This document shows, one piece after another, positions 1 through 57,308 of a stretch of DNA of 57,308 nt. This DNA is from a virus (Duplodnaviria > Caudoviricetes): positions 1 to 57,308 of IMG/VR virus record IMGVR_UViG_3300044972_000184; one strand, 5' to 3'. A program made the position numbers and the translations under genes. How positions within the stretch are numbered: position 1 is the first letter of the stretch; every line of letters begins with the position of its first letter. The notes beneath the pieces are model-generated. The model did no database searches. It saw only the letters and a list, made by a program, of their open reading frames with translations, and was not told where the DNA came from.

Positions 1-127
1 TCGGCAAACGATACGCAGACTTCTCTCCACCCGAACTGGCCGCCTACGGATCGTACTGCATCAACGATACCGAACTGACATACGCCCTGTTCCACAAGCT
101 GAAGCCACAGATTCCGACGCACGAGTT
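1..127. repeat. 127-bp terminal direct repeat, copy 1 (circular-assembly overlap)
   Basis: Identical to 57182-57308; lies inside the DNA polymerase ORF; 127 is a common assembler k-mer size. Confidence 0.95.
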
Positions 128-1499
128 GCTGGTCATCGACCAGACCATCCGCATGTACACCGAGCCGACCATCGAACTGGATGTGGACGCACTGCGGGTC
201 CACCTTGCCAACGTCGAGGAGAACCGGGCTGCACTGTTGCGTGAACTGGCCGACGCCATGGGGCAGGGGGCAGACGTGGATTTGGCCACGGTGCAGACCA
301 CCCTGATGAGCAACAACAACTTCGCCACCCTGCTCACGGCACTCGGCGTTGACCCGCCGATGAAGGTCAGCCCCACCACAGGGAAAGAAACCTATGCGTT
401 CTCCAAGACCGACAAGGGACTGACCGATCTGCTGGAACACCCCGACGACCGGGTCAGGGTGGCAGTGGAGGCACGGCTGGGTACCAAGTCCAGCATCGAG
501 AGGACCCGCACCGAAGCGTTCATAGGTATCTCTCAGCGTGGTAGCCTGCCCATCATGCTGAACTACTATGGTGCCCACACCGGGCGCTTCAGCGGTGGCG
601 ACAAGGTCAACCTCCAGAACCTACCGAGCCGGGGTAACGTCACCCTGCGGCGCGCACTGGTGGCACCGGAGGGGCACAGTCTCTTGGCCTGCGATAGCAG
701 CCAGATCGAGGCGCGCACCGTGGCATGGCTGGCTGGGCAGGACGACCTGCTGGCATCGTTCACTGCCGGCAACGACGTGTACTGTGAGTTCGCCTCGGAA
801 ATCTACGGACGCACCATCACCAAGGCTGACACCAAGGAACGCTTCGTCGGTAAGACGGGCATCCTCGGGCTGGGTTACGGCTGCGGCTGGGCCAAGTTCA
901 AGGAGATGCTGCGCGTCCAAGCCAAGGTCATCATCGACGACAACGAAGCGCAGCGGATCGTCGCCATCTACCGACAGAAGTACCACATGATCTCCCGCCT
1001 CTGGGTGCTGTGCAACAGTGCTCTGGGGACCATGCTCAACGGTGGCAGCGGCGACATCAACGGTATACTTAAGTATGATGCCGATGGGTTCTACCTACCC
1101 AATGGTATGCGGCTTGGGTACATGGGCCTGCGCCAGAGCAACAACGGGTACGGGTATATCAATGACGCCCGGACCTACCGCAAGATGGTGGAGATGCGGC
1201 TGCGTGGTGAGACGGTCAACGACCTGCTATGGACAAAGATATACGGGGGCAAGGTGGTGGAGAATCTGGTGCAGGCGCTGGCCGGCATCGCTGTCCGTGA
1301 GCAGATGGTGAAGATCAAACTGGCTGGCTACCACGTCGCCTTCCAAGTCCACGACGAGAACGTCATGGTGGTACCTGACGACCAGTTGCCTGCTGCCACC
1401 CAGCGGATCGAGTGGATCATGTCCACCGCTCCCAAGTGGGCACCCAACCTGCCCGTCGCATGTGAGTACGGCGTGGCCAAAAACTACGGGGACTGCTGA
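3..1499 (+). CDS. polA: Family A DNA polymerase, C-terminal part (gene starts at 56788 and crosses the contig join)
   Basis: HTGRFSG..NLQNLP, motif A DSSQIEAR, motif B KTGILGLGYG, motif C VHDE; frame continuous with 56788-57308. Confidence 0.95.
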   Translation, partial: GKRYADFSPPELAAYGSYCINDTELTYALFHKLKPQIPTHELLVIDQTIRMYTEPTIELDVDALRVHLANVEENRAALLRELADAMGQGADVDLATVQTTLMSNNNFATLLTALGVDPPMKVSPTTGKETYAFSKTDKGLTDLLEHPDDRVRVAVEARLGTKSSIERTRTEAFIGISQRGSLPIMLNYYGAHTGRFSGGDKVNLQNLPSRGNVTLRRALVAPEGHSLLACDSSQIEARTVAWLAGQDDLLASFTAGNDVYCEFASEIYGRTITKADTKERFVGKTGILGLGYGCGWAKFKEMLRVQAKVIIDDNEAQRIVAIYRQKYHMISRLWVLCNSALGTMLNGGSGDINGILKYDADGFYLPNGMRLGYMGLRQSNNGYGYINDARTYRKMVEMRLRGETVNDLLWTKIYGGKVVENLVQALAGIAVREQMVKIKLAGYHVAFQVHDENVMVVPDDQLPAATQRIEWIMSTAPKWAPNLPVACEYGVAKNYGDC

Positions 1500-2158
1500 T
1501 GAAACTGTCGCACTCATACTCGGCGCTCAAGCAGTTCGAGAACTGCCCGCAGCGGTACTACCGCCAGCGTATCCTCAAGGACATCAAGGATGAGGGAGGC
1601 GAGGCCAGCAAGAACGGCGAACGCATCCATACGGCGTTCGAGGTGCGCCTCATGGAGAACACGCAGTTCTCCAAGGATATGTCTGCGTATGAACCGCTGT
1701 GCCAGAGCGTCGAGAAGCTGGCCAGCGACGGCGGACAACTGCTGGTCGAGAAGGAACTGGTGCTGAACGAAAGCCTCCAGCCTACAGGCTGGTGGGACAA
1801 GGACGCATGGCTCCGCTCGAAGCTGGACGTGCTGGTGCTGAAGGGGGAGAAGGCTGTCGTCCTCGATTGGAAAACCGGCAAGCGCCGGCCCGACTTCTTC
1901 CAGATGCAGATGTTCGCAGCGCAGGTGTTCAAACACTACAAGAACGTCCAGATCGTACAGACATCTCTCGTGTGGCTGGGTGATGCCAGCATGGACAAGC
2001 AGGCGTACAATCGCATCGACATGCACACCATCTGGCAGGCCATCGAGAGCAAGATCACACGGATCGAGCAGGCTGTCGAGCATGACAACTGGCCGGCGCG
2101 ACCGAGCGGCCTGTGCAATTACTGCCCCGCCAAGCCGACGTGTAAGTGGGCGCGGTGA
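1499..2158 (+). CDS. PD-(D/E)XK Cas4/RecB-like exonuclease
   Basis: SYS..FENCP, KLDVL..VLDWKTGK, Q..F motif, C-terminal CNYCPAKPTC (Fe-S type cysteines). Confidence 0.85.
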   Translation: MKLSHSYSALKQFENCPQRYYRQRILKDIKDEGGEASKNGERIHTAFEVRLMENTQFSKDMSAYEPLCQSVEKLASDGGQLLVEKELVLNESLQPTGWWDKDAWLRSKLDVLVLKGEKAVVLDWKTGKRRPDFFQMQMFAAQVFKHYKNVQIVQTSLVWLGDASMDKQAYNRIDMHTIWQAIESKITRIEQAVEHDNWPARPSGLCNYCPAKPTCKWAR

Positions 2159-2167
2159 AAATAGTAG

Positions 2168-2195
2168 TTGACACGTATGTCCAACAGAGTAGGGT
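2168..2195 (+). promoter_or_regulatory. Sigma70-type promoter giving a probably leaderless mRNA
   Basis: TTGACA-N16-TAGGGT, ATG 5 nt after the -10 box, no SD. Confidence 0.6.
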
Positions 2196-2200
2196 GACAC

Positions 2201-2536
2201 ATGGGAGTGACGACCCCCGAAGGACGTATCAAGCAGCGCCTCCGCGCGATGCTTCTGCGTCATAAGGTATGGTTCTTTCTGCCCGGTAACAACGGGTTCG
2301 GTAAGTCCGGCATCCCCGACTTCATCGCCATTGTGCGCGGTGTGTTTGTCGGGATCGAGGTGAAGGCGGACCGAACCAAGAAGCCCACGGCCCTGCAATA
2401 CAAGTGCGCGAAGGAGATACGCGCCGCAGGGGGTGTCTGGTTCTTGGTCTACGACGACGAGACGATCCGAGGAGTGGAGGAGTTTATCTGTGCTGGTCAT
2501 CGAGAAAGCGAAGGTGCTGGCGCTGAAGCTGGGTAA
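2201..2536 (+). CDS. VRR-NUC domain nuclease / Holliday junction resolvase
   Basis: PEG.IK, GIPDFI, GIEVKA, PTALQ motifs. Confidence 0.88.
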   Translation: MGVTTPEGRIKQRLRAMLLRHKVWFFLPGNNGFGKSGIPDFIAIVRGVFVGIEVKADRTKKPTALQYKCAKEIRAAGGVWFLVYDDETIRGVEEFICAGHRESEGAGAEAG

Positions 2537-4043
2537 GCCTGAGCGCGTACTAGAATCCATACCTACAGCTAGGACTATCAATGTGCGCGGCGTCGATCTG
2601 GTGGTGGCACCCCACCGCTTGGATGAAGTGCGCGTCCTCAACAACATCGGCATCCGCGCGCCGTCCCCTATCCTGTACTACTACGACTGGCCGGGTAAGT
2701 TCACCCCGTTCGACCACCAGCGGGAGACGGCTGCCTTCCTGACCCTGCACCCCAAGTGCATCGTGCTTAACGAGATCGGCACAGGCAAGACGCAGTCGGC
2801 ACTGTGGGCAGCGGACTATCTGCTGTCCAAGGGTGTCATCAAGAAGGTGCTCATCATGTCCCCGCTGTCCACACTGGAGCGGGTGTGGGGTGACGGTATC
2901 TTCATGGGGTTCCCGCACCGGAAGTTCGTCGTGTTGCACGGCTCTGCCGAGCGGCGGCACCGGCTGATGAAGCAGGACGTAGACTTCTACATCGTGAACC
3001 ACGACGGCTTCCCGATCATATCCAAGGAAGCCACGGGTATGTTTGACCTTGTGATCGCTGACGAGGCGGCGGTGCTGCGTAACCCCAGTACCCAAAGGTT
3101 CAAGCAGTTCCGCAAGTGGATGGATGCCAACCCGGAGACACGTCTGTGGTTGATGACGGGCACCCCGACACCGAACGAACCCACCGATGCTTGGGCTTTG
3201 GCCCGCCTGATTAACAGCCCGAACCTGACGCTGACCTTCACGGCTTTCCGTGAGACCGTCATGCAGAAGATGGGGCAGTGGCGTTTCGTGCCCCGGTCTG
3301 ACGCCACTGAGATCGTGAAGAACGTGCTGCAACCTGCGGTGCGGTACACCCGTGAGGAGTGCTTCGACCTACCGGAGACCATGCTCCAGACCCGCAAGGT
3401 GGACCTGACACCGGAGCAGAAGCAGCACTACCAGAAGATGGTGAAGGAACTGGTCACTGAGATCGGCAGCGACGGTATGATTAGCGCCGTGAACGAAGCG
3501 GTCAAGGTACAGAAACTTATCCAGATAGCGTGTGGCGTGGTCTACGGCGACGACGGCCAGCACATCGAGCTTGATGCCGGACCCCGTGTCAAACTGGTGA
3601 AGGAGATCATCGAGGAGGCAGGGGAGAAGGTCATCCTGTTCGTGCCACTGACAGGCACACTGCACATGCTGGAGAAAGAACTCTCCAAGCACTGGACGGT
3701 AGGCGTGGTCAACGGCGAGGTATCATCCTCGAAGCGAGACGTGATCTTCAAGAACTTCCAAGAGGCGAAGGACCCGCGTGTCCTCATCGCCCACCCCGGC
3801 ACCATGGCGCACGGTCTCACTCTGACCAGTGCGTCGACAATCATCTGGTACGGCCCGATCACAAGCAACGAGGTGTATGTCCAAGCCTGTGGTCGGATCG
3901 AACGGATCGGTAAGAACAAAACATCGAACGTGATCCACATCGAGGCAACCGACTTGGAGCACAAGATGTACGACCGACTGAGGAATAAGCAGAAGATACA
4001 GGGACTTCTGCTGGACTTGATAAGAGAGGAGACCAAGCGATGA
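2490..4043 (+). CDS. SNF2-family (SF2) helicase
   Basis: Walker A GTGKT, IADEA, MTGTPTPN, HGLTLT, QACGRIERIG; GTG start at 2490 follows GGAGGAG. Confidence 0.9.
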   Translation: MLVIEKAKVLALKLGKPERVLESIPTARTINVRGVDLVVAPHRLDEVRVLNNIGIRAPSPILYYYDWPGKFTPFDHQRETAAFLTLHPKCIVLNEIGTGKTQSALWAADYLLSKGVIKKVLIMSPLSTLERVWGDGIFMGFPHRKFVVLHGSAERRHRLMKQDVDFYIVNHDGFPIISKEATGMFDLVIADEAAVLRNPSTQRFKQFRKWMDANPETRLWLMTGTPTPNEPTDAWALARLINSPNLTLTFTAFRETVMQKMGQWRFVPRSDATEIVKNVLQPAVRYTREECFDLPETMLQTRKVDLTPEQKQHYQKMVKELVTEIGSDGMISAVNEAVKVQKLIQIACGVVYGDDGQHIELDAGPRVKLVKEIIEEAGEKVILFVPLTGTLHMLEKELSKHWTVGVVNGEVSSSKRDVIFKNFQEAKDPRVLIAHPGTMAHGLTLTSASTIIWYGPITSNEVYVQACGRIERIGKNKTSNVIHIEATDLEHKMYDRLRNKQKIQGLLLDLIREETKR

Positions 4044-4441
4044 CAGTGAAGGTGGATGCCGCAATCGCGGTGTACCTAAAGCTGCGCGAACAGAAGGCGC
4101 AGATCGAGAAGGCAGCGAAGGCGGAGGTCGAGAAGCTGGAGCGTGACATGGACAAGCTGACCTCGTGGCTCAAGATACAGGCAGACGAGACTGGTGTCGC
4201 CAGCTTCAAGACACCCGCTGGCACGGCGTTCCTCAAGGCCACGGACTATGCGTCAGTGGCGGACTGGGATGCAGTGGTTAAGTTCGTCAAGGAGAACGAC
4301 GCCTACGACATGCTGACCAAGGGCGTCAGCAAGGTAGCAATCCGGGAGTACATGAACGAGACCAAGGAACTCCCGCCCGGCGTGAACTTCGGCACCAAGA
4401 TCGAGGTGCAGGTTCGCAAACCCACCAACAAGGAGGACTGA
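4040..4441 (+). CDS. Conserved phage protein (coiled coil + small beta domain), replication module
   Basis: SD GAGGAG, ATGA coupling, FKTPAGT..DWDAV..LPPGV pattern typical of genes next to phage SSBs. Confidence 0.7.
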   Translation: MTVKVDAAIAVYLKLREQKAQIEKAAKAEVEKLERDMDKLTSWLKIQADETGVASFKTPAGTAFLKATDYASVADWDAVVKFVKENDAYDMLTKGVSKVAIREYMNETKELPPGVNFGTKIEVQVRKPTNKED

Positions 4442-4575
4442 TGATCGACTGGCTTAAGCGTTGGCTCCGTAGGCCACCGAAGAACAAGTCTGAGGATGAG
4501 GATCAGTTGGAGTTACCCTTCGATCCCCCGCTCCCGCACTTCCCACCACCACCCTTCAACCAACCGCACGTCTAA
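4441..4575 (+). CDS. 44-aa microprotein with QLELPF motif (not in ORF track)
   Basis: AGGAGG SD, TGATG coupling to upstream stop; MIDWLKRWLRRPPKNKSEDEDQLELPFDPPLPHFPPPPFNQPHV. Confidence 0.6.
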   Translation: MIDWLKRWLRRPPKNKSEDEDQLELPFDPPLPHFPPPPFNQPHV

Positions 4576-4596
4576 CCGCTCATCACAGGAGAATAT

Positions 4597-5622
4597 ATGA
4601 GCAACGCAATCATCCCCGCTAACATCCAAATCCCCGCTCACCTCGCTGCCCGTATGCAGCAGCCGTCGGCACTGGCCGCCTCACTGGCTGCCGGTCTGGG
4701 TTCGGGTTCCGACTATCCCCGCATCAGCATCAAGGGTGCCCGCTTCCGCATCGTCGAAGGCAAGACCGAGACCGTGCTGGACGAGACCCGCCTGAAGGTG
4801 GTGATCGTTGGCTCCAACCCGGCCATCACCAAGAACTACTACGGCAAGGCATGGGACCCCAACGCTGAAGCCTCTGGCCCGGAATGCTTCTCGATGAACG
4901 GCAAGACGCCGGACCCTGAGTCGCCGTCGCCGCAGAGCGACACCTGTGTCGCCTGCCCCATGAACGCATGGGGTTCCAAGATCAGCCCCAACGGGCAGAA
5001 GATCAAGGCGTGTGCTGACCAGAAGCGTCTGGCTGTCGTGGCTGGTGACGACCCGACCGGTCCGATCTATCTGCTTCAGGTGACGCCGGCTGCGCTGAAG
5101 GACCTGAACCAGTACCAGAAGGAACTCACGCTGCGCGGTATCCCGCCGGAGGTGGTGTTCACCACCCTGTCGTTCGACACCGATGCGTCCTTCCCCAAGT
5201 TGAAGTTCTCTTTCGGTGGGTTCCTCGATGCTGAAACGCAGGAAGTGGCCGATGGTCTGTTCGGTACGGACAAGGTGACGGAGATCACCGGCGAGAAGGC
5301 GACGGTCCTCGAAGCCCTGCCGGCCCCTACTCCGGCCAAGCCGCAGTCTGTCCACGTGGTGGAAGAAGCCCCGGAAGTTATCGCTGAGCCGGTGGAGGAA
5401 GCCCCGGTCAAGCGTGGGTTCGGTGCCAAGGCTGCTGCGGAACCGGCCCCGAAGGCAGAGGAAGCGCCTGCTCCGAAGCGTGGGTTCGGTACCAAGGCGG
5501 AAACCAAGGCGGAAACCAAGGCGGCCCCCAAGCCTACCGTGGTTAGTGCCGAGCCGCAGGGTGGCAGCCTCGCTGACGAGATCGCTGCACTGGTGGGGAG
5601 CATGAACTCTGATGACGAGTGA
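4597..5622 (+). CDS. Putative single-stranded DNA-binding/annealing protein
   Basis: RISIKG.RF, CxxCP..WGS..C motif, Ala/Pro/Lys-rich linker with two KRGFG repeats, acidic C-terminus; replication context. Confidence 0.65.
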   Translation: MSNAIIPANIQIPAHLAARMQQPSALAASLAAGLGSGSDYPRISIKGARFRIVEGKTETVLDETRLKVVIVGSNPAITKNYYGKAWDPNAEASGPECFSMNGKTPDPESPSPQSDTCVACPMNAWGSKISPNGQKIKACADQKRLAVVAGDDPTGPIYLLQVTPAALKDLNQYQKELTLRGIPPEVVFTTLSFDTDASFPKLKFSFGGFLDAETQEVADGLFGTDKVTEITGEKATVLEALPAPTPAKPQSVHVVEEAPEVIAEPVEEAPVKRGFGAKAAAEPAPKAEEAPAPKRGFGTKAETKAETKAAPKPTVVSAEPQGGSLADEIAALVGSMNSDDE

Positions 5623-5899
5623 TCCGCAACCCCTCGACTTTGCGAAGATCGACTGGATGCGGCGGCGTATGCTGTTGTCCGTCGGTGACATCGCACACCT
5701 GTTCGGAGTCTCACGAGCCACCTACTACGGGTGGCTCAAGGGAACCCCGCTTCGCAAAAGCAATGACGAAGCGGTACGGGACATGCTAAAACGGCTCCTT
5801 TCCTTGGTCACGGATCACTCGTGGCCAACACCGGAGGCGATGGCAGCGGATCAGAAGAAGCGAAGGGAGATGGTCATCGCGCTTCTGAACCAGCAATAA
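5612..5899 (+). CDS. HTH (XRE/Cro-like) DNA-binding protein
   Basis: LSVGDIAHLFGVSRATYYGWLKG helix-turn-helix. Confidence 0.8.
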   Translation: MTSDPQPLDFAKIDWMRRRMLLSVGDIAHLFGVSRATYYGWLKGTPLRKSNDEAVRDMLKRLLSLVTDHSWPTPEAMAADQKKRREMVIALLNQQ

Positions 5900-5950
5900 G
5901 AGAGGGCGAGGGGTGGGTCGAGTGACTCACCCCCGCATTGCGGGGACGAC

Positions 5951-8815
5951 ATGGACACCAATACATTTCTGTACAAAGTTCTGCCGGCACAAGGAGTGTA
6001 TGTCGGCGCGCAGTTGTCGTCCTTCGGGATGCGCCATGCGTTCTTCCACACCATCGAGGACCTGAGTGATTGGGCGCTGGACGCCAGCGCACGTGGTGGC
6101 AACGTCTACTACACCGTGTCGGCCATGAACGATGGCTCCGAGCGGACTCAGGCCAACACACGAGTCACAAAGCTGGTCGCGCTCGACGTAGACTGCGGCC
6201 CCAAGAAGCCATACCCCGGCAAGCGTGAGGGACTGCAAGCCCTGCTGTCGTTCGTCTCCGAGATGTCCCTACCCAAGCCGACGGTCATCGACTCAGGCAA
6301 CGGGCTGCACGTCTACTGGACCCTGACGGACGAACTGGAGCCGGCTGAGTGGCAGCCACTGGCCAACGCCATGAAGGGCGCGGCTATCGCCAAGGACTTC
6401 TACATCGACCGGTCCGTACCGGGCGACAGCGCACGACTGCTACGGATCGTGGGCACCATCAACCCCAAGGGCGGCAACACCGTGAAGGCGCTGATCGACG
6501 CGCCGGCGGTTCACCCCGACACCCTGCGGGCGGCGCTCACAGGGTACACTTTGTCGACGCCGAGTATTCTACCCCCTACCTCCCGACAGCAAACACCCAC
6601 AAGTAAGTTGTCACAAGCCCTTGCTGTCGAGGTCGAGTTCCCTCCGTCCGACCCCGCCGTGCTGGTGGAGAAGTGCGCCCAGATCAAGTGGGCCACCGAG
6701 AACCAAGGCGATGTCGAGGAGCCGTTCTGGTACGCCCTGCTGGGTGTCGCTGCTCACTGCGAAGACCCGGAGGCTACGGCTGTAGCGTGGTCACAGAACC
6801 ACCCGGACTATAGCTACGCCACCACCATCAAGAAGATGGACCAGTGGCGATCAGTGACCACCGGACCGGCGACCTGCGATAAGTTCAGGACCGAGCGACC
6901 GAAGGGCTGCGCGAACTGCAAGTTCGCCAACAAGATCACCACCCCGACCCAGCTTGGTACCAAGTACGCAGAGGTGGAAGTCGCCGCCGACGTTAAGGAC
7001 CCAGTGGCCAGTGAGGTACCGCTGCCGCGCCCGTTCAAGCGCACTGCCGCTGGCATTGTCCAGACCACTGAAGGCACCGACATCGTCATCTCCCCCTACG
7101 ACATCTACCCAGTTGGTTACGGGCGGGACGATAACCTCGGCTATGAGATCGTGCGCTACCACTGGAAGCGCCCCCACCGTGGGTGGTGTGAACTGGTGCT
7201 GCGACAGGCGCACCTCACTGACACCAAGAGCCGAGAGTTTACCACCGACATCGCTGACCAAGGGATCGTGCTGAAGACGAAGACTCAGACAGAAAGTTTC
7301 CAGTTTATGCTGCGCTCATACATGGACAACCTGCGCCAGATGCGCGCGATGACCAACATCTACAACAGCATGGGGTTCAAGGAGGACTACCGCCACTTCG
7401 TACTGGGCACCACGGTCTTCACCAAGGGCGACGATGGCGCTATCACACAGGAACAAATCTCCCTTGCCTCGTCGACGGCCCGCCTTTCAGGCGATCTGTT
7501 CTGCTCACAGGGTAGCCTGTCCGACTGGACCAAGTTCGTGCGGGTGTTTGCACAGGCCAACATGCCGGCGCATGTGTTCATGCTGGGTGTTGGGTTCGCC
7601 TCACCGATGCTGAACCTGACCGGTCTCAACGGTGTGACCATCGCCCTGTCTGGGCCGAGCGGCGCGGGTAAGACGCTGGCACAGCTTGTGAAGCAGTCGA
7701 TCTGGGGCAACCCGGACAAGGTCCACTTCTCTGCCAAGTTCACACAGAACGCTCTGTACAACCGGCTCGGTCTCTACTGCCACCTGCCCATGTCCATCGA
7801 CGAAGCGACGGTCATCTCGGATAAAGAGATCGGTGACTTCCTGTACATGGTTACGCAGGGCCGGGATAAGACCCGACTGACGCGCTCGGCGGAGGAACGG
7901 GAGACCAAGACGTGGTCCTCGATGACCTCGGTGTCCACCAACATCCCGCTCTCGACCAAGCTGTCGGCTGTCAGCAGCGCCACGAACGCGCAGAGCCTGC
8001 GCCTGCTGGAGTTGGACCTGCCCCGGCACCCCCTGTTCACACAGAGCACCGACCTTGGCCGGAAGATATACCAGTTTGTGAACAGCAACTACGGGCTGGC
8101 TGGCCCTGAGTTTGCCAAGTACCTGCTGGAGTTGGGGCCAGACGAGATCAAGCGGCGGATCAAAGAAGCCACGGAGACGTTCTCAAGTCGCTACCACGGG
8201 GCGACGTTCAACGGTGAGGAACGGTTCTGGGAGACCACCCTCGTACTGGTGGACTTGGCGCTGACAATGGCCAGTGAGATCGGACTGATCGACTTCGACC
8301 ATGAGCCATCACTGATGTGGGTACTGGAGCAGCTTGGGGTCAACCGTCAGGCGCTGACCGATAACACCATGGACAGCTTCGATGTCCTGTCAGCGTACCT
8401 GAACGACAACACCAAGTACGCGCTGACGATGATGCACACAGGGGCGAACCCACCGGTGCCGATCTTGAATCGTATGCCACGGGAGGAAGTCCGCATCCGC
8501 TACGATATGTACAGGAGCGGGCCGACTGTGCCGTTCAGCACAGGCACAGTGACCGTCGACAGGGCACACTTCCGCAAGTGGCTTGCGATCAACGCCGGCG
8601 ACTACCGTGGTATGATGAGCCAGTTCAAGGCTGACAACATCGTCATGCCGATCCGTGGTGACAAGGCATACCTCTCCCGCGACACCGACATCAAGATGGG
8701 CCAGTCATACGTGGTCCGCCTGAACCTATCCCACGACAGGCTGAAGGGCATACTCGACGAGGCAGAGAACGCCTTCGAGACAGACGCCTTCAAGCGACTG
8801 ACGGTGGTTAAGTAG
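5951..8815 (+). CDS. Primase-helicase (AEP/RepB-like primase, PriCT-like Cys cluster, DUF927-like + SF3-type helicase)
   Basis: LDVD and SGNGLHVYW primase motifs; TCDKF..GCANC; Walker A GPSGAGKT; Walker B SIDE. Confidence 0.88.
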   Translation: MDTNTFLYKVLPAQGVYVGAQLSSFGMRHAFFHTIEDLSDWALDASARGGNVYYTVSAMNDGSERTQANTRVTKLVALDVDCGPKKPYPGKREGLQALLSFVSEMSLPKPTVIDSGNGLHVYWTLTDELEPAEWQPLANAMKGAAIAKDFYIDRSVPGDSARLLRIVGTINPKGGNTVKALIDAPAVHPDTLRAALTGYTLSTPSILPPTSRQQTPTSKLSQALAVEVEFPPSDPAVLVEKCAQIKWATENQGDVEEPFWYALLGVAAHCEDPEATAVAWSQNHPDYSYATTIKKMDQWRSVTTGPATCDKFRTERPKGCANCKFANKITTPTQLGTKYAEVEVAADVKDPVASEVPLPRPFKRTAAGIVQTTEGTDIVISPYDIYPVGYGRDDNLGYEIVRYHWKRPHRGWCELVLRQAHLTDTKSREFTTDIADQGIVLKTKTQTESFQFMLRSYMDNLRQMRAMTNIYNSMGFKEDYRHFVLGTTVFTKGDDGAITQEQISLASSTARLSGDLFCSQGSLSDWTKFVRVFAQANMPAHVFMLGVGFASPMLNLTGLNGVTIALSGPSGAGKTLAQLVKQSIWGNPDKVHFSAKFTQNALYNRLGLYCHLPMSIDEATVISDKEIGDFLYMVTQGRDKTRLTRSAEERETKTWSSMTSVSTNIPLSTKLSAVSSATNAQSLRLLELDLPRHPLFTQSTDLGRKIYQFVNSNYGLAGPEFAKYLLELGPDEIKRRIKEATETFSSRYHGATFNGEERFWETTLVLVDLALTMASEIGLIDFDHEPSLMWVLEQLGVNRQALTDNTMDSFDVLSAYLNDNTKYALTMMHTGANPPVPILNRMPREEVRIRYDMYRSGPTVPFSTGTVTVDRAHFRKWLAINAGDYRGMMSQFKADNIVMPIRGDKAYLSRDTDIKMGQSYVVRLNLSHDRLKGILDEAENAFETDAFKRLTVVK

Positions 8816-11800
8816 CCCCCATCATATCGTAGATCGCCGCGATGTCTTCGCGGTTGTCCATCGGGGTTGTACGAAGCGCCCGCTCACCGGCGGGACGCTT
8901 CGCTTCCCTGAGTGCGCGCTGGTTCCCCTGCGAGAAGTTGTTTATCCGCAGCCCGGTACCCGCAGCACCCTCGTTCCACTTGGCCACGGCCTTCTCGATG
9001 TCTCGTGCGGCGTCGTTGTCGCCAGCCATCTTGGCCCGGACCCACGCGGTGCGGTACATCGTGACGGTATCTCTACGGTAGTCTGTGATCCGGTTGGCCA
9101 CACGGATAGCCGCGTACTGCTGCGCCGTCTCCGGCGGCTGGAACCCAGTCAGGCGGGCGGCGAACGTGCCGATGGTAGCTTCGCCCGTGACGGTATAGCC
9201 ACGCTTATCGACGACCATCCCGCTCTCAGCGTAGGCCATGGTGTCACCAAGGGCGCGGAGCATCGTGACCGGCGTCTCGCGCAGCACATCCGGCAGCCTC
9301 ACCTGATCCGAGAACGGCAGCCGCAGTGCGTTGTATACCGTCTTCCCAGACTGGATGATGGCAGCAGGCATAGGCCCAGCGATATCTTGGAGTTCGCGCG
9401 TCACGTCGGCACCAGCCAGCAGGATGCCAGTACCGGGAATCTGACCGCCCAGCGACAGCTTGGCCCCGATGTCCACCGGCAGGACCATGTTCATCACACC
9501 CTGCATCAGCGGCACCGACGCGCCCGGCAGGGCGCTCTCCAGCATCTTGGTGCCTTCGGCGCGGATGCTGCCCATCGTCAGGCCCAGTGCCTGCGCGATG
9601 GTGTCCACGATATCTTCTAGGTCCTCAGCGAACGGCAGCCCCTGCAAACCGGAAAACAGGAGCAGCATGAACAGCATGGCGATCTGGCCCTTGCGATCCA
9701 TGTTGGCCAGCAACTGGATCGCCGTGGTCGGGTAGACCTTGTACATGTACAGAATTGTCTGGATGCCACCGCGCCATGCCGGCGGACGGTTGAGCACACC
9801 ATACTCACCCATGGTAACGTCGAGAGTCTCGGCGGCGAACCGGCTGGCTGCGTCGTACGCTTCTTGGTCGGTCTTCTTGTCCAGCTTCTGACGGGCGAAC
9901 TCCAGACGGAAGGCAGCCAGCCCCAGACTACGCCGCGCAGCTTGCTCAGACGTGTTGAACGGAGCCATCCAGACCTCGGTGAACCGCCGCAGGAACGGCG
10001 AGTCAGCATAGCCGCGCGAGGTGTTGAGCAGGGCGTTGGACTGCGCCGGGATCATCCGTCCTTCACGGATTTCGGCGGCGATGAACTTGGCTTCGTTGCG
10101 GGTCAGACCATATTTCTTGAGGTCAGCTTCAGACATATCGGCGTAGAACTCAGCGGTGTTCAGCTTGGTGTCCGTGACACCCGGTGCGCCCACCTGACCC
10201 AGTGCGCGATGATACTCAGAGATAGCGGCACCAGCGCCGAAGCCCCCACCGAAGCCGTTGCGGTCGTTGTACGTGGCGAGGAACGGGATGCCGTTGGTGT
10301 AGACACCGATGAAGTTCATCACCGCCGTGGCGATAGAACCACCAAGCTGGACGGCACTGGCGAAGGACCGCAGGCGGGCGGCGGTAGCCCCGGACTCGAA
10401 GTTCGAGGTCGACACATCGCGGCTCTCGTTCAGGAACTGGACGGTGCGAGACGCCTCATTGTAGAACTCGTTGCCACGCTCGGCCCCACCCTTCGGGTTG
10501 GTGGTCTCGAACATGTACTTGTACCGGTTGTAGTTGCGGCGATCAGTGGTGGTGCCACTGGTCTCGGCCTGCTTCTTGAGGCGGTCCAGTTCCGCCTTGT
10601 TGCCGTTCCACAACTCCTGCGACGAGCGCATCGACAGGTTCATCAGTTCGTTGAGGTACGGACGCATCTCGGTCTTGGCGATGGTCGACGCACGGCTGTC
10701 GATATGTTTTGAGATGGCCTTGATCGCATCGCGCTCGGCACCCGGCACATTGCTGCGCTGCAAACGGTTACGTGCGGCGGCGTTCTGGCGGGTCATGGCG
10801 ACCACCACGTTCTCCACTTCAGTCGGCGTCAGGTTGATGTTCAGTTGGCGCAGACCGTACTGAATTTCGTTCAGGTTGAAACCCGGCGGGCCGGTCACGG
10901 CGTCGAGCGCCCGCTCTGCTGATGCCCTAAGGACCACCTCGGTGTCTTCGACCGTCTGGGTGTCGGCGTTGTACGCCTTCAGCGTGTACCGCTTGGGCTT
11001 GCCGTCCGCAGAGAGAAGCGTGTTGAGTTCGTCAGCGAGGCGCACCACCTGACTTTCGCTCTCCATCTGCATGTAGACGAGTTTGTTGCGTGACGCCTCG
11101 TCCAGCTTAACCGGCTGACCTGTCCGGGGGTTTATAGCTTGGATACGCAGTTGGTACGCACCCTCACGCAGCAGCGGGGTGTAGCCAATGGCCAGCGACC
11201 GGCGGGTGTACAGGTCAGCATCCTTGGTCGACAGACTGTCGATCATCAGTTGCTTCATCCGGGTCTGTACCACGAACTTGTCTTCGCCCAGCTTGATCCG
11301 CTTGCTCAGTTCGCGCAGCTTGGCCACGGTGTCGTCCGGCACTTGGTCCTTGAACTGCGCTCCGATGGCGTCGTAGCCTTCCTTCAGATTGAGGACGCTA
11401 CGGTTGACCGCCACGAGGAAATCGTCGGCCCTCTGCATGGCGGCGCGGTCGAAGACGGTGTTGCCTTCTTCGTCCTGCTTGGTCCCCTCCGCATAGAGAT
11501 TGCGGTACGTGGTGAGAAGGTCATCGAGGAACTTCTTCTCTGCGTCGGTCAGCTTGCCCTCGACCAGTTCGTCGAACTGCCTGAAGCTGACGTTCCTATC
11601 CGCCAGCGTGGCACTGTAGCGGGCGCGCAGCAGGTCGATTGCGGCATCGTCCATGGACTCGCGCAGGGACTCGTAGCCCTTCCACTCGATGCTGTCTTCC
11701 TTGAGGTCCGGGATACCTGCGAACTTCTCCATGCGAGTGGAGCCGTCGATCAGGGTTACGGGGTACTCGAACCCGTCGCGGGCTTGCTTGAACTCGATGC

Positions 11801-14800
11801 GACCTGCCGCCTTGAGGCGGTCGATCTCGTCCTTGTTCGGCGTCAGCACCCCGTTCTCCACGAAGAACAGGGGCGGGCCGTTCAGTTTGCGGACATCCGT
11901 GATGCGCGACTCGGCCAGCGACTGCGCGGCGTAGACCAGCCCGCTGACCTGCTCCTGCACTTTCTTTGCCGAGTTGAAGATCGCGCGGTTGCGCTCGTTG
12001 CTCCTGACCCGGACGCGCGTGGCGATGCCGTTGGTCATTTGCAGGATGTCGTACAGACGCTGTGCGCCGGGGTTCTTGCGACCACGGAACACCTGAAGGC
12101 TGAGGAACTGCCCGACGAACCGGTCCAGCTTGTTGGCAGTGGGTCCGACTTCGTCCACGAACCTGCGCCATGCGCCGGCCATATCGCTGGGTGCCTGCCA
12201 TCCAGCAAAGCGAGAGTCCACGATGGTCTGCTGCGCTCCATGCAGATCGCCCGCCGTGGAGAAGCGACCGGTACCCGCTGGACCATAGCCGTTCTCGACC
12301 ATGTACATGTCAGTGAAGACCTGATCGGTCTGATGGATGTACGGCTTACCCTGCCGCACGTAGGACCGCGAGTGCTTGAGCAGGTGGCGCACCATCTCAT
12401 CACCGAACTTGACGCCCAGCTTGTTGAGGGCGGTCTTGATGGCGTTCCAGATGCGGGCCGCGATGCTGGTGTCGAGGACGCCAGCGAAGTCAGAGAGATA
12501 TTCCTCTACCGCTTCCTCTTTGCTCATGCCCTGCGCCATGTAGGCGTCCACGTCCGCTTGGACATGGGGACTGGACTGGTAGACCTGCGCCATGGTGGCG
12601 TTGAACTTGGCGTTGGGGATGATGCCCCGCAGACCGAAGTGGCCGATGGTCTCGTGCGCCAGCACGAAGTTCAGGTGCTGCTCGTTGGCGATGCGGTCAC
12701 TGAAGATGATGACGTTGCCACCGGCGAACGAGTAGCCTGCTGCCTGTGCGGTATCGAAGTCGCCCTCAGGGCGCGCGGCCAGAGCCTTGCGGTACAGCGC
12801 GGGGTTGCGCTGCATGAAGTCCGCCTGATTGCGGTAGACCCTGACGCTCGGCTTGGTCGCCAGCTTCGACAGAAACTTGTTCACGGCCAGCTTGATGGCC
12901 CCCTGAGACATGGACGTCTCGGGGTTGTTGAACGCCGACAGGGAGAACTTGCCGGTGTCGCTGTCCTTGAGAGTGCGGGTGTCCACGATCTCGACCGGCG
13001 CGGCGCGCTCGTCGCGCTTGCCCTTCAGCAGCTTGGTGCCGACCTCAGGAGCGAGGAACACGGACCGGCCAGCGTCCTTGGGCGTGCCGATCTTGGCAGT
13101 GATGAACTCACCGCCGGCCACAGGGATACGGCTCTGCTCGATCAGGCGCAGCGAACCACGGTCGAAGTAGTCTTGGATCGGTGCCCCACGGTAGGTAGCC
13201 TTGGTATCGCTGGGGTCGATCTCGGTAAACATATCCTCAGCGAACCCGCGAGGACCGTAGTCGTAGGTGGTACCCTCGAAGGTGAACGGCTCGTCCCAGA
13301 TGGCCACGTTGCGCGCCACACCCAGATAGCTTTCGAGGAACCGCTGCAACATCGCCAGCGGAGACGCAGGGTCCACCGCCTTCGGGACAGCAGTAGGCGC
13401 GACAACAGCAGCCGGTGCCTGCTTGGCCTCAAGGACAGCAGCGACCTGCTCACGGATCGCTGGGTCAGCGATCTTGCTGATCCCCTTGACCTTGCCACGG
13501 AGGGGGCGTGTGTCCTCCAGACGACCGGCATCGAGCATGAACTGGAGCCACGGGGCAACGTCAGTACCGGAGACAGCCGACAGCCCTTCGGTCTTTGCAT
13601 CCCTGATCTGCGCGGTGAAGACTTTGCTGATCGTCGCGCGCTGCTTGGCCGTGAACGTGGTGTTCTCGATGAACGACCGTGCCTTATCAGTCAGAGCCTT
13701 GCGCGCCTTGGCTTCCCCCGACGTGATCTTATCGAAGTACCCGACGCTGACGACGTCGTAGATGGCGTCCTCGTACGCATCATCCACCTTGGTGTAGGTC
13801 TCAGCCACCTCAGTGGCCGCAGCCAGCCGCTCAGAGTCAGACATATCTGACCGCTCAACCGCAGTGGTCGACGGACCTACAGCTTTCCGAACAGCTTCCG
13901 CTTTGGGCTGCTGAACAGGCTCGGGCTGGGCGGGCTGCGCTTCTGGCTGCGTTGCTGCGGCGACAGGCGCTCCGGTAGCTTGTCCAGTTGTGCCTCCGGC
14001 ACCGCGCTTGAGACCTTGTCCGCCACGTCCGGCAGGTTGCGTTCGAGCCACCGCAGTTGGCTTTGGCTTTTCACCTGCACGGAGAGTCCTTCCCTTGGGC
14101 GGAGTGGGTGGTGTCGGCGGTTCAGGTTCGGGTTCTACAACTGGCTCGACCTTCAGCTTCTTTGCCTTCGGCGCGGTCGCCCCCTTCTTACGAGCCAGCT
14201 TCTGTTTGCCGGGAGCGACAGGTTCCACGGGTGCAGCGACAGGTGCAGCCTGCGCGGTATACTGACCCAGCGTGTCGCCTTCGTTACCGATGAACTCCTG
14301 AAGCTGCGAGGTGCGCTGCTCATCAAGGCCAAGCGACGGGTCAGTCGCGCCCTGCACCGCAGCAACGTACTGCTGTGCGATACTATCGACTAGCTCAGGG
14401 GGCGCGATCTCGCCGCGCTGCACGATGGCAGTGTACTCATCCAACTGCGTGTTGAAGTCTTGGGCTTCGGGATTCAGCAGCGGGGGCATAGCGAAGTTCT
14501 GCCCGCCAAACATCGGAAGCTGCTGTTGCTGGTCGATGTTGTCGAACAGCGGCAAGCCTTCTGGCTCAGCCGTGCGTTCAGGCGTCGTAATCTGGCTGCT
14601 GTCAAAGCGCGGCGACATCGCCTCGACCCCGCCCTCCGGCGTCTGGAGAGGACCGAGGTTCCCCGGAGCCGTGGCAAACAATTCGCCCTGCCGCTCGACA
14701 GCGAAGTCAGCGTTTAGTGATGGTTGCTGTGGGCCAACGCGCGTACCAGATGCGCCACCTTCGAGGGGAAGTTCACCCTGCGCCATGCCCTGCTCAGGGT

Positions 14801-16088
14801 TGCCGTTCCCCAATACGTCTGCCGGAGTGCCGCGCTTGAGGTTGGCGACAGCGCCGATGGGACCACCGATGGCGGCACCGGCGGCGAACGAGTTGATGAG
14901 GCGCTGGATGTTCTTCGGGTCGGAGAAGTCTTGGTCGGACAGGCCAAGCAGCAGGGCTTCCTGCCCGGCTTCAGTGGACCCTTCGAGTGCAGCGCCAGTG
15001 GCAAGACCCGTACCGGCACGGCGAAGCATATCCCCACGGCGCGCGACCTGCGCTCCACTGCGGACGGCGGTACCGAACACACGGCTGGCCAGTGCGTACT
15101 CCGGCAGCAGGTCCATGGCGGCGTAGGGGATCGAACCGAACAGCGCCGTCAGGCGGGCACCAACGTCTTCAGCGTCAGCACCCTGATCCCTGAGTTCCCC
15201 GTAGATGTCGGACGCACCCATCTGGAGAGAGTTGGCTGTTGCAGCAGCAGTGGCCCCTGCCAGACCGGCGGCGCTCTTGAGGATTTTGCTCTCGGCTTGG
15301 TCGAGTGCTTCGCCCGCAGCCTTCTTACGGGCTGCCGCCAGCACCGCCTGCTTGAACGCCGTGCGTCCAGCGAGACCAGCGAGGGCACCGCCTGCGGCAC
15401 CGAGTGGACCACCGACTGCACCACCAGCGAAGAAGCCCGCAGCGCCAGCACCGATAGCTTCCAACAGCATGGGACCTTGCTGCGCGAGGTTGGCCACGAA
15501 CCAGTCGACAGCGTCACCACCGGACTCGATATCCGTGAACTGGCGTTCGTACGGCTGGGTGCGCCGCAGGTCCTCGACCTGCTGGTCGACGATGCGCTGC
15601 CCTGTTTCTTCTGCACCGATAAGCTGGAGGCCACGGCCACCCAGCATCTGAAGCTGGTCGATCCCTCGACCGAGGTTGCGCGCCGCCAGAGTACCCCTGC
15701 CGGGGTTGCGGATCGACTGCACATAGCCACCGAACTGCTGCTCAGACAGCGGCTGGAAACCTTGCGGCAGCGGTGCGGCTGTGCCCGCCGTGTCAGCAGA
15801 CTCGACGGCAGCTTGGTAGTCTTCAGCGTCGAACATCCGCCCCTTGGCGAAGAACTGGTTGGTCGCGGGGTTGAACCCGAACGACGGACCAGCGGCAGGA
15901 GGCGGTGCAGTACGACTACGTATGCCCTGAACGGCGCTCTCTCCAAGCGCAGTGATCCCAGCAAGCGCAGTTTCGGTGCTACCCATGCCGCCAAGGCTGC
16001 CACCGAGTGACGGTGGAGCCAGTGGACTAGAGGGATCGCCCGCCGGTGGAAGCAGCGGGTTGTTGAACGTCACACCGGCACGGGCCAT
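8808..16088 (-). CDS. Large internal virion/ejection protein (polyvalent-protein-like) with zincin-like motif
   Basis: 2426 aa, last gene of the virion operon; Gly/Ala-rich hydrophobic N-terminal part; LAHETIGH motif; YTPLLREG resembles PLxRFG-type regions. Confidence 0.75.
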   Translation of the reverse strand: MARAGVTFNNPLLPPAGDPSSPLAPPSLGGSLGGMGSTETALAGITALGESAVQGIRSRTAPPPAAGPSFGFNPATNQFFAKGRMFDAEDYQAAVESADTAGTAAPLPQGFQPLSEQQFGGYVQSIRNPGRGTLAARNLGRGIDQLQMLGGRGLQLIGAEETGQRIVDQQVEDLRRTQPYERQFTDIESGGDAVDWFVANLAQQGPMLLEAIGAGAAGFFAGGAVGGPLGAAGGALAGLAGRTAFKQAVLAAARKKAAGEALDQAESKILKSAAGLAGATAAATANSLQMGASDIYGELRDQGADAEDVGARLTALFGSIPYAAMDLLPEYALASRVFGTAVRSGAQVARRGDMLRRAGTGLATGAALEGSTEAGQEALLLGLSDQDFSDPKNIQRLINSFAAGAAIGGPIGAVANLKRGTPADVLGNGNPEQGMAQGELPLEGGASGTRVGPQQPSLNADFAVERQGELFATAPGNLGPLQTPEGGVEAMSPRFDSSQITTPERTAEPEGLPLFDNIDQQQQLPMFGGQNFAMPPLLNPEAQDFNTQLDEYTAIVQRGEIAPPELVDSIAQQYVAAVQGATDPSLGLDEQRTSQLQEFIGNEGDTLGQYTAQAAPVAAPVEPVAPGKQKLARKKGATAPKAKKLKVEPVVEPEPEPPTPPTPPKGRTLRAGEKPKPTAVARTQPAGRGGQGLKRGAGGTTGQATGAPVAAATQPEAQPAQPEPVQQPKAEAVRKAVGPSTTAVERSDMSDSERLAAATEVAETYTKVDDAYEDAIYDVVSVGYFDKITSGEAKARKALTDKARSFIENTTFTAKQRATISKVFTAQIRDAKTEGLSAVSGTDVAPWLQFMLDAGRLEDTRPLRGKVKGISKIADPAIREQVAAVLEAKQAPAAVVAPTAVPKAVDPASPLAMLQRFLESYLGVARNVAIWDEPFTFEGTTYDYGPRGFAEDMFTEIDPSDTKATYRGAPIQDYFDRGSLRLIEQSRIPVAGGEFITAKIGTPKDAGRSVFLAPEVGTKLLKGKRDERAAPVEIVDTRTLKDSDTGKFSLSAFNNPETSMSQGAIKLAVNKFLSKLATKPSVRVYRNQADFMQRNPALYRKALAARPEGDFDTAQAAGYSFAGGNVIIFSDRIANEQHLNFVLAHETIGHFGLRGIIPNAKFNATMAQVYQSSPHVQADVDAYMAQGMSKEEAVEEYLSDFAGVLDTSIAARIWNAIKTALNKLGVKFGDEMVRHLLKHSRSYVRQGKPYIHQTDQVFTDMYMVENGYGPAGTGRFSTAGDLHGAQQTIVDSRFAGWQAPSDMAGAWRRFVDEVGPTANKLDRFVGQFLSLQVFRGRKNPGAQRLYDILQMTNGIATRVRVRSNERNRAIFNSAKKVQEQVSGLVYAAQSLAESRITDVRKLNGPPLFFVENGVLTPNKDEIDRLKAAGRIEFKQARDGFEYPVTLIDGSTRMEKFAGIPDLKEDSIEWKGYESLRESMDDAAIDLLRARYSATLADRNVSFRQFDELVEGKLTDAEKKFLDDLLTTYRNLYAEGTKQDEEGNTVFDRAAMQRADDFLVAVNRSVLNLKEGYDAIGAQFKDQVPDDTVAKLRELSKRIKLGEDKFVVQTRMKQLMIDSLSTKDADLYTRRSLAIGYTPLLREGAYQLRIQAINPRTGQPVKLDEASRNKLVYMQMESESQVVRLADELNTLLSADGKPKRYTLKAYNADTQTVEDTEVVLRASAERALDAVTGPPGFNLNEIQYGLRQLNINLTPTEVENVVVAMTRQNAAARNRLQRSNVPGAERDAIKAISKHIDSRASTIAKTEMRPYLNELMNLSMRSSQELWNGNKAELDRLKKQAETSGTTTDRRNYNRYKYMFETTNPKGGAERGNEFYNEASRTVQFLNESRDVSTSNFESGATAARLRSFASAVQLGGSIATAVMNFIGVYTNGIPFLATYNDRNGFGGGFGAGAAISEYHRALGQVGAPGVTDTKLNTAEFYADMSEADLKKYGLTRNEAKFIAAEIREGRMIPAQSNALLNTSRGYADSPFLRRFTEVWMAPFNTSEQAARRSLGLAAFRLEFARQKLDKKTDQEAYDAASRFAAETLDVTMGEYGVLNRPPAWRGGIQTILYMYKVYPTTAIQLLANMDRKGQIAMLFMLLLFSGLQGLPFAEDLEDIVDTIAQALGLTMGSIRAEGTKMLESALPGASVPLMQGVMNMVLPVDIGAKLSLGGQIPGTGILLAGADVTRELQDIAGPMPAAIIQSGKTVYNALRLPFSDQVRLPDVLRETPVTMLRALGDTMAYAESGMVVDKRGYTVTGEATIGTFAARLTGFQPPETAQQYAAIRVANRITDYRRDTVTMYRTAWVRAKMAGDNDAARDIEKAVAKWNEGAAGTGLRINNFSQGNQRALREAKRPAGERALRTTPMDNREDIAAIYDMMGAT

Positions 16089-16091
16089 GGT

Positions 16092-17987
16092 TTATCCTCC
16101 AGTACCGACACTTACCATGCGCGGTGTGATGCCTGCAATGGGGAGCGCAGCAGGACCAGCGGGGACAGACTCCGGCATACCCGGAGCGCGGTAATCAGTA
16201 ACAAGCTGCTGCCACGTGCCGCCCGAACGGAGGAACGCCTGACCACCCGGAGTGGCGAAGATTTTCTCCTCGAAGTTCTTCTCGCGCTGCTCGGCCAGTC
16301 GGTACTCGCCGTTGATACGGGCCTCTTGGATTTTGGTCGCGGCCTCAACCAGAGCCGTGGCGGTTGCCTCATTGACCCGAAGCTGGCTCTTGACCGTCTC
16401 AAGCTGCATAGCCGTCTGGCTTTCGACACGCTGCTGGAGGTAGGCACGGTCGAAGGTGGAGCGCGCAGTATCGCGCAGTCGTGCAGCATCGACCCCTTGG
16501 GACGACACACGACCGTTGACCAAGATGTTGTAGGTGCCATCGGTACGCGGCTGGATTTGGATCGGCGTCCCTGCATAGTCAGACCAGACGGCAGCAAGCC
16601 GGCGCGGGTCGTTAGCCATCTCCAACTCCATGATGCCCTGCATCCCTTGGAGCATACGGATTTGGTTGTCGGCTTGGAGCAGCGTGGCCCTAGCCTGCAT
16701 GAACTCATTCACCATACCGGACTGACGGTACAGGTTGGCCATCTGGACCAGTTCCTGTCGCGCCTGAATGGCGTTGGCCGTGTCGCGCGAGATCGCCTCA
16801 GGACGAGCGAGGTAGAAGTTCGACGGGTCCAGACGTGTCTGTGCAACCTGAGCGGTGCCTTCGGGCTGAACGCCAGCGGTACGCTGAGCGGCTGCGCCGC
16901 GACCGGTCATCTTACCATTGGCCCAGTCGACTACGTCACCAACGGTGCGGCCTTCGAGGACCGACCGGTTGGCTTTCACCTGCGCGGGAGAGACAACACG
17001 AGAGACTGGGGTGTTGTCGTCTGCGCTCAACAACTTGGTGGCACCGTCGCCGCCGAGGAACCAAGCGAGATACATCGAGGTGTCGGTGACAGGGATACCT
17101 GCCCGTTGCAGCGAGGTAGCGTTCGTCTGGGCGAGAGCACCAGCGACTTGGTCCTGAGCCGCAGGGTCACGACGCAGGTTCCAGATTTGTGCGTCCGACA
17201 TACCGGAGCGCGGGTTCAGCTTCTTATAGGTGCCGACCCACGTGTCCTTGGTGATCTGATACGCACCGAAGGCCGACGATGTGCCAGCGAGGTTCGGCGT
17301 GGTGTAATCGCCACCGGACTCAACCGCCTTCACACGATTGAGGAACGTCCCGGCGTCGAACGCTGGAGCGGCAGCAGCCTTAGGCGCAGCAGCCTTGGCC
17401 GCAGCAGGTTTAGCCGCAGCAGAAGCGGCAGGCGCTTTGGCCTCAGGTCCGAACTTGGCGTATAGACTCTGGAGACCGACACGAGGCGTAGTACCCGGAG
17501 CCGCTGGCTCCACGCCCAGCTTATCGAACAGGTTCTGGATTCCGACCTTCGGTCCACCGGCCCGGCCAGCTACACGGGCTTCACGTCGCGCGATGGTGCG
17601 CTCGGCCAGAGAACCGGGAGGGGCCGGAACTCCCGCACGGGGCGCAGCCACAGCAGGAGCAACAGGTCGCGCTGCCAGAGGAGGAACACCAGTCGGAGGG
17701 ACTGCTGCGATCATGGGCGGCGCTGCGCCTACCGAAGCGATACCAGCGCGGCGAGGCGGGACAACATCCTCGAAACCGCCGGGGGCACCGATATCGTAGA
17801 CCGGCGCTTCACCGCCGATGTCGCCCATACCCATGACGCCTTGGCGAAGCCGTTCCTGCCTAGCCAGTTCAAGCTGCTGCGCCTGAGCGGTGGCGCGCTG
17901 AGCGCGCTGGATTTCACGCCGGTTGACGAAGTCTTCCGCAGTGGCTCCGATCTGCCCAGCGCCAGCGAGGAATGAACCAATAGCCAT
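16092..17987 (-). CDS. Internal virion protein with lytic transglycosylase-like domain
   Basis: VESGG..AFGAYQI..TW..YLAWFLG lysozyme-like motifs; position among ejection proteins. Confidence 0.75.
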   Translation of the reverse strand: MAIGSFLAGAGQIGATAEDFVNRREIQRAQRATAQAQQLELARQERLRQGVMGMGDIGGEAPVYDIGAPGGFEDVVPPRRAGIASVGAAPPMIAAVPPTGVPPLAARPVAPAVAAPRAGVPAPPGSLAERTIARREARVAGRAGGPKVGIQNLFDKLGVEPAAPGTTPRVGLQSLYAKFGPEAKAPAASAAAKPAAAKAAAPKAAAAPAFDAGTFLNRVKAVESGGDYTTPNLAGTSSAFGAYQITKDTWVGTYKKLNPRSGMSDAQIWNLRRDPAAQDQVAGALAQTNATSLQRAGIPVTDTSMYLAWFLGGDGATKLLSADDNTPVSRVVSPAQVKANRSVLEGRTVGDVVDWANGKMTGRGAAAQRTAGVQPEGTAQVAQTRLDPSNFYLARPEAISRDTANAIQARQELVQMANLYRQSGMVNEFMQARATLLQADNQIRMLQGMQGIMELEMANDPRRLAAVWSDYAGTPIQIQPRTDGTYNILVNGRVSSQGVDAARLRDTARSTFDRAYLQQRVESQTAMQLETVKSQLRVNEATATALVEAATKIQEARINGEYRLAEQREKNFEEKIFATPGGQAFLRSGGTWQQLVTDYRAPGMPESVPAGPAALPIAGITPRMVSVGTGG

Positions 17988-17999
17988 CAGTCAGACTCC

Positions 18000-19112
18000 T
18001 TACCCACCAATGGCTTGCGGCGCACCCAGAGGCGGCACCCCGAGTACTTGGCCGAGCAGCATACCGACACCTTGGCGCTCAGCATCACGTTCGCGCAAGC
18101 GCGCTTCATCCAGTCTCAGACCTGCTTCAGTCGTAGTCGGGTACTGCGCCGGGATGGCACCAATACCAGCCTGACGTGTCTGGACGCGACCAGTGACACC
18201 CTGACCGAAGCCCTGCTGGAAGGCCGTGCCCACGTTGCGGGCCGTGCCCAGACGATAGCGGCGCTGCTCAGCAGCCAGTCGGGCACCAGTGAGACCACGT
18301 GTGGCTTCGCCTTCTTGGATCGAGCCACGGACAAGTGCAGCCTGACCAGCCTGCCGACCCATGTACTCAGGGTTGAAGTAGTCGGCTTCGCCCAGCAGAC
18401 GCTGCGCTTGGCTGAACCGCTCCTGCGTGAAGGCTGCGTTGGACTGTCGCGCCTTCTCAAGTTCAGCCTGCTGCGCCTTCATCTGAGCGGACATACCAGA
18501 GCCGACGAGGCCGGCGGCGATGAGAGACGGCGCAACGGTCTTGAGGCCAGCGGGAACAGCAGCCAGCATACCGCCGAGTCCAGTGGCAGCGGGGGCAGCA
18601 GCGGATAGACCCGCACCCAGACCAGTGGCACCCATACCGGTGGCCAAGCTCGTACCACCAGCGCCGAGGCCGGCGGGCAAACCAGTAGCAGCAGTTCCTG
18701 CACCACCTGTGAGTGCGCCCGACAGACCTGTGACGCCGCTACCAACGGACGCCCCGGAGCCAGCGGTGAGAGTTGTGCCTGTACTGATGCCGCCGACGCC
18801 AGTGGCCCCCGTCGCTGCGGGTGCGGCAGCAGCACTAGCAGCGGCAGCCTTGGCGGCACTGAACCCGCCGTATCCACCTGCCAGTGCGCCTGACTTCCAG
18901 TCAGTCCCTAGCCCGATTGCGCCTCCGGCTTCGCCCATCGCAGCGCCAGTAGCAGCAGAGGCGACCGTGGAACCGAGGGTCGATGCAGCGATCTTTGCAG
19001 CGGCGACCTTACCAAACGCGGCTGCGCCTACCTTGGCTGCCACAACGGGAGCGAAGTACGCAATCGCTACGACCGCAGCAACCTTGGCGATGGTACCAAC
19101 AACCTTACCCAT
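18000..19112 (-). CDS. Gly/Ala-rich internal virion (pilot/ejection) protein
   Basis: Hydrophobic Gly/Ala-rich N-terminus, Gln/Arg-rich helical C-terminus, position. Confidence 0.6.
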   Translation of the reverse strand: MGKVVGTIAKVAAVVAIAYFAPVVAAKVGAAAFGKVAAAKIAASTLGSTVASAATGAAMGEAGGAIGLGTDWKSGALAGGYGGFSAAKAAAASAAAAPAATGATGVGGISTGTTLTAGSGASVGSGVTGLSGALTGGAGTAATGLPAGLGAGGTSLATGMGATGLGAGLSAAAPAATGLGGMLAAVPAGLKTVAPSLIAAGLVGSGMSAQMKAQQAELEKARQSNAAFTQERFSQAQRLLGEADYFNPEYMGRQAGQAALVRGSIQEGEATRGLTGARLAAEQRRYRLGTARNVGTAFQQGFGQGVTGRVQTRQAGIGAIPAQYPTTTEAGLRLDEARLRERDAERQGVGMLLGQVLGVPPLGAPQAIGG

Positions 19113-19551
19113 GGGCAGTCCCCAACTTCATTCGCACCTTGGCGCAGGATTGATCGAACCCGAACTTGGTGATGTATAGCATAGCACGATTCATCGGAAC
19201 ATAGGTGTCGAGGAAGTCGACCTTGTTGGCGCGCAGCCACTCGACCACCGGTGGCCAGAACTGGGAAGCGAAGGCGCGTAGCTTGCGGCCAGCCATGGCG
19301 ATGACCGACGCCGCCAGTTGCTTGTTGAGGTGGTGGAACTGGATCACCAGCACGAGAGCGACAAGCGTACCCTCGAACCCGACGAAGATCACTGCCTCGT
19401 CAGACGCCACGGCATTGAAGATGTACTGCACATCCATATCGCCAGCGGTCATGGGGTTGCCCTTGATGGACTTCTCCAGCCACGGGACAAGGCGGGGCCA
19501 CATTTCCAGCGCCCGCTCCTGCGTCAGCATCTCGACAGTCAGTTCACTCAC
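19105..19551 (-). CDS. GNAT-like protein of podovirus virion module
   Basis: 148 aa alpha/beta, C-terminal ..KFGF; typical position between tail nozzle and ejection genes. Confidence 0.55.
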   Translation of the reverse strand: MSELTVEMLTQERALEMWPRLVPWLEKSIKGNPMTAGDMDVQYIFNAVASDEAVIFVGFEGTLVALVLVIQFHHLNKQLAASVIAMAGRKLRAFASQFWPPVVEWLRANKVDFLDTYVPMNRAMLYITKFGFDQSCAKVRMKLGTAHG

Positions 19552-20333
19552 GCCTTGTCCTTGTACTGCTCAACCATGCGGTCGAAGAACTCTCGACCCT
19601 TCATCTGCACGATATGCTTCGGTACCACGAACTCCCCTTCGTGTGCCATGATCGGCACCGGTGCATCCGGGTTGCCCTTGACCGTGCCCCCCTTCGCCAT
19701 GGACTGCATCTGCATCCCTGCTTGCGGCACGGCTGGGGCCTCAGGCATCTGAGCGCCCCCTTGTATCAACTGCTGTGCGGCCTTGGCTACAGTCAGCATG
19801 ACAACCATCAGACCTTCGTCGTACTCCTCCGGCAGATCGTCCTCTGCGGCGATGCCGTTCTGGATAGCAAAGTTGCGGACGTAGGGATACATGTCTGGGT
19901 TGGACGCCGCCACCTGCGTAAGCTGCACGATCATGTTCAACTCCTGCGGCGTGAGTTCACCGCTCTGGAGTGCCGCCATGATGGCCGCTTGGATTTCCTG
20001 TGCCTGCGCTGGGTTCTGCTGGAGACCCTGCATGATGAGCGTGTCACGCTCCATCGGGTCCATTGGACTATCGTCGGGCTGCGCGCCGAGCGCCATGCCA
20101 CCCATCGGCTGGCCACCGGGACCAACCATACCGCCCTCTTGGTACGAAGGGAGTGGCGACCCCAAACCACCACCAAGGCCGACAGGCGGGGCAGCCATAG
20201 GGGCAGTCGGGGTCGCCGCCGGCATAACGGGTTGACCCGCTGCCGGCATGGAAAGCAGACTAGCAAGGGCGGGCGGCAAATCCAAGCTGTCCGTCGAAAC
20301 TGGCTGCATGTTGGGGTCCATCTGGTTCATCAT
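19548..20333 (-). CDS. Virion-associated protein (YQEGG/MAKGG, HEGEFVVP motifs)
   Basis: Motifs GG.V.G...VPIMAHEGEFVVP typical of phage internal proteins. Confidence 0.55.
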   Translation of the reverse strand: MMNQMDPNMQPVSTDSLDLPPALASLLSMPAAGQPVMPAATPTAPMAAPPVGLGGGLGSPLPSYQEGGMVGPGGQPMGGMALGAQPDDSPMDPMERDTLIMQGLQQNPAQAQEIQAAIMAALQSGELTPQELNMIVQLTQVAASNPDMYPYVRNFAIQNGIAAEDDLPEEYDEGLMVVMLTVAKAAQQLIQGGAQMPEAPAVPQAGMQMQSMAKGGTVKGNPDAPVPIMAHEGEFVVPKHIVQMKGREFFDRMVEQYKDKA

Positions 20334-20334
20334 A

Positions 20335-20682
20335 TCACCCTCGCAACTGAGAGATCAGGGTTTCTACAATAGACCGCAGGCTGGCCACGTCGTTGGCCAA
20401 CGTCTGCACGTCTCTGAGCAGCGCCGAGTAGTCGTTCAGGGTCGGCACGGCCACCCCGCTCACGGCAACACCCGACCCCTGTGCCGATACTCGCTGCATC
20501 TGTTGCGGCGGAACCGCCCGGATGGTGATCGACGCCTTGAGGACTGCCGTACTGGCACCGTCCTTCTCGCCGCGCAACCCGGTCAGCAGGTCCACGTTCT
20601 CCTTGAGGGAGGTCAGGATGCTAGACTGCCACGGAGTGATGTCCGACTGCGGCGGGCTGGGTATGGGGGTGAACCTCGACAT
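20335..20682 (-). CDS. Hypothetical tail-associated protein
   Basis: Coupled ORF; LKENVDLLTG pattern and C-terminal coiled coil. Confidence 0.6.
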   Translation of the reverse strand: MSRFTPIPSPPQSDITPWQSSILTSLKENVDLLTGLRGEKDGASTAVLKASITIRAVPPQQMQRVSAQGSGVAVSGVAVPTLNDYSALLRDVQTLANDVASLRSIVETLISQLRG

Positions 20683-23102
20683 CAGGTTTCTTTCAGGCTC
20701 AACGGTGTTTCGCCAAGGTGGATCGCACGGACACGGATATCACCTTCGACGCTCACTTCAAAGGTGTCCGACAGGTAGCCTGCGGGAAGGCGGAACACAC
20801 CGCTGTTAGACAGGGTGGTCGTGAACAGCAGTTCCTTATCGACCCACATGCGGAACGTGATGTTGTTCAGCGATGACCATGAGGACGCGTCAGCGTCCCA
20901 GTTCAGGTTCGCATCGTTCCACAGTTTGGTGGACGCACCGTAGTCAGCGATGACGCGGGCGGCACCGATGTTCATCATGCGCGGTGTCTTGATAACCTTG
21001 GACTTCCACGACTGCGTCAGCTTCGGCTGGTTGAGCGAATCCCACTCATAGATATCGCCGTTGGTACCGACCACGCCAAAAAGGCGACCGTCGATGGGGT
21101 CGTAGTAGGACGCCGTGAAGTTGAAGTCGATGTTGACGTACTGGCCGCCGATCTGCTGCACAGGCTCGAATATAAACCCGCCGGTGCCGTAGGACGCGAC
21201 ATAGGTATCGCCGTAGAAGTCGCCAGCGATAGTAGACGGATCAAGCTCGGTCTCCCATGTGTCGCTGTCGAAGTTCGCGCGGGTGATGATGGCGGGACCG
21301 GACCCCGGCGAGTAGACAGCGAGACCGTCGTGCGTGGGGTAGACCACGCCGTAGTTCATGGAGACGATACCCTTGCGGTTCAGGCAGGGGTAGAGGACGT
21401 CGATCCGTTGGATACCCATGCCAGCCGCTGGGTCAGCCCCTTGTACGAGATACGGGTACGCTTCGGTCAGGACGAGGATCGCGCCGTTGATGGGTGCCAG
21501 TCCGACGACGTCATGCTGAAAGGTGATGGCATATTCCTCCGGCCATGCGTGCGGCGTGTTAGGCGGCGTCAGGTACAGCTTGTTCCCCACGAAGCCGGCG
21601 AGGATGTTGTTCTGCACAGCGGTCAGACCTTGCAGGTCCGCAGGCGGCGGGTCAGCATCATCTGAGCCGAGGCTGTCTATCAGGTTCAGCGCATCGAAGT
21701 CGTCGATGAAATCATAGTCACCACCGTCACCCCAGTAGCGCGCTGCGGTCGTGGGCGGGTTCTCAGAGATGTCGTGGAACATGGTACCAGCCGCCACAAG
21801 GGTGGTCGGTGTGTTAGTGCCGACGCTGGCGTACGTGAATGTGTAGTCGTCCGGGATGTCGATGACGATCCCACCGGTGACATTGAACGAAGCGTTGGTG
21901 CAGTCCGCGATCTTGAACCGGTTGCCGATACCAAGGTTGTGCGGGAAGACGGTCATCACGGTGGCGACGTCGGTGTCTCGGCGCACACTGGCCACACCGG
22001 TGGGGAACCACAGCGTCTTGAGCCGGAAGTACTCTGATCCCTGCACGGTCGACAGCGTGCGATACAGGCGTATGCCACGTACAAAGTTGTTTCCGTCGGG
22101 CTTAGCAATCGGAAGATTGGAGACGGTGATCGTCACCCCTTCGCGGACATAGATCGTCTCGGTCGGCTCGGAGGCGATGGACTCCTCGTCCCAAGGCGTG
22201 ACCCACGTGTAGACATACGAGCGCGGCGTGATCGGGCTACCAAGGTCGACGGTCCCACCGAAGTAGCTGGTCGTGGACAGCGGCGGACCGGGGCTGAAGT
22301 ACTGGATGGTGGTGGTGTTGATGACGGTGGCCGTCACACCGGTGACGTTGAAACTGAGCAGGCTGAGGCGGACCGTGCCGTTCGATGTCGGTGCGGTCGG
22401 CACAGTGACAGAGAAACTGTCGGTCCCTGTTATGGTCGCCACATACGTGCCGGGGATCGCGTCCCCCGTCGGGAACTCCAGCGTGACCTGAGGCGTGCCG
22501 GTCAGCCCATGGTTGATAACCGAGCAGTTCACCGTCGTGCCGCTGCGGGTATACGTGCCGGACAGGTAGCTGAAACCAGTGACCGTGATGATCGCGTTGG
22601 ACCGCAGGGTATGCGGCGCGGATGTCACCAGCGTAGCGATGTTGTTGGTGTCTCTGGCGTACGACGTGGTTATCGCCGGAGAGAAGGGGGTGACAGTGAT
22701 CGTCGGCTTGGTCGTCGGCAGCGGCAGGCCGAGCAGATAGAAGTTGGCTGGGTATGGACCCGGTCCGGTGAACGCCATCGAGTAGTTGCTGACCTTGGGC
22801 GGTCCGTCACCGGTGTAGAAGAAGCGGCGGTCCGTCGCCCCCGTAGCCGTCACAATCGCTATGTCGACATCGGTGGTCCATGATAGCCAGCGGTTGCCGC
22901 CCTGCTCATCCTTGAACGCATAGAGTGTCTTGATGTCACCGGTGATGCCAGCGTTACCGACGATGACCGGACTGGGGAACGGGTCGAGGTCGCCTGAGAC
23001 CATCTTCGCGTTGCGCGCGATCTGACCAGCCGTCTCCGGCAGGAGTTCCGGCGATACCTTCGGCAAGATACCGAAGAAGGTCGTGATCTTTACAGCGGAC
23101 AT
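20682..23102 (-). CDS. Tail nozzle / tubular protein B-like (stabilisation protein) with inserted beta-sandwich domains
   Basis: 806 aa; F.GI.P..SPELLP..AGQ.A.N, YVYTWV..WDEES, P.AWP..Y, WKSK motifs of podovirus nozzles. Confidence 0.75.
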   Translation of the reverse strand: MSAVKITTFFGILPKVSPELLPETAGQIARNAKMVSGDLDPFPSPVIVGNAGITGDIKTLYAFKDEQGGNRWLSWTTDVDIAIVTATGATDRRFFYTGDGPPKVSNYSMAFTGPGPYPANFYLLGLPLPTTKPTITVTPFSPAITTSYARDTNNIATLVTSAPHTLRSNAIITVTGFSYLSGTYTRSGTTVNCSVINHGLTGTPQVTLEFPTGDAIPGTYVATITGTDSFSVTVPTAPTSNGTVRLSLLSFNVTGVTATVINTTTIQYFSPGPPLSTTSYFGGTVDLGSPITPRSYVYTWVTPWDEESIASEPTETIYVREGVTITVSNLPIAKPDGNNFVRGIRLYRTLSTVQGSEYFRLKTLWFPTGVASVRRDTDVATVMTVFPHNLGIGNRFKIADCTNASFNVTGGIVIDIPDDYTFTYASVGTNTPTTLVAAGTMFHDISENPPTTAARYWGDGGDYDFIDDFDALNLIDSLGSDDADPPPADLQGLTAVQNNILAGFVGNKLYLTPPNTPHAWPEEYAITFQHDVVGLAPINGAILVLTEAYPYLVQGADPAAGMGIQRIDVLYPCLNRKGIVSMNYGVVYPTHDGLAVYSPGSGPAIITRANFDSDTWETELDPSTIAGDFYGDTYVASYGTGGFIFEPVQQIGGQYVNIDFNFTASYYDPIDGRLFGVVGTNGDIYEWDSLNQPKLTQSWKSKVIKTPRMMNIGAARVIADYGASTKLWNDANLNWDADASSWSSLNNITFRMWVDKELLFTTTLSNSGVFRLPAGYLSDTFEVSVEGDIRVRAIHLGETPLSLKET

Positions 23103-23114
23103 GGCGTCTGTGGT

Positions 23115-23345
23115 TTACTCCTTTTTGCGGGGGCAGTCACCACCTTCGCAAACACAGACCCATTGGCTGTTGTGCTTCTCGATCTGGGTAACGGTCTCTG
23201 TCGTGTCAGCCTTACGATCATAAGTGATCGGGGAGGCAATACGACAGTAGTCACCCACGACTCCGGTCGAAGCGGTTACGCAGCCGCTCGTCGCGCTCAG
23301 GATCGGGAGTAGCCACAGCAGCTTCAGCTTTTTCCACGTTGGCAT
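23115..23345 (-). CDS. o-spanin (Rz1-like lipoprotein)
   Basis: Signal peptide with lipobox-like ATSGC; overlaps the i-spanin; paired Cys. Confidence 0.7.
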   Translation of the reverse strand: MPTWKKLKLLWLLPILSATSGCVTASTGVVGDYCRIASPITYDRKADTTETVTQIEKHNSQWVCVCEGGDCPRKKE

Positions 23346-23451
23346 CGAGTTGCTCCTGTGCGTCCTGACGACCCTCCTGCTTTGCCTTGTGGCGGACCCA
23401 CTCGCTGAATAGCAGCGACAGGAAAGACAGGAGGGATGAGAGGAGCTTCAC
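23251..23451 (-). CDS. i-spanin (Rz-like)
   Basis: N-terminal TM helix then charged coiled coil; follows holin. Confidence 0.7.
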   Translation of the reverse strand: MKLLSSLLSFLSLLFSEWVRHKAKQEGRQDAQEQLDANVEKAEAAVATPDPERDERLRNRFDRSRG

Positions 23452-23618
23452 GCCACGGGCTTCTTCGAGGTCACCGACCAGACCGCAACGGCGATAGTGG
23501 CCACAGCACCAGCCAGAGCCTCGACAGTCGAGGCGTCGAGGTAGCCCTTACCGGCGAGGAAGCCACCGACTGCGGCGGCTACGGTGCGGACGAGGCCGAA
23601 GACTTGGTCCTTGTTCAT
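23448..23618 (-). CDS. Small two-TM holin (not in ORF track)
   Basis: MNKDQVFGLVRTVAAAVGGFLAGKGYLDASTVEALAGAVATIAVAVWSVTSKKPVA; coupled to the endolysin stop. Confidence 0.7.
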   Translation of the reverse strand: MNKDQVFGLVRTVAAAVGGFLAGKGYLDASTVEALAGAVATIAVAVWSVTSKKPVA

Positions 23619-24046
23619 GGGTAGGTTTTCCTTTCGAGTTCCATATGCGGTCCGTCGGGGAAACGCTTATGCAACATGTCTGCCGTGATGACAGGCGGGA
23701 GGGCCGACAGAAGACCCCACGTACCACCCCAACGGATTGGGATGTTCAGTTCGAGAGAAGCTGTACGAACAGCCTCAGCGATCTTCAGATAGAGCGGCCA
23801 GTCCCAGCGGACCGATCCGCCGATCCAAGCACCGAGATCGACCGCGTGGCCGGTAAGGTGGCGAGAGTCCATGGTCTTGGATGCGCCAGCTTTGACCAGC
23901 TTCCTTTGTCGTTCCTGAGTACGCAGACCCTCAAGCACGGTGAAGTCCACCTCGCTACGCGAGATGGCCCGATGCACGACAGATACCAGATGGGGGTGGA
24001 CCCCCGTCAGTTTGTCGAGGGATCGCTTACTCAGCTTGAACGGCAT
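23615..24046 (-). CDS. Endolysin, M15 L-Ala-D-Glu peptidase
   Basis: EGLRT..RQ, SRHLTGHAVD, WGG.W, DGPHMEL. Confidence 0.92.
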   Translation of the reverse strand: MPFKLSKRSLDKLTGVHPHLVSVVHRAISRSEVDFTVLEGLRTQERQRKLVKAGASKTMDSRHLTGHAVDLGAWIGGSVRWDWPLYLKIAEAVRTASLELNIPIRWGGTWGLLSALPPVITADMLHKRFPDGPHMELERKTYP

Positions 24047-24047
24047 C

Positions 24048-24173
24048 TCACTTCTTCATAGCGCACTTGCCGGCAGCCTTGCACTTGGCCGGCGACGGGC
24101 ACTTGGCACACGGCTTGAACACCGCGCCACCCTTCTTGTAGGGGGGCATCATTGGCATCTTCTTACCGGGCAT
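24048..24173 (-). CDS. 41-aa basic Cys-rich microprotein
   Basis: MPGKKMPMMPPYKKGG..CAKCPSPAKCKAAGKC; SD-like GGAAG upstream. Confidence 0.55.
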   Translation of the reverse strand: MPGKKMPMMPPYKKGGAVFKPCAKCPSPAKCKAAGKCAMKK

Positions 24174-24456
24174 TGCGATCTTCCTTTCCGTCCAGCTTCT
24201 TGAAGATTGTACCAAGGGTATCATCGACATGCTTGAAGCTGTCTTTGATATCCTGACGCATGTCGCGCATCTCAGTCTTCATCTCTGACAGCGCCTCACG
24301 GAAGTCGTCCTTGCGAGTATACACGGCAGGAAGGCTTATCTCAATATCTCTGAGGTCTTTCCGTAGGTCCCGGACTGCGTCCCATATTGCCTTGAGAATC
24401 CAACTGGCCATCGCCCCGAACGCGGCGAAAGCCCAATTAACAATCGTCTGATCCAC
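24163..24456 (-). CDS. Single-TM coiled-coil protein (holin/antiholin-like)
   Basis: GTG start after GAGGAG; TM helix then coiled coil; upstream of endolysin. Confidence 0.6.
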   Translation of the reverse strand: MDQTIVNWAFAAFGAMASWILKAIWDAVRDLRKDLRDIEISLPAVYTRKDDFREALSEMKTEMRDMRQDIKDSFKHVDDTLGTIFKKLDGKEDRNAR

Positions 24457-24991
24457 CGCCGGCTCCTCGCGTCTCCAGTTGCTGAATCTCATCCATCGTA
24501 TCCAGCAGACACTGGAACGTATCACGAGCAGCGTCGGTAAGGAAACCCTTCAAACGCAGCGCCTTGACGAACGCCTCGGCAGCAGCCGGGTCTTGGAACC
24601 GCACATGGCGGTTGGGCAACGTGCGCCCTGCGTTGGCAAAGCTACGCTCCATCATCTGGCCACCACGGCGGTGAGCACCGACCAGAACATAGGCCGCACC
24701 TGCGGCGCGCTCAGGCGTGTCGAGGGTCGCCGCGAACACGTGAGGGGCCAGCAGTAGGCGCGGCGTCAGCGGCAGCATGTCCACCAGATCGAGCGTCAGT
24801 TCGCCGGCGACCTGCACATAGGGCGGGACCCACTCGTCGATAGCCTTATGGACGACGCGCAGCGCCTCCAGCCAGTCGCACCAGACCTGCTCAGAGACAG
24901 TGCCAGCCGACATGGTCGCACCGATAGGGTGCGCCTCGCACGCATGGTGGAGGTCACGGGTGGACTCCCAGAGGGGCTGCTCCCGCCTCAT
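24437..24991 (-). CDS. Heme oxygenase-like protein
   Basis: L.E.T...H...E proximal-His motif and AYVLVGAHRRGG distal-helix motif. Confidence 0.65.
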   Translation of the reverse strand: MRREQPLWESTRDLHHACEAHPIGATMSAGTVSEQVWCDWLEALRVVHKAIDEWVPPYVQVAGELTLDLVDMLPLTPRLLLAPHVFAATLDTPERAAGAAYVLVGAHRRGGQMMERSFANAGRTLPNRHVRFQDPAAAEAFVKALRLKGFLTDAARDTFQCLLDTMDEIQQLETRGAGGGSDDC

Positions 24992-25401
24992 GCGCCGGAC
25001 GTCAGTGAGTAGGACAGAACGAGTACCCTCGGCGGGTTGGTCGTCCCTCGGCGGCGGAGGCCCATAGTGCGTGTACCGGAATCAAAGCCGCTCCCCGCCG
25101 GTCTGGATTCCGCGACAACATACGTGGACGTCAACGGAGTCCAAATGGTAAACACAGGCGGAGTACTCTGTGTAAAGTCTTCCGATATCTCGTAGTTATC
25201 AGCGAACGATTCGGCAGACGGTACGAGCCAAGTGAACACGGAGAAGGACCCCGGCCCAGTGAACGCCTGCCCGTTACCGTTGTTGTAGAACTGCCAAGAC
25301 ACACTGGCATCGCTCCCCCCTGTGGGAGCTATATCAGACAGAGACGCTGGGATACCGCTCAGTGTCAGGTTCTCTTGGTATGATGCCAGCAGGGCGAACA
25401 T
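24988..25401 (-). CDS. Hypothetical beta-rich tail-fibre-associated protein
   Basis: ATG overlaps the fibre stop (TGATG); 137 aa. Confidence 0.6.
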   Translation of the reverse strand: MFALLASYQENLTLSGIPASLSDIAPTGGSDASVSWQFYNNGNGQAFTGPGSFSVFTWLVPSAESFADNYEISEDFTQSTPPVFTIWTPLTSTYVVAESRPAGSGFDSGTRTMGLRRRGTTNPPRVLVLSYSLTSGA

Positions 25402-26900
25402 CAGTCGACCCCGGTGCCGGAGACAATCGCCTCGTTCGTGGAGATGAACCACAGGGTCGCCATCCCGTAGCGAGGGATTGTCCGTTCGCCAGTGAACGTG
25501 GTGCCCGCAAGACGCAGGGTAACGCCGGTGAACGGGGTCAATGCGGCTGACCCGGTGAAGTTATTATAAACCGTCACCACCGCACCTGTCGGCATAGTGT
25601 TTGTGGGTACCAGAAAACTGGAGCTACCTAGCACAACGACCTTGCCGGCCTCACTCGCCTGCAACGCTGGCGTTGCGCCTGACCGGAACACAGGTTCCAG
25701 AATAGCGCCGGCTATACCCGTTGGACCCGTTGGACCGGCAGCGCCCGTCGGACCGTTGCCGCTAGGACCTGTCGGACCAGTGGGGCCGGGCGAACCCGTA
25801 GGACCGGAAGCCTGCGGACCAGTGGGACCAGTGGGACCAGCGGCAGTGCTTGCTGCACCCGCCGGACCTGTCGGACCTGTGGGGCCGCCGCCGGATATAC
25901 CTTGCGGACCTGTGGGACCCGTCGGGCCGGATGAGCCGGTGGGGCCGCCGCCGCTAGGGCCTGTCGGACCAGTGGGGCCAGCGCCGCCCGAACCCGTCGG
26001 ACCGCCCGGACCTGTAGGACCAGTGGGGCCGGTGCCACCCGAACCCGTCGGACCAGCAGCACCTGTCGGACCAGTAGGACCAAGGCCGCCGGAACCCGTC
26101 GGACCAGCAGCACCTGTCGGACCTGTGGGGCCACCGCCGGATATGCCCTGCGGACCAGTGGGTCCTGTCGGGCCAGCGACCGTGCTTGCATCGCCTTGCG
26201 GACCAGTGGGTCCCGGAGGCCCAACGATCTGGCCGACGTTATCCCACGCAGCGCCGTCCCATACGTAGAGATCACCATCAGCCGTGACGATGTATGCGTC
26301 GTTGACTGTGTTGCCCGTGGAAGGGAGAGCGCCAACAGTGGCTACCTCGCCCTTGAAAATAATGGACGTGCCTTGCAGTCCTTGCGGGCCAGTGGGACCT
26401 GTCGGACCTGCGACAGTCGACCCGGAACCCGCCGGGCCAGTCGGACCGGCTACCGTACTAGCTGCACCGGTGGGACCGGTTGCGCCCGCCGGACCGGTGG
26501 GGCCGACTATCGTGCTTGCTGCACCAGTAGGGCCAGTCGGACCCGTGGGACCGACGATCCTGCCCACGTCATCCCATGCAGCACCATCCCAGACATAGAG
26601 GTTGCCGTTCGCCTGTACAATGTAGGCATCGTTGACGGCGTTACCCGTGGGCGGGAGGTCTCCTACAGTGGCAACGCTACCCTTGAACGTGATCGACACG
26701 CCTTGCGGACCCATCGGACCAACGATGCCGCCGTACGGCAGGCTCAGATATGCCGTGACCCCGTCGCCAATCTTGAACTGATCGGTGTCCGTTTCGAGAA
26801 CAAGTTCACGGTCAGCCAAGATGGGATTGAACGAAGTCCAGCGCGCCAGCGTGTCGCCGCGCAGCGCGAACCCGATGGTGGATGATGGGGTGATCGGCAT
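25401..26900 (-). CDS. Collagen-like tail fibre 2 (Mtd-N-like anchor, GPT repeats)
   Basis: LRGDT.A.W...NP.L..RE...ETDT..FKIGDG N-terminus; long G-P-T triplet tracts. Confidence 0.88.
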
Positions 26901-26905
26901 CAGCT

Positions 26906-27967
26906 TTATGCCTCCAGTTTGGCCCGGTAGAAGGCAAGGTTGTTCTTCAATCGTTCATCAGCAGGCTCAAGCTGGCAAGCCAACTCGCCCTGCTCCACGG
27001 CCTCACTATACTTGTTTACATGAAACGCGGCAATGGCTGCGAGATCATGTGGTTTCGCCCCCCACACAGACGGGTCCATCGTGTAGACCAACGCCTTATC
27101 CTTGATTTCCAGAGCGCGTGAGGCGGCATCGTAACATGTCTGCCAGTCCTGCTTGCGGTAGGCCAGATCGGCCATCTCCACCCACGGTTCTCTGGTGTTC
27201 GGTGCTTCGGCGGATGCTTTGCGGTACCACTCCATCGCGGTATCAGGCTGCCCCAGCTTGTCGTATGCCTGCCCCAGTAGCCGCATGGCGTAGCAGCGTT
27301 CGTTCGGCCAGTTCGCCTGAGGGTTGTCGAGGTACTTAAGCAGCGCGACGATGGCGTCCACCCACTTGCCGTAGAACGTCAGTTCGCGGGCGTAGTAGAA
27401 GGCATTGCGCGGGCAGTGCGGGTCTTCCTTCACCGACAGTTCGAGCAGATCGAGATACTGCCCCCGGCTCTTGGTCGGGTCAGGCTTATGGACAGCCAGC
27501 AACATATCCGTCCGCGCCCACACTTCAGTGATGCGGCCATCGGCGCGAGGGTATTCGTGACACGGGTGGTGCCAGTGGTAGCCGTGGCGCGCGTGGATTT
27601 TCTCGTAGTAGAAGATGATCCCGCAGCCCCAGTCGAACTTGTAGGACAGGCGGGTGGTGTCAGCGTTCCAGACGCGCTCGATCTCCTCACGCCATCCGGG
27701 CTGAAGGACTTCGTCGAGGTCGAGGCTGATGCACACGTCGATGTCACGGGGGAGTAGAGCCAGCGCGGTGTCGCGCGCTTTATCGAAGCGCCATGGCGTG
27801 ATGCAGATGTCATGGACTACAGCGCCATGGGCGCGGGCCTTCTCTACCGTGTTGTCCGTGCTGCCGGTATCCGCGATCAGGATGAGGTCAGCGTCCTTGG
27901 CCGCCTCACAGAACCGCTCGACAAACATCTCCTCGTTCTTGCTGATAGCGTAGACTGCGATCTTCAT
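26906..27967 (-). CDS. GT2 glycosyltransferase with C-terminal TPR repeats
   Basis: ISKNEE, DTGSTD, RFD.AR, LDLDE (DxD), HE; TPR-like helices. Confidence 0.9.
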
Positions 27968-27992
27968 GGTGATTCCGCCTGCTTCTGTGGTG

Positions 27993-28454
27993 TTATGCTG
28001 GCACTTCAGGCCAGAGGATGTTGAAAGGGTCAGGCTGAGCGGTGATATCGCGCAATGCTTGGCGGTACGTCGCCCATTGAGTGGCGTTTACCGGAGCGTC
28101 AGCAACCTGCGTCCAGTCGGAGGCGACCAGCTTCGCATTACGATCAGCACGAACAACGGCCCATTGTGCCTCGACCTTTGCCGCAGCTTCGCCGGCATCT
28201 AGGGCGCTCACGATATAGTTCTGTGTCCACACACCGTCGATCAGCAAGGCCGGTCCATGCTCCCGCTGCTGGATGGCTGGGTCAAAGTAGGGCGGCGTAA
28301 CCAGCTTCAGCTTATGAACACCGAACTGCACGATCTGCTCAGGCGTCAGCTTCGCCACCCGACAGAAGTTGTCATCGTCCCAGCGCGTCGGCTCGACATC
28401 ATGGATATGCCGAACGAATGTGTCGCCATTAGCTTGGACGTAGAACAGGCTCAT
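27993..28454 (-). CDS. Tail fibre assembly chaperone
   Basis: VRADRN..L..SDWTQ..DAP..W..YRQALRDI..Q..P..I.WP. Confidence 0.88.
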   Translation of the reverse strand: MSLFYVQANGDTFVRHIHDVEPTRWDDDNFCRVAKLTPEQIVQFGVHKLKLVTPPYFDPAIQQREHGPALLIDGVWTQNYIVSALDAGEAAAKVEAQWAVVRADRNAKLVASDWTQVADAPVNATQWATYRQALRDITAQPDPFNILWPEVPA

Positions 28455-28756
28455 GCCTCGGCTTCCTTCGCTTTTCGCTTGGCGGTGACGCGCTCTACGG
28501 CTGCTGCGTACTCCGCGTCGTTGTCGATCTGCGACCGCAGTGCCTCAATAACAAGCAAGACATTGAGCATCTGCTTGCGGGTTACATCCAGACGCTCAGA
28601 TACGTTCGCCGCGAACTCGTTATCTACGGCGTTTGCCAACAGATACTCAAAGTTTATGCGGTCGAAATCGTAGTGGAAATACTCCGCTTCGCGGGCATAC
28701 ATTGCGTCTGCGATTACGTCGTATTTGTACTCGGTTGGAAGCTGTGCATACTTCAT
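28451..28756 (-). CDS. Hypothetical protein (fibre module)
   Basis: 101 aa helical ORF between fibre and chaperone. Confidence 0.6.
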   Translation of the reverse strand: MKYAQLPTEYKYDVIADAMYAREAEYFHYDFDRINFEYLLANAVDNEFAANVSERLDVTRKQMLNVLLVIEALRSQIDNDAEYAAAVERVTAKRKAKEAEA

Positions 28757-28774
28757 GAGTATCTAACTCTTTTG

Positions 28775-31054
28775 TTATGGGTTTATTGAGAAGGCCACAC
28801 CGTCGCCCGATGGGGAACCCGATGGCAAAGTCGTCGGGTTGGCATACTTGGTTCCAAACCCAGTGGTTGAGTTCCACGGGTAGGCAGTAATGAAGGGCGA
28901 CGACTGATGCGCAACAGCAATCGCATTACCCGCAATAGAGAACGCGACACTCAAAGCATTACTCGTCGGCAATGTTGCCGGGTCAGCGTATTTTGTGCCA
29001 AGACCGGACGTGGTGAATGGATATACAGTGATTCGCGGCGAAGTGTAATGTGCTATCGCGATACTGTCACCTGCGGGGGAGATCGCTATGCCCTCGGCGT
29101 AGCTCGTCGGCAGTGTCGCCGGGTTGGCATACTTGGTGCCGAACCCGGTGGTTGAGTTCCATGGGTAGACGAAAATAAACGGAGTACCGTTCGATGCTAT
29201 CGCAATGGTGTCACCTGCGGGGGTAAACGCTACGCCTTTGCCGGGATTACCCGGCAACGTCGTTGGGTCAGCGTACTTTGTACCAAAACCGGTGGTGGAG
29301 TTCCACGGGTAGGCCGTAACAAATGGCGAGTTCTGATGCACCACTGCAATGGCGTTGCCTGCGGGAGTGAACGCTACATCGAAACTCCCGAAAGTCGGTA
29401 GTGTCGCCGGGTCAGCATACTTGGTGCCGAACCCAGTAGACGAGTTCCATGGATAGGCTGATACATAGGCAGTGGTAGTATTACTGCCGTTCGCCGTGGC
29501 GATAGCGTCACCTAACGGCGAAAAAGTTACACCGTTAGGCGAAGTCGGCAGTGTTGTCGGGTCAGCGTATTTGGTGCCAAAACCCGCCATGGACCATGGG
29601 TAGACAATGAGTTTGCCGCCTACGACAGCCATTGCATCACCAGACGGGGTAAACGTCACGTCTCGGCCTACCGCTGGGTCCAATGTAGCTGGATTGGCGT
29701 ACTTGGTACCGAAGCCTGCCGCTGACCATGGGTATGCGGTGATGAACGGACTTGACTCGTGCGCTAGGGCGACAACTTCGTTTCTTAACGGCAAGCCTGT
29801 TTGATACAGATAATTTGCCATCCACTTGGTGGCTGTAACCTTAATGCACATCAGCGTGTTGTTTGCTGCCACGACCAGAGGTCCCGTGGTGTTGTTTCCA
29901 AACACCAACGTGTCGTTCGTTATCTTGACGGTGACTAGAACACCGCCGTTCTCCACCGTAAACAGCAAAACCGTGCCGATGGGGAAGGCTACGCTGCCGT
30001 TTGATGGGATGGTGTAAGTGCGGGTGACTGTGTCGCTGGCCGGGTGGAATATCTGCTTGCCCGCATCACCCAGCACAAGCGTGTAGTCTGCTGACCGGCT
30101 GTTCTGCGGGAAACTGACCGCACCGCCCGCCGCTGCGCTAGATACCCACGACGTTCCGTCGCTAGTCAGGACGTTACCTGAAGTGCCGGGAGCGACAGAC
30201 GTATCCCATGCCGTGCCGGTCGAGATGACCACGCCTGCTGCCGGGTAGACTGTGGGGCCGGTCGGGCCAGTCGGCCCTAGGTTGCCAACATCGCCAGTAG
30301 CGCCCGTCGGACCAGTGGGGCCTGCTACCGTTGAAGCGTCACCTGTAGCGCCCGTTGGCCCAGTCGGGCCGGCAACCGTCGAGGCGTCACCCTGCGCGCC
30401 TGTAGGGCCTGTCGGGCCTGCAACTGTGCTTGCGCTGCCGGGAACGCCTGTGGGGCCTGTGGGACCTGCTACAGTGCTTGCCTCGCCCTGCGGACCGGTG
30501 GGACCAACTGGACCAGCGACCGTGCTATCTGCACCCGCAGCGCCGGTCGGACCTGTCGGACCAGTGAGACCTGTCGGACCTGTCGGACCAGCGACCGTGC
30601 TACCTGCACCCGCCGCACCGGTGGGGCCGGTCGGACCCAGATTACCTGTCGGGCCAGTCGGACCCAGATTACCCGTCGGACCGGCTGATCCCGTCGGACC
30701 GGTAGGGCCGACGATCTGGCCGACGTTAGTCCAAGCCGAGCCGGTCCAAGCATACAGATCGCCATCAGCCGTGACGATGTAGGCGTCGTTGACGGCGTTA
30801 CCCGTGGGCGGGAGGTCGCCAACGGTGGAGACAGTTCCCTTGATGTTGATCGACGCGCCTTGCGGTCCAGTCGGACCAACGAGGCCGCCGTAGGGCAGGC
30901 TCAGATAAGGGGTGACACCATCACCGATCTTGAACTTATCGGTGTCGGTTTCCAGCACCAACTCGCGGTCAGCAAGGACCGGGTTGAACGAGGTCCAGCG
31001 CGCCAGCGTGTCGCCGCGCAGGGAAAGCTGGAAGATCGAGGCGCTAATGGTCAC
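28775..31054 (-). CDS. Collagen-like tail fibre 1 with C-terminal 7-repeat beta-propeller
   Basis: Mtd-N-like start, GPT collagen, seven YPW..GFGTKYA(D/N)P.TL repeats. Confidence 0.88.
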
Positions 31055-31305
31055 GGTTGTGCGCTCCCAAGGTCAATAGATGCACCGCCGGTGTAGTCGG
31101 TCTCGGCGTTACCAGCGTCGATCAGCGTCGAGAGAACCGGAGCCAAGGCGATCCACTGCGTGCCTGTGCTGTAGTGCATCAGGTTGTCTTCACCGGCCAC
31201 GACCGCGCCCTCGTAGGCGTTGGTGGGTAGGTCGATGGGCGTTGTGTACCGCAGCGAACGGCCAACGCTACGATCACGACCTGATGCGAACTTCACGCTG
31301 CTCAT
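31051..31305 (-). CDS. Small structural protein
   Basis: ATGA-coupled start at 31305 (84 aa); IDAG/IDLG motifs. Confidence 0.55.
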
Positions 31306-31715
31306 GGGATCACCGTATATTCTTCGCGCTGGTTTAGCACATAGGAGAGACTGGCGGTAGCGCCTTGGAAGTTCTCGCACTTCAGTTGCAGCCTGTCGCC
31401 GGACGGAAGGTTCTGCTTGCCCAGTTCGATCAACGCGAAGTCGTTCGGCGGAATATCCATCTGGTTCAGGATTGTCCACGCCACGTTGCTTGCGTCCAGA
31501 ACTCGGATCGAGAACTGGATGGTGCTTGCTCCGTTGTTGGCCACGATAAGCGAGGTCAGCAGCGCCACCGCCTGCACGGGGCGCGCCGGGTTCGGCCCAT
31601 TCACGGGGATAAGGTAGTTCGGCACATCCAAGATCGTCGTATAGAACGACGGAACCGAAATACGGCTGACGTTGAACAGGTTAAGCGGCGGGCGCGGAGT
31701 GGTGATGGTTGCCAT
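31302..31715 (-). CDS. Small beta-sandwich structural protein
   Basis: GGAGG SD; PLN.F start; L.VAN, IPPND..L..GD.L pattern. Confidence 0.6.
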   Translation of the reverse strand: MATITTPRPPLNLFNVSRISVPSFYTTILDVPNYLIPVNGPNPARPVQAVALLTSLIVANNGASTIQFSIRVLDASNVAWTILNQMDIPPNDFALIELGKQNLPSGDRLQLKCENFQGATASLSYVLNQREEYTVIP

Positions 31716-31718
31716 GAG

Positions 31719-34199
31719 TTAGCCTCCAAGAGCCTGAATGAGTGGCAGCGTGATGTTCTGGACACCGCGAGAGAACGCCTGCCCTTCGACAGTTCCGCGC
31801 TCGAAGTCAACGCGCAGGTCTTCCCCGAGGTAGGTGTCACCCATTTCGGTCGAGAACGTAGCGTAGATACGGCCACCGTTGACCTTGAGGTTGACCAGCG
31901 CCGGATCGCCGGCAAGGCCGGTACCGCGCTGTGAGTAGGGCAGCGAGTTGAAGTTGACGCCGGAGCCGACGTAGCTGAACTGCTGACCCGTGGCCTCAAC
32001 CACCGAGGGGAACCCGAGCCGAATATCCTCGGGATCGTCGATGCTGGTCTTAATCAGGTCAATCAGTGACCTAAGCATGGACTGTGCAGGGCTGATAAGA
32101 GCGCAACGGGCAAGGATGCGGTCGTAGGTGTATTCGTAACTGGCGAGGAAGATCGGCTTCAACGCCGGATCAAAGAAGTACTCAGCGTTCCAATCGAACA
32201 GACCCTTGATGAAGAACTGCGAACCACGGTCTTGACCGGACCGGAGGTCGTCCGCCAGTTCGCGCAGCAGGGTCCGCAGGTCGCGCCGCGTGAGTTCCTC
32301 CTGCTCTATCGTGAACTCCTGCACCTCGACGAACTCATCCGCGAGAAGCGCGTAGACTTCTTCGACGATGATATCGCGCTGCTCAGTGATCGCGTCCGCC
32401 GCAGGGACGTAGAAACCGCGAGGCTCACCCACCGGATCGGGGATGCGGATCGTGTAACGGAACCCCGTCGAGACGAGAGCGTAATCCCCGAAGGTGCTGT
32501 TGCTGTTGGCGACCGTGACCTGCCCGCCGTCGTGGCACCACAGGCCATAGCGCGACCAGTTCGTGAAGACCGACACCAACTGCACGAAGGCGTTGCGGGT
32601 CATCAGGTAGGCGTAGCCGTTCGGGTTGATCGAGGTGAAGCTGTCGATCACGACCGAGCGCAGCGTCGAGGACGGAGCCAGCACTGAGCCGTCCGCGCGC
32701 AGGTTGCCCGCGCCTCTCGGCATCAACGGGTTCCCCGTCTCACGGTCAATCGGCAACGTCATCTGATCGTACGTGAAGTCGTGCAGCATTGAGCAGTCCG
32801 ACACGTACGGAGAGCGGGTGATGTTTGCGCCCGGCTTGAAGACGAAGGCGAAGCCCTTCTCCGGCGGGTAGTCATGCTCGGCCAGTTCCGCCGCGTCATC
32901 GACGTTCCGGTACAGCACACCGGAGACAGTGAAGTACTCCCACTGATCGGTGGCCGCCAGACCGGCGGTGGTGTTATCGTAGCTCGGAGGCGACTCATGC
33001 TGGAGGCCGGTGAACGTGAAGCCGCGCACCTTGCACCCGCTGGTCAGGCGGAACATGTTGTTCTGGCTGAGGCCGTTAGGCAGACGCAGCTTGGTCACGC
33101 GCAGGTCGTACCCGTACAACGCGCAGTTCGGCGGGATGTCAGTATCGGGCTGAACCACGTACTCGCCCGGCTGCACGATGACGATGCCCGGCTGGTTGAG
33201 GGCCGCGAGTTTCACGAGCGCAGCGTTGACCGTGGCGAGAGGTACCGACAAGCTGGTGCCGGTGTTGGCATCGCTACCCGCCATCGTGACGTAGAACGTG
33301 CGGGCTACCGAGTACGGGTCCGTGACACCTGCGCCCGGCGGGATTGTCCCTGCCGGCCATTGGAAGTCGTTCGGAATGACGAGATCATCAGCCGATACCA
33401 CCAGCGGTGTCGGGGTCGGGGTGTCGCGCAGTGCGAGAGTGACGAGGTCGGTCTCATGCCCGATACCGAAGGTGCGGAACCACGGCACAGCATACCGGGC
33501 CGACTGCGGGATGTAGACATCGAACACATCGCCGCCGGGGAAACCCAGCGAGTACGTTGCGGTACGCAGCAGCGAACTCACCAGCAGGGTAGCGTCGGAG
33601 CGAATGACGGCAGTACCGATCTTGTTGCCGTAGCCGTTGTACCAGTCGACGCCGGCGGTGATGCCGTCGTTCGCTGGGTCGCCGCTGTCCTTGAACCGCT
33701 GGTACGCCACGCGGAAGGTGTAGGTCTGGTTAGGCTCCAGCGGGACGCTGTCCAGCATGAAGGCCGATCCGACACCGGCGAAGCGATAGACGTTACCGTT
33801 CAGGCTGGCAGTGACCGAGCCTCCGGACAGAGTGAACCGGCTGGGGGCATCGCCGGGACGGAAGTCGCGGAACGGCTTGTCGTCGCGCGTGGCGTCCTCG
33901 ATGGCTGCCTCGATGTTGCCTACCGTCACCCGCAGTTCGACCAAGCTGCCGGGGTTGAACGACAGCGCCGCCGTCCCCTCCTGCGCGCGGACGACCGTCA
34001 GCGTATCAGTCGACCGGGCCGTAGCCTTGACGATCTCGAACAGGCCGTCAGCCGATACGATGGTGGCGAAGAAGGTGTCGCCCGTGGTCAGGGTGGGGAA
34101 GGCCGCGCCGGTCCCGGTCGACAGAACGATCTGCGTGTCACTGCCGGTGATGGCAGTGCTAAGAAACCCCCGAGCATTGTTCTTGAGTTTAACAACCAT
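31719..34199 (-). CDS. Tailspike with pectate-lyase-like beta-helix
   Basis: N-terminal anchor (NNA..L, EIVK.T.R, V.RAQEGT.A); FYV...GSD.N.G...P.AT...A, PGEY beta-helix cap. Confidence 0.75.
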   Translation of the reverse strand: MVVKLKNNARGFLSTAITGSDTQIVLSTGTGAAFPTLTTGDTFFATIVSADGLFEIVKATARSTDTLTVVRAQEGTAALSFNPGSLVELRVTVGNIEAAIEDATRDDKPFRDFRPGDAPSRFTLSGGSVTASLNGNVYRFAGVGSAFMLDSVPLEPNQTYTFRVAYQRFKDSGDPANDGITAGVDWYNGYGNKIGTAVIRSDATLLVSSLLRTATYSLGFPGGDVFDVYIPQSARYAVPWFRTFGIGHETDLVTLALRDTPTPTPLVVSADDLVIPNDFQWPAGTIPPGAGVTDPYSVARTFYVTMAGSDANTGTSLSVPLATVNAALVKLAALNQPGIVIVQPGEYVVQPDTDIPPNCALYGYDLRVTKLRLPNGLSQNNMFRLTSGCKVRGFTFTGLQHESPPSYDNTTAGLAATDQWEYFTVSGVLYRNVDDAAELAEHDYPPEKGFAFVFKPGANITRSPYVSDCSMLHDFTYDQMTLPIDRETGNPLMPRGAGNLRADGSVLAPSSTLRSVVIDSFTSINPNGYAYLMTRNAFVQLVSVFTNWSRYGLWCHDGGQVTVANSNSTFGDYALVSTGFRYTIRIPDPVGEPRGFYVPAADAITEQRDIIVEEVYALLADEFVEVQEFTIEQEELTRRDLRTLLRELADDLRSGQDRGSQFFIKGLFDWNAEYFFDPALKPIFLASYEYTYDRILARCALISPAQSMLRSLIDLIKTSIDDPEDIRLGFPSVVEATGQQFSYVGSGVNFNSLPYSQRGTGLAGDPALVNLKVNGGRIYATFSTEMGDTYLGEDLRVDFERGTVEGQAFSRGVQNITLPLIQALGG

Positions 34200-34211
34200 C
34201 CGAGGACTCCA

Positions 34212-34976
34212 TCAATCGAAGGGCTGCATACGGGCGTACACAGTTCCACGTGCGTTCCCGATATTAGCGCGGGCACGCCTCTCGGTCACGTGATAAGTGT
34301 ACTGCCGCGCGTGATACGCAGCGAGTTCTCTGTCTTTCCACGCTTGGTTCGGCATAACCAGCAGGTCTTGCAGCGCCCCATGGAAGATGACGTCCTCAAG
34401 CTCGTCGAAGATGTACTCCGGCATACCGCCCGCGTTGCGCTTCGGCTTCAGCGCATAGATAAGTCTCAGCGTGTATGCCTTCTCGTCGTCCGGTGACGGC
34501 AGCACGACGAACTGATCGGGGCCAAGCTGAGTGATGACGCGCGGTTCGCTCGTTTTTTCCAGCGCCTCGTCCGTCAGCGTGAAGGTCGAGCCTGCGTTGA
34601 AGCTGCCCTCGTTGAACTCTTGGTTGTTGAACGTGCCGCCCTCGGTCCAAAGCTGGCTGTAGTCCTCACCGCTGTACAGGTCGGCCCATGCCGGGTAGCG
34701 CCGCAGCGCCTCCTCCAGCGTTACGCGGTCAAGCGGGTAGCCGTTCACCGCCGCATCGAAGACAGCGTGGACATCGGCGTTTGCCGGCTTGCGGTAGAAG
34801 TACTGATGGACCGCAGGCGTCAGGTCGTAGGTCGGCTGGGCGATGCGCCATGCCAGCGTCCGCTCACACACGCGGATAGCCGCGATGCGGATCGCAGACT
34901 CCATGAGCGGCTGCGGGCAACCCGGTACGTTCGGGTTGATGCGCGGGATGAGCGAGGCGAAAGTCCTGTCAGCCAT
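34212..34976 (-). CDS. Head-tail adaptor / tail tubular protein
   Basis: VPGCP..AIR.AAI..CERT..W, ALKP, GAL..L..MP...W. Confidence 0.7.
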   Translation of the reverse strand: MADRTFASLIPRINPNVPGCPQPLMESAIRIAAIRVCERTLAWRIAQPTYDLTPAVHQYFYRKPANADVHAVFDAAVNGYPLDRVTLEEALRRYPAWADLYSGEDYSQLWTEGGTFNNQEFNEGSFNAGSTFTLTDEALEKTSEPRVITQLGPDQFVVLPSPDDEKAYTLRLIYALKPKRNAGGMPEYIFDELEDVIFHGALQDLLVMPNQAWKDRELAAYHARQYTYHVTERRARANIGNARGTVYARMQPFD

Positions 34977-35620
34977 TAGACCACCTGCCTCGGATCAAGC
35001 CCGCCTGCGTCGGTATCAGTGATGGTGCGGGTCTGGAGACCGGCGACCAGCGTCTGGTTGAACGAGTCGAGGAACAGCTTGGCGCGGCCTGTGCTGACAT
35101 GCTCGTCGTCGATGGACTGCGACAGGAACACCGTACCGTCTACCAGTGATGGGAGGTAGGTGTCGCTCAGCAGGTCGATCTCTTGGTTGATCGTGTAGTC
35201 GTCGGGGGCGACTGCATACTCAGTGACCAGCGAGACGCCGTCTGCCGGCGCAGGATAGAGGAAGTAGCTCGTCGGGTTACGGACGTGCCGGACGTAGTTC
35301 ACTGGCTGCCCAGCGGGCGCTGAGCGCCAACCGGGATACGTCTGGTCGAGAGCGTTCTTGTCGACCTCAGTGATAACGTCTCCGCCCTCGACGTTGTACA
35401 CCTCGACAAGACGGGTGGCCTTGGACGGTAGCCGCTGCACAACCGTGTTCGGCGTCGTGGCTACCGTCTCGAAGACCGTGAACAGATCAGGCCGGACCAT
35501 AGCCATTCGCTTCAGTGCCTGATTGACAAACCCCAGCAGTACCGCGTCGGTGTAGCGATACGGAGTCCGGGTGTCCTGCACCAGTGGGCGAACTTGGGCT
35601 ATGATCTCAGCAGGTGTCAC
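34976..35620 (-). CDS. Head-tail adaptor (tubular protein A-like)
   Basis: LVQD...RYT...LL.FVN.A...RPD, FLYPAP. Confidence 0.75.
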   Translation of the reverse strand: MTPAEIIAQVRPLVQDTRTPYRYTDAVLLGFVNQALKRMAMVRPDLFTVFETVATTPNTVVQRLPSKATRLVEVYNVEGGDVITEVDKNALDQTYPGWRSAPAGQPVNYVRHVRNPTSYFLYPAPADGVSLVTEYAVAPDDYTINQEIDLLSDTYLPSLVDGTVFLSQSIDDEHVSTGRAKLFLDSFNQTLVAGLQTRTITDTDAGGLDPRQVV

Positions 35621-35886
35621 TCAGGAAAACCTCGACTGGCTTCGGCTGCCAACTCGGGATCGGTATACACTGGTTGTGGCTGAATGTCAGTAGCCAGATC
35701 GAGACCGGGCTTGGCGACCTTGCGGCGCTTGGCGATACGTGTTTCGACCTCATCGTCGATGAACCGCTCAGGGTACGCAACCTGCTCCGGCACCACTTCG
35801 CAATTCGGATTGCGGGCCAGCATCTCGTTGTAATCATAGATGAAGCCGTCGGCCTTCACCCGGATGTACATCTTCTCACTCATCAC
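35617..35886 (-). CDS. Hypothetical protein
   Basis: Coupled ORF in head operon. Confidence 0.6.
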   Translation of the reverse strand: MMSEKMYIRVKADGFIYDYNEMLARNPNCEVVPEQVAYPERFIDDEVETRIAKRRKVAKPGLDLATDIQPQPVYTDPELAAEASRGFPE

Positions 35887-36044
35887 TTCTTCCTCGCCTT
35901 GCCTGCTTCGCTCAACGCGATAGCAATTGCCTGTTTGCGCGACTTGACGACGGGGGCTTTCTTCGGACCCTTCGGGTCGATCCCGCCATGGAGAGTGCCG
36001 CGCTTAAACTCCCCCATTACCTTGGCGACTTTGTCCTTCGGCAT
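35883..36044 (-). CDS. 53-aa basic protein (DUF6496-like; not in ORF track)
   Basis: KVAKVMGEFKRGTLH..VKSRKQAIAIALSEA. Confidence 0.7.
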   Translation of the reverse strand: MPKDKVAKVMGEFKRGTLHGGIDPKGPKKAPVVKSRKQAIAIALSEAGKARKK

Positions 36045-36045
36045 G

Positions 36046-36276
36046 TCACTTCCTCTTACCCGATGGGGACACCGGCCACGATTTGCGGTCGGGGCTGGTC
36101 TTCTTGCCGGCCATCGCGCGCTTCTCGCTGGCGGTCATCTTAGCTGCGGCAGCGGCAGGTCGGCAAGCCGGGTACGCACGAGACGACTTCTCGGACCCGG
36201 ATCGACCGCAGTCCTTGCCGGTCTTCACGTCGACCCACTTCTCACCGAACCACTTACCAAGGCCGCCCTTGCTCAT
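36046..36276 (-). CDS. Small basic protein (WF.EKWVD..CGR..YP.CRP type)
   Basis: Coupled ATG at 36276; motif recognisable from other viral genomes. Confidence 0.65.
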   Translation of the reverse strand: MSKGGLGKWFGEKWVDVKTGKDCGRSGSEKSSRAYPACRPAAAAAKMTASEKRAMAGKKTSPDRKSWPVSPSGKRK

Positions 36277-36443
36277 TTCTTCACCCGGTTGTCCGGGCCT
36301 TTCCACCCGCCGCCGCGCTTCTTGTACTCCTTCGACGCCCACGCATTGGCATAGGCGCTGGGGTACACATCGAACTTCGACTTGGCCTCAGACTTGACCT
36401 TGGACCAGAGCGAAGGGTTGGTGGGTTTGGGACTGTCGGCCAT
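36273..36443 (-). CDS. Small basic protein (DUF5872-like)
   Basis: P.LW..VK..AK..PSAYA..YKKRGG. Confidence 0.65.
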   Translation of the reverse strand: MADSPKPTNPSLWSKVKSEAKSKFDVYPSAYANAWASKEYKKRGGGWKGPDNRVKK

Positions 36444-36703
36444 TAGCACTTCCACGCTTTCAGGGACAACGCCTTGCGTGTCGGCCTGCCCTTCTCATCC
36501 TTCATCGGACCGGGCATCCCAGACATCCGGGCGCAAAAACTTTTGCGCCGCGCCGCATCTTTCTCATTTGTCGGGTTAGGGGCAGGCGGCTTGAGACCCG
36601 GCTTGCCGGGGTTCGCCTTGTTGTAGGACGCACGACCCTTGGCGTTCAGGCCGCCCTCTGGGTCCTTCCCTTCCTTGCGGGTCCATGCGGGGGACTTGGC
36701 CAT
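36443..36703 (-). CDS. Small basic protein (DUF6321-like)
   Basis: GGLNAKGR..LKPP..RRKSFCARM..L.AW.C. Confidence 0.7.
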   Translation of the reverse strand: MAKSPAWTRKEGKDPEGGLNAKGRASYNKANPGKPGLKPPAPNPTNEKDAARRKSFCARMSGMPGPMKDEKGRPTRKALSLKAWKC

Positions 36704-37596
36704 TACGATACCGCCCCTTTCAGGATAGTGAACTGAATCACCGGGCTATCCGTCCCCGTCGCGGGGATAGTCGCGTTGTCGATATTCCCCACCGAGATGA
36801 CGCATGATCCCGCTGCCGTCGAGACGACATGGACCTGATAGTATTTCCGCGTGGCAGCCGCGCAGCCGGACTTAATCCCGAGGATAAGGACGTCGTTTGC
36901 CCCAATCGCGCTGTTCGTCAGCGTGAACTCATCAGCATCATGGCCGCTGACCGTTCCCGCGAACAGAGTGATCTCACCGGTGATCTTGTTGAGTGTCACT
37001 CCGGTCGTCCGACTTGTCGCTTGAACGACAGAGCCGCCCGTACCAGCGGAGTACCCGATTGAAGTCGTAGCCTCGACGGTCGTACCCTTCACCGAGGCCG
37101 GCGTTGTCGCGCCAACGGTGGTACCGTCGATTGCACCTGCGTCGATGTCCACCTTGGTGATGTTCACCTCACCCGTGCCCTTGGGTGTGATGTTGATGTC
37201 GATGTTCGTGTCGGTGCCGTCCGCAGCAAGCGTGTTGCCGTTAAGGTTGCACCCTGCCGCAGCAGCACTTGTCGCAAACGTGACGGATTCGACCAGCGTC
37301 ACACCTGTGAAGGAGCCGCTGAAGGTCACACCGGAGATCGCTCCGCCCGTGATGGCGACGTTGTTGGCTGCTTGCGTGGCGATGGTGCCGAGTCCGAGCG
37401 CAGTACGCGCTTGAGACTGATTGAGGAAGGTGATCTGGGAGAACGCGCCCGACATGGACTGCGTACCCAGCCTCAGCGTGGTCGCAACCCCAGTGCCGCT
37501 GTAGACCGTCTTCTCAGTTGCGGTCGGCCCGTCGCTGACATGCAGCAACTGGTCGAACGTCTCGTTGATCTTGGTCCCAGTCAGGTTCGTCGGCAT
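36703..37596 (-). CDS. Thr/Gly-rich head or tail fibre-like protein
   Basis: ARTALGLG, ITGG.I.G, NIDINITPKG.G, QATS.TT.VTLN..GEIT. Confidence 0.65.
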   Translation of the reverse strand: MPTNLTGTKINETFDQLLHVSDGPTATEKTVYSGTGVATTLRLGTQSMSGAFSQITFLNQSQARTALGLGTIATQAANNVAITGGAISGVTFSGSFTGVTLVESVTFATSAAAAGCNLNGNTLAADGTDTNIDINITPKGTGEVNITKVDIDAGAIDGTTVGATTPASVKGTTVEATTSIGYSAGTGGSVVQATSRTTGVTLNKITGEITLFAGTVSGHDADEFTLTNSAIGANDVLILGIKSGCAAATRKYYQVHVVSTAAGSCVISVGNIDNATIPATGTDSPVIQFTILKGAVS

Positions 37597-37616
37597 ATCT
37601 CACCCTTATCAGAAAC

Positions 37617-37634
37617 GGGGGGCCGAAGCCCCCC
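37617..37634 (-). terminator. Intrinsic terminator after head decoration gene
   Basis: Minus strand GGGGGGC-UUCG-GCCCCCC then GUUUCU. Confidence 0.65.
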
Positions 37635-37640
37635 ATCCCC

Positions 37641-38126
37641 TTAGTTGCAGTCAGCCACGATGGCCCACACGCGCATCACCGCCACGTCGGCAGCGTTCAC
37701 GGTGGTCACGTCGATGGTGTCAGCAGCACCGTAGTACTTGCCGAAGCCGAACGCCGGCGACAGCGTGTTCGGAGCGCCTTCAACCAGCGTCACCGTCGAG
37801 GACGAGTAGCCGGCCACGGTGTTAGCGTTCACGCCATCGAGGAAGCCGTCCGGGTCAGCGCCGTCACCGACGTCGATGGTCAGCGTGCCGCCTTCCGCCT
37901 TGGTCACGTCGACGCCGACATTCAGGACCTGCGACTTCGCCGGGATACGCAGGACTTCCAGCACGTCGCCGCTGGTCAGGGCGGTGGCACCGGCAGCCAG
38001 ACGGGCGGCAGTGATGGCGGCGAAGTCGAGGGTGACTTCGAGCACAGTGACCTTGTGCAGACCGTTGTCAACGTAGGCAGCAGCAGTGCCCTTATTGAAG
38101 CCGAGGGAGTCAGTATAGGTAGCCAT
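37641..38126 (-). CDS. Head decoration / cement protein
   Basis: 161 aa beta-sandwich directly after the capsid gene; IPA..V..V..T.DVGD..DPDGF. Confidence 0.7.
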   Translation of the reverse strand: MATYTDSLGFNKGTAAAYVDNGLHKVTVLEVTLDFAAITAARLAAGATALTSGDVLEVLRIPAKSQVLNVGVDVTKAEGGTLTIDVGDGADPDGFLDGVNANTVAGYSSSTVTLVEGAPNTLSPAFGFGKYYGAADTIDVTTVNAADVAVMRVWAIVADCN

Positions 38127-38151
38127 GATGAGAACCTTTCAGAAAGAAGTA

Positions 38152-38173
38152 TGAGGGGGCCGAAGCCCCCTCA
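38152..38173 (-). terminator. Intrinsic terminator after major capsid gene
   Basis: Minus strand UGAGGGGGC-UUCG-GCCCCCUCA then UACUUCUUU. Confidence 0.7.
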
Positions 38174-38176
38174 CGA

Positions 38177-39106
38177 TCAGGCGAGGGTGACGATGCCCTG
38201 AGCCAGAGCTTCCGGCTTCACGACCTGATAGCCGTACACCTGAAGACCACGGATGATGTCACCGAACGTGGTGGTCGACCGCAGGGTCTCCATGTTCGTC
38301 ATCTGCGAGGCGAAGGTGAAGCCCATCTTGTGGCCAGCGATGATGCTGTACTTGCCACCGGCCTGAACCTGAAGGTTGTGGCTCATGTAGATGGTGAAGC
38401 GGTCGATCATGCCCAGACGACCGTTACGCAGGATCGACTGCGTGTCGCCGGCCAGCGAGGCATCCTTCAGTTCCGACTTCTTGATGAGACCAGCCATCTT
38501 GGCCGGGATCACGAGGAAGCGGTCCGACTCCGGGCAGTTCGCTTCGTCAAGCACAGTGCCCATGTCGACGATCAGGTCGGTCACGTTCACGGTTGACGAG
38601 GCACCATCCTTCGACACCGGCACCGGCGAAGCGGTGGTGCCGAGGTTGAAGTTGCCCGAGATGCGACCGGCAGCAGCGCCCTTGTTCAGAGCCGAGATGC
38701 CCGGCAGGATGTCGGTCAAGACGCGCTGGTCGATCTTGATCTTCATCTTCTCCGAGGCGTCCTTCGACCACAGGTCCATCATGTTGATGTCGGCCTGCAC
38801 CTTGTCCACATCGTCTTCGACGCAAGCGAAGTACTCGCCCTTGTCGATCAGAAGCTGGAGCTTCGGCTTGTCGGGGTTCTCGACGGTCAGGGTCTGACCC
38901 TTCACGTACTCACGCAGCGTGATTTCCGGCGAGGTGCGGATGTTGACGGTGTCGCCGTACTGGCGGATTTCACCCTCGTAGTCGGTGTTCGAGATCGCCG
39001 CCAGCACAGTGGCGTCGTAGAAGTTCTCGATCAGCTTGCCCGACCAGATTTCCGGGATGAAGTTGCCCGAATAGTTCGGACGACCGGGAGCGTTGGGATA
39101 CGACAT
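38177..39106 (-). CDS. Major capsid protein
   Basis: FIPEIWS, YEGEI...GDTV.I, E..R...FGD..RGL.VYG..V..PEAL; after scaffold. Confidence 0.92.
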   Translation of the reverse strand: MSYPNAPGRPNYSGNFIPEIWSGKLIENFYDATVLAAISNTDYEGEIRQYGDTVNIRTSPEITLREYVKGQTLTVENPDKPKLQLLIDKGEYFACVEDDVDKVQADINMMDLWSKDASEKMKIKIDQRVLTDILPGISALNKGAAAGRISGNFNLGTTASPVPVSKDGASSTVNVTDLIVDMGTVLDEANCPESDRFLVIPAKMAGLIKKSELKDASLAGDTQSILRNGRLGMIDRFTIYMSHNLQVQAGGKYSIIAGHKMGFTFASQMTNMETLRSTTTFGDIIRGLQVYGYQVVKPEALAQGIVTLA

Positions 39107-39121
39107 GTTCTGAGTCCTTTA

Positions 39122-40171
39122 TCAAGTGTTCACAGCAATGCGACCTTCCCGTTGAGCCGAGAAGATATCGCGTTCAATGCGCGCACGCTCCGTCTCGCGT
39201 CCCTTGTACTTACCCGTCCGAACGTCATCATAGAACTTCTTGATGTCCGTCGGTGAGTAGTTCTTAGACTGATTCCCCTGAGGGGCCGACACACTGCGTG
39301 AACGACCCGGAGTAACCTGCCTTTCAAGTTCCGACTGCGCCGGTGGCGTAGGCGTGTTCTGAGCAACAGCGGCTTGTCCAGAAGACTCAAGCCAAGTTCG
39401 GAAAAACGCGCTGACGCGGTATGCGTCGAGCGATTGCTGGGCGGCTTCGAGGAACGCCTGACGTGTGTTGCCGGTCATCGGATCGAGTTCCAGAAGCCAG
39501 TTCTGGAATCCGTCGTTGTTGTTGACCTCCTGCCAGTTCGGGACATACGTGCCCAAGTCAGACCAGAACTGCTGTTCCGCCGACACCTGCTGGCGCTGGG
39601 AGACCGCAGTGACCTGCGGCACGACCGTAGCCTGCATTTGTTGGAGGGCGTTCTCAAGCTGCCCAATGCGGGCCATCACCGGGCCGAGCACATCTTGGCT
39701 CACCCGACGCATGACGTCGATTGAATCCCCGTACTCCTCGACATCCTTGTCCGTCACGAGACGCTGGCTCTGGGCCTGCGGCTGTGGTGCGGAGTCGGCT
39801 GCCTGCTGAGGGACAGGAGACTGCTTTGAGATCGTGGCCAGCAATTCTTCCAACTGCGACACGCGGTTTTCCAGAACAGACTTCTGGCGAACAGTAGCGT
39901 TGTACGTTCCTTGGAGAGACCGCCACCTCTGAGCGAAAGTCTCAGAGTTCTCGTTATCCGAGTTTGACGCACCGGTGGTTTGCTCGAACACCGGCGGTTG
40001 AGTAGCACCTTCATCACCAAACGAGTCGGTCTGCTGCGGCTCTGCGGTATCGTTGGCAGGCGGAGTCGCTTCGGTCGGGACGGTTCCCGCCGGCTGCTGG
40101 CCCGCGTTCGACTGGTCGTAGAACGCCTTAACCTCTGCTGTTTGTTTACGGATTTGCTCTGGAAGTGCCAT
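39122..40171 (-). CDS. Capsid scaffolding protein
   Basis: Disordered acidic N-terminus, coiled coil, P.W..VN...F..WL, A.REGRI C-terminus. Confidence 0.8.
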   Translation of the reverse strand: MALPEQIRKQTAEVKAFYDQSNAGQQPAGTVPTEATPPANDTAEPQQTDSFGDEGATQPPVFEQTTGASNSDNENSETFAQRWRSLQGTYNATVRQKSVLENRVSQLEELLATISKQSPVPQQAADSAPQPQAQSQRLVTDKDVEEYGDSIDVMRRVSQDVLGPVMARIGQLENALQQMQATVVPQVTAVSQRQQVSAEQQFWSDLGTYVPNWQEVNNNDGFQNWLLELDPMTGNTRQAFLEAAQQSLDAYRVSAFFRTWLESSGQAAVAQNTPTPPAQSELERQVTPGRSRSVSAPQGNQSKNYSPTDIKKFYDDVRTGKYKGRETERARIERDIFSAQREGRIAVNT

Positions 40172-40204
40172 TGATTTGCTCCGATCTGTGAGCTTGATTG
40201 TCGG

Positions 40205-40420
40205 CTAGGACTTAGCCGCTAAGTTCGGGGCGTCTCGGAGAAACTCATAGAGTTCCTCCAACACTTGGCACCTGCCCTGATAGATGCCAGTGTGTTCAAC
40301 CGCACGCGGTAGCCGCTCCAGTTCAGCCATACGCCAGTCCGCCAGCCAAGCCATCAGGTCTTGGTACTGACGGCTGACATCAGCCGCTTGACGCACTACC
40401 AGCGGGTCGGGTCGCTTCAC
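40205..40420 (-). CDS. Small conserved protein after portal
   Basis: GTGA-coupled; helical, QGR..L motif. Confidence 0.65.
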   Translation of the reverse strand: MKRPDPLVVRQAADVSRQYQDLMAWLADWRMAELERLPRAVEHTGIYQGRCQVLEELYEFLRDAPNLAAKS

Positions 40421-42474
40421 GCTGCCCTCCCGCTTTGGCGGTTACTGACCGTGTTCCCTTCCATCCCACCCTTGGGAGAACCTGCGCTATCCAGAGCCTG
40501 CGGGGCCTGCGGTTGCTGGGCCTGTTGGGCAGCCTGAAGGACTGCCTGCTGGTTCTGAAGGAACGCTTCCTTCTCCCGAGATGGGACGACTTCGTCCACG
40601 GGCATTTGCAACCCTTTAGCCACTTCGCGCAGCAGCGCGGCACGGCCATCCTTACCAATAATCTCGATGTCGAAAGGATTGGCGGTTGCGTTGAGGAACT
40701 CGATACGGCGCACGTTGACGGTCTCCTTGACCGCCAGATTGACCGTGCCCTTGGGAACCACGGACACGTCACCCTTGATGGCTTCATCAGGGTCGTAGCG
40801 CATGTTGTAGACAAACTGCCGATGGACAATCGGCTCGATCACATCGCTGTCGATGTGCATCACTACCTGCCGGATGCCCTTACCCGCCGCGCCCATCAGC
40901 ATGGACAGGCCCGACGAGGTGCGCCCCGCCCCCTGCACGTTGAGGTCGCCATAGACGTAGGCTGGGATACCGGAGTGATCGTCGGCCAGTCGGCTGAACT
41001 TCTCGTACACACCCATCAACTCGGTCGCGCGGCTGTCCGGCTGCGTGAACCGGATCGCCGGTGCCGAGGAACCAGCGGGGTCGTTGACCGTCTGCCAGAT
41101 TTTCCACGGGCTGAGTTGGGTGATGTCTTCGTTCGGCGGGATGCGGTCGAGGTTGATCTCAACCTGCGGACCCGACGCGATACCCATGTTGTTGACCAGC
41201 GCACGGGCTGCTGCGTTGCAGACGCCTTGCAGGTCCTCGATGATCTCAGGGATGCCCTTGCCCCAGAAGGCACCGGGGCACTTGATGAAGCTGGTTTTGG
41301 CGTAGGGCTTCTCGCCCAGCGGGTCGTAGTTCAGCACCGCCTTGATGGTGTAGTTGCCCACGATCCAGACGTTGGCGTCGTACTCGCGCGCCGTATCAGG
41401 GACATCCTCCTCGGACATACCCCAGTCGCGCAGCATCTTGCCGCTGACCTTGCCCCAGAACTCCAGTGCGTCGAACTCGGTGGTCGGACGCATGTAGGCG
41501 TAGAACTTGCGCTCCTCCTCGTCCTTCTGGAGTTCCACGTCTTCGGACACCCATGACTGTCCGTTGCCGACTTCCAACACCTTGCGGATCGCGTCGTCGT
41601 CATAGCCCGGCACACCGATCAGGTCAGCCAGTTCCATGCGCGACAGGCGATGATGCTCGAAAAGATATCCCTCGTTGATGTTGCTGATCCCCGGCTCGGG
41701 GTAGAGTCGGAACGGATCAACACGCTCATACTCAGGGGCAATGCGCTCGATGGGTTTGACGGTCGTCTTGCCGTCGGGGCCACGATCCCAGCCCAGCGCC
41801 CGCTGACGCCGCACGATGGGACCTTTGACGATTGCCGCTGGGAACGTCACCAGATCGGTGATGAAGTCGTTGAACGCAGTGAGCCAGCCGCCTTGGGCGA
41901 ACTGGTCCTCGATCCGGGTCTTCATCTTGTCAGCCCGGTTCTGCGCCTGCTGGAGCAGCATGAAGCGATACTCTTGGCTGACCAGTTCCTTGAGTTCCAG
42001 CATCTGCACCGGGTCCGGTGCCTGCCCAGACGCCTCGACGATGCCGAGCACCTTCTGTGCGAACGCACCCTGTATCTCCTGCGACTGTCCCGGAGACATG
42101 TCGGGGATGGGTGTGGCTTCCAAGTCCCACGGCGGACCGCCGGTTTCGAGCAGAATGTCACGCAACCAGCTTTCTGCTGCCCGACACTTCACCTCGGTAA
42201 TCATCATGTAGACTGTCGAGCCGCCTTGCGCCCTGATCTGGGTCAGCTTGTCGGCCTCGTACTCACCGTTGCGCTGGCGCATGGCGCGCAGCATGATGTT
42301 CTCGATGGGCTTCTTGGCCATGCGCGCCGCGTCCCAGCACGCACGAAGATGTGCAGTCAGGCCGAGAATGAGCGGTTGGTTCTGCCGTTCTTGCAGAGCG
42401 CGCTCAGTCGCCTCTCGCTCTTGTCGAACGAGTTCGTCGTTCCCGACGACGCGGAGAAAAGTTAGACCTGCCAT
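40417..42474 (-). CDS. Portal protein
   Basis: 685 aa between terminase and scaffold; KGP, FWG.G, RA.VNN, TSSG.SML motifs. Confidence 0.88.
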   Translation of the reverse strand: MAGLTFLRVVGNDELVRQEREATERALQERQNQPLILGLTAHLRACWDAARMAKKPIENIMLRAMRQRNGEYEADKLTQIRAQGGSTVYMMITEVKCRAAESWLRDILLETGGPPWDLEATPIPDMSPGQSQEIQGAFAQKVLGIVEASGQAPDPVQMLELKELVSQEYRFMLLQQAQNRADKMKTRIEDQFAQGGWLTAFNDFITDLVTFPAAIVKGPIVRRQRALGWDRGPDGKTTVKPIERIAPEYERVDPFRLYPEPGISNINEGYLFEHHRLSRMELADLIGVPGYDDDAIRKVLEVGNGQSWVSEDVELQKDEEERKFYAYMRPTTEFDALEFWGKVSGKMLRDWGMSEEDVPDTAREYDANVWIVGNYTIKAVLNYDPLGEKPYAKTSFIKCPGAFWGKGIPEIIEDLQGVCNAAARALVNNMGIASGPQVEINLDRIPPNEDITQLSPWKIWQTVNDPAGSSAPAIRFTQPDSRATELMGVYEKFSRLADDHSGIPAYVYGDLNVQGAGRTSSGLSMLMGAAGKGIRQVVMHIDSDVIEPIVHRQFVYNMRYDPDEAIKGDVSVVPKGTVNLAVKETVNVRRIEFLNATANPFDIEIIGKDGRAALLREVAKGLQMPVDEVVPSREKEAFLQNQQAVLQAAQQAQQPQAPQALDSAGSPKGGMEGNTVSNRQSGRAA

Positions 42475-42484
42475 GTCGGCTCGT

Positions 42485-42513
42485 AGCTTAACACGTAGAA
42501 AGTTACTCTACAA
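42485..42513 (-). promoter_or_regulatory. Portal/head-operon promoter
   Basis: TTGTAG-N17-TAAGCT with TGn extension; ATG 10 nt downstream, no SD. Confidence 0.6.
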
Positions 42514-42520
42514 CAGACAT

Positions 42521-42596
42521 AAGAAACCCCCCGGTGGGGAGGGCCACCGGGGGGAGGGGAAGGAGCACACCAATGCGACCGAGGAGGAGCGGTCAC
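42521..42596 (-). ncRNA. Putative anti-Shine-Dalgarno sRNA (~76 nt)
   Basis: Hairpin GUGACCG-CUCCUCCU-CGGUCGC, linker AUUGGUGUGCUCCUUCCCCU, 11-bp terminator hairpin with CCCUCC loop and UUUCUU tail; promoter directly upstream. Confidence 0.7.
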
Positions 42597-42601
42597 TAAA
42601 T

Positions 42602-42630
42602 GTAGTATCATGGCACGTTATGGGACACAA
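42602..42630 (-). promoter_or_regulatory. Promoter of the sRNA
   Basis: TTGTGT-N17-TACTAC with TGn extension; predicted start falls at the 5' end of hairpin 1. Confidence 0.5.
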
Positions 42631-42635
42631 GAGTC

Positions 42636-42860
42636 CTATTTCTTGAACGACCCATAGCCGGTGCCGTTCACGCCGTACTTCCGCATGGCCTTAGCCTCTG
42701 CGGCCTCGGCGGCAGCCATCCGATTGCCACTGGCGGCACTCTCGGCGGGGGACGGCATCGACGGACGACGGCGCATGGCCTTGGCCTCAGCCGCCTCAGC
42801 AGCAGCCATACGGTTCCCACTCGCAACACTAGCGCCAATCGGCGGCATCTTACCCGGCAT
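42636..42860 (-). CDS. 74-aa protein with duplicated 18-aa motif
   Basis: AAGGAGA SD; ASGNRMAAAEAAEAKAMR twice. Confidence 0.65.
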   Translation of the reverse strand: MPGKMPPIGASVASGNRMAAAEAAEAKAMRRRPSMPSPAESAASGNRMAAAEAAEAKAMRKYGVNGTGYGSFKK

Positions 42861-42890
42861 GTCAGTCTCCTTGAGAGAAGGTGAAAAGTA

Positions 42891-44273
42891 TCATGTCCAG
42901 CCTGTCGAGACAACGGGCTTGATCTCTCGCCGCTGGCCGACCTGTGCCCCTGCGAATCCGCTGTTCAGGTGCAGCATGAGGTATTGTAGGGCTTCGGCAA
43001 TGTGGCTGTGGCTGTTCTTGTCGATGGTGTCGGGCTGCTTCATCTTGTACCGGTAGCCGCCCATCATGGCTGCTTTCAGTGACGTGCAGCGCGGGTCCAC
43101 CATGAACGCAGGGTCGCCGTCCATCTGCCGCATGAGGTAGTCGTCGACCGCGTTGATGCGCGCAGAGATGTTGTTCGTCCGCGCCGGGATGACCTTGAAC
43201 CCCTCCGCTTTGATGATGTCGACCACGCTGCGCTCGTCAGTCTGGGCACGCTGCACCCCCGCCGGATCGCAGATAATCATCACCTGACAGCCGGGGAACC
43301 GCTCATATAGCAGCGGTTTGACAATCGTACGGAGAAATCTCTGGATGCCCATGTCGAAGCTGACGGCCTCCGCATGGATCAGCGCCCGCCCACGCGGGTC
43401 CTGCTGACCGAACACAGCCGCCGGCGTCAGCCCCAAGTCCATCCCGACCAGCACCGTGCGCCCCGCGTAGACCCGCAGCGCCTCCTTGGCCATGTGGTAG
43501 TCCGTGCGGAAGTACTTGTAGACCGGGGTGCCCGCGCTCGACAGGCCATACTCCCCGTCGATGAACACCCGGATGTACTCCTCCGACCGCCCCTGCGGAT
43601 CGTAGTACCCTTCGGGCAGGTTCTCGATGTTCTCCGCGTGAGGCGACCTACCCGACGGCTGCTTGAACACATGCCACCCGTTGTCGTTGGGCGACACCCC
43701 GTCCTTGGGGTCAGTGTGCTCCATCATGTAGTACCACCAGCTATCCTGCACTGGCGGGTTGGTATCACAGAAGATGCCATGCCACGTCGGCCCGCCGTCC
43801 TTGGCGGACGGGAAGCGACCCACACGCTTGGACAGCGCGTCGATGATGTCTGGGTGGATATCTCTACACTCGTTGACCCATGCGAAGGTCGCTTCGAGGG
43901 AGTTCAAGTTCGCCACGTCGTCGCTGTCGTCCAGCGCGCGGAACATAATCTCGCACTCGATGTCGCCCACCTTGAGGTAGTAGGTCTTCTTCGTCCGCAG
44001 GTAGTAGCCGCACTGACCCGGCGGGAACCAGTCCATGAACGTCTTGATCGTGGTATCTTCCAACTGCCGCGCCGTCTCGCGCACCACGATGCACCGCGTC
44101 CTGCGGATGCCCTGCTCGTTGGGCTTCTGCATACTGGCCCGCCGGATGATCTCGAACGAACAGGTCACGGACTTGCCGGAGCCGACCGGCCCCATGAGCA
44201 CGCGCATCTTGGCGTTGCTCTCCATGAACTTCTTCCCCGTCGGCGGGGGCGTGTAGAGAATCTCAACTGCCAC
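42891..44273 (-). CDS. terL: Terminase large subunit
   Basis: Walker A GPVGSGKS, Walker B WVNE, DTNP, nuclease GMDLG..DPAG..SH.AEALQY. Confidence 0.93.
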   Translation of the reverse strand: MAVEILYTPPPTGKKFMESNAKMRVLMGPVGSGKSVTCSFEIIRRASMQKPNEQGIRRTRCIVVRETARQLEDTTIKTFMDWFPPGQCGYYLRTKKTYYLKVGDIECEIMFRALDDSDDVANLNSLEATFAWVNECRDIHPDIIDALSKRVGRFPSAKDGGPTWHGIFCDTNPPVQDSWWYYMMEHTDPKDGVSPNDNGWHVFKQPSGRSPHAENIENLPEGYYDPQGRSEEYIRVFIDGEYGLSSAGTPVYKYFRTDYHMAKEALRVYAGRTVLVGMDLGLTPAAVFGQQDPRGRALIHAEAVSFDMGIQRFLRTIVKPLLYERFPGCQVMIICDPAGVQRAQTDERSVVDIIKAEGFKVIPARTNNISARINAVDDYLMRQMDGDPAFMVDPRCTSLKAAMMGGYRYKMKQPDTIDKNSHSHIAEALQYLMLHLNSGFAGAQVGQRREIKPVVSTGWT

Positions 44274-44406
44274 GGGGGTAGACCCTCATCTGGTACAGCG
44301 TCCCTTCCTTCAGCCGCTTGATCCGGATCATGTAGGACCTGCCACTCTGAGCGACGGCGTGTGCCGCGTCCTCAATGGTGGCGAGGCTCAGGGACTCAAA
44401 ACTCAT
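44263..44406 (-). CDS. 47-aa hypothetical protein
   Basis: Fills the terS-terL interval and overlaps both. Confidence 0.45.
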   Translation of the reverse strand: MSFESLSLATIEDAAHAVAQSGRSYMIRIKRLKEGTLYQMRVYPRGS

Positions 44407-44914
44407 CGTCGTGGTCGATCTGGTAGAGGTGGGCTTCAGAGTCAGGGATGTTGTCGGTGTCGTAGATTGGGGTGGCGTCGATGACTCGGGCGTCTGCTGG
44501 GTTGTTGCCAAGGTTGATCGTGATTCGGACACCGCCGGCGCTGGCATTGCTGTTGTCCTCGGTGTTCTTGGGTTCCAGTCCGGCCCACTTGACCGTGCTC
44601 TTGATGAGGTCGGCCTTCACGGCGGGGGACACGCCCGGATCGTGGATCAGCATATAGCTGGTCGTCAGCAGTTCCTCAGCCTGCGCCCGCGCCTTGAGGC
44701 GGAAGGTCAGCCCCTTCTCCCTGATCTCGTCGCGGTACTTCTCCACCTGCTTGAGAAACACGGGGTCCTTGTTGAACGCCAGCAGTTGGTTGGCGTCTAT
44801 ACCATGGCGATCCTTGACCTCATCGAGCGTCTCCCCGCTGCCTTCCAGCATGAGGGCCACATCGAACGTAAGTCGGTCCGTCCACTTGGTGAGGTGTAAT
44901 GGGTGCCTGTCCAT
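44396..44914 (-). CDS. terS: Terminase small subunit (putative)
   Basis: Upstream of terL; HTH-like N-terminus, helical core, GVRITINLG strand. Confidence 0.7.
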   Translation of the reverse strand: MDRHPLHLTKWTDRLTFDVALMLEGSGETLDEVKDRHGIDANQLLAFNKDPVFLKQVEKYRDEIREKGLTFRLKARAQAEELLTTSYMLIHDPGVSPAVKADLIKSTVKWAGLEPKNTEDNSNASAGGVRITINLGNNPADARVIDATPIYDTDNIPDSEAHLYQIDHDDEF

Positions 44915-44920
44915 GGGGCG

Positions 44921-44949
44921 AAGATAACACTTGGCTATGGGATGGGGAA
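44921..44949 (-). promoter_or_regulatory. Extended -10 promoter for leaderless terS mRNA
   Basis: TGt-TATCTT with ATG 6 nt downstream; weak -35 TTCCCC at 17 nt. Confidence 0.5.
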
Positions 44950-44960
44950 GGGGGCTGTCC

Positions 44961-45437
44961 CTACTCCCCGTGATCGTCTGTGTACCCCAACTCCCGGTAC
45001 AGCAAATCGCGCACCTTCATAGCCAGTTCGAGTGTGCTATATCTGCCCCCAAACACGGTACCGACGCGAACCCTCCATCCGCCGCTGCTAAAGTCGATGC
45101 CGTTTTGCCCAGACGTATTATTCTTAGCGCGGCTCTTGTTCTTCGCGTTGACCGCTGGGGTTGCGACCCTGAGGTTCTCGATCCTATTGTCGAGCGTATC
45201 GCGGTTGATGTGGTCCAGCATCCCGTCCGGCCACTCTCCATGGACGACAGCCCACACCACCCTATGAGCGGCGTACTTGCGGCCTTCGATCTTCACTTCC
45301 CCGTACGGCTGTCTGTCGTCCTTCTTCTTCCGCAACTGGACATACGCGGGCTTACCCGTCGAGCGCCTGATAAGCACACCAGTGCCGTGGTCGTACGTAA
45401 AGTACGCTTGGAAGTTCACATGTTTTGCGTTCGTCAT
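44961..45437 (-). CDS. HNH endonuclease (HNH_3 type + AP2-like tail)
   Basis: AHRVVW..HGEWP..LDHINR...DNRIENLR; start set at MTNAKH. Confidence 0.88.
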   Translation of the reverse strand: MTNAKHVNFQAYFTYDHGTGVLIRRSTGKPAYVQLRKKKDDRQPYGEVKIEGRKYAAHRVVWAVVHGEWPDGMLDHINRDTLDNRIENLRVATPAVNAKNKSRAKNNTSGQNGIDFSSGGWRVRVGTVFGGRYSTLELAMKVRDLLYRELGYTDDHGE

Positions 45438-45444
45438 AGGGGGG

Positions 45445-45473
45445 TATGTACAGGACTGGCGCGGTTGGGTCAA
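45445..45473 (-). promoter_or_regulatory. Promoter for leaderless HNH mRNA
   Basis: TTGACC-N17-TACATA, ATG 7 nt downstream. Confidence 0.6.
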
Positions 45474-45699
45474 TACCCCCCTTGGTTTTTTGGGGTCTTG
45501 TTCTGAGAGGGATACTATCATACCGGGGGCGTCGGTTTTCTCCAGTCCAACCCCCCCCCATGCCTGACTGTTTAGCCTGCGTTTGCAACGGCTTAGGGCA
45601 AGCGCCGTCACCTAGGGAAACGGGCAAAACTAGACTTCCCCGTCAGGTTATGGTCTAAGGAAAGGGTCAGCGGCGCACGACGCACCGCAGACAGGGAGA

Positions 45700-45745
45700 C
45701 GGGTTCACAAGCCCCGAACCCGCTCTTTGACATCGCTAGGGGCTT
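45700..45745 (+). promoter_or_regulatory. Early leader: pseudoknot containing boxA-like element
   Basis: Stem CGGGTTC/GAACCCG; loop AAGCCCC complementary to GGGGCTT at 45739; CGCTCTTTGACA at 45721. Confidence 0.55.
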
Positions 45746-45764
45746 TATAACGTGGAGCATTACC

Positions 45765-46058
45765 ATGGCTATGAAGCGCAACGAACAGAAGGCCGAGTTC
45801 ACCAAGATGCCCTTGGAGAACATGTCAGCACCGGTCCGCCAGAAGGCGGAAGCGTGGCTGAAGGCTGACGCAGCGGCGAAGGACGCCAAGAAGGCGTTCC
45901 AAGACACTGCATCGGCGGCGGCCCGCAAGGCCAAGGTGATCGGCGCAAGCCAGTATCTTGCCTTCGGTATGGGTTTTGGCGGTATCCCCGCCTACACCAT
46001 CAAGGACGTGGAAGCCCCCAAGGCTGCCACTGCCACGGCAGCCGGCCCGAAGTTCTAA
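45765..46058 (+). CDS. First early gene, Ala/Lys-rich hypothetical protein
   Basis: GGAG SD, phage-like codon usage. Confidence 0.75.
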   Translation: MAMKRNEQKAEFTKMPLENMSAPVRQKAEAWLKADAAAKDAKKAFQDTASAAARKAKVIGASQYLAFGMGFGGIPAYTIKDVEAPKAATATAAGPKF

Positions 46059-46071
46059 GTCAAAGACGGAC

Positions 46072-46095
46072 GGGAGGCAGCGCAAGCTGCCTCCC
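46072..46095 (+). other. Perfect 10-bp hairpin with GCAA tetraloop (no U-tail)
   Basis: GGGAGGCAGC-GCAA-GCTGCCTCCC. Confidence 0.6.
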
Positions 46096-46122
46096 AAGTC
46101 CCCTAACCTACGGACGCACACC

Positions 46123-46281
46123 ATGCCTGATTATGACAAGGGCTACACCGTCGTTTGGTACGAAGGGTGGAGCGAGTACCGCAAGTGGTTCGCCACTGAA
46201 CATCAAGCGCAAGAGTACGTCGACGCCACGGGCATGGACCCGGACGAGTTCGACATCGTAGAGGGAGTTGTACATGCTTAA
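46123..46281 (+). CDS. 52-aa acidic hypothetical protein
   Basis: MPDYDKGYTVVW..FATE..A..Y. Confidence 0.6.
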   Translation: MPDYDKGYTVVWYEGWSEYRKWFATEHQAQEYVDATGMDPDEFDIVEGVVHA

Positions 46282-46351
46282 GCTACTCGAACTGGCAGCG
46301 ATGCCACTGACGATCCTGTTCTTCCTCGGTGTGTGGATCGGCACCAACTGA
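46274..46351 (+). CDS. 25-aa single-TM peptide
   Basis: GAGGGAG SD; MLKLLELAAMPLTILFFLGVWIGTN; followed by a terminator. Confidence 0.45.
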   Translation: MLKLLELAAMPLTILFFLGVWIGTN

Positions 46352-46356
46352 CCCTG

Positions 46357-46387
46357 ACCCCACTGGCTTCGGCTGGTGGGGTTTTTT
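46357..46387 (+). terminator. Intrinsic terminator
   Basis: ACCCCACTGGC-TTCG-GCTGGTGGGGT followed by a T run. Confidence 0.85.
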
Positions 46388-46388
46388 C

Positions 46389-47214
46389 GTGTCAAGTTAT
46401 CAGGTGTCAAGTTTCGAGGTCGCTATCGCTCCCCATACGTCGGGGGTCTGTATCTCGCGCGTGTTGCAGCGCCGTTATCGACTGCCTCGATCATGCGATT
46501 ATACAGTCGGGGGGCCGTAACTTTACAATAATCTAGAAAATCTATAGCCCATATCGTGTAATTTCAATGACTTAGCACTTAACTATACAACCCTGTATAC
46601 CGATAACTTGACACGACGGATGTGTGTAAAGTTAGGCGTAACTTGACACGTGATACGCGGAAAAAGTGTAAAGTTAGCGTGTAAAGTTAGCGTTTTACCA
46701 AGGAAAAACAGTGGGTTAAGCCACAGGCATCCGGCAGAAATCGATTCTCTATATAATATAGATAATCTGTTTAATACATAGAACATTTGTAGAACATACT
46801 ATGTTTTGCTGTTTTTAGGAAAATGAAACTTTACATGTAAAGTTACGCAACCCCTAAAAAACTTGTGGTGTTAAGTTTCGCGAGTAGATTATTTAGATCA
46901 ACCTAGCAATATCAATGACTTAGCCGTGTCAAGTTAGCTCATTTCCGGATTACACCCCCAGAAACTAGATTATATACTAGATTGTAAAGTTACATAGCCC
47001 TATTACGAAAAAACCCAGCGAAATCAACGGCTTGCGCCGAAACTTGACACGCCGGGCCGGCTGGCCTAGGTTTGGCTGGCCCGAAGCGGCGACCCGGTGT
47101 AAAGTTACACGGGATTACACACCACCACATACCGGAGGCTATCATGCCAAAGAAAGTATACACCTCGTTCAGTGATCTACGTGACAACGTGTTCAGTTCC
47201 TCGAAACTTGACAC
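46389..47214. repeat. Iteron array GTGT(A/C)AAGTT(A/T), ~15 copies in both orientations, AT-rich core and IHF sites; putative replication origin
   Basis: Copies at 46389, 46404, 46518, 46604, 46624, 46639, 46666, 46679, 46826/46836, 46868, 46926, 46983, 47040, 47097, 47204. Confidence 0.8.
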
Positions 47215-47452
47215 CAAGACCCTCAAGGTCTGCACCATCCGCCGTAGCTACCTGTCGTCACAGGATGCGGTCTATGACTGGCGTGTTGGTCACGATCTGC
47301 TGGTAATTGACACCGACAGCCCCTTCAATGGCTGCACCCTCAGCGTTCTCGATACCCCTGTTCTCCGTCAGAATGGCTACACTGACCTGTCCATCAGCTA
47401 CAATCGTGGCCTTGAGCCGGTTGCTCTGCCGCTGGTTCGGGAGGTGTTCTGA
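47144..47452 (+). CDS. Early hypothetical protein
   Basis: GGAGG SD before ATG 47144; R.Y.S...V..DW..G.D pattern. Confidence 0.7.
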   Translation: MPKKVYTSFSDLRDNVFSSSKLDTKTLKVCTIRRSYLSSQDAVYDWRVGHDLLVIDTDSPFNGCTLSVLDTPVLRQNGYTDLSISYNRGLEPVALPLVREVF

Positions 47453-47691
47453 TGCGTATCGGTAACTGGCTACTGGTCGACAAGGCCACCAACGAACCCG
47501 TCAACAAGGGTGACACCATCACTGACTTCCGTGGAGAGATGCACGTCCTCCATGATGCTACCCCACCTCGCAAGCCCGGTGCTGCTGGTTATGCCACTGT
47601 AATCTACACCGGCAACGACGACCGGCAGCATTACCACCAGTGCTACGTCAGCGTTTACAACCTCAAGTGGATCGAAGGAGCCGCTCAATGA
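47452..47691 (+). CDS. Early hypothetical protein (SH3-like size)
   Basis: GGAGG SD; V..GD.ITDFRGE..Y.SV.NLKW. Confidence 0.7.
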   Translation: MRIGNWLLVDKATNEPVNKGDTITDFRGEMHVLHDATPPRKPGAAGYATVIYTGNDDRQHYHQCYVSVYNLKWIEGAAQ

Positions 47692-48008
47692 CCACCGACC
47701 TCGCTAACCGCACTCTCGAACTGTCGTTCGGTGAACATCTCCCCATGCTCAATCTCACCTGTGGTGGGAAGAAGTTGTGGGAGGCTGTGGGATATCTCTC
47801 TGTATGGGCTGCATCCAGTGATCGCTATCGCCACTGCCGCATCATCGGTGGTGTCTACGGTGATGTGCCGGAACTGACAGCGACCTACTGGCGGGAAGAA
47901 CACGCTGCCCATAACGTCAACGACAACCCCATCACTTTCCAGATGGGTGCTGTCTGGCACCATGACGGTGGCCCTGATGGCGAGGGGTACTTCTCGTTCC
48001 ATAGCTAG
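47688..48008 (+). CDS. Early hypothetical protein
   Basis: AAGGAG SD, ATGA coupling; C-terminal G.V....FSFHS. Confidence 0.7.
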   Translation: MTTDLANRTLELSFGEHLPMLNLTCGGKKLWEAVGYLSVWAASSDRYRHCRIIGGVYGDVPELTATYWREEHAAHNVNDNPITFQMGAVWHHDGGPDGEGYFSFHS

Positions 48009-48069
48009 TCGAAACCGGCCTAGTGCCGGTCTGTGGGTAATGACCATCCCACACTGATGAGACAGGTCA
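48008..48069 (+). ncRNA. Type II hammerhead ribozyme
   Basis: GTC-GAAA-CCGGC(CTAGT)GCCGG-TC^-TGTGGG(TAATGACCAT)CCCACA-CTGATGA-GAC; loop TGACC pairs with 3' GGTCA. Confidence 0.92.
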
Positions 48070-48072
48070 CAC

Positions 48073-48507
48073 ATGGAGAAGTCTATGACGGATACCACCA
48101 AGTCCACCCGTGTCGGTGGACACAAAGTCCGACAGTTCGTTCAGAACCGGCAACCGTTCCACAACAGCGGCAGCAACTATAACCATCCCAAGGGCAGCAC
48201 CCTGTGGGGAGAGCAGCTTACCCCTGACCTCTACATGGTGTTCAGCTATTGCCTCAGTTGGCCCCTCTATGCCTGCTGGAAGGGGGTGTGGTTCAAGAAC
48301 GAGGACAAGTACGGTCCTACCACCAGCAAGCACAGCAGTCAGGCTCACCCCCTCGGTAAGTGTGTCCCGCTGTCACTGGCACAGATGTACCAGATATATT
48401 CCTACAGCCAGCCATCGACGGCTGCCATGGTGGAGGCTGCCAAGCTGAAACTTCTCTCTGACCCCAACGACATCGCCATCGTTACCGAGGAAAGGATCAC
48501 AGCATGA
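48073..48507 (+). CDS. Early hypothetical protein
   Basis: Y.V.SY...WPL...W..N...Y..TTSKH phage pattern; true start may be ATG 48085 after GGAG. Confidence 0.7.
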   Translation: MEKSMTDTTKSTRVGGHKVRQFVQNRQPFHNSGSNYNHPKGSTLWGEQLTPDLYMVFSYCLSWPLYACWKGVWFKNEDKYGPTTSKHSSQAHPLGKCVPLSLAQMYQIYSYSQPSTAAMVEAAKLKLLSDPNDIAIVTEERITA

Positions 48508-48701
48508 GCCTACATCCCCTGTTTCTGATCCTCTACGCCATGCTGGGGGTTCTCACTTGGTGGGCTGTATCATCCCACCTCACCACCTTCGTGGTGGCCT
48601 ACGCACTGCTGGCCGTCGGCTTGGCAGTGATCCACTACGCCTATGTCAACGACCTCAAGAGGAGCGAGACCCATGACGACGACATCGACTGGGATATCTG
48701 A
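48504..48701 (+). CDS. Two-TM membrane protein
   Basis: Two hydrophobic helices and an acidic tail. Confidence 0.6.
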   Translation: MSLHPLFLILYAMLGVLTWWAVSSHLTTFVVAYALLAVGLAVIHYAYVNDLKRSETHDDDIDWDI

Positions 48702-49326
48702 GAAGCGCAAAGCGGCGCTGATCGAGCAGCACCGTCACATTAACGTCGACTATGACTGGTGGGACTGCACCTACGACGACTTCATCGAGACAGCCAAGGC
48801 CAAGGGGTTCTACACCACAACCAAGGACATGTCTTTCAGCGGGTTCTGGTCACAGGGTGACGGTGCCTCCTTCACTGGCGGTGTCGATGTGCCGGCTTTC
48901 ATTGCCTACGTTAAGGCGGAGAACGCCAAGCTGGTAGCTGAGGGCAAGACTGCCCCCCTCGACCCCTACCCATGGATCGACAAGCTGTACCAGCACGGTA
49001 GCGACATCGAGATCAAGGTTGTTCGCAACAGCCGTCACTATGCCCACGAGAACACCTGTGGGATCGACATCGGGTTTGCCGGGTCGTTCGCTTACATGCT
49101 CGACGACGGTGACGATGAGACCCGTAGTGCAGTGCTCGGAGCATGGGACGAAGCACTCAGCGCCGACATCGACCAGCTTGAGAAGGACATCGAGTCGACA
49201 CGCTATGCCTTGTGCAGAGAACTCTACCGGTCACTGGAGTCAGAATATGAACATCTCACCAGCGATGACGCTGTGTGGGACACCATCGAAGCCAACGATT
49301 TACACCAAGAGGAGGACGACGAATGA
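48673..49326 (+). CDS. Acidic conserved protein (family often labelled 'antitoxin' on mobile elements)
   Basis: FSGFWSQGDGASF; LYR.LE.EYE.LTSD.AV...I.AN. Confidence 0.65.
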   Translation: MTTTSTGISEKRKAALIEQHRHINVDYDWWDCTYDDFIETAKAKGFYTTTKDMSFSGFWSQGDGASFTGGVDVPAFIAYVKAENAKLVAEGKTAPLDPYPWIDKLYQHGSDIEIKVVRNSRHYAHENTCGIDIGFAGSFAYMLDDGDDETRSAVLGAWDEALSADIDQLEKDIESTRYALCRELYRSLESEYEHLTSDDAVWDTIEANDLHQEEDDE

Positions 49327-49922
49327 GCCGACTGACCAACAGCATCCGTGAGGAAATGGCCCGCAAACTGGTGGCCTATCGCTACACCAACGACGCCAAG
49401 GAACTGGTGCAACTGAACCGCAAGCTGGCTGACCGAGCCTATGCCTACCTCTACTCCAAGGAAGTGCTGGCAGCGATGGCGGTGGTGAACAAACACTTCC
49501 CCGACGCCTTCACCGTGACCAGTGACTACAGGGGTATGCCGGTCAACGCCGGCGGTTACAGGGTCAACATCGGCGGCAATCTCCATAGCCGTTGGGTGAG
49601 GATCGAGCAGGCCAAGCACGACGGGTACAAGATCGCCGGTCGCTACACTGAACACGGCATCACCGACGAGGCGCTGTCCGAGGAGATCAAGAACTTCGCC
49701 ACGCGGTACAGGCAGTTCGATGATCTCTGTGCAGCGGCATACAGTGAAGCCATGGCAGTGCTGAGCACCTGCTCCACCGGCAAGAAGCTGGCAGCAGCGT
49801 GGCCTGAGGCTATGCCTGTCATCGGTGATCTCATCCCTGAGGCTGACCGGACGCTGCCCACTGTGCAGGTTGCCGATGTCAACGCCAAGTTCGGCCTGCC
49901 CCCTGAGTCCAAGGCTGAGTGA
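49323..49922 (+). CDS. Nmad5-like protein
   Basis: RLT..IRE N-terminus; T.KKL...WPEA C-terminal motif. Confidence 0.7.
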   Translation: MSRLTNSIREEMARKLVAYRYTNDAKELVQLNRKLADRAYAYLYSKEVLAAMAVVNKHFPDAFTVTSDYRGMPVNAGGYRVNIGGNLHSRWVRIEQAKHDGYKIAGRYTEHGITDEALSEEIKNFATRYRQFDDLCAAAYSEAMAVLSTCSTGKKLAAAWPEAMPVIGDLIPEADRTLPTVQVADVNAKFGLPPESKAE

Positions 49923-49959
49923 TTGTGTATCGCTTAACTAAAATAAGGAACGACAGACA

Positions 49960-50148
49960 ATGACAAACGTATCTGCACAACTCCGCCTGTTCACCCTCCG
50001 CAAGTGGCGCAAGGGGCCGGTCATCACCGACCAGTTCGGAGACGTGATCTACTACGACAACAAGATGGAGGCGAAGCTGGCTCGTGACCGGATCAGGGGC
50101 ACCACCGTGGTGTCCTACGGCCCCGACCACCACCTGTACGATGTCTGA
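49960..50148 (+). CDS. 62-aa hypothetical protein
   Basis: AAGGA SD; Y.DNK..AK..RD..VS.GPDH. Confidence 0.65.
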   Translation: MTNVSAQLRLFTLRKWRKGPVITDQFGDVIYYDNKMEAKLARDRIRGTTVVSYGPDHHLYDV

Positions 50149-50473
50149 TCCGGCCATCCTCTGGAGCCTACGGCTTGCACCAGCCCGAACCTTTTCCGGC
50201 ATCGGCATCGGCATCGGCAACGGCCACGGCAACGGTCACGGCTATGGCGGCTACGGCTACGGCGGCGGCGGCGGCTACGGCTACGGCAACGGCATCGGCA
50301 TCGGCTACGGCTACGGCATCGGCATCGGCTACGGCTACGGTCACGGCGACGGCGACGGCGACGGCTACGGCGACGGCTACGGCAACGGCATCGGCATCGG
50401 CTACGGCTACGGCATCGGCATCGGCTACGGCTACGGCGACGGCGGCGGCATTAGCAGGACCTACGAAGCATAG
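50141..50473 (+). CDS. Gly-X repeat protein A (110 aa)
   Basis: Leader ILWSLRLAPART, (GGC-NNC)n core, tail GDGGGISRTYEA. Confidence 0.7.
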   Translation: MSDPAILWSLRLAPARTFSGIGIGIGNGHGNGHGYGGYGYGGGGGYGYGNGIGIGYGYGIGIGYGYGHGDGDGDGYGDGYGNGIGIGYGYGIGIGYGYGDGGGISRTYEA

Positions 50474-50482
50474 GAGATACAC

Positions 50483-50737
50483 ATGGACGATCACTTCAAG
50501 ACAGCCTGCATCATCGTCGGGACAGCAGGTTTCGTCTGGTACGCACCGACAGTGACCGACAACGGGGAGTATATGATGCTCACCAAGGCACGGATCATCC
50601 GTGTCTGGGGTACTGACCAAGGCTTGGCACAACTTATCCCCGGCCCCCGCAAGGAGACCGTACTCGATACACCCGGAGATGTTGTACTGGCCAAGTCTGC
50701 CTTCCTGTTCGCCATCCCATGCAAGACATGGCCGTGA
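50483..50737 (+). CDS. Small beta protein (DUF6948-like)
   Basis: AGGAG SD; IIV...GFVW..L..AR.IR.WGT..GLAQL..GP. Confidence 0.7.
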   Translation: MDDHFKTACIIVGTAGFVWYAPTVTDNGEYMMLTKARIIRVWGTDQGLAQLIPGPRKETVLDTPGDVVLAKSAFLFAIPCKTWP

Positions 50738-50943
50738 TCCTCTGGAGCCTACGGCTTGCACCAGCCCGAACCTTACCCGGCAACGGCAACGGCTACGGCA
50801 TCGGCTACGGCAACGGCTACGGCGACGGCGGCGGCTACGGCGGCGGCTACGGCTACGGCGGCGGCTACGGCGGCGGCTACGGCTACGGCGGCGGCTACGG
50901 CAACGGCGACGGCGGCGGTCGAAGCACAACTTACAAAGCATAA
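50728..50943 (+). CDS. Gly-X repeat protein B (71 aa)
   Basis: Same leader ILWSLRLAPART, GY/GN/GG core, tail GDGGGRSTTYKA. Confidence 0.7.
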   Translation: MAVILWSLRLAPARTLPGNGNGYGIGYGNGYGDGGGYGGGYGYGGGYGGGYGYGGGYGNGDGGGRSTTYKA

Positions 50944-50996
50944 GTAACTCAGTAGCTTAGCGTACCAACCAACGAACTTTCAAAGGGAAAACACCA

Positions 50997-51992
50997 ATGC
51001 GTCCTGCACTTCTCAAGACCACTCTCATGTCGATGTTCCGCCGCCAGCGTACTGTCTGCATCGAAGGCCCACCCGGTGGCGGCAAGACCACCATCGTCAA
51101 GGACGTGGCCAAGGAACTCGATGTTCCCTACATCCACCTCCACATGCCGCTTCGCAAGGTCGAGGACTTCGGTATGCCCAAGTTCAACGACGACGGCACC
51201 CACTTCTTCACCGTGCCAGACTGGTTCCCATCCGTTGGCTCTGCCCATGACACTGGCAAGGGCGGCATACTGTTGCTGGATGATCGCAACCAAGCCGATG
51301 CAGACATCCAGAAAGTTATCGCCAACATCTGCCAAGAGCGTGAGCTTAACGGCTTCAAGCTGGCCGATGGCTGGCAGGTGGTGTCCACTGGTAACAGGCA
51401 GCAGGATCGTGCCGGTGCCAACCGTGTGCTGGGGCATCTCGGCAACCGCGAGACTGTGTTGGAGTTCGAGACTGACCTCAACGACAGCACCGACTGGATG
51501 ATGCGTAACGGTGTCAAGCCGGAGGTTGTGGCGTTCCTGCGCTTCCGGTCTGGTCTGCTGCATGACTACGATCCGCAGCGCCGCAGCAATCCGACACCCC
51601 GTTCATGGGTCGAGGGTGTCAGCGATAACCTCGGTGTTGTGCCCGCTGAGGCAGAGTACGAGGTGTTCAAGGGCGATGTCGGTGAGGGTGCAGCGGCAGA
51701 GTTCACCGGGTTCATGCGTATCTGGCGCAAGCTGCCCAACCCTGACGCTGTGCTACTCAATCCGACCACCTCTGAGGTGCCGACCGATCCGGCTACCCTG
51801 TACGCCCTGTCTGGATCACTGGCACAGCGTCTCACCGTGTCCAACTTCGACCGTGCTGCACAGTATGCTGAGCGTATGCCGGCAGAGTTCTCTGTGCTTA
51901 TGGTGAGCCTCGCTCTCAAGCGTGACCCCATGTTGGCGTCGACACAGGCGTTCATCCAGTGGTCGCTCAAGCATCAGGACGTGTTGTTCTGA
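50997..51992 (+). CDS. MoxR-type AAA+ ATPase
   Basis: GPPGGGKT, Walker B LLLDD, TGNR..DRAG, NR, PTPRSW. Confidence 0.9.
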   Translation: MRPALLKTTLMSMFRRQRTVCIEGPPGGGKTTIVKDVAKELDVPYIHLHMPLRKVEDFGMPKFNDDGTHFFTVPDWFPSVGSAHDTGKGGILLLDDRNQADADIQKVIANICQERELNGFKLADGWQVVSTGNRQQDRAGANRVLGHLGNRETVLEFETDLNDSTDWMMRNGVKPEVVAFLRFRSGLLHDYDPQRRSNPTPRSWVEGVSDNLGVVPAEAEYEVFKGDVGEGAAAEFTGFMRIWRKLPNPDAVLLNPTTSEVPTDPATLYALSGSLAQRLTVSNFDRAAQYAERMPAEFSVLMVSLALKRDPMLASTQAFIQWSLKHQDVLF

Positions 51993-51993
51993 G

Positions 51994-52221
51994 ATGCGAC
52001 CTAAGGTTGCATACGAATGGCTGGCGTTTCTCAGGGAGCGCCAGCCCCACAAACGGCTGGAGTTACAGCACCTGTCGAACCTGATGGTCAGTCACAGGTA
52101 CCAGCAACAACATGCCACCAACAGGCTGCGTACTCTGGCCACCCAGTACCCTGATCTATGGATCGTATTCCAAACCCAGCAGCGGTTGCTGGGTAACTTC
52201 ACAGCGGAGGACTTCCAATGA
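51994..52221 (+). CDS. 75-aa hypothetical protein
   Basis: Fills the gap between ATPase and next gene. Confidence 0.55.
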   Translation: MRPKVAYEWLAFLRERQPHKRLELQHLSNLMVSHRYQQQHATNRLRTLATQYPDLWIVFQTQQRLLGNFTAEDFQ

Positions 52222-53066
52222 AGCTCAATGATCGTGCCCTACTGGTATCTCTCGGTGTGTCCGAGTGGACTGCCAAGAAACTGGACAAGCGTGTGACCAA
52301 GCAGGTCGCCACCGATAACCGTGCCAGCAGCAAGGCTGGTCGGTACAACAAGTCTCTGTTCCCCATGAATGATCTGCTGGAGAACGTCCACGGAAAGACC
52401 CGTGTCATCCGTGCCGAGTTGACCAAGAACACCTTGCCTTGGGGCATCGACGGCACCCGCATCCTGCCATCTAAGAACTACCTCCAGTTCATGACCCAGT
52501 TCCGTCGTGAGAAGGGCGAGTGGCAGACGTTGGTGCGGGAGTTCCTCGACAACTACGATGCGCTGGTCGACGAGTCCAAGCGGTGGCTCGGTGACATGTA
52601 CGAAGCCAACGACTACCCGCCTGTCGATGCCGTGGCCAAGAAGTTCAAGATGGACATGGCTGTGCTGCCTGTGCCGACCAACGACTTCCGTGTGGAACTG
52701 GCAGACGATGAGATCGCCCGCATCCAAGAGGACTTGGAGGCACGGATGGCGACGGTCCAACAGGAAGCGATGGCTGACTGCTGGCACCGGCTGCACAAGC
52801 ACGTCGAACATATCGCCACCAAGATGGCTGACCCGGCGGCTATCTTCCGCGACAGCATGATCGACAACGCACGAGAGACCTGTGATCTCTTGACACGTCT
52901 GAATGTTTCTGATGATCCTCACCTTGAGGACATGCGGCAACAAGTGGAGGCGAAGTTGCTTAGCCATCACCCCGATGTGTTGCGTACTGACCTCGACCTG
53001 AGGGCTGACGCTGCGGCTGAGGCACGCAAGATCATGGACGCCATGTCGGTGTTCATGGGCAACTGA
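52218..53066 (+). CDS. DUF3150-like helical protein
   Basis: W...K.D, TLPW...G.RILP, DYP, F..S, LNV..DP.L. Confidence 0.7.
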   Translation: MKLNDRALLVSLGVSEWTAKKLDKRVTKQVATDNRASSKAGRYNKSLFPMNDLLENVHGKTRVIRAELTKNTLPWGIDGTRILPSKNYLQFMTQFRREKGEWQTLVREFLDNYDALVDESKRWLGDMYEANDYPPVDAVAKKFKMDMAVLPVPTNDFRVELADDEIARIQEDLEARMATVQQEAMADCWHRLHKHVEHIATKMADPAAIFRDSMIDNARETCDLLTRLNVSDDPHLEDMRQQVEAKLLSHHPDVLRTDLDLRADAAAEARKIMDAMSVFMGN

Positions 53067-53089
53067 TTACCAACCGAGGAGGACACACC

Positions 53090-53443
53090 ATGACTGACAT
53101 CAAGACTGCGTTCATCAGCAAGATCGCCACCCAACTGGGCAACCTCAACGCCAAGTACATGATCGTCACCGAGGCAGGTGACGTCGTTAGCAACGACAAG
53201 GGGTTCGTCTACAACCCACCGGTCAAGTTCGGTGCGCCGGCTCGGTACGTGGATAGTTATCTGGAGACGATGAAACCGGGTGACGTGATCCAGATTCCCT
53301 ACCCGCACGACATCCCGGCGGACAAGGTCAAGCAGGCGGCATCGTCACGCTGTTATACCATGTTCGGCAAGGGCAACTACCTGACCCAGAGCCACGACAC
53401 CTACGTCGAGGTGCTTTGCACCGACATCGACCCGGCCAAGTAA
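53090..53443 (+). CDS. Hypothetical protein flanked by direct repeats
   Basis: AGGAGG SD; 117 aa. Confidence 0.75.
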   Translation: MTDIKTAFISKIATQLGNLNAKYMIVTEAGDVVSNDKGFVYNPPVKFGAPARYVDSYLETMKPGDVIQIPYPHDIPADKVKQAASSRCYTMFGKGNYLTQSHDTYVEVLCTDIDPAK

Positions 53444-53456
53444 GGAGGACACACCA

Positions 53457-54563
53457 ATGACCGACATCAAAGCACTGGAGCGGCGCTTGGCCAAGGCCAA
53501 GACATCACTGATCCTTGAGCATCCGTTCATCGGGACCATCGCTCTCAACATGCAGTACATCGTCACCCCCGACGTGCCGACCGCTGCCACCAACGGCAAG
53601 TACATCAAGTTCAACCCGGACTTCATCGACCCGCTGTGTGATGAGCAGCTTAAGTTCCTCGTGGCACACGAGTGCTTCCACCCCATGTTCGAGCACAACT
53701 ACCGCCGTGGTACCCGTATCCCCGGCAAGTGGAACCGTGCCGCTGACTACGTCATCAACCACCACCTCGTGGCCGAGAAGATCGGCAAGTTCATCGACGG
53801 CGGCTGTCTCAACCCCAACCTGTACAACGCAGGCAACGGCACCAGCGACGGTATCTACAACCTGCTGCCCGATGAGCCTGACGATAACAGTGACGCCTAC
53901 GATGACTGCGAGGACGGCGGTGCCACCGAGACGGAGCGGCAGCAAGCACAGGCAGAGATGCGTGTACAAGTTGCTCAGGCAGCACAGGCTGCCAAGATGA
54001 TGGGCAAACTGTCGGCCAACATGGAGCGGCTGGTCGGTGAGATACTCCAGCCCAAGGTCAACTGGGCTGACGTGCTACGCCAGTTCATGCAGAAGATCAG
54101 CGCCGGTGGTCGGTCATACGAGCGGCCTAACCGCCGCTTCCTGCACCAAGGTGTCTATCTGCCCGGTCCGTCCGGTGTCACGATGGGTCCGCTGGTGTTC
54201 GCTGTCGACTGCTCTGGTTCCATCACTGCCGAGCAGATCAGCCAAGCTGCCGGTGAGATCACCGCTGTGTTCGAGGACTTCGCTCCTGCTGCACTGCACG
54301 TGGTCTACTTCGACAGCGAGGTGTGCCACTACGATGTGTTCACCCGTGATGAGGAGCCGGTCATCAAGCCGCACGGCGGCGGTGGTACTGCCTTCAGCCC
54401 TGTGTTCCGGCACATCGAGGCCAACGACATCGAGCCGTGCGCTTGCATCTTCCTGACCGATTTGTACTGTTCCGACTTCGGTCCGGAGCCGGACTACCCG
54501 GTGCTGTGGGTCAGCGATGGCGCTGACAAGGCACCCTTCGGTGAGGTGGTAGCATGGAAGTAG
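53457..54563 (+). CDS. Metallopeptidase-like + vWA protein (DUF2201-like)
   Basis: TAATNG, AHECFH (HExxH), WN.A.D..IN; MIDAS DCSGS, GGGGT.F, FLTD. Confidence 0.9.
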   Translation: MTDIKALERRLAKAKTSLILEHPFIGTIALNMQYIVTPDVPTAATNGKYIKFNPDFIDPLCDEQLKFLVAHECFHPMFEHNYRRGTRIPGKWNRAADYVINHHLVAEKIGKFIDGGCLNPNLYNAGNGTSDGIYNLLPDEPDDNSDAYDDCEDGGATETERQQAQAEMRVQVAQAAQAAKMMGKLSANMERLVGEILQPKVNWADVLRQFMQKISAGGRSYERPNRRFLHQGVYLPGPSGVTMGPLVFAVDCSGSITAEQISQAAGEITAVFEDFAPAALHVVYFDSEVCHYDVFTRDEEPVIKPHGGGGTAFSPVFRHIEANDIEPCACIFLTDLYCSDFGPEPDYPVLWVSDGADKAPFGEVVAWK

Positions 54564-54799
54564 TAGACCACGGTGTGTGTGAGTGTGACTACTGCAAGAA
54601 GATCAACGAGTTAGTTGATGAGGTAGGGGAGATAGTAGACGGCTACACAGTCAGAGATATTGTGACAGCCTTCTGCCAGATACTCAGCAGCATAGGAGAT
54701 GAACTCCCGGTGGATAACCGGGAGTTTGCTGCCGGGATATACACAACAATGCTTGCGATGATGGAGGATGAAACCAATGGCGACTGTACGTATAACTAA
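54554..54799 (+). CDS. Acidic hypothetical protein with CxCxxC
   Basis: GAGGTGG SD; visibly lower GC than neighbours. Confidence 0.6.
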   Translation: MEVVDHGVCECDYCKKINELVDEVGEIVDGYTVRDIVTAFCQILSSIGDELPVDNREFAAGIYTTMLAMMEDETNGDCTYN

Positions 54800-55421
54800 G
54801 GAACTGTCCGAACGCTTGGTCCGACTCGGTGATCTACCGTTCAGCCAACAGTACGACAAAGCCAGAACTGCGGCGTCGTTCGACCACTACGGTGAGGCGG
54901 TGTGGGGTGCGCTCTGGATGGAACATGCCAGCACCGTGAAGTCGCTGCCTGAGTATGCTTTCCAGCACACACTGAGCCTCAACGTGCGTGTCCCTGTTGG
55001 TGATGGCCACCGTGATATCACTATGTCACTGCCGCAGAGGATGCCGGTGCCCGCCGTGTTACCCGACAACGCCCTGATCGAAGGGTCTGCGTCGTGGGAC
55101 GCTCGCTTCATCAAGCTGCGTCCTGTCCCGCACTGGGATGGGCTGGTCGGTGAGGTCACGGCGTGGGTCGACACGCTGAATACTATCGACTCACAACGCA
55201 AGGCGTTCCGGCGAAACTTGGAGAAACTTCTCGGTGCGTACTCCTCACTGGCCCCGGCACTGAAGGCTTGGCCCCCGCTGTGGGACCTGCTGCCCGACGA
55301 TGTGAAGGAGAAGCACAAGGACGTGACCAAGCGGGAGAAGAAGGAGGTTGCACTGGATGGCATCGACCTCTCCTCGATGACCGCCACCCTCACTGTACGC
55401 AAGCTGCTGGGCGGGTCCTGA
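54777..55421 (+). CDS. Second Nmad5-like protein (tentative)
   Basis: VRIT.EL N-terminus; SL..ALKAWP.L..LLP C-terminal motif. Confidence 0.5.
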   Translation: MATVRITKELSERLVRLGDLPFSQQYDKARTAASFDHYGEAVWGALWMEHASTVKSLPEYAFQHTLSLNVRVPVGDGHRDITMSLPQRMPVPAVLPDNALIEGSASWDARFIKLRPVPHWDGLVGEVTAWVDTLNTIDSQRKAFRRNLEKLLGAYSSLAPALKAWPPLWDLLPDDVKEKHKDVTKREKKEVALDGIDLSSMTATLTVRKLLGGS

Positions 55422-55425
55422 CACC

Positions 55426-55818
55426 ATGCCCCTCGATGTCATAGGACTGAAGGCTCGTGCGTTCCGGTATACCTTTCTGCTGACGGGTGTCGCGGACTAT
55501 ACATTGAGGGGCAAAGGCCGCAGCCGCACCGTGGTGGAGGCAAGACAGGCGCTGATGTTCGCTCTGTGGGACGGAGGGATGTCTTACTCTGCCATCGGTA
55601 GGCTGCTGGGCAAGCACCACACCACCATCATGCACGGGGTGAAGCAGGCTGTGATCCTGCGCGAGAACCACTCAGCGTTCCGCGACCTGTGTGGGGTACT
55701 GAGGCGGTTGATATTTAACGAAGGAGGGACTGACAGTGGCGAAGGGTGTGATCGTACAGTGGACACCAGAGATGGACGAGAAGCTCAAACAAATCTGGCC
55801 AGTGATGAAGCGGCATGA
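55426..55818 (+). CDS. Stand-alone DnaA domain IV-like HTH protein
   Basis: R...VV.ARQ..M..L....S...IGR.LG.HHTTIMHG. Confidence 0.75.
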   Translation: MPLDVIGLKARAFRYTFLLTGVADYTLRGKGRSRTVVEARQALMFALWDGGMSYSAIGRLLGKHHTTIMHGVKQAVILRENHSAFRDLCGVLRRLIFNEGGTDSGEGCDRTVDTRDGREAQTNLASDEAA

Positions 55819-56038
55819 GGCAGCACGTGAGATGAACACCACCGAGTCCAGCCTGTACCGCAGGGCACAGACGCTCGGCCTTGAGATGACGAGGGACAAG
55901 GCATCACTCGGTGGACGTGTCGACACCGACAGCACCCGTGATGTGAGGGCCACACGTGAGTTCGAGAAGGCATACCGCACCGCTGCCAAGCGCAACGGCT
56001 GGCTGTCTGTCACTGACTATAGGGGATATGCAGGATGA
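55736..56038 (+). CDS. GcrA-like N-terminal HTH protein
   Basis: GGAGG SD; WT.E....LK..W......A..M..T..S...RA..LGL. Confidence 0.55.
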   Translation: MAKGVIVQWTPEMDEKLKQIWPVMKRHEAAREMNTTESSLYRRAQTLGLEMTRDKASLGGRVDTDSTRDVRATREFEKAYRTAAKRNGWLSVTDYRGYAG

Positions 56039-56250
56039 GTGACCCGCTCGACACCCAAGTGGGGGGCGACCACTACAAGCTGGCGATTCAGCCCATCGAG
56101 TACATCCATGCCAACAAGCTGGGGTTCGTCGAGGGGAACATCGTCAAGTACGTCACGAGACATCGTGACAAGGGCCGGGCGCAGGACATCCGCAAGGTGA
56201 TCCACTACGCCCAGTTGCTGCTGAAGCTAGAGTACGGAGAGACGGAATGA
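56035..56250 (+). CDS. DUF3310 / SaV-like protein
   Basis: QVGG.HY...IQP..F..GN.VKY..R...K....D..K..HY. Confidence 0.85.
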   Translation: MSDPLDTQVGGDHYKLAIQPIEYIHANKLGFVEGNIVKYVTRHRDKGRAQDIRKVIHYAQLLLKLEYGETE

Positions 56251-56546
56251 CTACGATCACGCAGGAGCAGTATGATGTGGAACGGGTGATTGCAGCAATG
56301 CGCGCTGTTCAAATGCACGTCGGCGGTCACGAAGTCTGCGTGGCCAAAGACGCGCAACTAACGGACGACGAAGTTGCCGAACTGGCCCGCGCTGCAATGG
56401 CCGCCACGCGCGAAATTGATGCAGAGGCTCTGCGTAACGTCGCGGAGGAATGGCCTTATTTGTCGGCACAAGAAAACAAGCGCCGCGAAACGATGCTGAG
56501 CATTGCCGCCGACTGGCTGCAACAACGCGCGCTAGGTGCGCCATGA
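56247..56546 (+). CDS. Hypothetical protein
   Basis: GGAG SD, ATGA-coupled at both ends. Confidence 0.6.
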   Translation: MTTITQEQYDVERVIAAMRAVQMHVGGHEVCVAKDAQLTDDEVAELARAAMAATREIDAEALRNVAEEWPYLSAQENKRRETMLSIAADWLQQRALGAP

Positions 56547-56788
56547 AAGTCGTACTCAACCCTAACCACTTCCGTATCAGGGCGAGGCGGGAAGACGGCA
56601 CCATATGGCTAACGCACGAGAAGATCGGGGACCCGGTGCGCCCGGTGAAGGACCTGACGAACGAGATACTTCTCTGCCTGTGTGCTGACCTGAACGGGGT
56701 CGACGGCACCAAGAAGGTCGAGCGGTCCGTCATGTTCAACGACGGGTGGAAGTGTAAGGTAACGGTGGAAGTGGAGGGAGATAACTGA
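56543..56788 (+). CDS. Hypothetical protein
   Basis: Coupled ATG at 56543; stop overlaps the polymerase ATG. Confidence 0.6.
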   Translation: MKVVLNPNHFRIRARREDGTIWLTHEKIGDPVRPVKDLTNEILLCLCADLNGVDGTKKVERSVMFNDGWKCKVTVEVEGDN

Positions 56789-57308
56789 TGGACATCTATA
56801 CGATAGATTGGGAAACTCACTATACACGGGAGTATAGTTTATCCCGCCTGACAACCGAAGCCTACGTCCGGTCGCCGCTGTTTGAGGTGATCGGCATGGG
56901 CATCAAGAAGAACGACGGCCCCACCAAGTGGGTACCCAAGCCGCTGGTCAAGCCGTTCCTCGACACCATGCGCCCGGTGCTGGAGAAGGCAGCGGTCCTC
57001 TGCCACAACACGGCGTTCGATGGGGCGATCCTGTCGTGGCACTACGACATCAAGCCGACGCTCTGGTTGGATACCCTGTCGATGGCCCGACCGATCCACA
57101 GTGTGGACGTGGGCGGCAGCCTCAAGGCGCTGGTGGCGTACTATAATCTGGGGGCGAAGGGTACCGAGGTGGTGAACGCCCTCGGCAAACGATACGCAGA
57201 CTTCTCTCCACCCGAACTGGCCGCCTACGGATCGTACTGCATCAACGATACCGAACTGACATACGCCCTGTTCCACAAGCTGAAGCCACAGATTCCGACG
57301 CACGAGTT
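56788..57308 (+). CDS. polA: Family A DNA polymerase, N-terminal 3'-5' exonuclease part (continues at position 128)
   Basis: MDIYTIDWET (ExoI), HNTAFD (ExoII), YCIND (ExoIII); absent from the ORF track because it runs off the end. Confidence 0.92.
   Translation, partial: MDIYTIDWETHYTREYSLSRLTTEAYVRSPLFEVIGMGIKKNDGPTKWVPKPLVKPFLDTMRPVLEKAAVLCHNTAFDGAILSWHYDIKPTLWLDTLSMARPIHSVDVGGSLKALVAYYNLGAKGTEVVNALGKRYADFSPPELAAYGSYCINDTELTYALFHKLKPQIPTHE
57182..57308. repeat. 127-bp terminal direct repeat, copy 2
   Basis: Identical to 1-127. Confidence 0.95.

Follow-up and report, generated by a model that had tools for sequence, protein, structure and literature searches.

Tail fibres of a collagen-like type are widespread among environmental phages, and the locus described here bears on how a triple helix stays folded when it lacks hydroxyproline and salt bridges. 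A bacterial precedent comes from the exosporium of Clostridioides difficile, where the collagen-like glycoprotein BclA3 is the substrate of SgtA, a 358-aa enzyme with a GT-A domain and C-terminal TPRs that is encoded immediately upstream of bclA3. SgtA adds beta-O-GlcNAc, donated by UDP-GlcNAc, to threonines in the GPT repeats (PMC7157674, in the part of that paper available). Transfer by enzymes of the SgtA type depends on Mn2+. A chemical precedent is the peptide Ac-(GPT)10-NH2, which stays a random coil unless its threonines carry galactose, and a natural one is the cuticle collagen of a hydrothermal-vent worm, in which glycosylated Thr at the Y position replaces hydroxyproline (PMC11923368, the worm collagen as cited there). 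The accessible text of PMC11923368 also points to an anomalously high frequency of TGP triplets among viral collagens, and it mentions neither a viral enzyme nor one that glycosylates the worm collagen or the synthetic peptides. Phages can decorate their own virions, as mycobacteriophage glycosyltransferases glycosylate the phages' own capsid and tail-tube subunits at the C-termini (Freeman et al. 2023, as cited in the available part of PMC12619734). In the literature searched we found no published description of phage collagen fibres with an SgtA-like glycosyltransferase of their own.

How does the present locus compare? Like SgtA as described in those pages, the enzyme is small (353 aa, against 358), carries an N-terminal GT-A domain followed by C-terminal TPRs, and has a gene that adjoins a GPT-rich collagen-like gene. 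The two cases differ in that the present pair is virus-encoded and that tail fibres take the place of the spore coat protein as presumed acceptors. Thr occupies the Y position in many triplets of the fibre stalks, as in the worm collagen and (Gly-Pro-Thr)10, and here a candidate enzyme lies adjacent. The original prediction had leaned on two precedents, the O-glycosylation of GPT collagens by linked GT2-TPR enzymes such as SgtA and the ability of Thr glycosylation to stabilise hydroxyproline-free collagen, and both agree with what the available parts of PMC7157674 and PMC11923368 say.

The fibre operon

The window, that is, the whole stretch of DNA that was analysed, is the complete 57,308-bp genome of an SU10-like, podovirus-type phage from lake water. 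Five ORFs, all on the minus strand, are part of its late tail-fibre operon: fibre B, a 101-aa ORF, a chaperone, the glycosyltransferase and fibre A, in that order. The intergenic gaps are 18, -4, 25 and 5 nt, the negative value being a 4-nt overlap of the chaperone start with the stop of the 101-aa ORF, so that the glycosyltransferase gene lies downstream of the first three genes and 5 nt upstream of fibre A. A co-oriented glycosyltransferase between two GPT-rich fibres had been predicted, and this arrangement was borne out with its coordinates exact and with 35 and 24 GPT triplets in fibres A and B. The gene order is not an assembly artefact, because window-identical contigs from four other lake-water runs span both junction regions, one bridge running from the fibre A start to the glycosyltransferase (26631-27996) and the other from the glycosyltransferase start, via the chaperone and the 101-aa ORF, into fibre B (27938-29402).

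Fibre B (759 aa; 28775..31054, minus strand) matches Pfam Mtd_N and Collagen, and fibre A (499 aa; 25401..26900, minus strand) matches Mtd_N; each also matches many PHROG tail-fibre families. The two are paralogues, 58% identical by BLASTP over 312 columns (E 1e-85). Fibre B consists, in order, of an Mtd_N-like N-terminal attachment module, a beta insert of about 50 aa, a GPT-rich stalk, a middle part that AF2 modelled poorly, and a propeller. Fibre A has the same N-terminal module, two copies of the ~50-aa insert, a long interrupted GPT-rich stalk and a small C-terminal domain of about 100 aa. In fibre B the collagen-like stalk (aa 116-268; 30251..30709, minus strand; Pfam Collagen E 1.5e-9) holds 43 of the 47 Gly-X-Y triplets found in runs of at least three, and 24 triplets are GPT. 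The collagen-like region of fibre A (aa 117-400; 25701..26552, minus strand) is broken at about aa 180-226 by the second insert copy; the protein has 71 triplets in such runs, with 28 GPT among them and 35 anywhere. Thr stands at Y in 29 of the 71 fibre A triplets and 27 of the 47 fibre B triplets, and Pro at X in 42 and 27; charged residues at X or Y number only 1 and 5, respectively. Sites coding for GPTGPTG number 23 in the window, all of them within the fibres (13 in A, 10 in B), and the pattern turns up in only one of 80 random viral control loci totalling 974 kb.

The C-terminal part of fibre B (about aa 424-759; 28778..29785, minus strand) is modelled as a 7-bladed beta-propeller with pLDDT of about 85-90, from an alignment of four sequences. 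Foldseek likewise ranks 7-bladed propellers first (E 4.6e-17, TMt 0.77), Pfam contributes a weak Lactonase match alongside an Atlas lead, and the motif YPW..GFGTKYA.P.TLP is repeated along it. This propeller is presumably the receptor-binding head. Of the two small ORFs, the chaperone (153 aa; 27993..28454, minus strand) belongs to tail-fibre assembly by Pfam Phage_tail_APC (62.7 bits, E 3e-17) and phrog_4912 (tail fiber assembly). The 101-aa ORF (28451..28756, minus strand) between fibre B and the chaperone lacks Cys and gave no family match in profile searches; tblastn finds it kept in 3 of 80 related viral loci (L001, L002 and L015).

The glycosyltransferase and its structural relatives

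The enzyme gene (26906..27967, minus strand) encodes 353 aa and matches phrog_13126 over its full length (E 2.8e-102). Its Pfam Glycos_transf_2 score of 22.8 bits falls slightly below the cut-off of 23.3, and 60 of 69 members of the enzyme family match that domain. The assignment to the GT2-TPR type, made in the original prediction, is nonetheless sustained by a TPR_2 match (40.1 bits, cut-off 27), by a GT-A fold in the AF2 model and by an invariant DxD. The model is of high quality (pLDDT 98.0 and pTM 0.92, with the GT-A domain at 97-99). The DxD motif, D83-L-D85 (codons at 27713..27721, minus strand), is unchanged in all 69 aligned family members, which are 36-61% identical to the window enzyme; the DTGSTD nucleotide-binding loop is also invariant, as are E12, D33, G35, S36, D38, R60, D62, R65, H125 and E138. 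The TPR domain (aa 170-353; 26909..27460, minus strand) comprises eleven model helices (170-352), which we propose bind an extended collagen-repeat peptide. The helices begin at about aa 170 in the model, whereas the domain border of SgtA is given as about aa 260 (PMC7157674, available part).

Over both domains the best solved matches are SunS (7msp_B, Z 23.1, 264 residues superposed at rmsd 2.6 A) and ThuS (7msk_A, Z 21.7 over 308 residues); a further match among the SunS/ThuS entries (7msn, 7msp and 7msk) has Z 22.0, and Foldseek gives E 1.8e-16. We take SunS and ThuS to be glycocin S-glycosyltransferases that modify Cys of small peptides, not Thr. They share with the window enzyme a two-domain fold, a soluble GT-A domain plus a helical repeat domain, and act on peptides, but the sequence identity is only 15-19%. 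Membership of the SunS family itself was considered and rejected (NCBIfam TIGR04195, 15.6 bits against a cut-off of 350), and no Cys-containing glycocin precursor lies near the enzyme, the neighbours being two fibres, the chaperone and the Cys-free 101-aa ORF. Listeria GmaR (PDB 7x9r, 22ao), presumably a flagellin O-GlcNAc transferase, likewise joins a GT2 domain to helical repeats, though its matches are weak and of partial coverage (PDB sequence search E 0.0037; Foldseek E 1.1e-7). TPR-only matches score below SunS and ThuS (Z 16-18), as do GT-only matches over residues 1 to about 170, which include WrtF (Z 18.7), RmlT (16.3) and TarS (16.1).

Two other types of phage glycosyltransferase were considered. 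The membrane-embedded, Gtr-type serotype-converting enzymes were set aside, since the window enzyme has no hydrophobic segment (maximum KD19 0.88) and its model is globular and soluble. The phage DNA glycosyltransferase type was rejected as well: the gene sits in a tail-fibre operon, searches of the genome by Pfam and PHROG found no hydroxymethylase or related base-modifying gene, and the gene for an Nmad5 domain protein (49275-49922, E 2.7e-18) is 21 kb away on the opposite strand. Members of the enzyme family are often fused to additional glycosyltransferases or methyltransferases, which agrees with a glycan-initiating enzyme.

Association of the enzyme family with GPT collagens

Does the enzyme family accompany GPT collagens elsewhere? 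The original prediction had suggested a co-occurrence analysis, and the outcome favours the association. We took the best 80 of 598 GT-bearing viral loci by similarity, which is not a random draw, and scored linkage as a same-strand ORF with at least 9 GPT triplets. Of these 80 loci, 60 have such an ORF, whereas a set of 80 random viral loci yields 1; among loci of at least 12 kb the figures are 34/34 and 1/40. In 34 of the best 80 the collagen ORF is less than 300 bp from the GT, and the link is present in 11 of 15 backbone clusters formed at 34% gene sharing. Sixteen of the 20 loci without a GPT collagen have less than 3 kb of upstream flank; the other four (L017, L028, L069 and L077) have 5-8 kb upstream, yet no GPT collagen. 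The GT is 68-89% identical across all 80 loci, in which the window's tail protein is detectable in 10, its internal virion protein in 16 and the shared fibre N-terminus in 19. The reverse test gave a consistent answer: the lone control locus with a GPT collagen comes from a virus whose complete 345-kb genome has two homologues of the enzyme in tandem (E 1.8e-94 and 4.1e-39).

Cultured phages with a homologue contain GPTGPTG-coding sites in four cases of four (68, 4, 1 and 5 sites; reversed-pattern control, 0). Actinomycetia phage DSL-LC01 is an example of a cultured relative with the enzyme-collagen pair. The jumbo phages PaBG, Lu11 and Erwinia pEa_SNUABM_3 have a homologue that is 26-34% identical and lies between DNA ligase and head protease, and their few GPT sites are 20-140 kb from it.

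Of 80 bacterial loci, 38 pair the GT with a T/S-rich collagen ORF and 42 lack one in the vicinity; an ORF with 9 or more GPT triplets is present in 32. Among 30 clostridial GT loci sampled evenly, 15 have a collagen ORF on the same strand, two more have one on the other strand only, and 13 lack a T/S-rich collagen ORF nearby. Among five bacterial genomes with a collagen-less GT neighbourhood, two have zero GPTGPTG sites genome-wide. Some bacterial pairs lie amid housekeeping genes; in Intestinimonas massiliensis these include tgt, queA and trxB. In one of the 15 same-strand clostridial loci a 361-aa GT sits directly upstream of a 712-aa GPT collagen ORF, which is the sgtA-bclA3 arrangement, and hhalign aligns it full-length with the profile of the window enzyme's family (341 columns, probability 99.9, E 5.1e-31). 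Kinship to SgtA is thus judged by this proxy and the published description, not by the SgtA sequence.

Probable fibre glycosylation and its alternatives

With an enzyme of a collagen-glycosylating kind encoded between two Thr-rich fibre genes, the phage probably sugar-coats its own fibres. The explanation we favour, with a probability of roughly 70%, is that the enzyme O-glycosylates threonines of the fibres much as SgtA does, drawing on a nucleotide sugar of the host; this reading is built on sequence, structure models and analogy. We propose that the gene set is a minimal fibre-glycosylation module. The absence of sugar-pathway genes, part of the original prediction, still stands: among the genome ORFs scanned with Pfam and PHROG there is no further glycosyltransferase or sugar-nucleotide gene. 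The use of host nucleotide sugar is inferred solely from this absence.

As we envisage it, the soluble GT-A/TPR enzyme would be made late in infection together with both collagen-like fibres, which would be its acceptors. The TPR domain may grip the extended, still unfolded Gly-Pro-Thr repeats, and the DxD/metal-dependent GT-A domain would then use a host UDP-sugar as donor to glycosylate the hydroxyl group of Y-position threonines; Ser and Thr in the AST-type breaks might possibly be modified too. The sugars would substitute for hydroxyproline or salt bridges, neither of which the stalks have, in stabilising the triple helix, and would additionally form a glycan coat on the fibres.

A bolder version is possible, and we offer it tentatively as doubtful. 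GT2-TPR might be the functional counterpart of prolyl hydroxylase for Gly-Pro-Thr collagens that are free of both hydroxyproline and charge. The stalks would be unable to form a triple helix without the enzyme, and therefore a mobile "collagen maturase" of this kind would accompany such collagens as they move among unrelated phages, giant viruses and bacteria. Once started by the enzyme, and extended in other phages by the fused glycosyltransferases and methyltransferases, the glycan coat would contribute to the surface that the fibre presents to the host or to defences.

A conserved phage enzyme beside GPT fibres renders the folding question directly testable, and the window is a minimal case, with one enzyme, two paralogous fibres and zero glycan-synthesis genes. 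If fibre glycosylation is correct, phage virion glycosylation extends from mycobacteriophage capsids and tails to receptor-binding fibres in many lineages. The widespread PHROGs annotation "beta-1,4-glycosyltransferase, moron" would be corrected, as would the role in DNA protection or superinfection exclusion proposed in the available part of PMC10202952.

One might ask whether the enzyme is a protein or peptide glycosyltransferase whose acceptor is something other than the collagen repeats: another virion protein of capsid or tail, the non-collagen parts of the fibres, or host flagellin or pilin. The nearest solved structures, SunS and ThuS, do act on non-collagen peptides, and GmaR was also matched; roughly one bacterial homologue in two lacks a collagen neighbour, and the jumbo-phage homologues do not adjoin collagens. 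The mycobacteriophage capsids and tail tubes noted above (PMC12619734, available part) are glycosylated, with phage-encoded GTs decorating the phage's own structural proteins. The window differs from them in that its linked genes are collagen-like fibres and its capsid protein lacks such a C-terminal tail. Indeed neither the major capsid protein (38177-39106) nor the other structural proteins have Ser/Thr-rich terminal tails, and the GPT arrays are the sole repetitive Thr arrays among them. The enrichment of the family beside GPT collagens in viral loci speaks against a different acceptor, as does the conservation of the GT in most of those loci while the non-collagen fibre parts, the N-terminus in 19 of 80 apart, show no similarity. 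We regard a non-collagen acceptor as unlikely.

Modification of a host envelope glycan (LPS, O-antigen, capsule or teichoic acid), which would exclude superinfection or prevent readsorption, seems quite improbable. Database labels point that way: phrog_13126 is called "beta-1,4-glycosyltransferase" in the category "moron, auxiliary metabolic gene and host takeover", older homologue records are named "LOS beta-1,4 glucosyltransferase", and the accessible text of PMC10202952 proposes this role, or DNA protection, for lake actinophage GTs. Against the labels stand an enzyme with no membrane segment and with a protein-binding TPR domain, a gene placed between fibre genes within a late structural operon, and the lower-scoring, GT-only character of the polysaccharide-enzyme matches (WrtF, TarS, RmlT). 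The collagen linkage would also be left unexplained.

The enzyme might instead glycosylate the phage DNA and so shield it from restriction. Phage GTs are often credited with DNA glycosylation (PMC10202952 and PMC12619734, available parts), and Nmad5 is called a DNA-modification enzyme in the part of PMC11846954 available, but we consider this very improbable here, given the position of the GT in a structural module far from the Nmad5 gene, the hydroxymethylase searches described above, a whole-protein fold resembling peptide glycosyltransferases, and bacterial homologues that adjoin collagen genes amid housekeeping genes. Finally, an enzymatically dead protein whose TPR domain serves as a fibre chaperone or assembly factor would suit the adjoining tail-fibre assembly chaperone and the marginal Pfam GT2 score, but is scarcely credible for a protein whose DxD, DTGSTD loop and other catalytic-domain residues are invariant and whose GT domain is so confidently modelled.

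The fibre genes and their stalks

Five minus-strand genes make up the fibre/glycosyltransferase stretch. In transcription order these are fibre B (759 aa, 28775-31054), a 101-aa ORF without a family match (28451-28756), a tail-fibre assembly chaperone (153 aa, 27993-28454; Phage_tail_APC, 62.7 bits), the glycosyltransferase (353 aa, 26906-27967; hereafter the enzyme) and fibre A (499 aa, 25401-26900), with intergenic gaps of 18, -4, 25 and 5 nt. Fibre A and the chaperone have GGAGG and GAGG motifs of the Shine-Dalgarno kind ahead of them, and a search of 20000-37000 for promoters and terminators gave no excess over shuffled sequences (6 versus 4.4; 12 versus 10.1). DNA identical or nearly identical to the window is found in lake-water metagenome runs of four other studies, and their contigs span both the junction of fibre A with the glycosyltransferase and the run from glycosyltransferase through chaperone and 101-aa ORF to fibre B, so that the arrangement is real; these assemblies are broken only within the collagen repeats. 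A 154-aa ORF without a family match (24988-25452, minus strand) shares 52 nt with the 3' end of fibre A. In 80 related viral loci tblastn found no match to it, even where the enzyme is 89% identical, and it may be spurious or else specific to the C-terminal domain of fibre A.

The two fibres are paralogues (58% identity over 312 aligned columns, E 1e-85). They share an N-terminal module of about 115 aa (26556-26900 in fibre A and 30710-31054 in fibre B, minus strand), presumably for tail attachment, which consists of an Mtd_N-like domain, a short collagen run and an insert of about 50 aa with the pattern SI.FKG.V.TVG.LP.TGN.VNDAYIV...G.LYVWDG..W..VG.IVGP. Fibre A carries the insert twice, at aa ~66-115 and ~178-228, the second copy lying within the collagen stalk. 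Downstream of the shared module come the stalks, and then C-termini that are unrelated between the two. The last ~335 residues of fibre B are modelled as a 7-bladed beta-propeller (local pLDDT 85-90; best Foldseek E 4.6e-17, TMt 0.77), which is likely the receptor-binding head; aa 269-423, the N-terminal 155 residues of the modelled fragment, have pLDDT below 50.

What would hold such stalks together? Fibre A has 71 Gly-X-Y (GXY) triplets in runs of three or more, 42 of them having Pro at X and 29 Thr at Y; of the 47 such triplets in fibre B, 27 have Pro at X and 27 Thr at Y. Only one charged X or Y residue occurs in the triplets of fibre A, and five in those of fibre B. Their near-absence matters because bacterial and viral collagens usually rely on salt bridges: Lys-Gly-Asp/Glu bridges are described as their usual glue, KGD alone making up 13% of viral triplets, and in the same account Ac-(Gly-Pro-Thr)10-NH2 remains a random coil without galactose on its threonines (PMC11923368). 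We propose as the simplest reading, with a probability of roughly 0.7, that the enzyme O-glycosylates the threonines of the Gly-Pro-Thr (GPT) repeats in both fibres with a host UDP-sugar, stabilising and coating the stalks. Transfer would take place while the chains are still unfolded; lacking both hydroxyproline and salt bridges, the stalks would afterwards be stabilised by the sugars, which would also form a coat on the fibre. A donor supplied by the host is proposed because scans of the window's ORFs found no second glycosyltransferase and no sugar-nucleotide gene, in line with the original statement that sugar-pathway genes are lacking.

Association of the enzyme with GPT collagens

Is the pairing of enzyme and GPT collagen peculiar to this phage? 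Among viral contigs, 598 stretches encode a relative of the enzyme; in the best 80 of these 598 by similarity, a same-strand ORF with at least nine GPT triplets is present in 60 loci, and in all 34 loci of at least 12 kb. Of 80 control loci fetched around an arbitrary 14-mer, one has such an ORF (1/40 among those of at least 12 kb). The control is conservative, since its GC content is 63% versus 48% for the enzyme loci, and higher GC should favour spurious Gly/Pro-rich frames. In 34 of these 60 loci the gap between collagen ORF and enzyme gene is under 300 bp, and in the other 26 it is 1.1-7.2 kb. Forty-four loci have the collagen upstream and nowhere else, 6 have it downstream alone, and 10, like the window, have collagen ORFs on either side. 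For 16 of the 20 loci without a GPT collagen the available upstream sequence is shorter than 3 kb; the other four (L017, L028, L069 and L077) have 5-8 kb of it, yet no GPT collagen.

One might think that the linkage simply follows from descent of the whole phage. To judge from gene content, it is more than that: the enzyme is 68-89% identical across all 80 loci, but only 10 of them have a detectable counterpart of the window's tail protein, 16 of its internal virion protein and 19 of the N-terminus common to its fibres. Single linkage on one shared ORF merged nearly all viral loci; with a gene-sharing threshold of 34%, the 56 loci that have sufficient flanking sequence form 15 backbone clusters, and the link is seen in 11 of the 15. 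Distinct phage types are also apparent from PHROG annotation, for example the Erf/RecE-bearing phages at L030 and L067.

The association was also approached from the collagen side. The sole control locus with a GPT collagen (L239; 836 aa, 49 GPT) comes from a complete 345-kb virus (G001) that encodes two tandem enzyme homologues at 292929-294979, about 37 kb from the collagen (45% and 34% identity; E 1.8e-94 and 4.1e-39). A control locus with a Thr-free collagen has no enzyme homologue in its record, which is itself 29% complete. All four cultured phages with a homologue contain DNA coding for GPTGPTG (DSL-LC01, 68 sites; PaBG, 4; Lu11, 1; Erwinia phage pEa_SNUABM_3, 5), and the reversed pattern used as control occurs in none of them. 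Only in DSL-LC01, the closest of the four at 43% identity, are collagen genes beside the enzyme, 3-6 kb upstream of it; in the jumbo phages PaBG (a Pseudomonas phage, 34%), Lu11 and pEa_SNUABM_3 a 26-34% identical homologue lies between DNA ligase and head protease. At the locus of the Actinomycetia phage DSL-LC01 (L286), a gene annotated 'tryptophan halogenase' (10433-12004) stands between the collagen genes and the enzyme, immediately upstream of the latter, and a UDP-galactopyranose mutase and a second glycosyltransferase are encoded 6-8 kb away on the opposite strand.

Cellular genomes carry the pair as well. Contigs from one genome per species gave 160 relatives, and among the best 80 of these 160 a Ser/Thr-rich collagen ORF lies within 6 kb in 38, and an ORF with at least nine GPT triplets is present in 32. 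Several of these pairs are flanked by housekeeping genes and are not in prophages: the pair of Intestinimonas massiliensis neighbours tgt, queA, trxB and asd, and others occur in a Bacilli MAG (gatA, gatB), a planctomycete and, near ftsQ, an actinomycete. In a planctomycete MAG (L095, 5908-10533) a Ser/Thr protein kinase gene sits between the enzyme homologue and the GPT collagen gene. When the class Clostridia was sampled evenly, 30 of 399 scored genomes gave matches at E <= 1e-15 (G113 and G373 lay outside the scored set); a collagen ORF is on the same strand in 15 of the 30 loci, on the other strand only in 2 and absent from 13, and the link reaches the distant tier of 22-29% identity. In one clostridial genome of 4.1 Mb, a 361-aa glycosyltransferase that matches the family profile across both domains (341 columns, probability 99.9, E 5.1e-31) is directly upstream of a 712-aa ORF with 163 GXY and 44 GPT triplets. 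Arrangement, size and architecture are as described for the sgtA-bclA3 pair of Clostridioides difficile (PMC7157674), SgtA being known here by that description. Among bacterial genomes in which the homologue lacks a collagen neighbour, five were checked; GPTGPTG sites were found elsewhere in three, and none was found in the genomes of the other two, both high-GC. The family is thus not strictly tied to collagens.

Fold of the enzyme and its possible acceptors

The enzyme has no hydrophobic segment. Its AlphaFold2 model (69-sequence alignment; pLDDT 98.0, pTM 0.92) has a GT-A domain at aa ~1-165 followed by eleven TPR-type helices at aa 170-352. D83-L-D85 and the residues E12, D33, G35, S36, D38, R60, D62, R65, H125 and E138 are invariant in the alignment, although identity to the window enzyme within it is no more than 36-61%. 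The best solved match is SunS (Z 23.1, rmsd 2.6 Å over 264 residues; a second SunS structure, Z 22.0), with ThuS at Z 21.7 over 308 residues. The likeness to these peptide glycosyltransferases spans both domains, and matches to the glycosyltransferase domain only (WrtF, Z 18.7) or to the TPR part only (Z 16-18) score below them; GmaR is a weak match. Membership of the SunS family by sequence was rejected, at 15.6 bits against a cut-off of 350. The Pfam family TPR_P4H, the peptide-binding domain of collagen prolyl hydroxylase, matches 11 of the 69 family members (best E 4.7e-6), which is a weak hint at most; the window enzyme itself is unmatched in this search, and generic TPR families cover far more of the 69.

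Which acceptors other than the collagen repeats might be considered? That the enzyme acts on another protein is unlikely, but the looseness of the family's tie to collagens and the fact that the nearest solved enzymes act on other peptides speak for it; repetitive Ser/Thr arrays are absent from the window's other proteins. A host envelope glycan as the acceptor is still less probable, given that the enzyme has a TPR domain and no membrane segment and that its gene lies within a late fibre operon. Glycosylation of DNA is brought to mind by a gene for a 215-aa Nmad5 protein (nucleotide modification associated domain 5; 49275-49922, plus strand; Pfam E 2.7e-18), Nmad5 being described as a DNA-modification enzyme and a trigger of Tmn defence (PMC11846954). 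The phage's own DNA may be modified, but the Nmad5 gene is 21 kb distant and in another module, and a role of the glycosyltransferase in this is very improbable. A non-catalytic chaperone, with catalytic motifs invariant, is scarcely to be expected.

The proposed O-glycosylation of the fibre threonines would also bear on annotation. The enzyme matches phrog_13126 (E 2.8e-102), labelled 'beta-1,4-glycosyltransferase' in the category moron, and the collagen linkage argues against that label; the same PHROG matched 14 of 14 control genomes and is non-specific as a genome-search probe. The family is large. A word-indexed protein search found 5,470 proteins at E <= 1e-10 among 8,000 candidates, with 72-92% identity to the window enzyme among the 120 matches listed. 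When 50%-identity representatives were searched exhaustively, 5,333 clusters passed E <= 0.001, 2,042 passed 1e-10 and 887 passed 1e-30. Many long representatives are fusions, the partners being a second or third enzyme copy (for example P0140, 1,040 aa), GT8, GT9, GT1/4, Gly_transf_sug, mannosyl- or rhamnosyl-transferase domains, and methyltransferases. At L011 (1415-3217, 4964-6823) the enzyme has an N-terminal Gly_transf_sug fusion, with a cytidylyltransferase downstream, and at L045 (7488-9065) an N-terminal methyltransferase is fused to it. Such fusions are what one would expect of an enzyme laying the first sugar of a glycan that others then extend or methylate.

The SgtA-BclA3 pair (PMC7157674), collagens with glycosylated threonines (PMC11923368) and glycosylation of mycobacteriophage virions (PMC12619734) have been published. 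A full-text literature search found no paper assigning a phage-encoded glycosylating enzyme to collagen-like or tail-fibre proteins; a lake actinophage paper, where it treats these genes, gives glycosyltransferase and collagen-like genes separately and suggests DNA protection or superinfection exclusion as the enzyme's role (PMC10202952). The window adds a minimal and complete podovirus-type case, and the analysis adds a measured random background, the reverse test, the evenly drawn clostridial sample and the finding of stalks nearly devoid of charged residues.

The phage and its host

The window (57,308 bp) has direct terminal repeats and is rated 100% complete; megablast of 20 kb of it against 50,697 phage records gave no match. 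By gene content it is a tailed phage of the SU10 type, with an SU10 adaptor (34976-35620) and portal (40417-42474), a major head protein, a large terminase, an 806-aa internal virion protein and a 2,426-aa virion protein, together with a family A DNA polymerase, an SNF2 helicase and a DUF927 primase. Nearly all genes from ~44.3 kb down to 8.8 kb form a minus-strand block, which includes the fibre/glycosyltransferase stretch and ends with the 2,426-aa ORF (8808-16088, minus strand). This ORF is unmatched in Pfam, and its PHROG matches (phrog_11358 and phrog_21376, both of unknown function) are confined to the C-terminal ~500 residues.

The nearest relatives in genome collections are a 56-kb contig binned with a Burkholderiaceae MAG, whose enzyme is 79% identical, and a stretch (1067-7074) of a 636-kb contig of Quisquiliibacterium transsilvanicum (L116). 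That stretch, possibly a prophage or integrated relative of this phage type, has genes for an adaptor of the SU10 type, a collagen of 844 aa and an enzyme with 71% identity. A host among the Burkholderiales is a reasonable guess, and no more.

Some 0.7 kb upstream of the large terminase gene is one for an HNH endonuclease (44961-45611, minus strand; HNH_3, phrog_99), a pairing often associated with cos-type packaging. The early region encodes, on the plus strand, an AAA ATPase (50997-51992; phrog_1297) and, near it, a DUF2201 protein with a putative metallopeptidase and a VWA-like domain (53457-54563; phrog_1314).

Follow-up and report, generated by a model that had tools for sequence, protein, structure and literature searches.

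An intact type II hammerhead ribozyme, predicted to cut itself, between two conserved genes of an uncultured freshwater phage

Genomic setting and flanking genes

The stretch of DNA analysed here, hereafter the window, is the complete 57-kb genome (57,308 bases) of an uncultured phage from lake water whose relatives form a family of uncultured freshwater phages. A hammerhead ribozyme lies on the sense strand between two co-directional open reading frames (ORFs), approximately 1 kb into the replication-side operon. The operon begins after a strong terminator-like hairpin at 46356..46383 (+), detected by a terminator scan as 12 pairs and a T run, that closes the preceding plus-strand unit. The first ORF of the operon starts at 47072, and GC content falls to 0.518 in 46001-48000. 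Between 46383 and the ribozyme the sole call of the terminator scan was a weak stem of 5 pairs within the upstream ORF (47971-47988). That the operon is an early one may reasonably be inferred from gene order.

The gene upstream of the ribozyme (47688..48008, +) encodes a conserved phage protein of 106 amino acids if read from the ATG at 47688, the mechanically called ORF opening at a GTG at 47640. The protein ends in the sequence F-x-F-H-S, and its TAG stop codon (48006-48008) shares its G with stem II of the ribozyme. The downstream gene (48085..48507, +) encodes a conserved phage protein of 140 amino acids counted from the ATG at 48085; the ORF also opens at an ATG at 48073. A GGAG at 48075..48078 (+) is the likely Shine-Dalgarno sequence of this gene by spacing and conservation, being positioned 6 nt past the pseudoknot tail of the ribozyme and 6 nt before the ATG at 48085. 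As judged from the sequence, 48085 is the more likely start, because the GGAG is six bases upstream and the methionine aligns with the methionine of the homologues. An earlier note had the ribozyme filling the intergenic space from the stop at 48008 to an ATG at 48073; its placement between two co-directional genes holds, and the start codon is more likely the one at 48085.

Neither flanking protein belongs to a Pfam or PHROG family. At E ≤ 0.1, Pfam gave no match for the downstream protein of the window or for 17 of the 18 members of its family, the remaining member having a stray SocA_Panacea match at 0.07. An AlphaFold model of the upstream protein has a pLDDT of 86.8 and a model of the downstream protein one of 87.7, and the predicted downstream fold matches BFVD models labelled DUF8033 (E 3.4e-5 to 7.9e-4, TM 0.42-0.55); phage proteins that UniProt labels DUF8033 are the only ones that the downstream protein resembles. 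A PDB sequence search with the neighbouring proteins at E ≤ 1 yielded one spurious row only, and Foldseek against the PDB found nothing at E ≤ 0.001, its best rows, plant ribosome-inactivating proteins (E 0.13, TM 0.29), being in our view noise. With VIA-align the downstream protein reached a best Z of 2.9, and the rows for the upstream protein (histidine-kinase ATP-binding domains and ribosome-hibernation factors, Z ≤ 5.7) were below the level that the tool treats as meaningful. The description of the downstream transcript as a host-takeover mRNA is unsupported: for the downstream protein neither a family nor a solved-structure match was found, only its likeness to proteins labelled DUF8033, and the upstream protein is equally uncharacterised.

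Relatives of the locus were found among uncultured phages. A nucleotide search of named phages with 47400-48800 gave no match, nor did tblastn on named phages with the upstream protein as query, and among one genome per prokaryote species there was no relative of the upstream protein and no prophage match. The downstream protein as a single query against viral contigs produced 7 pattern matches, of which 0 were confirmed; its relatives were later located beside relatives of the upstream gene. The nearest cultured relative by capsid is a Rhizobium phage (53.8% identity), and a hammerhead search of that phage found none.

Anatomy of the ribozyme

The segment 48007..48071 (+) is confirmed, at the level of its sequence, as a genuine and intact type II hammerhead ribozyme, a predicted self-cutting RNA. 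The 5′ strand of stem II (GUC, 48008..48010) is followed by the core GAAA (48011..48014; G12, A13, A14 and A15.1), which is invariant in 14 of 14 aligned relatives, and by the stem III hairpin CCGGC/GCCGG (48015..48029, with 48015-48019 pairing with 48025-48029), capped by the loop CUAGU (48020-48024) and extended by an A48014-U48030 pair. The cleavage triplet GUC (48029..48031) is invariant in the alignment, and the scissile bond is predicted between C48031 and U48032. The stem I hairpin UGUGGG/CCCACA (48032..48053, with 48032-48037 pairing with 48048-48053) carries a 10-nt loop I, and is followed by the core CUGAUGA (48054..48060), again invariant in the 14 aligned relatives, and by the 3′ strand of stem II (GAC, 48061..48063), which closes a stem of 3 bp supported by direct inspection of the sequence and by covariation. 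At a separate metagenome locus (L158) the core reads CUGACGA, a change at its variable position 7. Within loop I, UGACC (48041..48045) forms five Watson-Crick pairs with GGUCA in the 3′ tail (48065..48069), giving the pseudoknot expected of family RF02276. All of these elements are on the plus strand, and their order (stem II 5′ strand, GAAA, stem III hairpin, cut site, stem I hairpin, CUGAUGA, stem II 3′ strand) is that of the type II topology. The core has the form that the family calls for: CUGANGA, GAAA, the closing pairs G48061-C48010 and A48014-U48030, and GUC as the NUH triplet. The full core, three stems and pseudoknot reported in the earlier note were thus found base for base, and the search with the Rfam Hammerhead_II model that it had proposed as a check recovered a full-length match.

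This match to RF02276 spans 48007-48071 (+) and model positions 1-66 of 66 with a score of 37.4 bits (E 4.9e-4 for the window), against a gathering score of 37, a margin of 0.4 bits. A model built for the lineage, R1, scores the same ribozyme at 65.6 bits. The low Rfam score, and the failure of Rfam at E ≤ 1 to recover three relatives, arise because the UGACC/GGUCA pseudoknot and the 10-nt loop I deviate from the Rfam consensus. When both strands of the 57,308 bases were searched at E ≤ 1 this was the only hammerhead found, with R1 likewise reporting one, and RF02276 had matches in 0 of 14 control genomes. Minimum free energy folding does not single out the ribozyme stretch (z -0.51; 65 of 200 shuffles fold as well). 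One other ribozyme candidate, a Twister-P3 match (RF03154) at 28609-28694 (-), was rejected: its score of 26.1 bits falls short of the cut-off of 39.9 (E 0.43), and it lies inside a minus-strand ORF of about 100 codons, and has a counterpart at E ≤ 1 in 0 of 3 complete relatives.

Conservation and covariation among relatives

The ribozyme lies 3′ of the homologue of the upstream gene in all five of the close viral loci (37.5-54.5 bits) and in 13 of 33 metagenome loci, ten of the latter being recognised by Rfam and three (L162, L165, L180) by the lineage model R1 (55.9-70.5 bits). Syntenic relatives reach 57.5 bits with RF02276, and in a complete relative of 55 kb the sole hammerhead sits at this same junction. 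This synteny is kept even though the proteins are just 39-50% identical.

The stems covary. In 19 distinct rows of an alignment that had been fitted to the model, 98.0% of stem cells are paired; shuffling lowers this share to 78.2%, and sliding the partners to 25-56%. Changes on both sides that preserve pairing occur in 10 of 14 stem pairs, including four of the five pairs of stem III, five of the six pairs of stem I, and the middle pair of stem II, which is U-A in 7 rows and C-G in 12. The pseudoknot is likewise maintained, with four versions that pair among relatives (UGACC/GGUCA, UGGU/GCCA, GGUCU/AGACC and UGAUC/GAUCA). When Watson-Crick pairs alone are counted, just 8 of the 720 ways of reassigning tails to loops match the pairing of the real combinations, and a shuffled loop I attains five Watson-Crick pairs with the tail in 83 of 10,000 trials. 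The swap discriminates in this Watson-Crick-only form; with G-U pairs allowed it does not, 19 of 52 non-cognate loop and tail pairs then reaching 5 bp. In two subgroups, the L176 type and the L180 type, the pseudoknot is reduced to 3 pairs.

A contig of the L003 type (run X2) aligns to the window over 48006-48069 only, with 4 other letters and 1 gap. All five differences are in loops, and the flanking proteins are just 39-47% identical. Because the stems and pseudoknot stay paired and the differences from the L003 type are confined to loops, selection is acting on the folded RNA, and homology of the DNA alone would not account for the pattern.

Could the motif nonetheless be a chance match, or an inactive relic that does not cut itself? 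Such a reading would draw on the narrow margin over the Rfam cut-off, on a folding energy no better than that of shuffles, on a stem II of a mere 3 bp, and on the nature of the 21 listed runs that hold this DNA, among which RNA runs were sought and none found, all being DNA; contigs from four of the DNA runs are identical in sequence to the window. It is very improbable in our judgement, given that all core positions are canonical, that the family is absent from the control genomes, and that synteny and covariation persist across such divergent proteins. A short stem II is also usual in the class, going by the parts of the 2011 study drawn on here (PMC3088659). From the sequence comparisons, then, the ribozyme is not a chance match.

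Junctions that lack the ribozyme

None of the 12 more distant viral relatives carries the ribozyme at this junction, and 19 of 33 metagenome loci lack it there too, although L186 cannot be judged and L158 has a ribozyme elsewhere. What occupies the junction instead varies. Seven loci (L014, L016-L019, L022, L023) have an intrinsic terminator there, four (L182, L187-L189) have a short hairpin over the stop codon (z -4.36 for L182), and in two close kin of ribozyme bearers (L167, L168) the stop codon is followed directly by the ribosome-binding site. Over short evolutionary spans these phages can do without the ribozyme. Two further loci (L015 and L020) have a 50-nt element in the slot of the ribozyme, seen in two copies only and with a z of -1.17.

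Where the ribozyme is present, its arrangement also differs among loci. The gap from the upstream stop codon to the ribozyme is 0-12 nt in every locus except L004, which has an extra small ORF between the upstream gene and the ribozyme and in which the ribozyme is still directly before the homologue of the downstream gene. L003 and L166 are missing the downstream-gene family and keep the ribozyme at the upstream stop codon. In L174, two near-identical ribozymes bracket the downstream-gene homologue, the second copy preceding the next gene, and in L179 a partial copy, comprising the end of the upstream gene and the 5′ half of the ribozyme, is found inside the downstream gene. In the loci of the relatives, the ribosome-binding site is always within a few bases after the pseudoknot tail.

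These arrangements raise the possibility that the ribozyme is above all a mobile or recombination-prone cassette, a conserved patch of 65 nt that propagates through duplication and exchange, marks module boundaries and brings little or no expression benefit to its neighbours. The clean presence or absence among near relatives (L167 and L168 vs L002 and L164), the twin copies of L174, the fragment in L179 and the varying gene content of the neighbourhood would all fit such a cassette, as would the window ribozyme being approximately 92% identical to the L003 type between flanks that cannot be aligned at the DNA level. A label for having the ribozyme needs 5 changes on the tree of the upstream protein; counting starred branches alone, however, at most one change is forced. 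In the free tree, the upstream protein of the window is on a long branch apart from other bearers of its ribozyme type, and the AU test does not reject a grouping of the window with those bearers (p 0.313), so no claim of horizontal transfer of the ribozyme is made, none having been demonstrated. We regard such a cassette as improbable, since compensatory changes keep three stems and the pseudoknot paired and the differences from the L003 type are all in loops.

A proposed role as an RNA-end maker

The presence of the motif, how it is conserved and covaries, where it lies and what shapes its predicted products take are directly established; beyond this we infer that the locus is transcribed, that the RNA is cut in vivo, and that the stability or expression of the transcript is affected. 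The ribozyme would fold once transcription has passed approximately 48069, with stems I and III forming hairpins, the junction closed by the 3-bp stem II, and stem I docked against stem II by the pseudoknot that loop I makes with the 3′ tail. The RNA would then cut its own backbone between C48031 and U48032, and the three leading cistrons (47072-48008) would be detached from the remainder of the operon while RNA polymerase is not stopped. With a type II topology, each new end would be capped by a hairpin. The upstream RNA would extend 23 nt beyond its retained stop codon and close with the stem III hairpin, a 1-nt overhang and a 2′,3′-cyclic phosphate; the downstream RNA would carry a 5′-OH and open with the stem I hairpin from nucleotide one onward, and the ribosome-binding site of the next gene would be situated a few bases past the ribozyme. 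Folding of the two predicted products gave a terminal hairpin at each new end, that of the 3′ product having no overhang. The predicted 5′-OH follows from the known chemistry of the class, as given in the parts of PMC6765202 drawn on here. Self-cleavage by members of RF02276 is site-specific and assisted by Mg2+. The earlier reading omitted the 5′ product, which would gain a 3′-terminal hairpin just past the stop codon.

Decay and translation of the two segments would then probably proceed independently of each other. The effect of a 5′-OH or cyclic phosphate on decay depends on the RNases of the host. Intrinsic terminators or sites for host RNase III perform such a separation elsewhere; here no host enzyme would be required. 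In relatives the junction is an intrinsic terminator, a plain hairpin or nothing, which suggests that the ribozyme is a self-contained maker of RNA ends. We consider it probable, with a fair measure of doubt, that the ribozyme is functional and splits the operon transcript in this way. With a single ribozyme in 57 kb, it is not a general device for making one message per gene in this phage.

The ribozyme might instead chiefly serve the downstream gene, trimming away variable upstream RNA to leave a constant, structured 5′-OH leader, with the upstream product as a by-product. Such a leader would set translation or stability of the downstream message, protecting it or marking it for decay according to the RNases of the host. 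The position of the ribozyme in L004, directly before the downstream-gene homologue in spite of the extra ORF, would be expected of a leader, and so would the second copy in L174, which also precedes a gene, the constant proximity of the ribosome-binding site to the pseudoknot tail, and a 3′ product that opens with a hairpin at zero overhang. L003 and L166, however, have the ribozyme at the upstream stop codon without the downstream-gene family, the close spacing to that stop is broken in L004 alone, and the terminators and hairpins of relatives that lack the ribozyme follow the upstream gene and are 3′-end devices, not leaders. We therefore think a leader function unlikely to be the main one, though it is the most credible of the alternatives to the operon-splitting role that we prefer.

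Viral type II hammerheads beyond this family

The placement seen in the window was compared with that of 114 well-formed type II candidates in viral contigs, taken from the at least 132 loci listed and scored by crude ORF rules. Among the matches listed, a same-strand ORF stop lies within 150 nt upstream of 111 of the 114 candidates (median gap 2 nt) and an ORF start within 150 nt downstream of 107 of the 114 (median 24 nt). Stops within 15 nt were found for 91 of 114 in the sense orientation versus 13 of 114 in the antisense control, and starts within 30 nt for 88 of 114 versus 34 of 114, again among the matches listed.

In the window, the upstream stop codon overlaps stem II, so that a terminating ribosome must melt the ribozyme. 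As the motif generally abuts the upstream stop (the median of 2 nt among the matches listed), the same unfolding would be imposed elsewhere. A broader and more speculative proposal, which we would hold only tentatively and think more apt to be wrong than right, is that the phage type II hammerhead is a portable, host-independent maker of 3′ ends that acts without termination and is evolutionarily interchangeable with an intrinsic terminator or a stop-codon hairpin. On this view the tightness of translation of the upstream gene would gate cleavage, and the ribozyme could serve as a sensor, releasing the downstream message only if ribosomes fall behind RNA polymerase.

Comparison with known systems

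Native polycistronic prophage RNAs have been shown to be cleaved in vitro and in E. coli, and the pseudoknot is required for fast cleavage (Perreault et al. 2011, PMC3088659). The window ribozyme shares with RF02276 and the type described in the consulted parts of that study the permuted topology with stems I and III capped and stem II open, the core, the short stem II with a 5-bp pseudoknot directly after it, and the sense-strand, intergenic setting in phages. It differs from the RF02276 consensus in the UGACC/GGUCA pseudoknot and the 10-nt loop I, which is not a difference in kind. The role of bacterial and phage hammerheads is still called unresolved in the parts of PMC6765202 drawn on here. 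Clustered prophage hammerheads flank single genes or short blocks, as in the triple arrangement at ardA of Agrobacterium tumefaciens, and were proposed to process transcripts into shorter mRNAs (PMC3088659, in part). The likeness to the window is the intercistronic position in a polycistronic phage transcript; with one hammerhead in 57,308 bp, the window does not belong to the clustered type, having a single copy, at the conserved boundary within one conserved pair of genes, and only the relative L174 has a flanking pair.

In phage T7, host RNase III cuts between early cistrons and leaves hairpins at the new ends, which can alter stability and translation. The likeness lies in the intercistronic early cuts with hairpin ends; in T7 a protein enzyme of the host acts on a double-stranded stem, whereas the window RNA would cut itself to give a 2′,3′-cyclic phosphate and a 5′-OH, and there is no family relationship. 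Intrinsic terminators likewise provide a 3′ hairpin end near the upstream stop codon, but they halt RNA polymerase, whereas the ribozyme would let transcription run into the downstream genes. RiboJ-type insulators and glmS cleave themselves in the 5′ leader, giving a constant 5′-OH end with a hairpin or exposing the message to 5′-end-dependent decay; RiboJ is engineered, and glmS is a metabolite-dependent ribozyme of another class. The glmS ribozyme is also mentioned in the part of PMC6765202 drawn on here, and in comparison with it no ligand-sensing part is evident in the window ribozyme.

There is nothing new in kind at this locus, the class, the pseudoknot and the prophage intercistronic setting being described already in the 2011 work, as far as the parts drawn on here extend (PMC3088659). 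Its added value is that of a natural experiment, in which the junction of one conserved gene pair is a ribozyme, an intrinsic terminator, a small hairpin or nothing, and these natural variants bear on whether phage hammerheads act as makers of 3′ ends that do not terminate transcription.

A type II hammerhead at the junction of two small genes

A type II hammerhead ribozyme lies on the plus strand at 48007-48071, where an Infernal search with the Rfam Hammerhead_II model (RF02276), the check proposed in the earlier note, returned 37.4 bits against a gathering score of 37 and covered all 66 model positions. The catalytic core, three stems and pseudoknot described in that note were each found in place on reading the sequence. 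Stem II (G48008-C48010 paired with G48061-C48063) begins on the last base of the stop codon (TAG, 48006-48008) of the upstream gene, and is followed by the core GAAA (48011-48014), stem III (48015-48019 with 48025-48029), the GUC triplet (48029-48031), stem I (48032-48037 with 48048-48053) and the core CUGAUGA (48054-48060), all on the plus strand. The pseudoknot is formed by 5 bp between UGACC (48041-48045) and GGUCA (48065-48069). Minimum free energy folding recovered stems I and III, yet the fold was no better than that of shuffled sequences (z -0.51), and thermodynamics alone would therefore have missed the site. No second hammerhead was found on either strand of the whole genome by a permissive Rfam scan (E<=1), or in the whole genome by R1, a covariance model built from the ribozymes of this lineage. 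A twister-P3 ribozyme candidate at 28609-28694 (-) scored 26.1 bits against 39.9 (E 0.43), though many consensus bases agree; it sits within a minus-strand ORF of about 100 codons (ATG near 28755, stop near 28451) and is absent from three complete relatives, so that the match is probably spurious.

Natural type II hammerheads with a pseudoknot between loop I and the 3′ tail are described by Perreault et al. 2011 (PMC3088659), where the importance of the pseudoknot was proven by mutation and stems II of down to 2 bp are recorded.

Genome setting and flanking genes

The record holds a complete virus genome, 57,308 bp long and bearing direct terminal repeats, and identical DNA occurs in four DNA runs from lake water, each from a different study. 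A block on the minus strand, at about 8.8-44.9 kb, contains the late genes for terminase, portal or adaptor, major head protein, internal virion protein and tail fibres, and an HNH endonuclease (44961-45611, -) lies between the packaging genes and the early region. The plus-strand block begins past a strong terminator-like hairpin (46356-46383) and a low-GC gap, and comprises small ORFs, an Nmad5-domain (nucleotide-modification-associated) protein (49275-49922, +), an AAA ATPase (50997-51992, +), its metallopeptidase/VWA-like DUF2201 partner (53457-54563, +) and, across the record ends, DNA polymerase, exonuclease, helicase and primase. Because of this layout the block can fairly be called early. 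Some 1 kb into this block, the ribozyme follows the third ORF. A sequence scan found no promoter-like site beside the ribozyme, and its only terminator-like site there was a weak 5-pair stem within the upstream ORF (47971-47988). Further along the block are two ORFs (50084-50473 and 50719-50943, both +) with Gly/Tyr-rich low-complexity repeats (G-Y-G and G-I-G runs) and similar N-terminal stretches (…ILWSLRLAPART…); their coding frame is uncertain because long ORFs in other frames and on the opposite strand overlap them.

The upstream (47688-48008, +) and downstream genes are a conserved pair that recurs both with and without an intervening ribozyme. The upstream protein ends in F-x-F-H-S, and the downstream protein is marked by two motifs, Y-V-V-Y-S-Y-G-x-H-W-P-L and W-F-x-N-x-D-K. 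The earlier note had the ribozyme filling the space between the upstream stop codon and an ATG at 48073; the downstream gene more likely starts at ATG 48085, since GGAG lies 6 nt before this codon and homologues have their Met at the aligned position. No Pfam or PHROG family was assigned to either protein. Their AlphaFold models are confident (pLDDT 87.7 downstream, 86.8 upstream); the downstream model found matches only among uncharacterised proteins of phages, several of which bear the DUF8033 label, and none among solved structures, and the upstream model has only weak structural matches (Z of 5.7 or less). As these family and structure searches gave no function for either protein, the proposal that the downstream mRNA serves host takeover is unsupported.

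Conservation and covariation

Relatives were retrieved by searching with the upstream protein, which has 106 aa counted from ATG 47688. All five viral contigs with an upstream protein 39-44% identical carry a Hammerhead_II match (37.5-54.5 bits), immediately 3′ of the upstream-gene homologue in four and separated from it by one extra small ORF in the fifth (L004). A profile search of viral contigs extended the set to 17 loci, the same five contigs and 12 more distant ones (29-36% identity), and none of these 12 has a hammerhead by Rfam at E<=1. In metagenome contigs, which may overlap the viral set, Rfam places a ribozyme directly 3′ of the homologue in 10 of 33 loci, a total of 33 that includes one locus (L186) whose flank of just 10 nt cannot be scored. 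R1 raises this to 13/33 by adding three syntenic ribozymes (L162, 1765-1831; L165, 637-707; L180, 1697-1763; 55.9-70.5 bits) that Rfam missed even at E<=1; counts made with Rfam are therefore too low for phage hammerheads. Locus L158 has a variant hammerhead (613-701) that precedes the gene by about 800 nt instead of following it, with C at core position 7 (CUGACGA), a long stem III insertion and its own pseudoknot (UGAUC/GAUCA); its scores are 29.5 bits under Rfam, short of the cut-off, and 40.8 bits under R1.

The 22 aligned matches reduce to 19 distinct rows, in which standard pairing holds in 98.0% of stem cells and both sides have changed in 10 of 14 stem pairs, in an alignment that was fitted to the model. 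Shuffled partners paired in 78.2% of cells, and partners slid by 1-3 columns in 25-56%. The pseudoknot, which lies outside the model, also covaries (UGACC/GGUCA, UGGU/GCCA, GGUCU/AGACC, UGAUC/GAUCA), and two ribozyme subgroups retain just 3 of its pairs. When tails were reassigned to loops, 8 of 720 reassignments paired as well as the real pseudoknots under Watson-Crick rules; with G-U pairs allowed the test gave no discrimination. A contig of an L003-type phage (L003 being a viral relative) from run X2 aligns to the window across 48006-48069 only, with four other letters and one gap, so that the ribozyme is the best-conserved DNA of its neighbourhood; all five differences fall in loops. On this comparative evidence, we regard the element as a real, selectively maintained type II hammerhead, of a class already well known.

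A bare core-motif pattern scan of viral contigs sampled at least 132 loci (L024-L155). Among the matches listed, 114 of 146 pass simple stem criteria, and under crude ORF rules the stop of a same-strand ORF lies no more than 150 nt upstream in 111/114 (median gap 2 nt; within 15 nt in 91/114) and an ORF starts within 150 nt downstream in 107/114 (median gap 24 nt). The antisense control, also among the matches listed, gave ORF stops within 15 nt in 13/114 and ORF starts within 30 nt in 34/114; these spacings are partly a matter of tight phage intergenic gaps. One 67.6-kb contig holds up to seven pattern matches within 4.7 kb, among the matches listed.

Junctions without the ribozyme

The ribozyme is dispensable across short evolutionary distances. 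It is cleanly absent from L167 and L168, which, like L160, L161, L163, L170 and L190, show translational coupling or run directly into the next ribosome-binding site. Elsewhere an intrinsic terminator lies directly 3′ of the upstream gene (L014, L016-L019, L022, L023), as in the terminator-like hairpins with T runs at L014:2733-2750, the same place in L016, and L022:2724-2741, or a short stable hairpin spans the stop codon (L182, L187-L189). These alternatives are consistent with an end-making role at this junction. L014 and L016 also repeat a ribosome-binding stretch of about 22 nt verbatim ahead of two successive genes. L015 (2680-2735) and L020 (2950-3005), the only two copies among 190 loci, have a conserved element of about 50 nt in the hammerhead's slot, directly before the downstream-gene homologue; its predicted fold is one long hairpin (z just -1.17), and it can also be read as a Cys-rich mini-ORF, which stands alone with 23 codons in L015 and continues in frame into the gene in L020.

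The presence/absence pattern among relatives hints that the hammerhead is a cassette-like element, as do two loci with additional copies. In L174 two near-identical hammerheads (381-448 and 870-937) bracket the downstream-gene homologue, the second with an A-C mismatch in stem III. In L179 a second, partial copy, made up of the final upstream-gene codons and the hammerhead's 5′ half, occurs within the downstream gene (1490-1560), about 180 nt past the intact ribozyme; this copy is either the mark of a recombination event or an artefact of chimeric assembly. On the upstream-protein tree ribozyme presence needs five changes, of which well-supported branches force just one, and a tree in which the window shares its descent with the remaining carriers of this ribozyme type was not rejected in an AU test (p 0.313).

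Predicted cleavage and comparison with known systems

According to PMC3088659, whose main text contains neither 'stop codon' nor 'terminator', type II hammerheads are often placed around genes in prophages, native polycistronic RNAs were cleaved in vitro and in E. coli, and the proposed role is processing into operon-length or gene-length mRNAs. A 2019 review (PMC6765202) still treats the role of bacterial and phage hammerheads as unresolved and states that cleavage products may differ in stability or translation; a literature search of listings and abstracts found no later functional study of phage hammerheads. The natural ribozyme, terminator, hairpin and empty variants of the conserved junction offer a direct test of function.

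From its structure and what is known of hammerhead chemistry, the ribozyme is predicted to cut after C48031, giving two products. The 5′ product would retain the stop codon and end 23 nt beyond it, within the stem III hairpin, its terminus a single unpaired C bearing a cyclic phosphate. The 3′ product would begin at U48032, already paired within the stem I hairpin, and carry the remainder of the ribozyme, with the ribosome-binding site only a few bases further on. Judged from topology, only the type II permutation would cap both new ends with hairpins. The effect of the 5′-OH and cyclic phosphate on decay would depend on the RNases of the host. A ribosome terminating at the overlapping stop codon would have to open up stem II together with half of stem III, and cleavage would therefore need to precede the first ribosome or await gaps between ribosomes. 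Unlike a terminator, the ribozyme would let RNA polymerase carry on. The closest known functional analogue is the processing of the T7 early transcript by RNase III.

Follow-up and report, generated by a model that had tools for sequence, protein, structure and literature searches.

A widespread two-part phage module of glycine-X arrays and DUF6948-type genes

Background

A 57,308-nt stretch of Caudoviricetes DNA (positions 1 to 57,308 of IMG/VR record IMGVR_UViG_3300044972_000184; hereafter, the window) contains two open reading frames built largely of alternating glycine, placed on either side of a gene for an 84-aa protein. The arrangement raises the question of whether these repetitive frames are genes at all, whether their position beside the small gene recurs in other phages, and what kind of system they would form together. 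A sequence-only reading of the locus had described the two frames, here named GlyA and GlyB, as paralogs with a constant leader and tail around a variable core, and had called the central gene DUF6948-like. It had likened them to a precursor or decoy peptide on which the small protein acts, or to an amyloid- or condensate-forming client of an adjacent MoxR-vWA chaperone. We report here that Gly-X ORFs and DUF6948-type genes form a widespread two-part phage module, so far uncharacterised.

Results

GlyA (110 aa; 50141..50473, + strand) consists of a leader (50141-50197), a core (50198-50452), a tail (50453-50470), and a stop codon (50471-50473), while GlyB (71 aa; 50728..50943, + strand) has its leader at 50728-50778, core at 50779-50922, tail at 50923-50940, and stop codon at 50941-50943. 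They flank the gene of the 84-aa protein (50483..50737, + strand), which has its own GGAGA ribosome-binding site. The GlyA protein reads MSDPAILWSLRLAPARTFS, followed by an 85-aa Gly-X core and SRTYEA; GlyB reads MAVILWSLRLAPARTLP, followed by a 48-aa Gly-X core and STTYKA. The exact 38-bp leader identity noted in the sequence-only reading was recovered, with one + strand copy in GlyA (50156..50193), encoding ILWSLRLAPART, and an exactly matching + strand copy in GlyB (50737..50774). This repeat occurs exactly twice with 0 mismatches, against 0.00 occurrences expected from 100 dinucleotide-preserving shuffles. The description of the cores as GGC-NNC hexamers also held, both in the codon counts (GlyA: GGC 44, GGT 2, TAC 14, TAT 1, GAC 5, AAC 4; GlyB: GGC 29, GGT 1, TAC 10, GAC 2, AAC 4) and in the periods of 6, 12, 18, 24, and 30 reported by Tandem Repeats Finder over 50197-50451 and 50778-50918, respectively. 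The two tails, GDGGGISRTYEA and GDGGGRSTTYKA, both match the pattern GDGGG.S.TY.A; of the codons that differ between them, two are synonymous (ggc/ggt, acc/act) and three change the amino acid. The tail is thus conserved between the paralogs with diverged codons, as had been claimed, but the wider family does not have it.

Each Gly ORF overlaps the stop of its upstream gene, in agreement with the earlier description. For GlyA, the ATG at 50141 overlaps the TGA (50146-50148) of a 62-aa ORF (49960..50148, + strand) that has its own AAGGA ribosome-binding site; for GlyB, the ATG at 50728, or a GTG at 50734, overlaps the TGA (50735-50737) of the 84-aa gene. GlyB may start at this GTG, which would give a 4-nt GTGA overlap, the commonest arrangement among relatives. 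The 62-aa ORF has no Pfam or PHROG match, and its homologues adjoin the 84-aa gene in nine related loci (L002-L006, L008-L010, and L012); it is a lineage-specific neighbour outside the general module. GlyA looks as if it arose recently by duplication of GlyB into another intergenic site.

A blastn search of the region against the phage collection gave no match, and NCBIfam and PADLOC searches with the three proteins (GlyA, the 84-aa protein, and GlyB) returned nothing. The ESM Atlas contains the GlyA sequence, modelled as disordered (pLDDT 0.37) and lying closest to clusters of hypothetical viral proteins. In an RNA run, only bins over the repeats were covered, at very high depth and with 88-95% likeness, and the unique parts of the region were uncovered. 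Given this degree of likeness, these reads derive from other organisms and have no bearing on GlyA or GlyB expression. In a DNA run, a contig of depth 6.3 lacks 96 nt of the GlyA core; 64 nt fit either side of the joint, so that the gap may represent a true shorter allele or an assembly collapse.

Three other readings of the frames were considered and rejected. A programmed frameshift would have to join GlyB in the -1 frame of the 84-aa gene and GlyA in the +1 frame of its upstream gene, yet the last 110 nt contain no slippery site of the form X XXY YYZ and the start codons are conserved at the leader. A long antisense ORF (50168-50941) is a by-product of the stop-free repeats, opposite a well-supported gene. 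Reading the repeat in the Ala-Thr frame, with the variable base at the wobble position, would turn the arrays of loci L027 and L030 into Gly-Thr, whereas Gly-X is kept in every lineage.

The 84-aa protein scores 14.7 bits (E 0.034) against Pfam DUF6948 (PF22253), below the gathering cut-off of 27 bits, and its homologue in MW202613 scores 13.7 bits against the same cut-off. The DUF6948-like label is therefore sub-threshold on the protein's own Pfam score, and it is through relatives and fold that it stands. Pfam DUF6948 was matched at E<=1 by 18 of 25 relatives (best 6.4e-5), and an HMM of the window family matches proteins from five loci (L050, L066, L085, L098, and L112) that Pfam assigns to DUF6948 at 73-108 bits, including L050 and L066 at 77.8 and 73.4 bits. 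In the Atlas, the best 30 of 30 nearest clusters carry DUF6948, and a TM of 0.76 was obtained to a cluster that is 98% DUF6948. The family of the 84-aa protein comprises 1024 cluster representatives at E<=1e-3. The protein shares with DUF6948 a length of ~85 residues, the succession of strands and helix, and the best structural match, and DUF6948 loci resemble the window in having a Gly-X ORF downstream of the barrel gene. Its signature, ARIIRxWGTxxGLAQLxxGP, differs from the SRRLWYWK of aligned DUF6948 relatives, and hhalign found no match between the two family alignments, both of them shallow (probability 0.05). Intermediate sequences and a common predicted fold thus place the 84-aa protein in the DUF6948 superfamily.

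The AlphaFold2 model of the 84-aa protein (pLDDT 91.6) suggests a bent, five-stranded, Sm/LSm-like small beta-barrel. Its top VIA-align match is the Lsm chain 6ppv_A (rmsd 2.2 over 67 aligned residues); Sm/LSm chains fill most of the best 35 rows and nearly all of the 30 that follow the top match. The model of a bona fide DUF6948 domain has the same secondary-structure order and the same top match; the scores, Z 8.8 for the 84-aa protein and Z 7.6 for that domain, are middling, as values of 7 to 9 are for small barrels. The best Foldseek E-value was only 5.6e-3. The LSM and Hfq Pfam families did not match the 84-aa protein even at E<=10, no Sm1/Sm2 motif was found, and DSSP assigned no N-terminal helix to the model. 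An HMM search of PDB sequences found no relatives (best E 0.036, to an unrelated ciliary protein). A complex prediction of the 84-aa protein with the leader and core start scored 0.01, which gives no answer either way.

The proposition of the sequence-only reading that DUF6948-like genes often neighbour Gly-rich ORFs in phages, for which a neighbourhood survey had been suggested, holds in both directions. Starting from relatives of the 84-aa protein, 26 of 27 viral contigs also carry one to five same-strand Gly-X ORFs, and the sole exception begins within the barrel gene. MW202613 and a Janthinobacterium MAG contig have both partners as well. Starting instead from viral loci chosen solely for a (GGCNAC)x8 array (at least 118 loci), a DUF6948-type gene adjoins the array in 95 of 118 among the matches listed, usually just upstream with stop and start overlapping. 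The family HMM matched in 77 of the 118 array loci listed, always on the strand of the array; among these 77, the partner is upstream in 73 and within 300 nt in 74, with a median gap of 57 nt. The start codon falls within -12 to +20 nt of the partner stop in 54 of the 77 loci listed, 24 of which are 4-nt overlaps. Among the remaining 41 array loci listed, 26 had enough upstream sequence to scan, and a bona fide Pfam DUF6948 gene lies just upstream of the array in 18 of these 26, while no DUF6948 gene was found in the other 8 (among the matches listed). Some arrays are also fused to other domains, such as DUF7666, and the Gly-X tail is therefore not exclusive to this partner. Overall, the pair is present in five cultured phage lineages, in phages of 36% to 70% GC, and in several host groups.

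Across these lineages, short, lineage-specific N-terminal leader peptides precede a strictly alternating (Gly-X)n tract in which X is Tyr first, then Asp, then Asn and Ser. Tyr, Asp, Asn, or His occupies 824 of 1020 X positions, nearly always as NAC; X is also frequently Ser (TCC), Phe (TTC), or Gly. Codons for stop, Lys, Glu, and Gln are near-absent from the cores, and Arg is lacking too. Paralogous leaders in loci L019, L020, and L016 differ mostly at synonymous sites, and in the LTRRLLGL leader group all 18 third positions vary, with 14 of 18 codon columns showing synonymous change only. The leader is thus conserved as a peptide and not as DNA alone, and its retention through synonymous change indicates that the Gly-X ORFs are translated. 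The Gly frame is, as first supposed, the selected one, since Gly-X is retained even in lineages that use GGG-NAC (L027 and L030) or mixed codons (L015, L025, and one L019 paralog). From these sequence patterns, GlyA and GlyB appear to be real, translated genes of a widespread phage family. Variation of the core by slippage was also borne out, with the Gly-X ORF measuring 210, 216, 240, or 252 nt, in hexamer steps, across isolates of Rheinheimera phage Barba while its flanks stay constant. Glycine, repeats, indels, gp017, and gp018 do not come up in the main text of the Barba papers.

Codon choice in the cores was found to be nearly fixed. In pooled cores, GGC makes up 788 of 883 Gly codons (89%), compared with 766 of 1820 (42%) in the flanks, and NAC accounts for 704 of 727 (97%), compared with 2800 of 4196 (67%). 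Of 1020 X codons, 962 end in C. The Barba1A core has GGC at 29/29 and NAC at 29/29 despite a 36% GC genome, whereas its flanking genes have GGC at 12/99 (12 CDS; 12/108 by another ORF set) and NAC at 103/311. This near-fixation exceeds what would be expected for a disordered tail alone and points to an extra constraint on mRNA, DNA, or decoding.

The barrel and array are often found in one polypeptide. Gly-X runs were observed in 19 of 21 inspected long proteins labelled PF22253, with the domains in either order, giving at least 19 natural fusions; a Pfam re-scan confirmed the DUF6948 domain in 7 of 7 (66-89 bits), and locus L046 provides a further view of a barrel-array fusion within a single ORF. 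In the AlphaFold model of a fusion protein, the Gly-X part has pLDDT <50 and no secondary structure. The window holds the split form of a DUF6948 barrel and Gly-X tail that are encoded as one polypeptide elsewhere.

Downstream of GlyB, the + strand of the window encodes a MoxR-type AAA+ ATPase (50997-51992), a weakly DUF3150-like ORF (52218-53066), a 117-aa ORF (53090-53443), and a DUF2201 metallopeptidase/vWA protein (53457-54563). This MoxR/DUF3150/vWA block (50997..54563) is present in 17 of the 27 homology-selected loci. Homologues of its MoxR, DUF3150, or vWA genes were found in 6 of the 118 array loci listed and in 3 of 62 loci of at least 8 kb, and Barba, PhiPLPE, Koroua, NK-7, and MW202613 carry the pair without the block in the stretches read. 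The block is a lineage-specific neighbour outside the general module. ORFs near arrays include DnaB, methylases, ERF/YqaJ, RecT, SSB, NinB, and a Tad2-like protein. No modifying enzyme recurred among the 150 ORFs surveyed around 19 array loci, and the window block showed none; nor was a queuosine or 7-deazaguanine gene found among the 54 window ORFs scanned.

Discussion

The explanation towards which we lean, with somewhat better than even confidence, is a split barrel-plus-disordered-tail protein, in which an Sm-fold, DUF6948-type partner is served by detachable Gly-X tails and acts early in infection. Where the architecture is split, the tail ORFs lack their own ribosome-binding site and start at or overlap the upstream stop (GTGA or ATGA), and it is this overlap that leads us to propose translational coupling and leader docking. 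The tails would be made by coupling, roughly in step with the barrel protein, and the conserved leader would take the place of the covalent link by docking the tail on the barrel. The tract itself is predicted to be disordered and lengthens or shortens by hexamer slippage. By analogy with small beta-barrel binders that have glycine-rich tails, barrel and tails could form a multivalent, low-complexity assembly early in infection, sitting among replication, recombination, and anti-defence genes, and this assembly may act on RNA or single-stranded DNA.

The codon lock invites explanations in which the peptide matters less. If the (GGC-NAC)n RNA or DNA were itself the functional entity, as a ligand or signal with the peptide secondary, for instance as a target of the Sm-like protein or as an element that influences replication or recombination, then the extreme synonymous constraint independent of genome GC, the C-ending X codons, and a partner with the modelled fold of RNA-binding Sm proteins would all fit. 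The GlyB mRNA stretch also folds less well than all of 200 shuffles (z +3.0), but the Barba array gives z +0.46 only, and an Rfam search matched no family at E<=1. Gly-X is kept in lineages whose codons are GGG or mixed, leaders are conserved as peptides through synonymous change, and starts and stops frame the Gly frame in every lineage, with arrays in frame within fusions. We regard this reading as unlikely, and a nucleic-acid role may add to a protein role rather than replace it. A decoding device, in which GGC and NAC runs load or sense tRNA-Gly and the four NAY-reading tRNAs and, via translational coupling, tune downstream genes or buffer tRNA-targeting defences, seems very unlikely. The tRNAs reading NAY codons (Tyr, His, Asn, and Asp) form the queuosine group, and the prevalence of these residues as NAC, the coupling of Gly-X ORFs to genes upstream and downstream, and codon choice independent of genome GC agree with such a device. 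Against it are the absence of queuosine and 7-deazaguanine genes from the window ORFs scanned, the frequency of Ser, Phe, and Gly at X, and the conserved leaders and fusions to folded domains, neither of which it needs. Known attenuator leaders are also far shorter than these arrays of 30 to 150 codons.

The two proposals of the sequence-only reading fared poorly. A RiPP-like precursor or decoy, whose leader is recognised by the small protein and whose core is modified or released, would account for a leader before a hypervariable core, several same-leader paralogs per genome, and a small invariant partner gene. We consider it very improbable, given that no radical-SAM, YcaO, lanthipeptide, or protease family recurs in the neighbourhoods surveyed, that cores reach more than 100 residues, and that the partner models as an all-beta Sm-like barrel and not as a PqqD-type winged helix (no RRE chain is among the matches listed, where absence does not amount to exclusion). 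The frequent covalent fusion of the core to the DUF6948 domain, on either side, favours one composite protein over a processed precursor. That the Gly-X proteins are aggregation-prone clients of the MoxR-vWA chaperone is scarcely credible; the window and most of its closest loci have MoxR, DUF3150, and vWA genes after the pair, but few of the array loci listed have homologues of them, and the phages named above carry the pair without them in the stretches read. It is also highly improbable that the arrays are selfish or neutral, functionless ORFs left as by-products of an expanding hexamer repeat. Fast changes in length and copy number between related phages, and a GlyA that looks newly duplicated, are what such arrays would produce, but they would not be expected to persist over so broad a range of GC and hosts, to keep a constant place beside one gene family, to conserve leader peptides, to stay in frame, or to avoid stop, Lys, Glu, and Gln codons.

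The split barrel-and-tail protein can be set beside several known systems. Sm-type proteins with glycine-rich tails include Acinetobacter Hfq and the eukaryotic Sm proteins with RG tails. The phage pair resembles them in joining a modelled barrel of this fold to a low-complexity Gly-rich region, and differs in that the 84-aa protein lacks an Sm1/Sm2 motif, a Pfam LSM match, and a modelled N-terminal helix, and that the tail is usually a separate and often multi-copy gene. The glycine-rich RNA-binding protein GRP7 of plants and bacterial SSB combine a small nucleic-acid-binding domain with a Gly-rich disordered region or linker. Cyanobacterial Rbp1, another glycine-rich RNA-binding protein, likewise has a small nucleic-acid-binding domain and a Gly-rich region (PMC9333190). 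The phage pair, which lies among SSB, ERF, RecT, and DnaB genes, shares with these three the small domain and Gly/Tyr-rich disordered region; they have an RRM or OB fold in place of the DUF6948 barrel, whose nucleic-acid binding is putative, and their tails show neither strict period-2 alternation nor hexamer codon locking and do not come as split genes.

Other likenesses are compositional or formal. Silk fibroin and lamprin resemble the phage ORFs in strict Gly-X alternation without homology, but X is Ala or Ser in silk and Tyr, Asp, Asn, or Ser in the phage arrays, which are 30 to 150 residues long and belong to cytoplasmic early phage genes; silk-type repeats form stacked beta-sheets, and the AlphaFold model of the array, at pLDDT <50, shows no sheet. 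Collagen-like and polyproline-II repeats have Gly at every third residue, whereas the phage arrays keep a period of 2 residues (6 nt) throughout. RiPP precursors share the conserved leader, variable core, several paralogs, and small partner gene, and differ from the module in having a co-conserved modifying enzyme and a partner fold other than the modelled barrel, and in that many phages fuse core and partner. The Gly-Ala repeat of EBNA1 from Epstein-Barr virus is a case in which strongly biased codon choice matters beyond the amino-acid sequence; it forms part of a large protein of a eukaryotic virus, is encoded by purine-rich codons, and exerts its effects on the proteasome and on translation. 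It is likewise a viral Gly-X repeat with biased codons, with no common descent with the phage arrays.

A more ambitious version of the split-protein explanation, which we hold to be unlikely, is that the DUF6948 barrel recruits multi-copy (Gly-Tyr/Asp/Asn)n tails via a short docking leader, so that phage RNA or replication intermediates become enclosed in a condensate or a fibrous matrix. In this version, the codon-locked (GGC-NAC)n message would itself be a ligand or exert decoding-level control, and array length would be tuned by slippage within populations. If true, LSm and Gly/Tyr-rich granule proteins would have an equivalent in bacterial viruses.

Conclusions

The module is common (1024 cluster representatives, at least 118 array loci, and five cultured lineages) and yet unnamed, unannotated, or mislabelled. 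The Gly-X ORF is called 'lamprin' in the MW202613 record and 'fibroin heavy chain-like protein' in that of Ralstonia phage NK-7, it has no annotation in PhiPLPE, and neither the term DUF6948 nor this module was found in the literature searched. The module is new in that it has no characterised relative, and it could join a known kind once its function is found. Several of its features are rare in bacterial viruses: the Gly-X polypeptide alternates strictly, one architecture comes both split and fused, a genome may hold several copies tagged with a leader, the array differs in length between isolates of one phage species, and synonymous sites are constrained regardless of genome GC. Iodobacter phage PhiPLPE and Rheinheimera phage Barba are non-pathogenic systems in which these features are open to direct test. 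Should the tails prove to drive assembly, or to act on RNA or tRNA, they would represent an unstudied layer of early phage-host biology.

The Gly-X gene pair and its genomic setting

Two short plus-strand ORFs, GlyA (50141-50473) and GlyB (50728-50943), flank a gene for an 84-residue protein (50483-50737, +; the barrel gene) that has its own GGAGA ribosome-binding site. GlyA encodes 110 residues, of which the leader takes up 19 and the Gly-X core 85 before the tail SRTYEA; in GlyB (71 residues) the leader has 17 and the core 48, and the tail reads STTYKA. GGC accounts for 73 of their 76 core glycine codons, and the X codons are nearly all NNC. Both starts overlap the stop codon of the upstream gene, without a ribosome-binding site of their own. 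The two genes share an exact 38-bp string (50156-50193 and 50737-50774), found in these two copies only, where 100 shuffles gave an expectation of zero. Re-reading 50141-50943 thus agreed with the sequence-only reading on the 38-bp repeat, the leader, core and tail layout, and the stop overlaps. The 38-bp identity looks like a recent duplication; in close relatives the 62-aa gene immediately precedes the barrel gene, with GlyA absent between them.

GlyA also contains an internal perfect 64-nt repeat (50277-50436) with copies 96 nt apart. One contig from the DNA sequencing run X3 is short by exactly 96 nt at this repeat and otherwise identical, reflecting a shorter allele or else a collapsed assembly. 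At X, GlyA stands out for its Ile residues (ATC), including GIGIG tracts; Ile fills 14 of 1020 X positions in our whole sample. An antisense ORF of 257 codons (50168-50941, -) covers both arrays and the barrel gene, and was judged spurious, since it is open only because the complement of GGCNAC has no stop codons.

The window was read as a permuted whole phage genome, since the record is a complete genome of 57,308 bp with direct terminal repeats. Its GC content is ~60%. The structural genes form a block on the minus strand; those for early replication are grouped on the plus strand, in a block that continues across the record ends, where a DNA polymerase gene (phrog_17; 56788-57306 and 3-1499, +) runs off the window end and resumes at its start. 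Just 5' of the module lies an Nmad5 (nucleotide-modification-associated domain 5) protein (49320-49922, +; E 2.1e-18), with a homologue in only one of the close loci (L004). Two tail-fibre genes (25401-26900 and 28775-31054, -) have collagen-like Gly-X-Y tracts with 9-nt periods and higher-order repeats of 48-75 nt; this period-3 system is separate from, and unrelated to, the Gly-X ORFs. A 2426-aa ORF (8808-16088, -) matches only PHROGs of unknown function (phrog_11358, phrog_21376), at its C-terminal end, and is probably a giant virion-associated protein.

The barrel gene and the arrays occur together

The barrel/Gly-X module is real and widespread. Scanning the family alignment over viral contigs gave 27 loci at 33-71% identity, and in 26 of them one to five same-strand Gly-X ORFs adjoin the barrel gene; the exception (L023) is a contig starting inside that gene. 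Each genome has one leader, common to all its Gly-X copies and different from lineage to lineage (for example TLWSLRLV, MTHLYWPRLLPGQIIT, MIWGFLRPLVW, FKLTRRLLGLxDGxLMTLDG and MTPMEWAFLHPQVG). The pair was also found in GenBank MW202613, where the Gly-X ORF is labelled 'lamprin', and in a Janthinobacterium MAG contig.

From the other side, viral contigs were scanned for (GGCNAC)x8 alone, which returned at least 118 loci. An HMM of the family, derived from 203 domains, matched 77 of the 118 listed, always on the strand of the array, upstream of it in 73 and within 300 nt in 74 (median gap 57 nt). Of the 41 HMM-negative loci, 15 had the array at the locus edge and 26 had some upstream sequence, the frames of which were scanned against Pfam; 18 of these 26 had an above-threshold DUF6948 directly upstream, fused with the array in one ORF in L046. 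The upstream Pfam scan found no DUF6948 gene in the other eight, two of which carry other domains (DUF5832, and DUF7666 fused to Gly-X). The neighbourhood of DUF6948 and Gly-rich ORFs, noted in the earlier reading, was therefore recovered both from the barrel side and from the array side, where 95 of the 118 loci listed have a DUF6948-type gene beside the array. Among the 77 loci with an HMM match, 54 have a Gly-frame start codon -12 to +20 nt from the partner's stop, with 4-nt GTGA or ATGA overlaps in 24 of those 54, a gene arrangement of the type typical of translational coupling.

Cultured phages also carry the module. Rheinheimera phage Barba (~36% GC) encodes the barrel as gp018 and the Gly-X ORF as gp017, and a downstream Gly-X ORF was found in all four further phages with DUF6948 that we examined. 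Their Gly codons are GGC in 35/35 (Iodobacter PhiPLPE), 65/65 (Ralstonia NK-7, annotated 'fibroin heavy chain-like'), 39/40 (Pectobacterium Koroua) and 40/40 (Vibrio IKEMa6-1) cases. The PhiPLPE frame (L153 1161-1409, between gp84 and gp83; 82 codons, stop to stop) is unannotated in its RefSeq record and overlaps the DUF6948 stop codon. We found no paper on the barrel/Gly-X module.

The middle gene and natural fusions

The sole match of the 84-aa protein, Pfam DUF6948, is sub-threshold (14.7 bits; cut-off 27), and comparing the profiles of the window family and DUF6948 directly, both from shallow alignments, gave no match. We nevertheless place it in the DUF6948 superfamily because 18 of 25 relatives match the DUF6948 model at E<=1 (best 6.4e-5), the window-family HMM picks up proteins to which Pfam gives DUF6948 scores of 73-108 bits, and DUF6948 is present in 30 of the 30 nearest ESM Atlas clusters. 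The family comprises 1024 cluster representatives at E<=1e-3, with many tandem two-domain forms. The AlphaFold2 model of the 84-aa protein is confident and all-beta (pLDDT 91.6), with Lsm chain 6ppv_A as the top structural match (Z 8.8, rmsd 2.2, 67 residues aligned) and Sm/LSm proteins making up most of the next 30 rows; Foldseek E-values were weak (5.6e-3 or worse). A bona fide DUF6948 domain, modelled within a natural fusion, has a matching strand/helix order and again 6ppv_A as top match (Z 7.6).

Searching with the L046 fusion as protein query gave 354 proteins at E<=1e-5. Among the 120 matches listed, 19 of the 21 longer PF22253-labelled proteins inspected have Gly-X runs. Three layouts were observed: barrel-tail, tail-barrel, and tail-barrel preceded by an additional N-terminal domain. 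When seven of the fusions were re-scanned with Pfam, DUF6948 was upheld in all seven (66-89 bits); two further Gly-X fusions were confirmed to carry DUF7666. The modelled fusion shows pLDDT >90 over the barrel, with <50 and no secondary structure over its Gly-X stretch. Given these natural fusions, the window carries a composite protein in its split form, and the comparisons show a module with a fixed partner that exists both split and fused.

DUF7666 (PF24703, 83-106 bits) is a second uncharacterised phage domain fused to Gly-X arrays (L080 5-556, -; P0227; P0232). In L052 and L070, an array sits at the N-terminus of a conserved ~150-aa domain that has no match in Pfam and follows DUF6948 directly. 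Four proteins (P0226, P0229, P0239, P0284) have a ~45-aa N-terminal domain (motif ADWL.E.G...AWLR; no Pfam match), then the array, then DUF6948.

Translation, codon usage and alternative readings

Paralogous leaders within a genome differ mostly by synonymous changes. In the LTRRLLGL group (seven distinct copies), third positions vary in 18/18 codons and 14/18 codon columns are synonymous-only, though these copies were chosen by peptide pattern, which favours a synonymous outcome. Gly-X is kept in L027 and L030, which use GGG, and in L015, L025 and one L019 paralog, where codons are mixed; in these lineages the alternative frames change meaning. Conservation of the leader as DNA only is therefore not the case; it is kept as a peptide, and the Gly frame is the selected one, as first proposed. 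The Gly-X tails, on these patterns, appear to be translated. The proposed slippage-variable core also found support in Barba, where the Gly-X ORF measures 210, 216, 240 or 252 nt across four records, with flanking genes constant in length. Matched spans for the 60 of 115 Barba genomes listed are 601 nt (41 genomes), 607 nt (17), 631 nt (one) and 643 nt (one). Array length changes by slippage.

Codon usage in the cores is strikingly locked. The Barba1A core uses GGC in 29/29 and NAC in 29/29 cases, against 12/99 and 103/311 in flanking genes; across homology-selected loci, GGC makes up 788/883 core Gly codons versus 766/1820 in flanks, and NAC 704/727 versus 2800/4196. Among 1020 X residues there are 418 Tyr, 257 Asp, 119 Asn, 106 Ser (90 TCC), 30 Gly, 30 His and 20 Phe, while Lys, Glu and Gln are nearly missing. 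C occupies the third position in 962 of the X codons, and every common one can be reached from TAC in a single step that leaves the final C in place. L027 and L030 write the repeat as GGG-NAC with NAC still 23/23 and 18/18, so the NAC constraint is more general than the GGC constraint. Rapid slippage, composition selection, exact-match codon preference and avoidance of out-of-frame NTG starts, which any NNT before GG creates, may all contribute. Because of this lock, two other readings stay in play: that the (GGC-NAC)n nucleic acid is itself the functional entity, which we consider unlikely, and that GGC and NAC runs form a decoding-level device, to which we give a smaller chance still. The GlyB message folds worse than 200 of 200 shuffles (z +3.0), and the Barba array gave z +0.46.

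Neighbouring genes bear on two further proposals. A scan of the neighbours of 19 array loci (150 ORFs, out of 205 at the 25 eligible loci) identified DnaB, DNA methylases, ERF, YqaJ, SSB, NinB, HTH regulators, a sigma factor and a Tad2-like protein; RecT was seen in the upstream Pfam scan. No peptide-modifying enzyme recurs among these 150 ORFs, which weakens the suggestion of a RiPP-like precursor, its leader recognised by the small protein and its core modified or released, and leaves it slightly less probable than a decoding device. The Gly-X proteins had also been proposed as clients of the adjacent MoxR-vWA chaperone. A MoxR, DUF3150 and vWA block does follow the pair in the window and is found again at 17 of the 27 close loci, but just 6 of the 118 listed loci selected by their array have it, so that this proposal loses support and now seems very improbable.

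We favour instead a reading in which the protein products act together. The leader would dock the Gly-X tail on the barrel, and barrel and tails would form a multivalent assembly acting early in infection, perhaps with RNA or ssDNA as its target.
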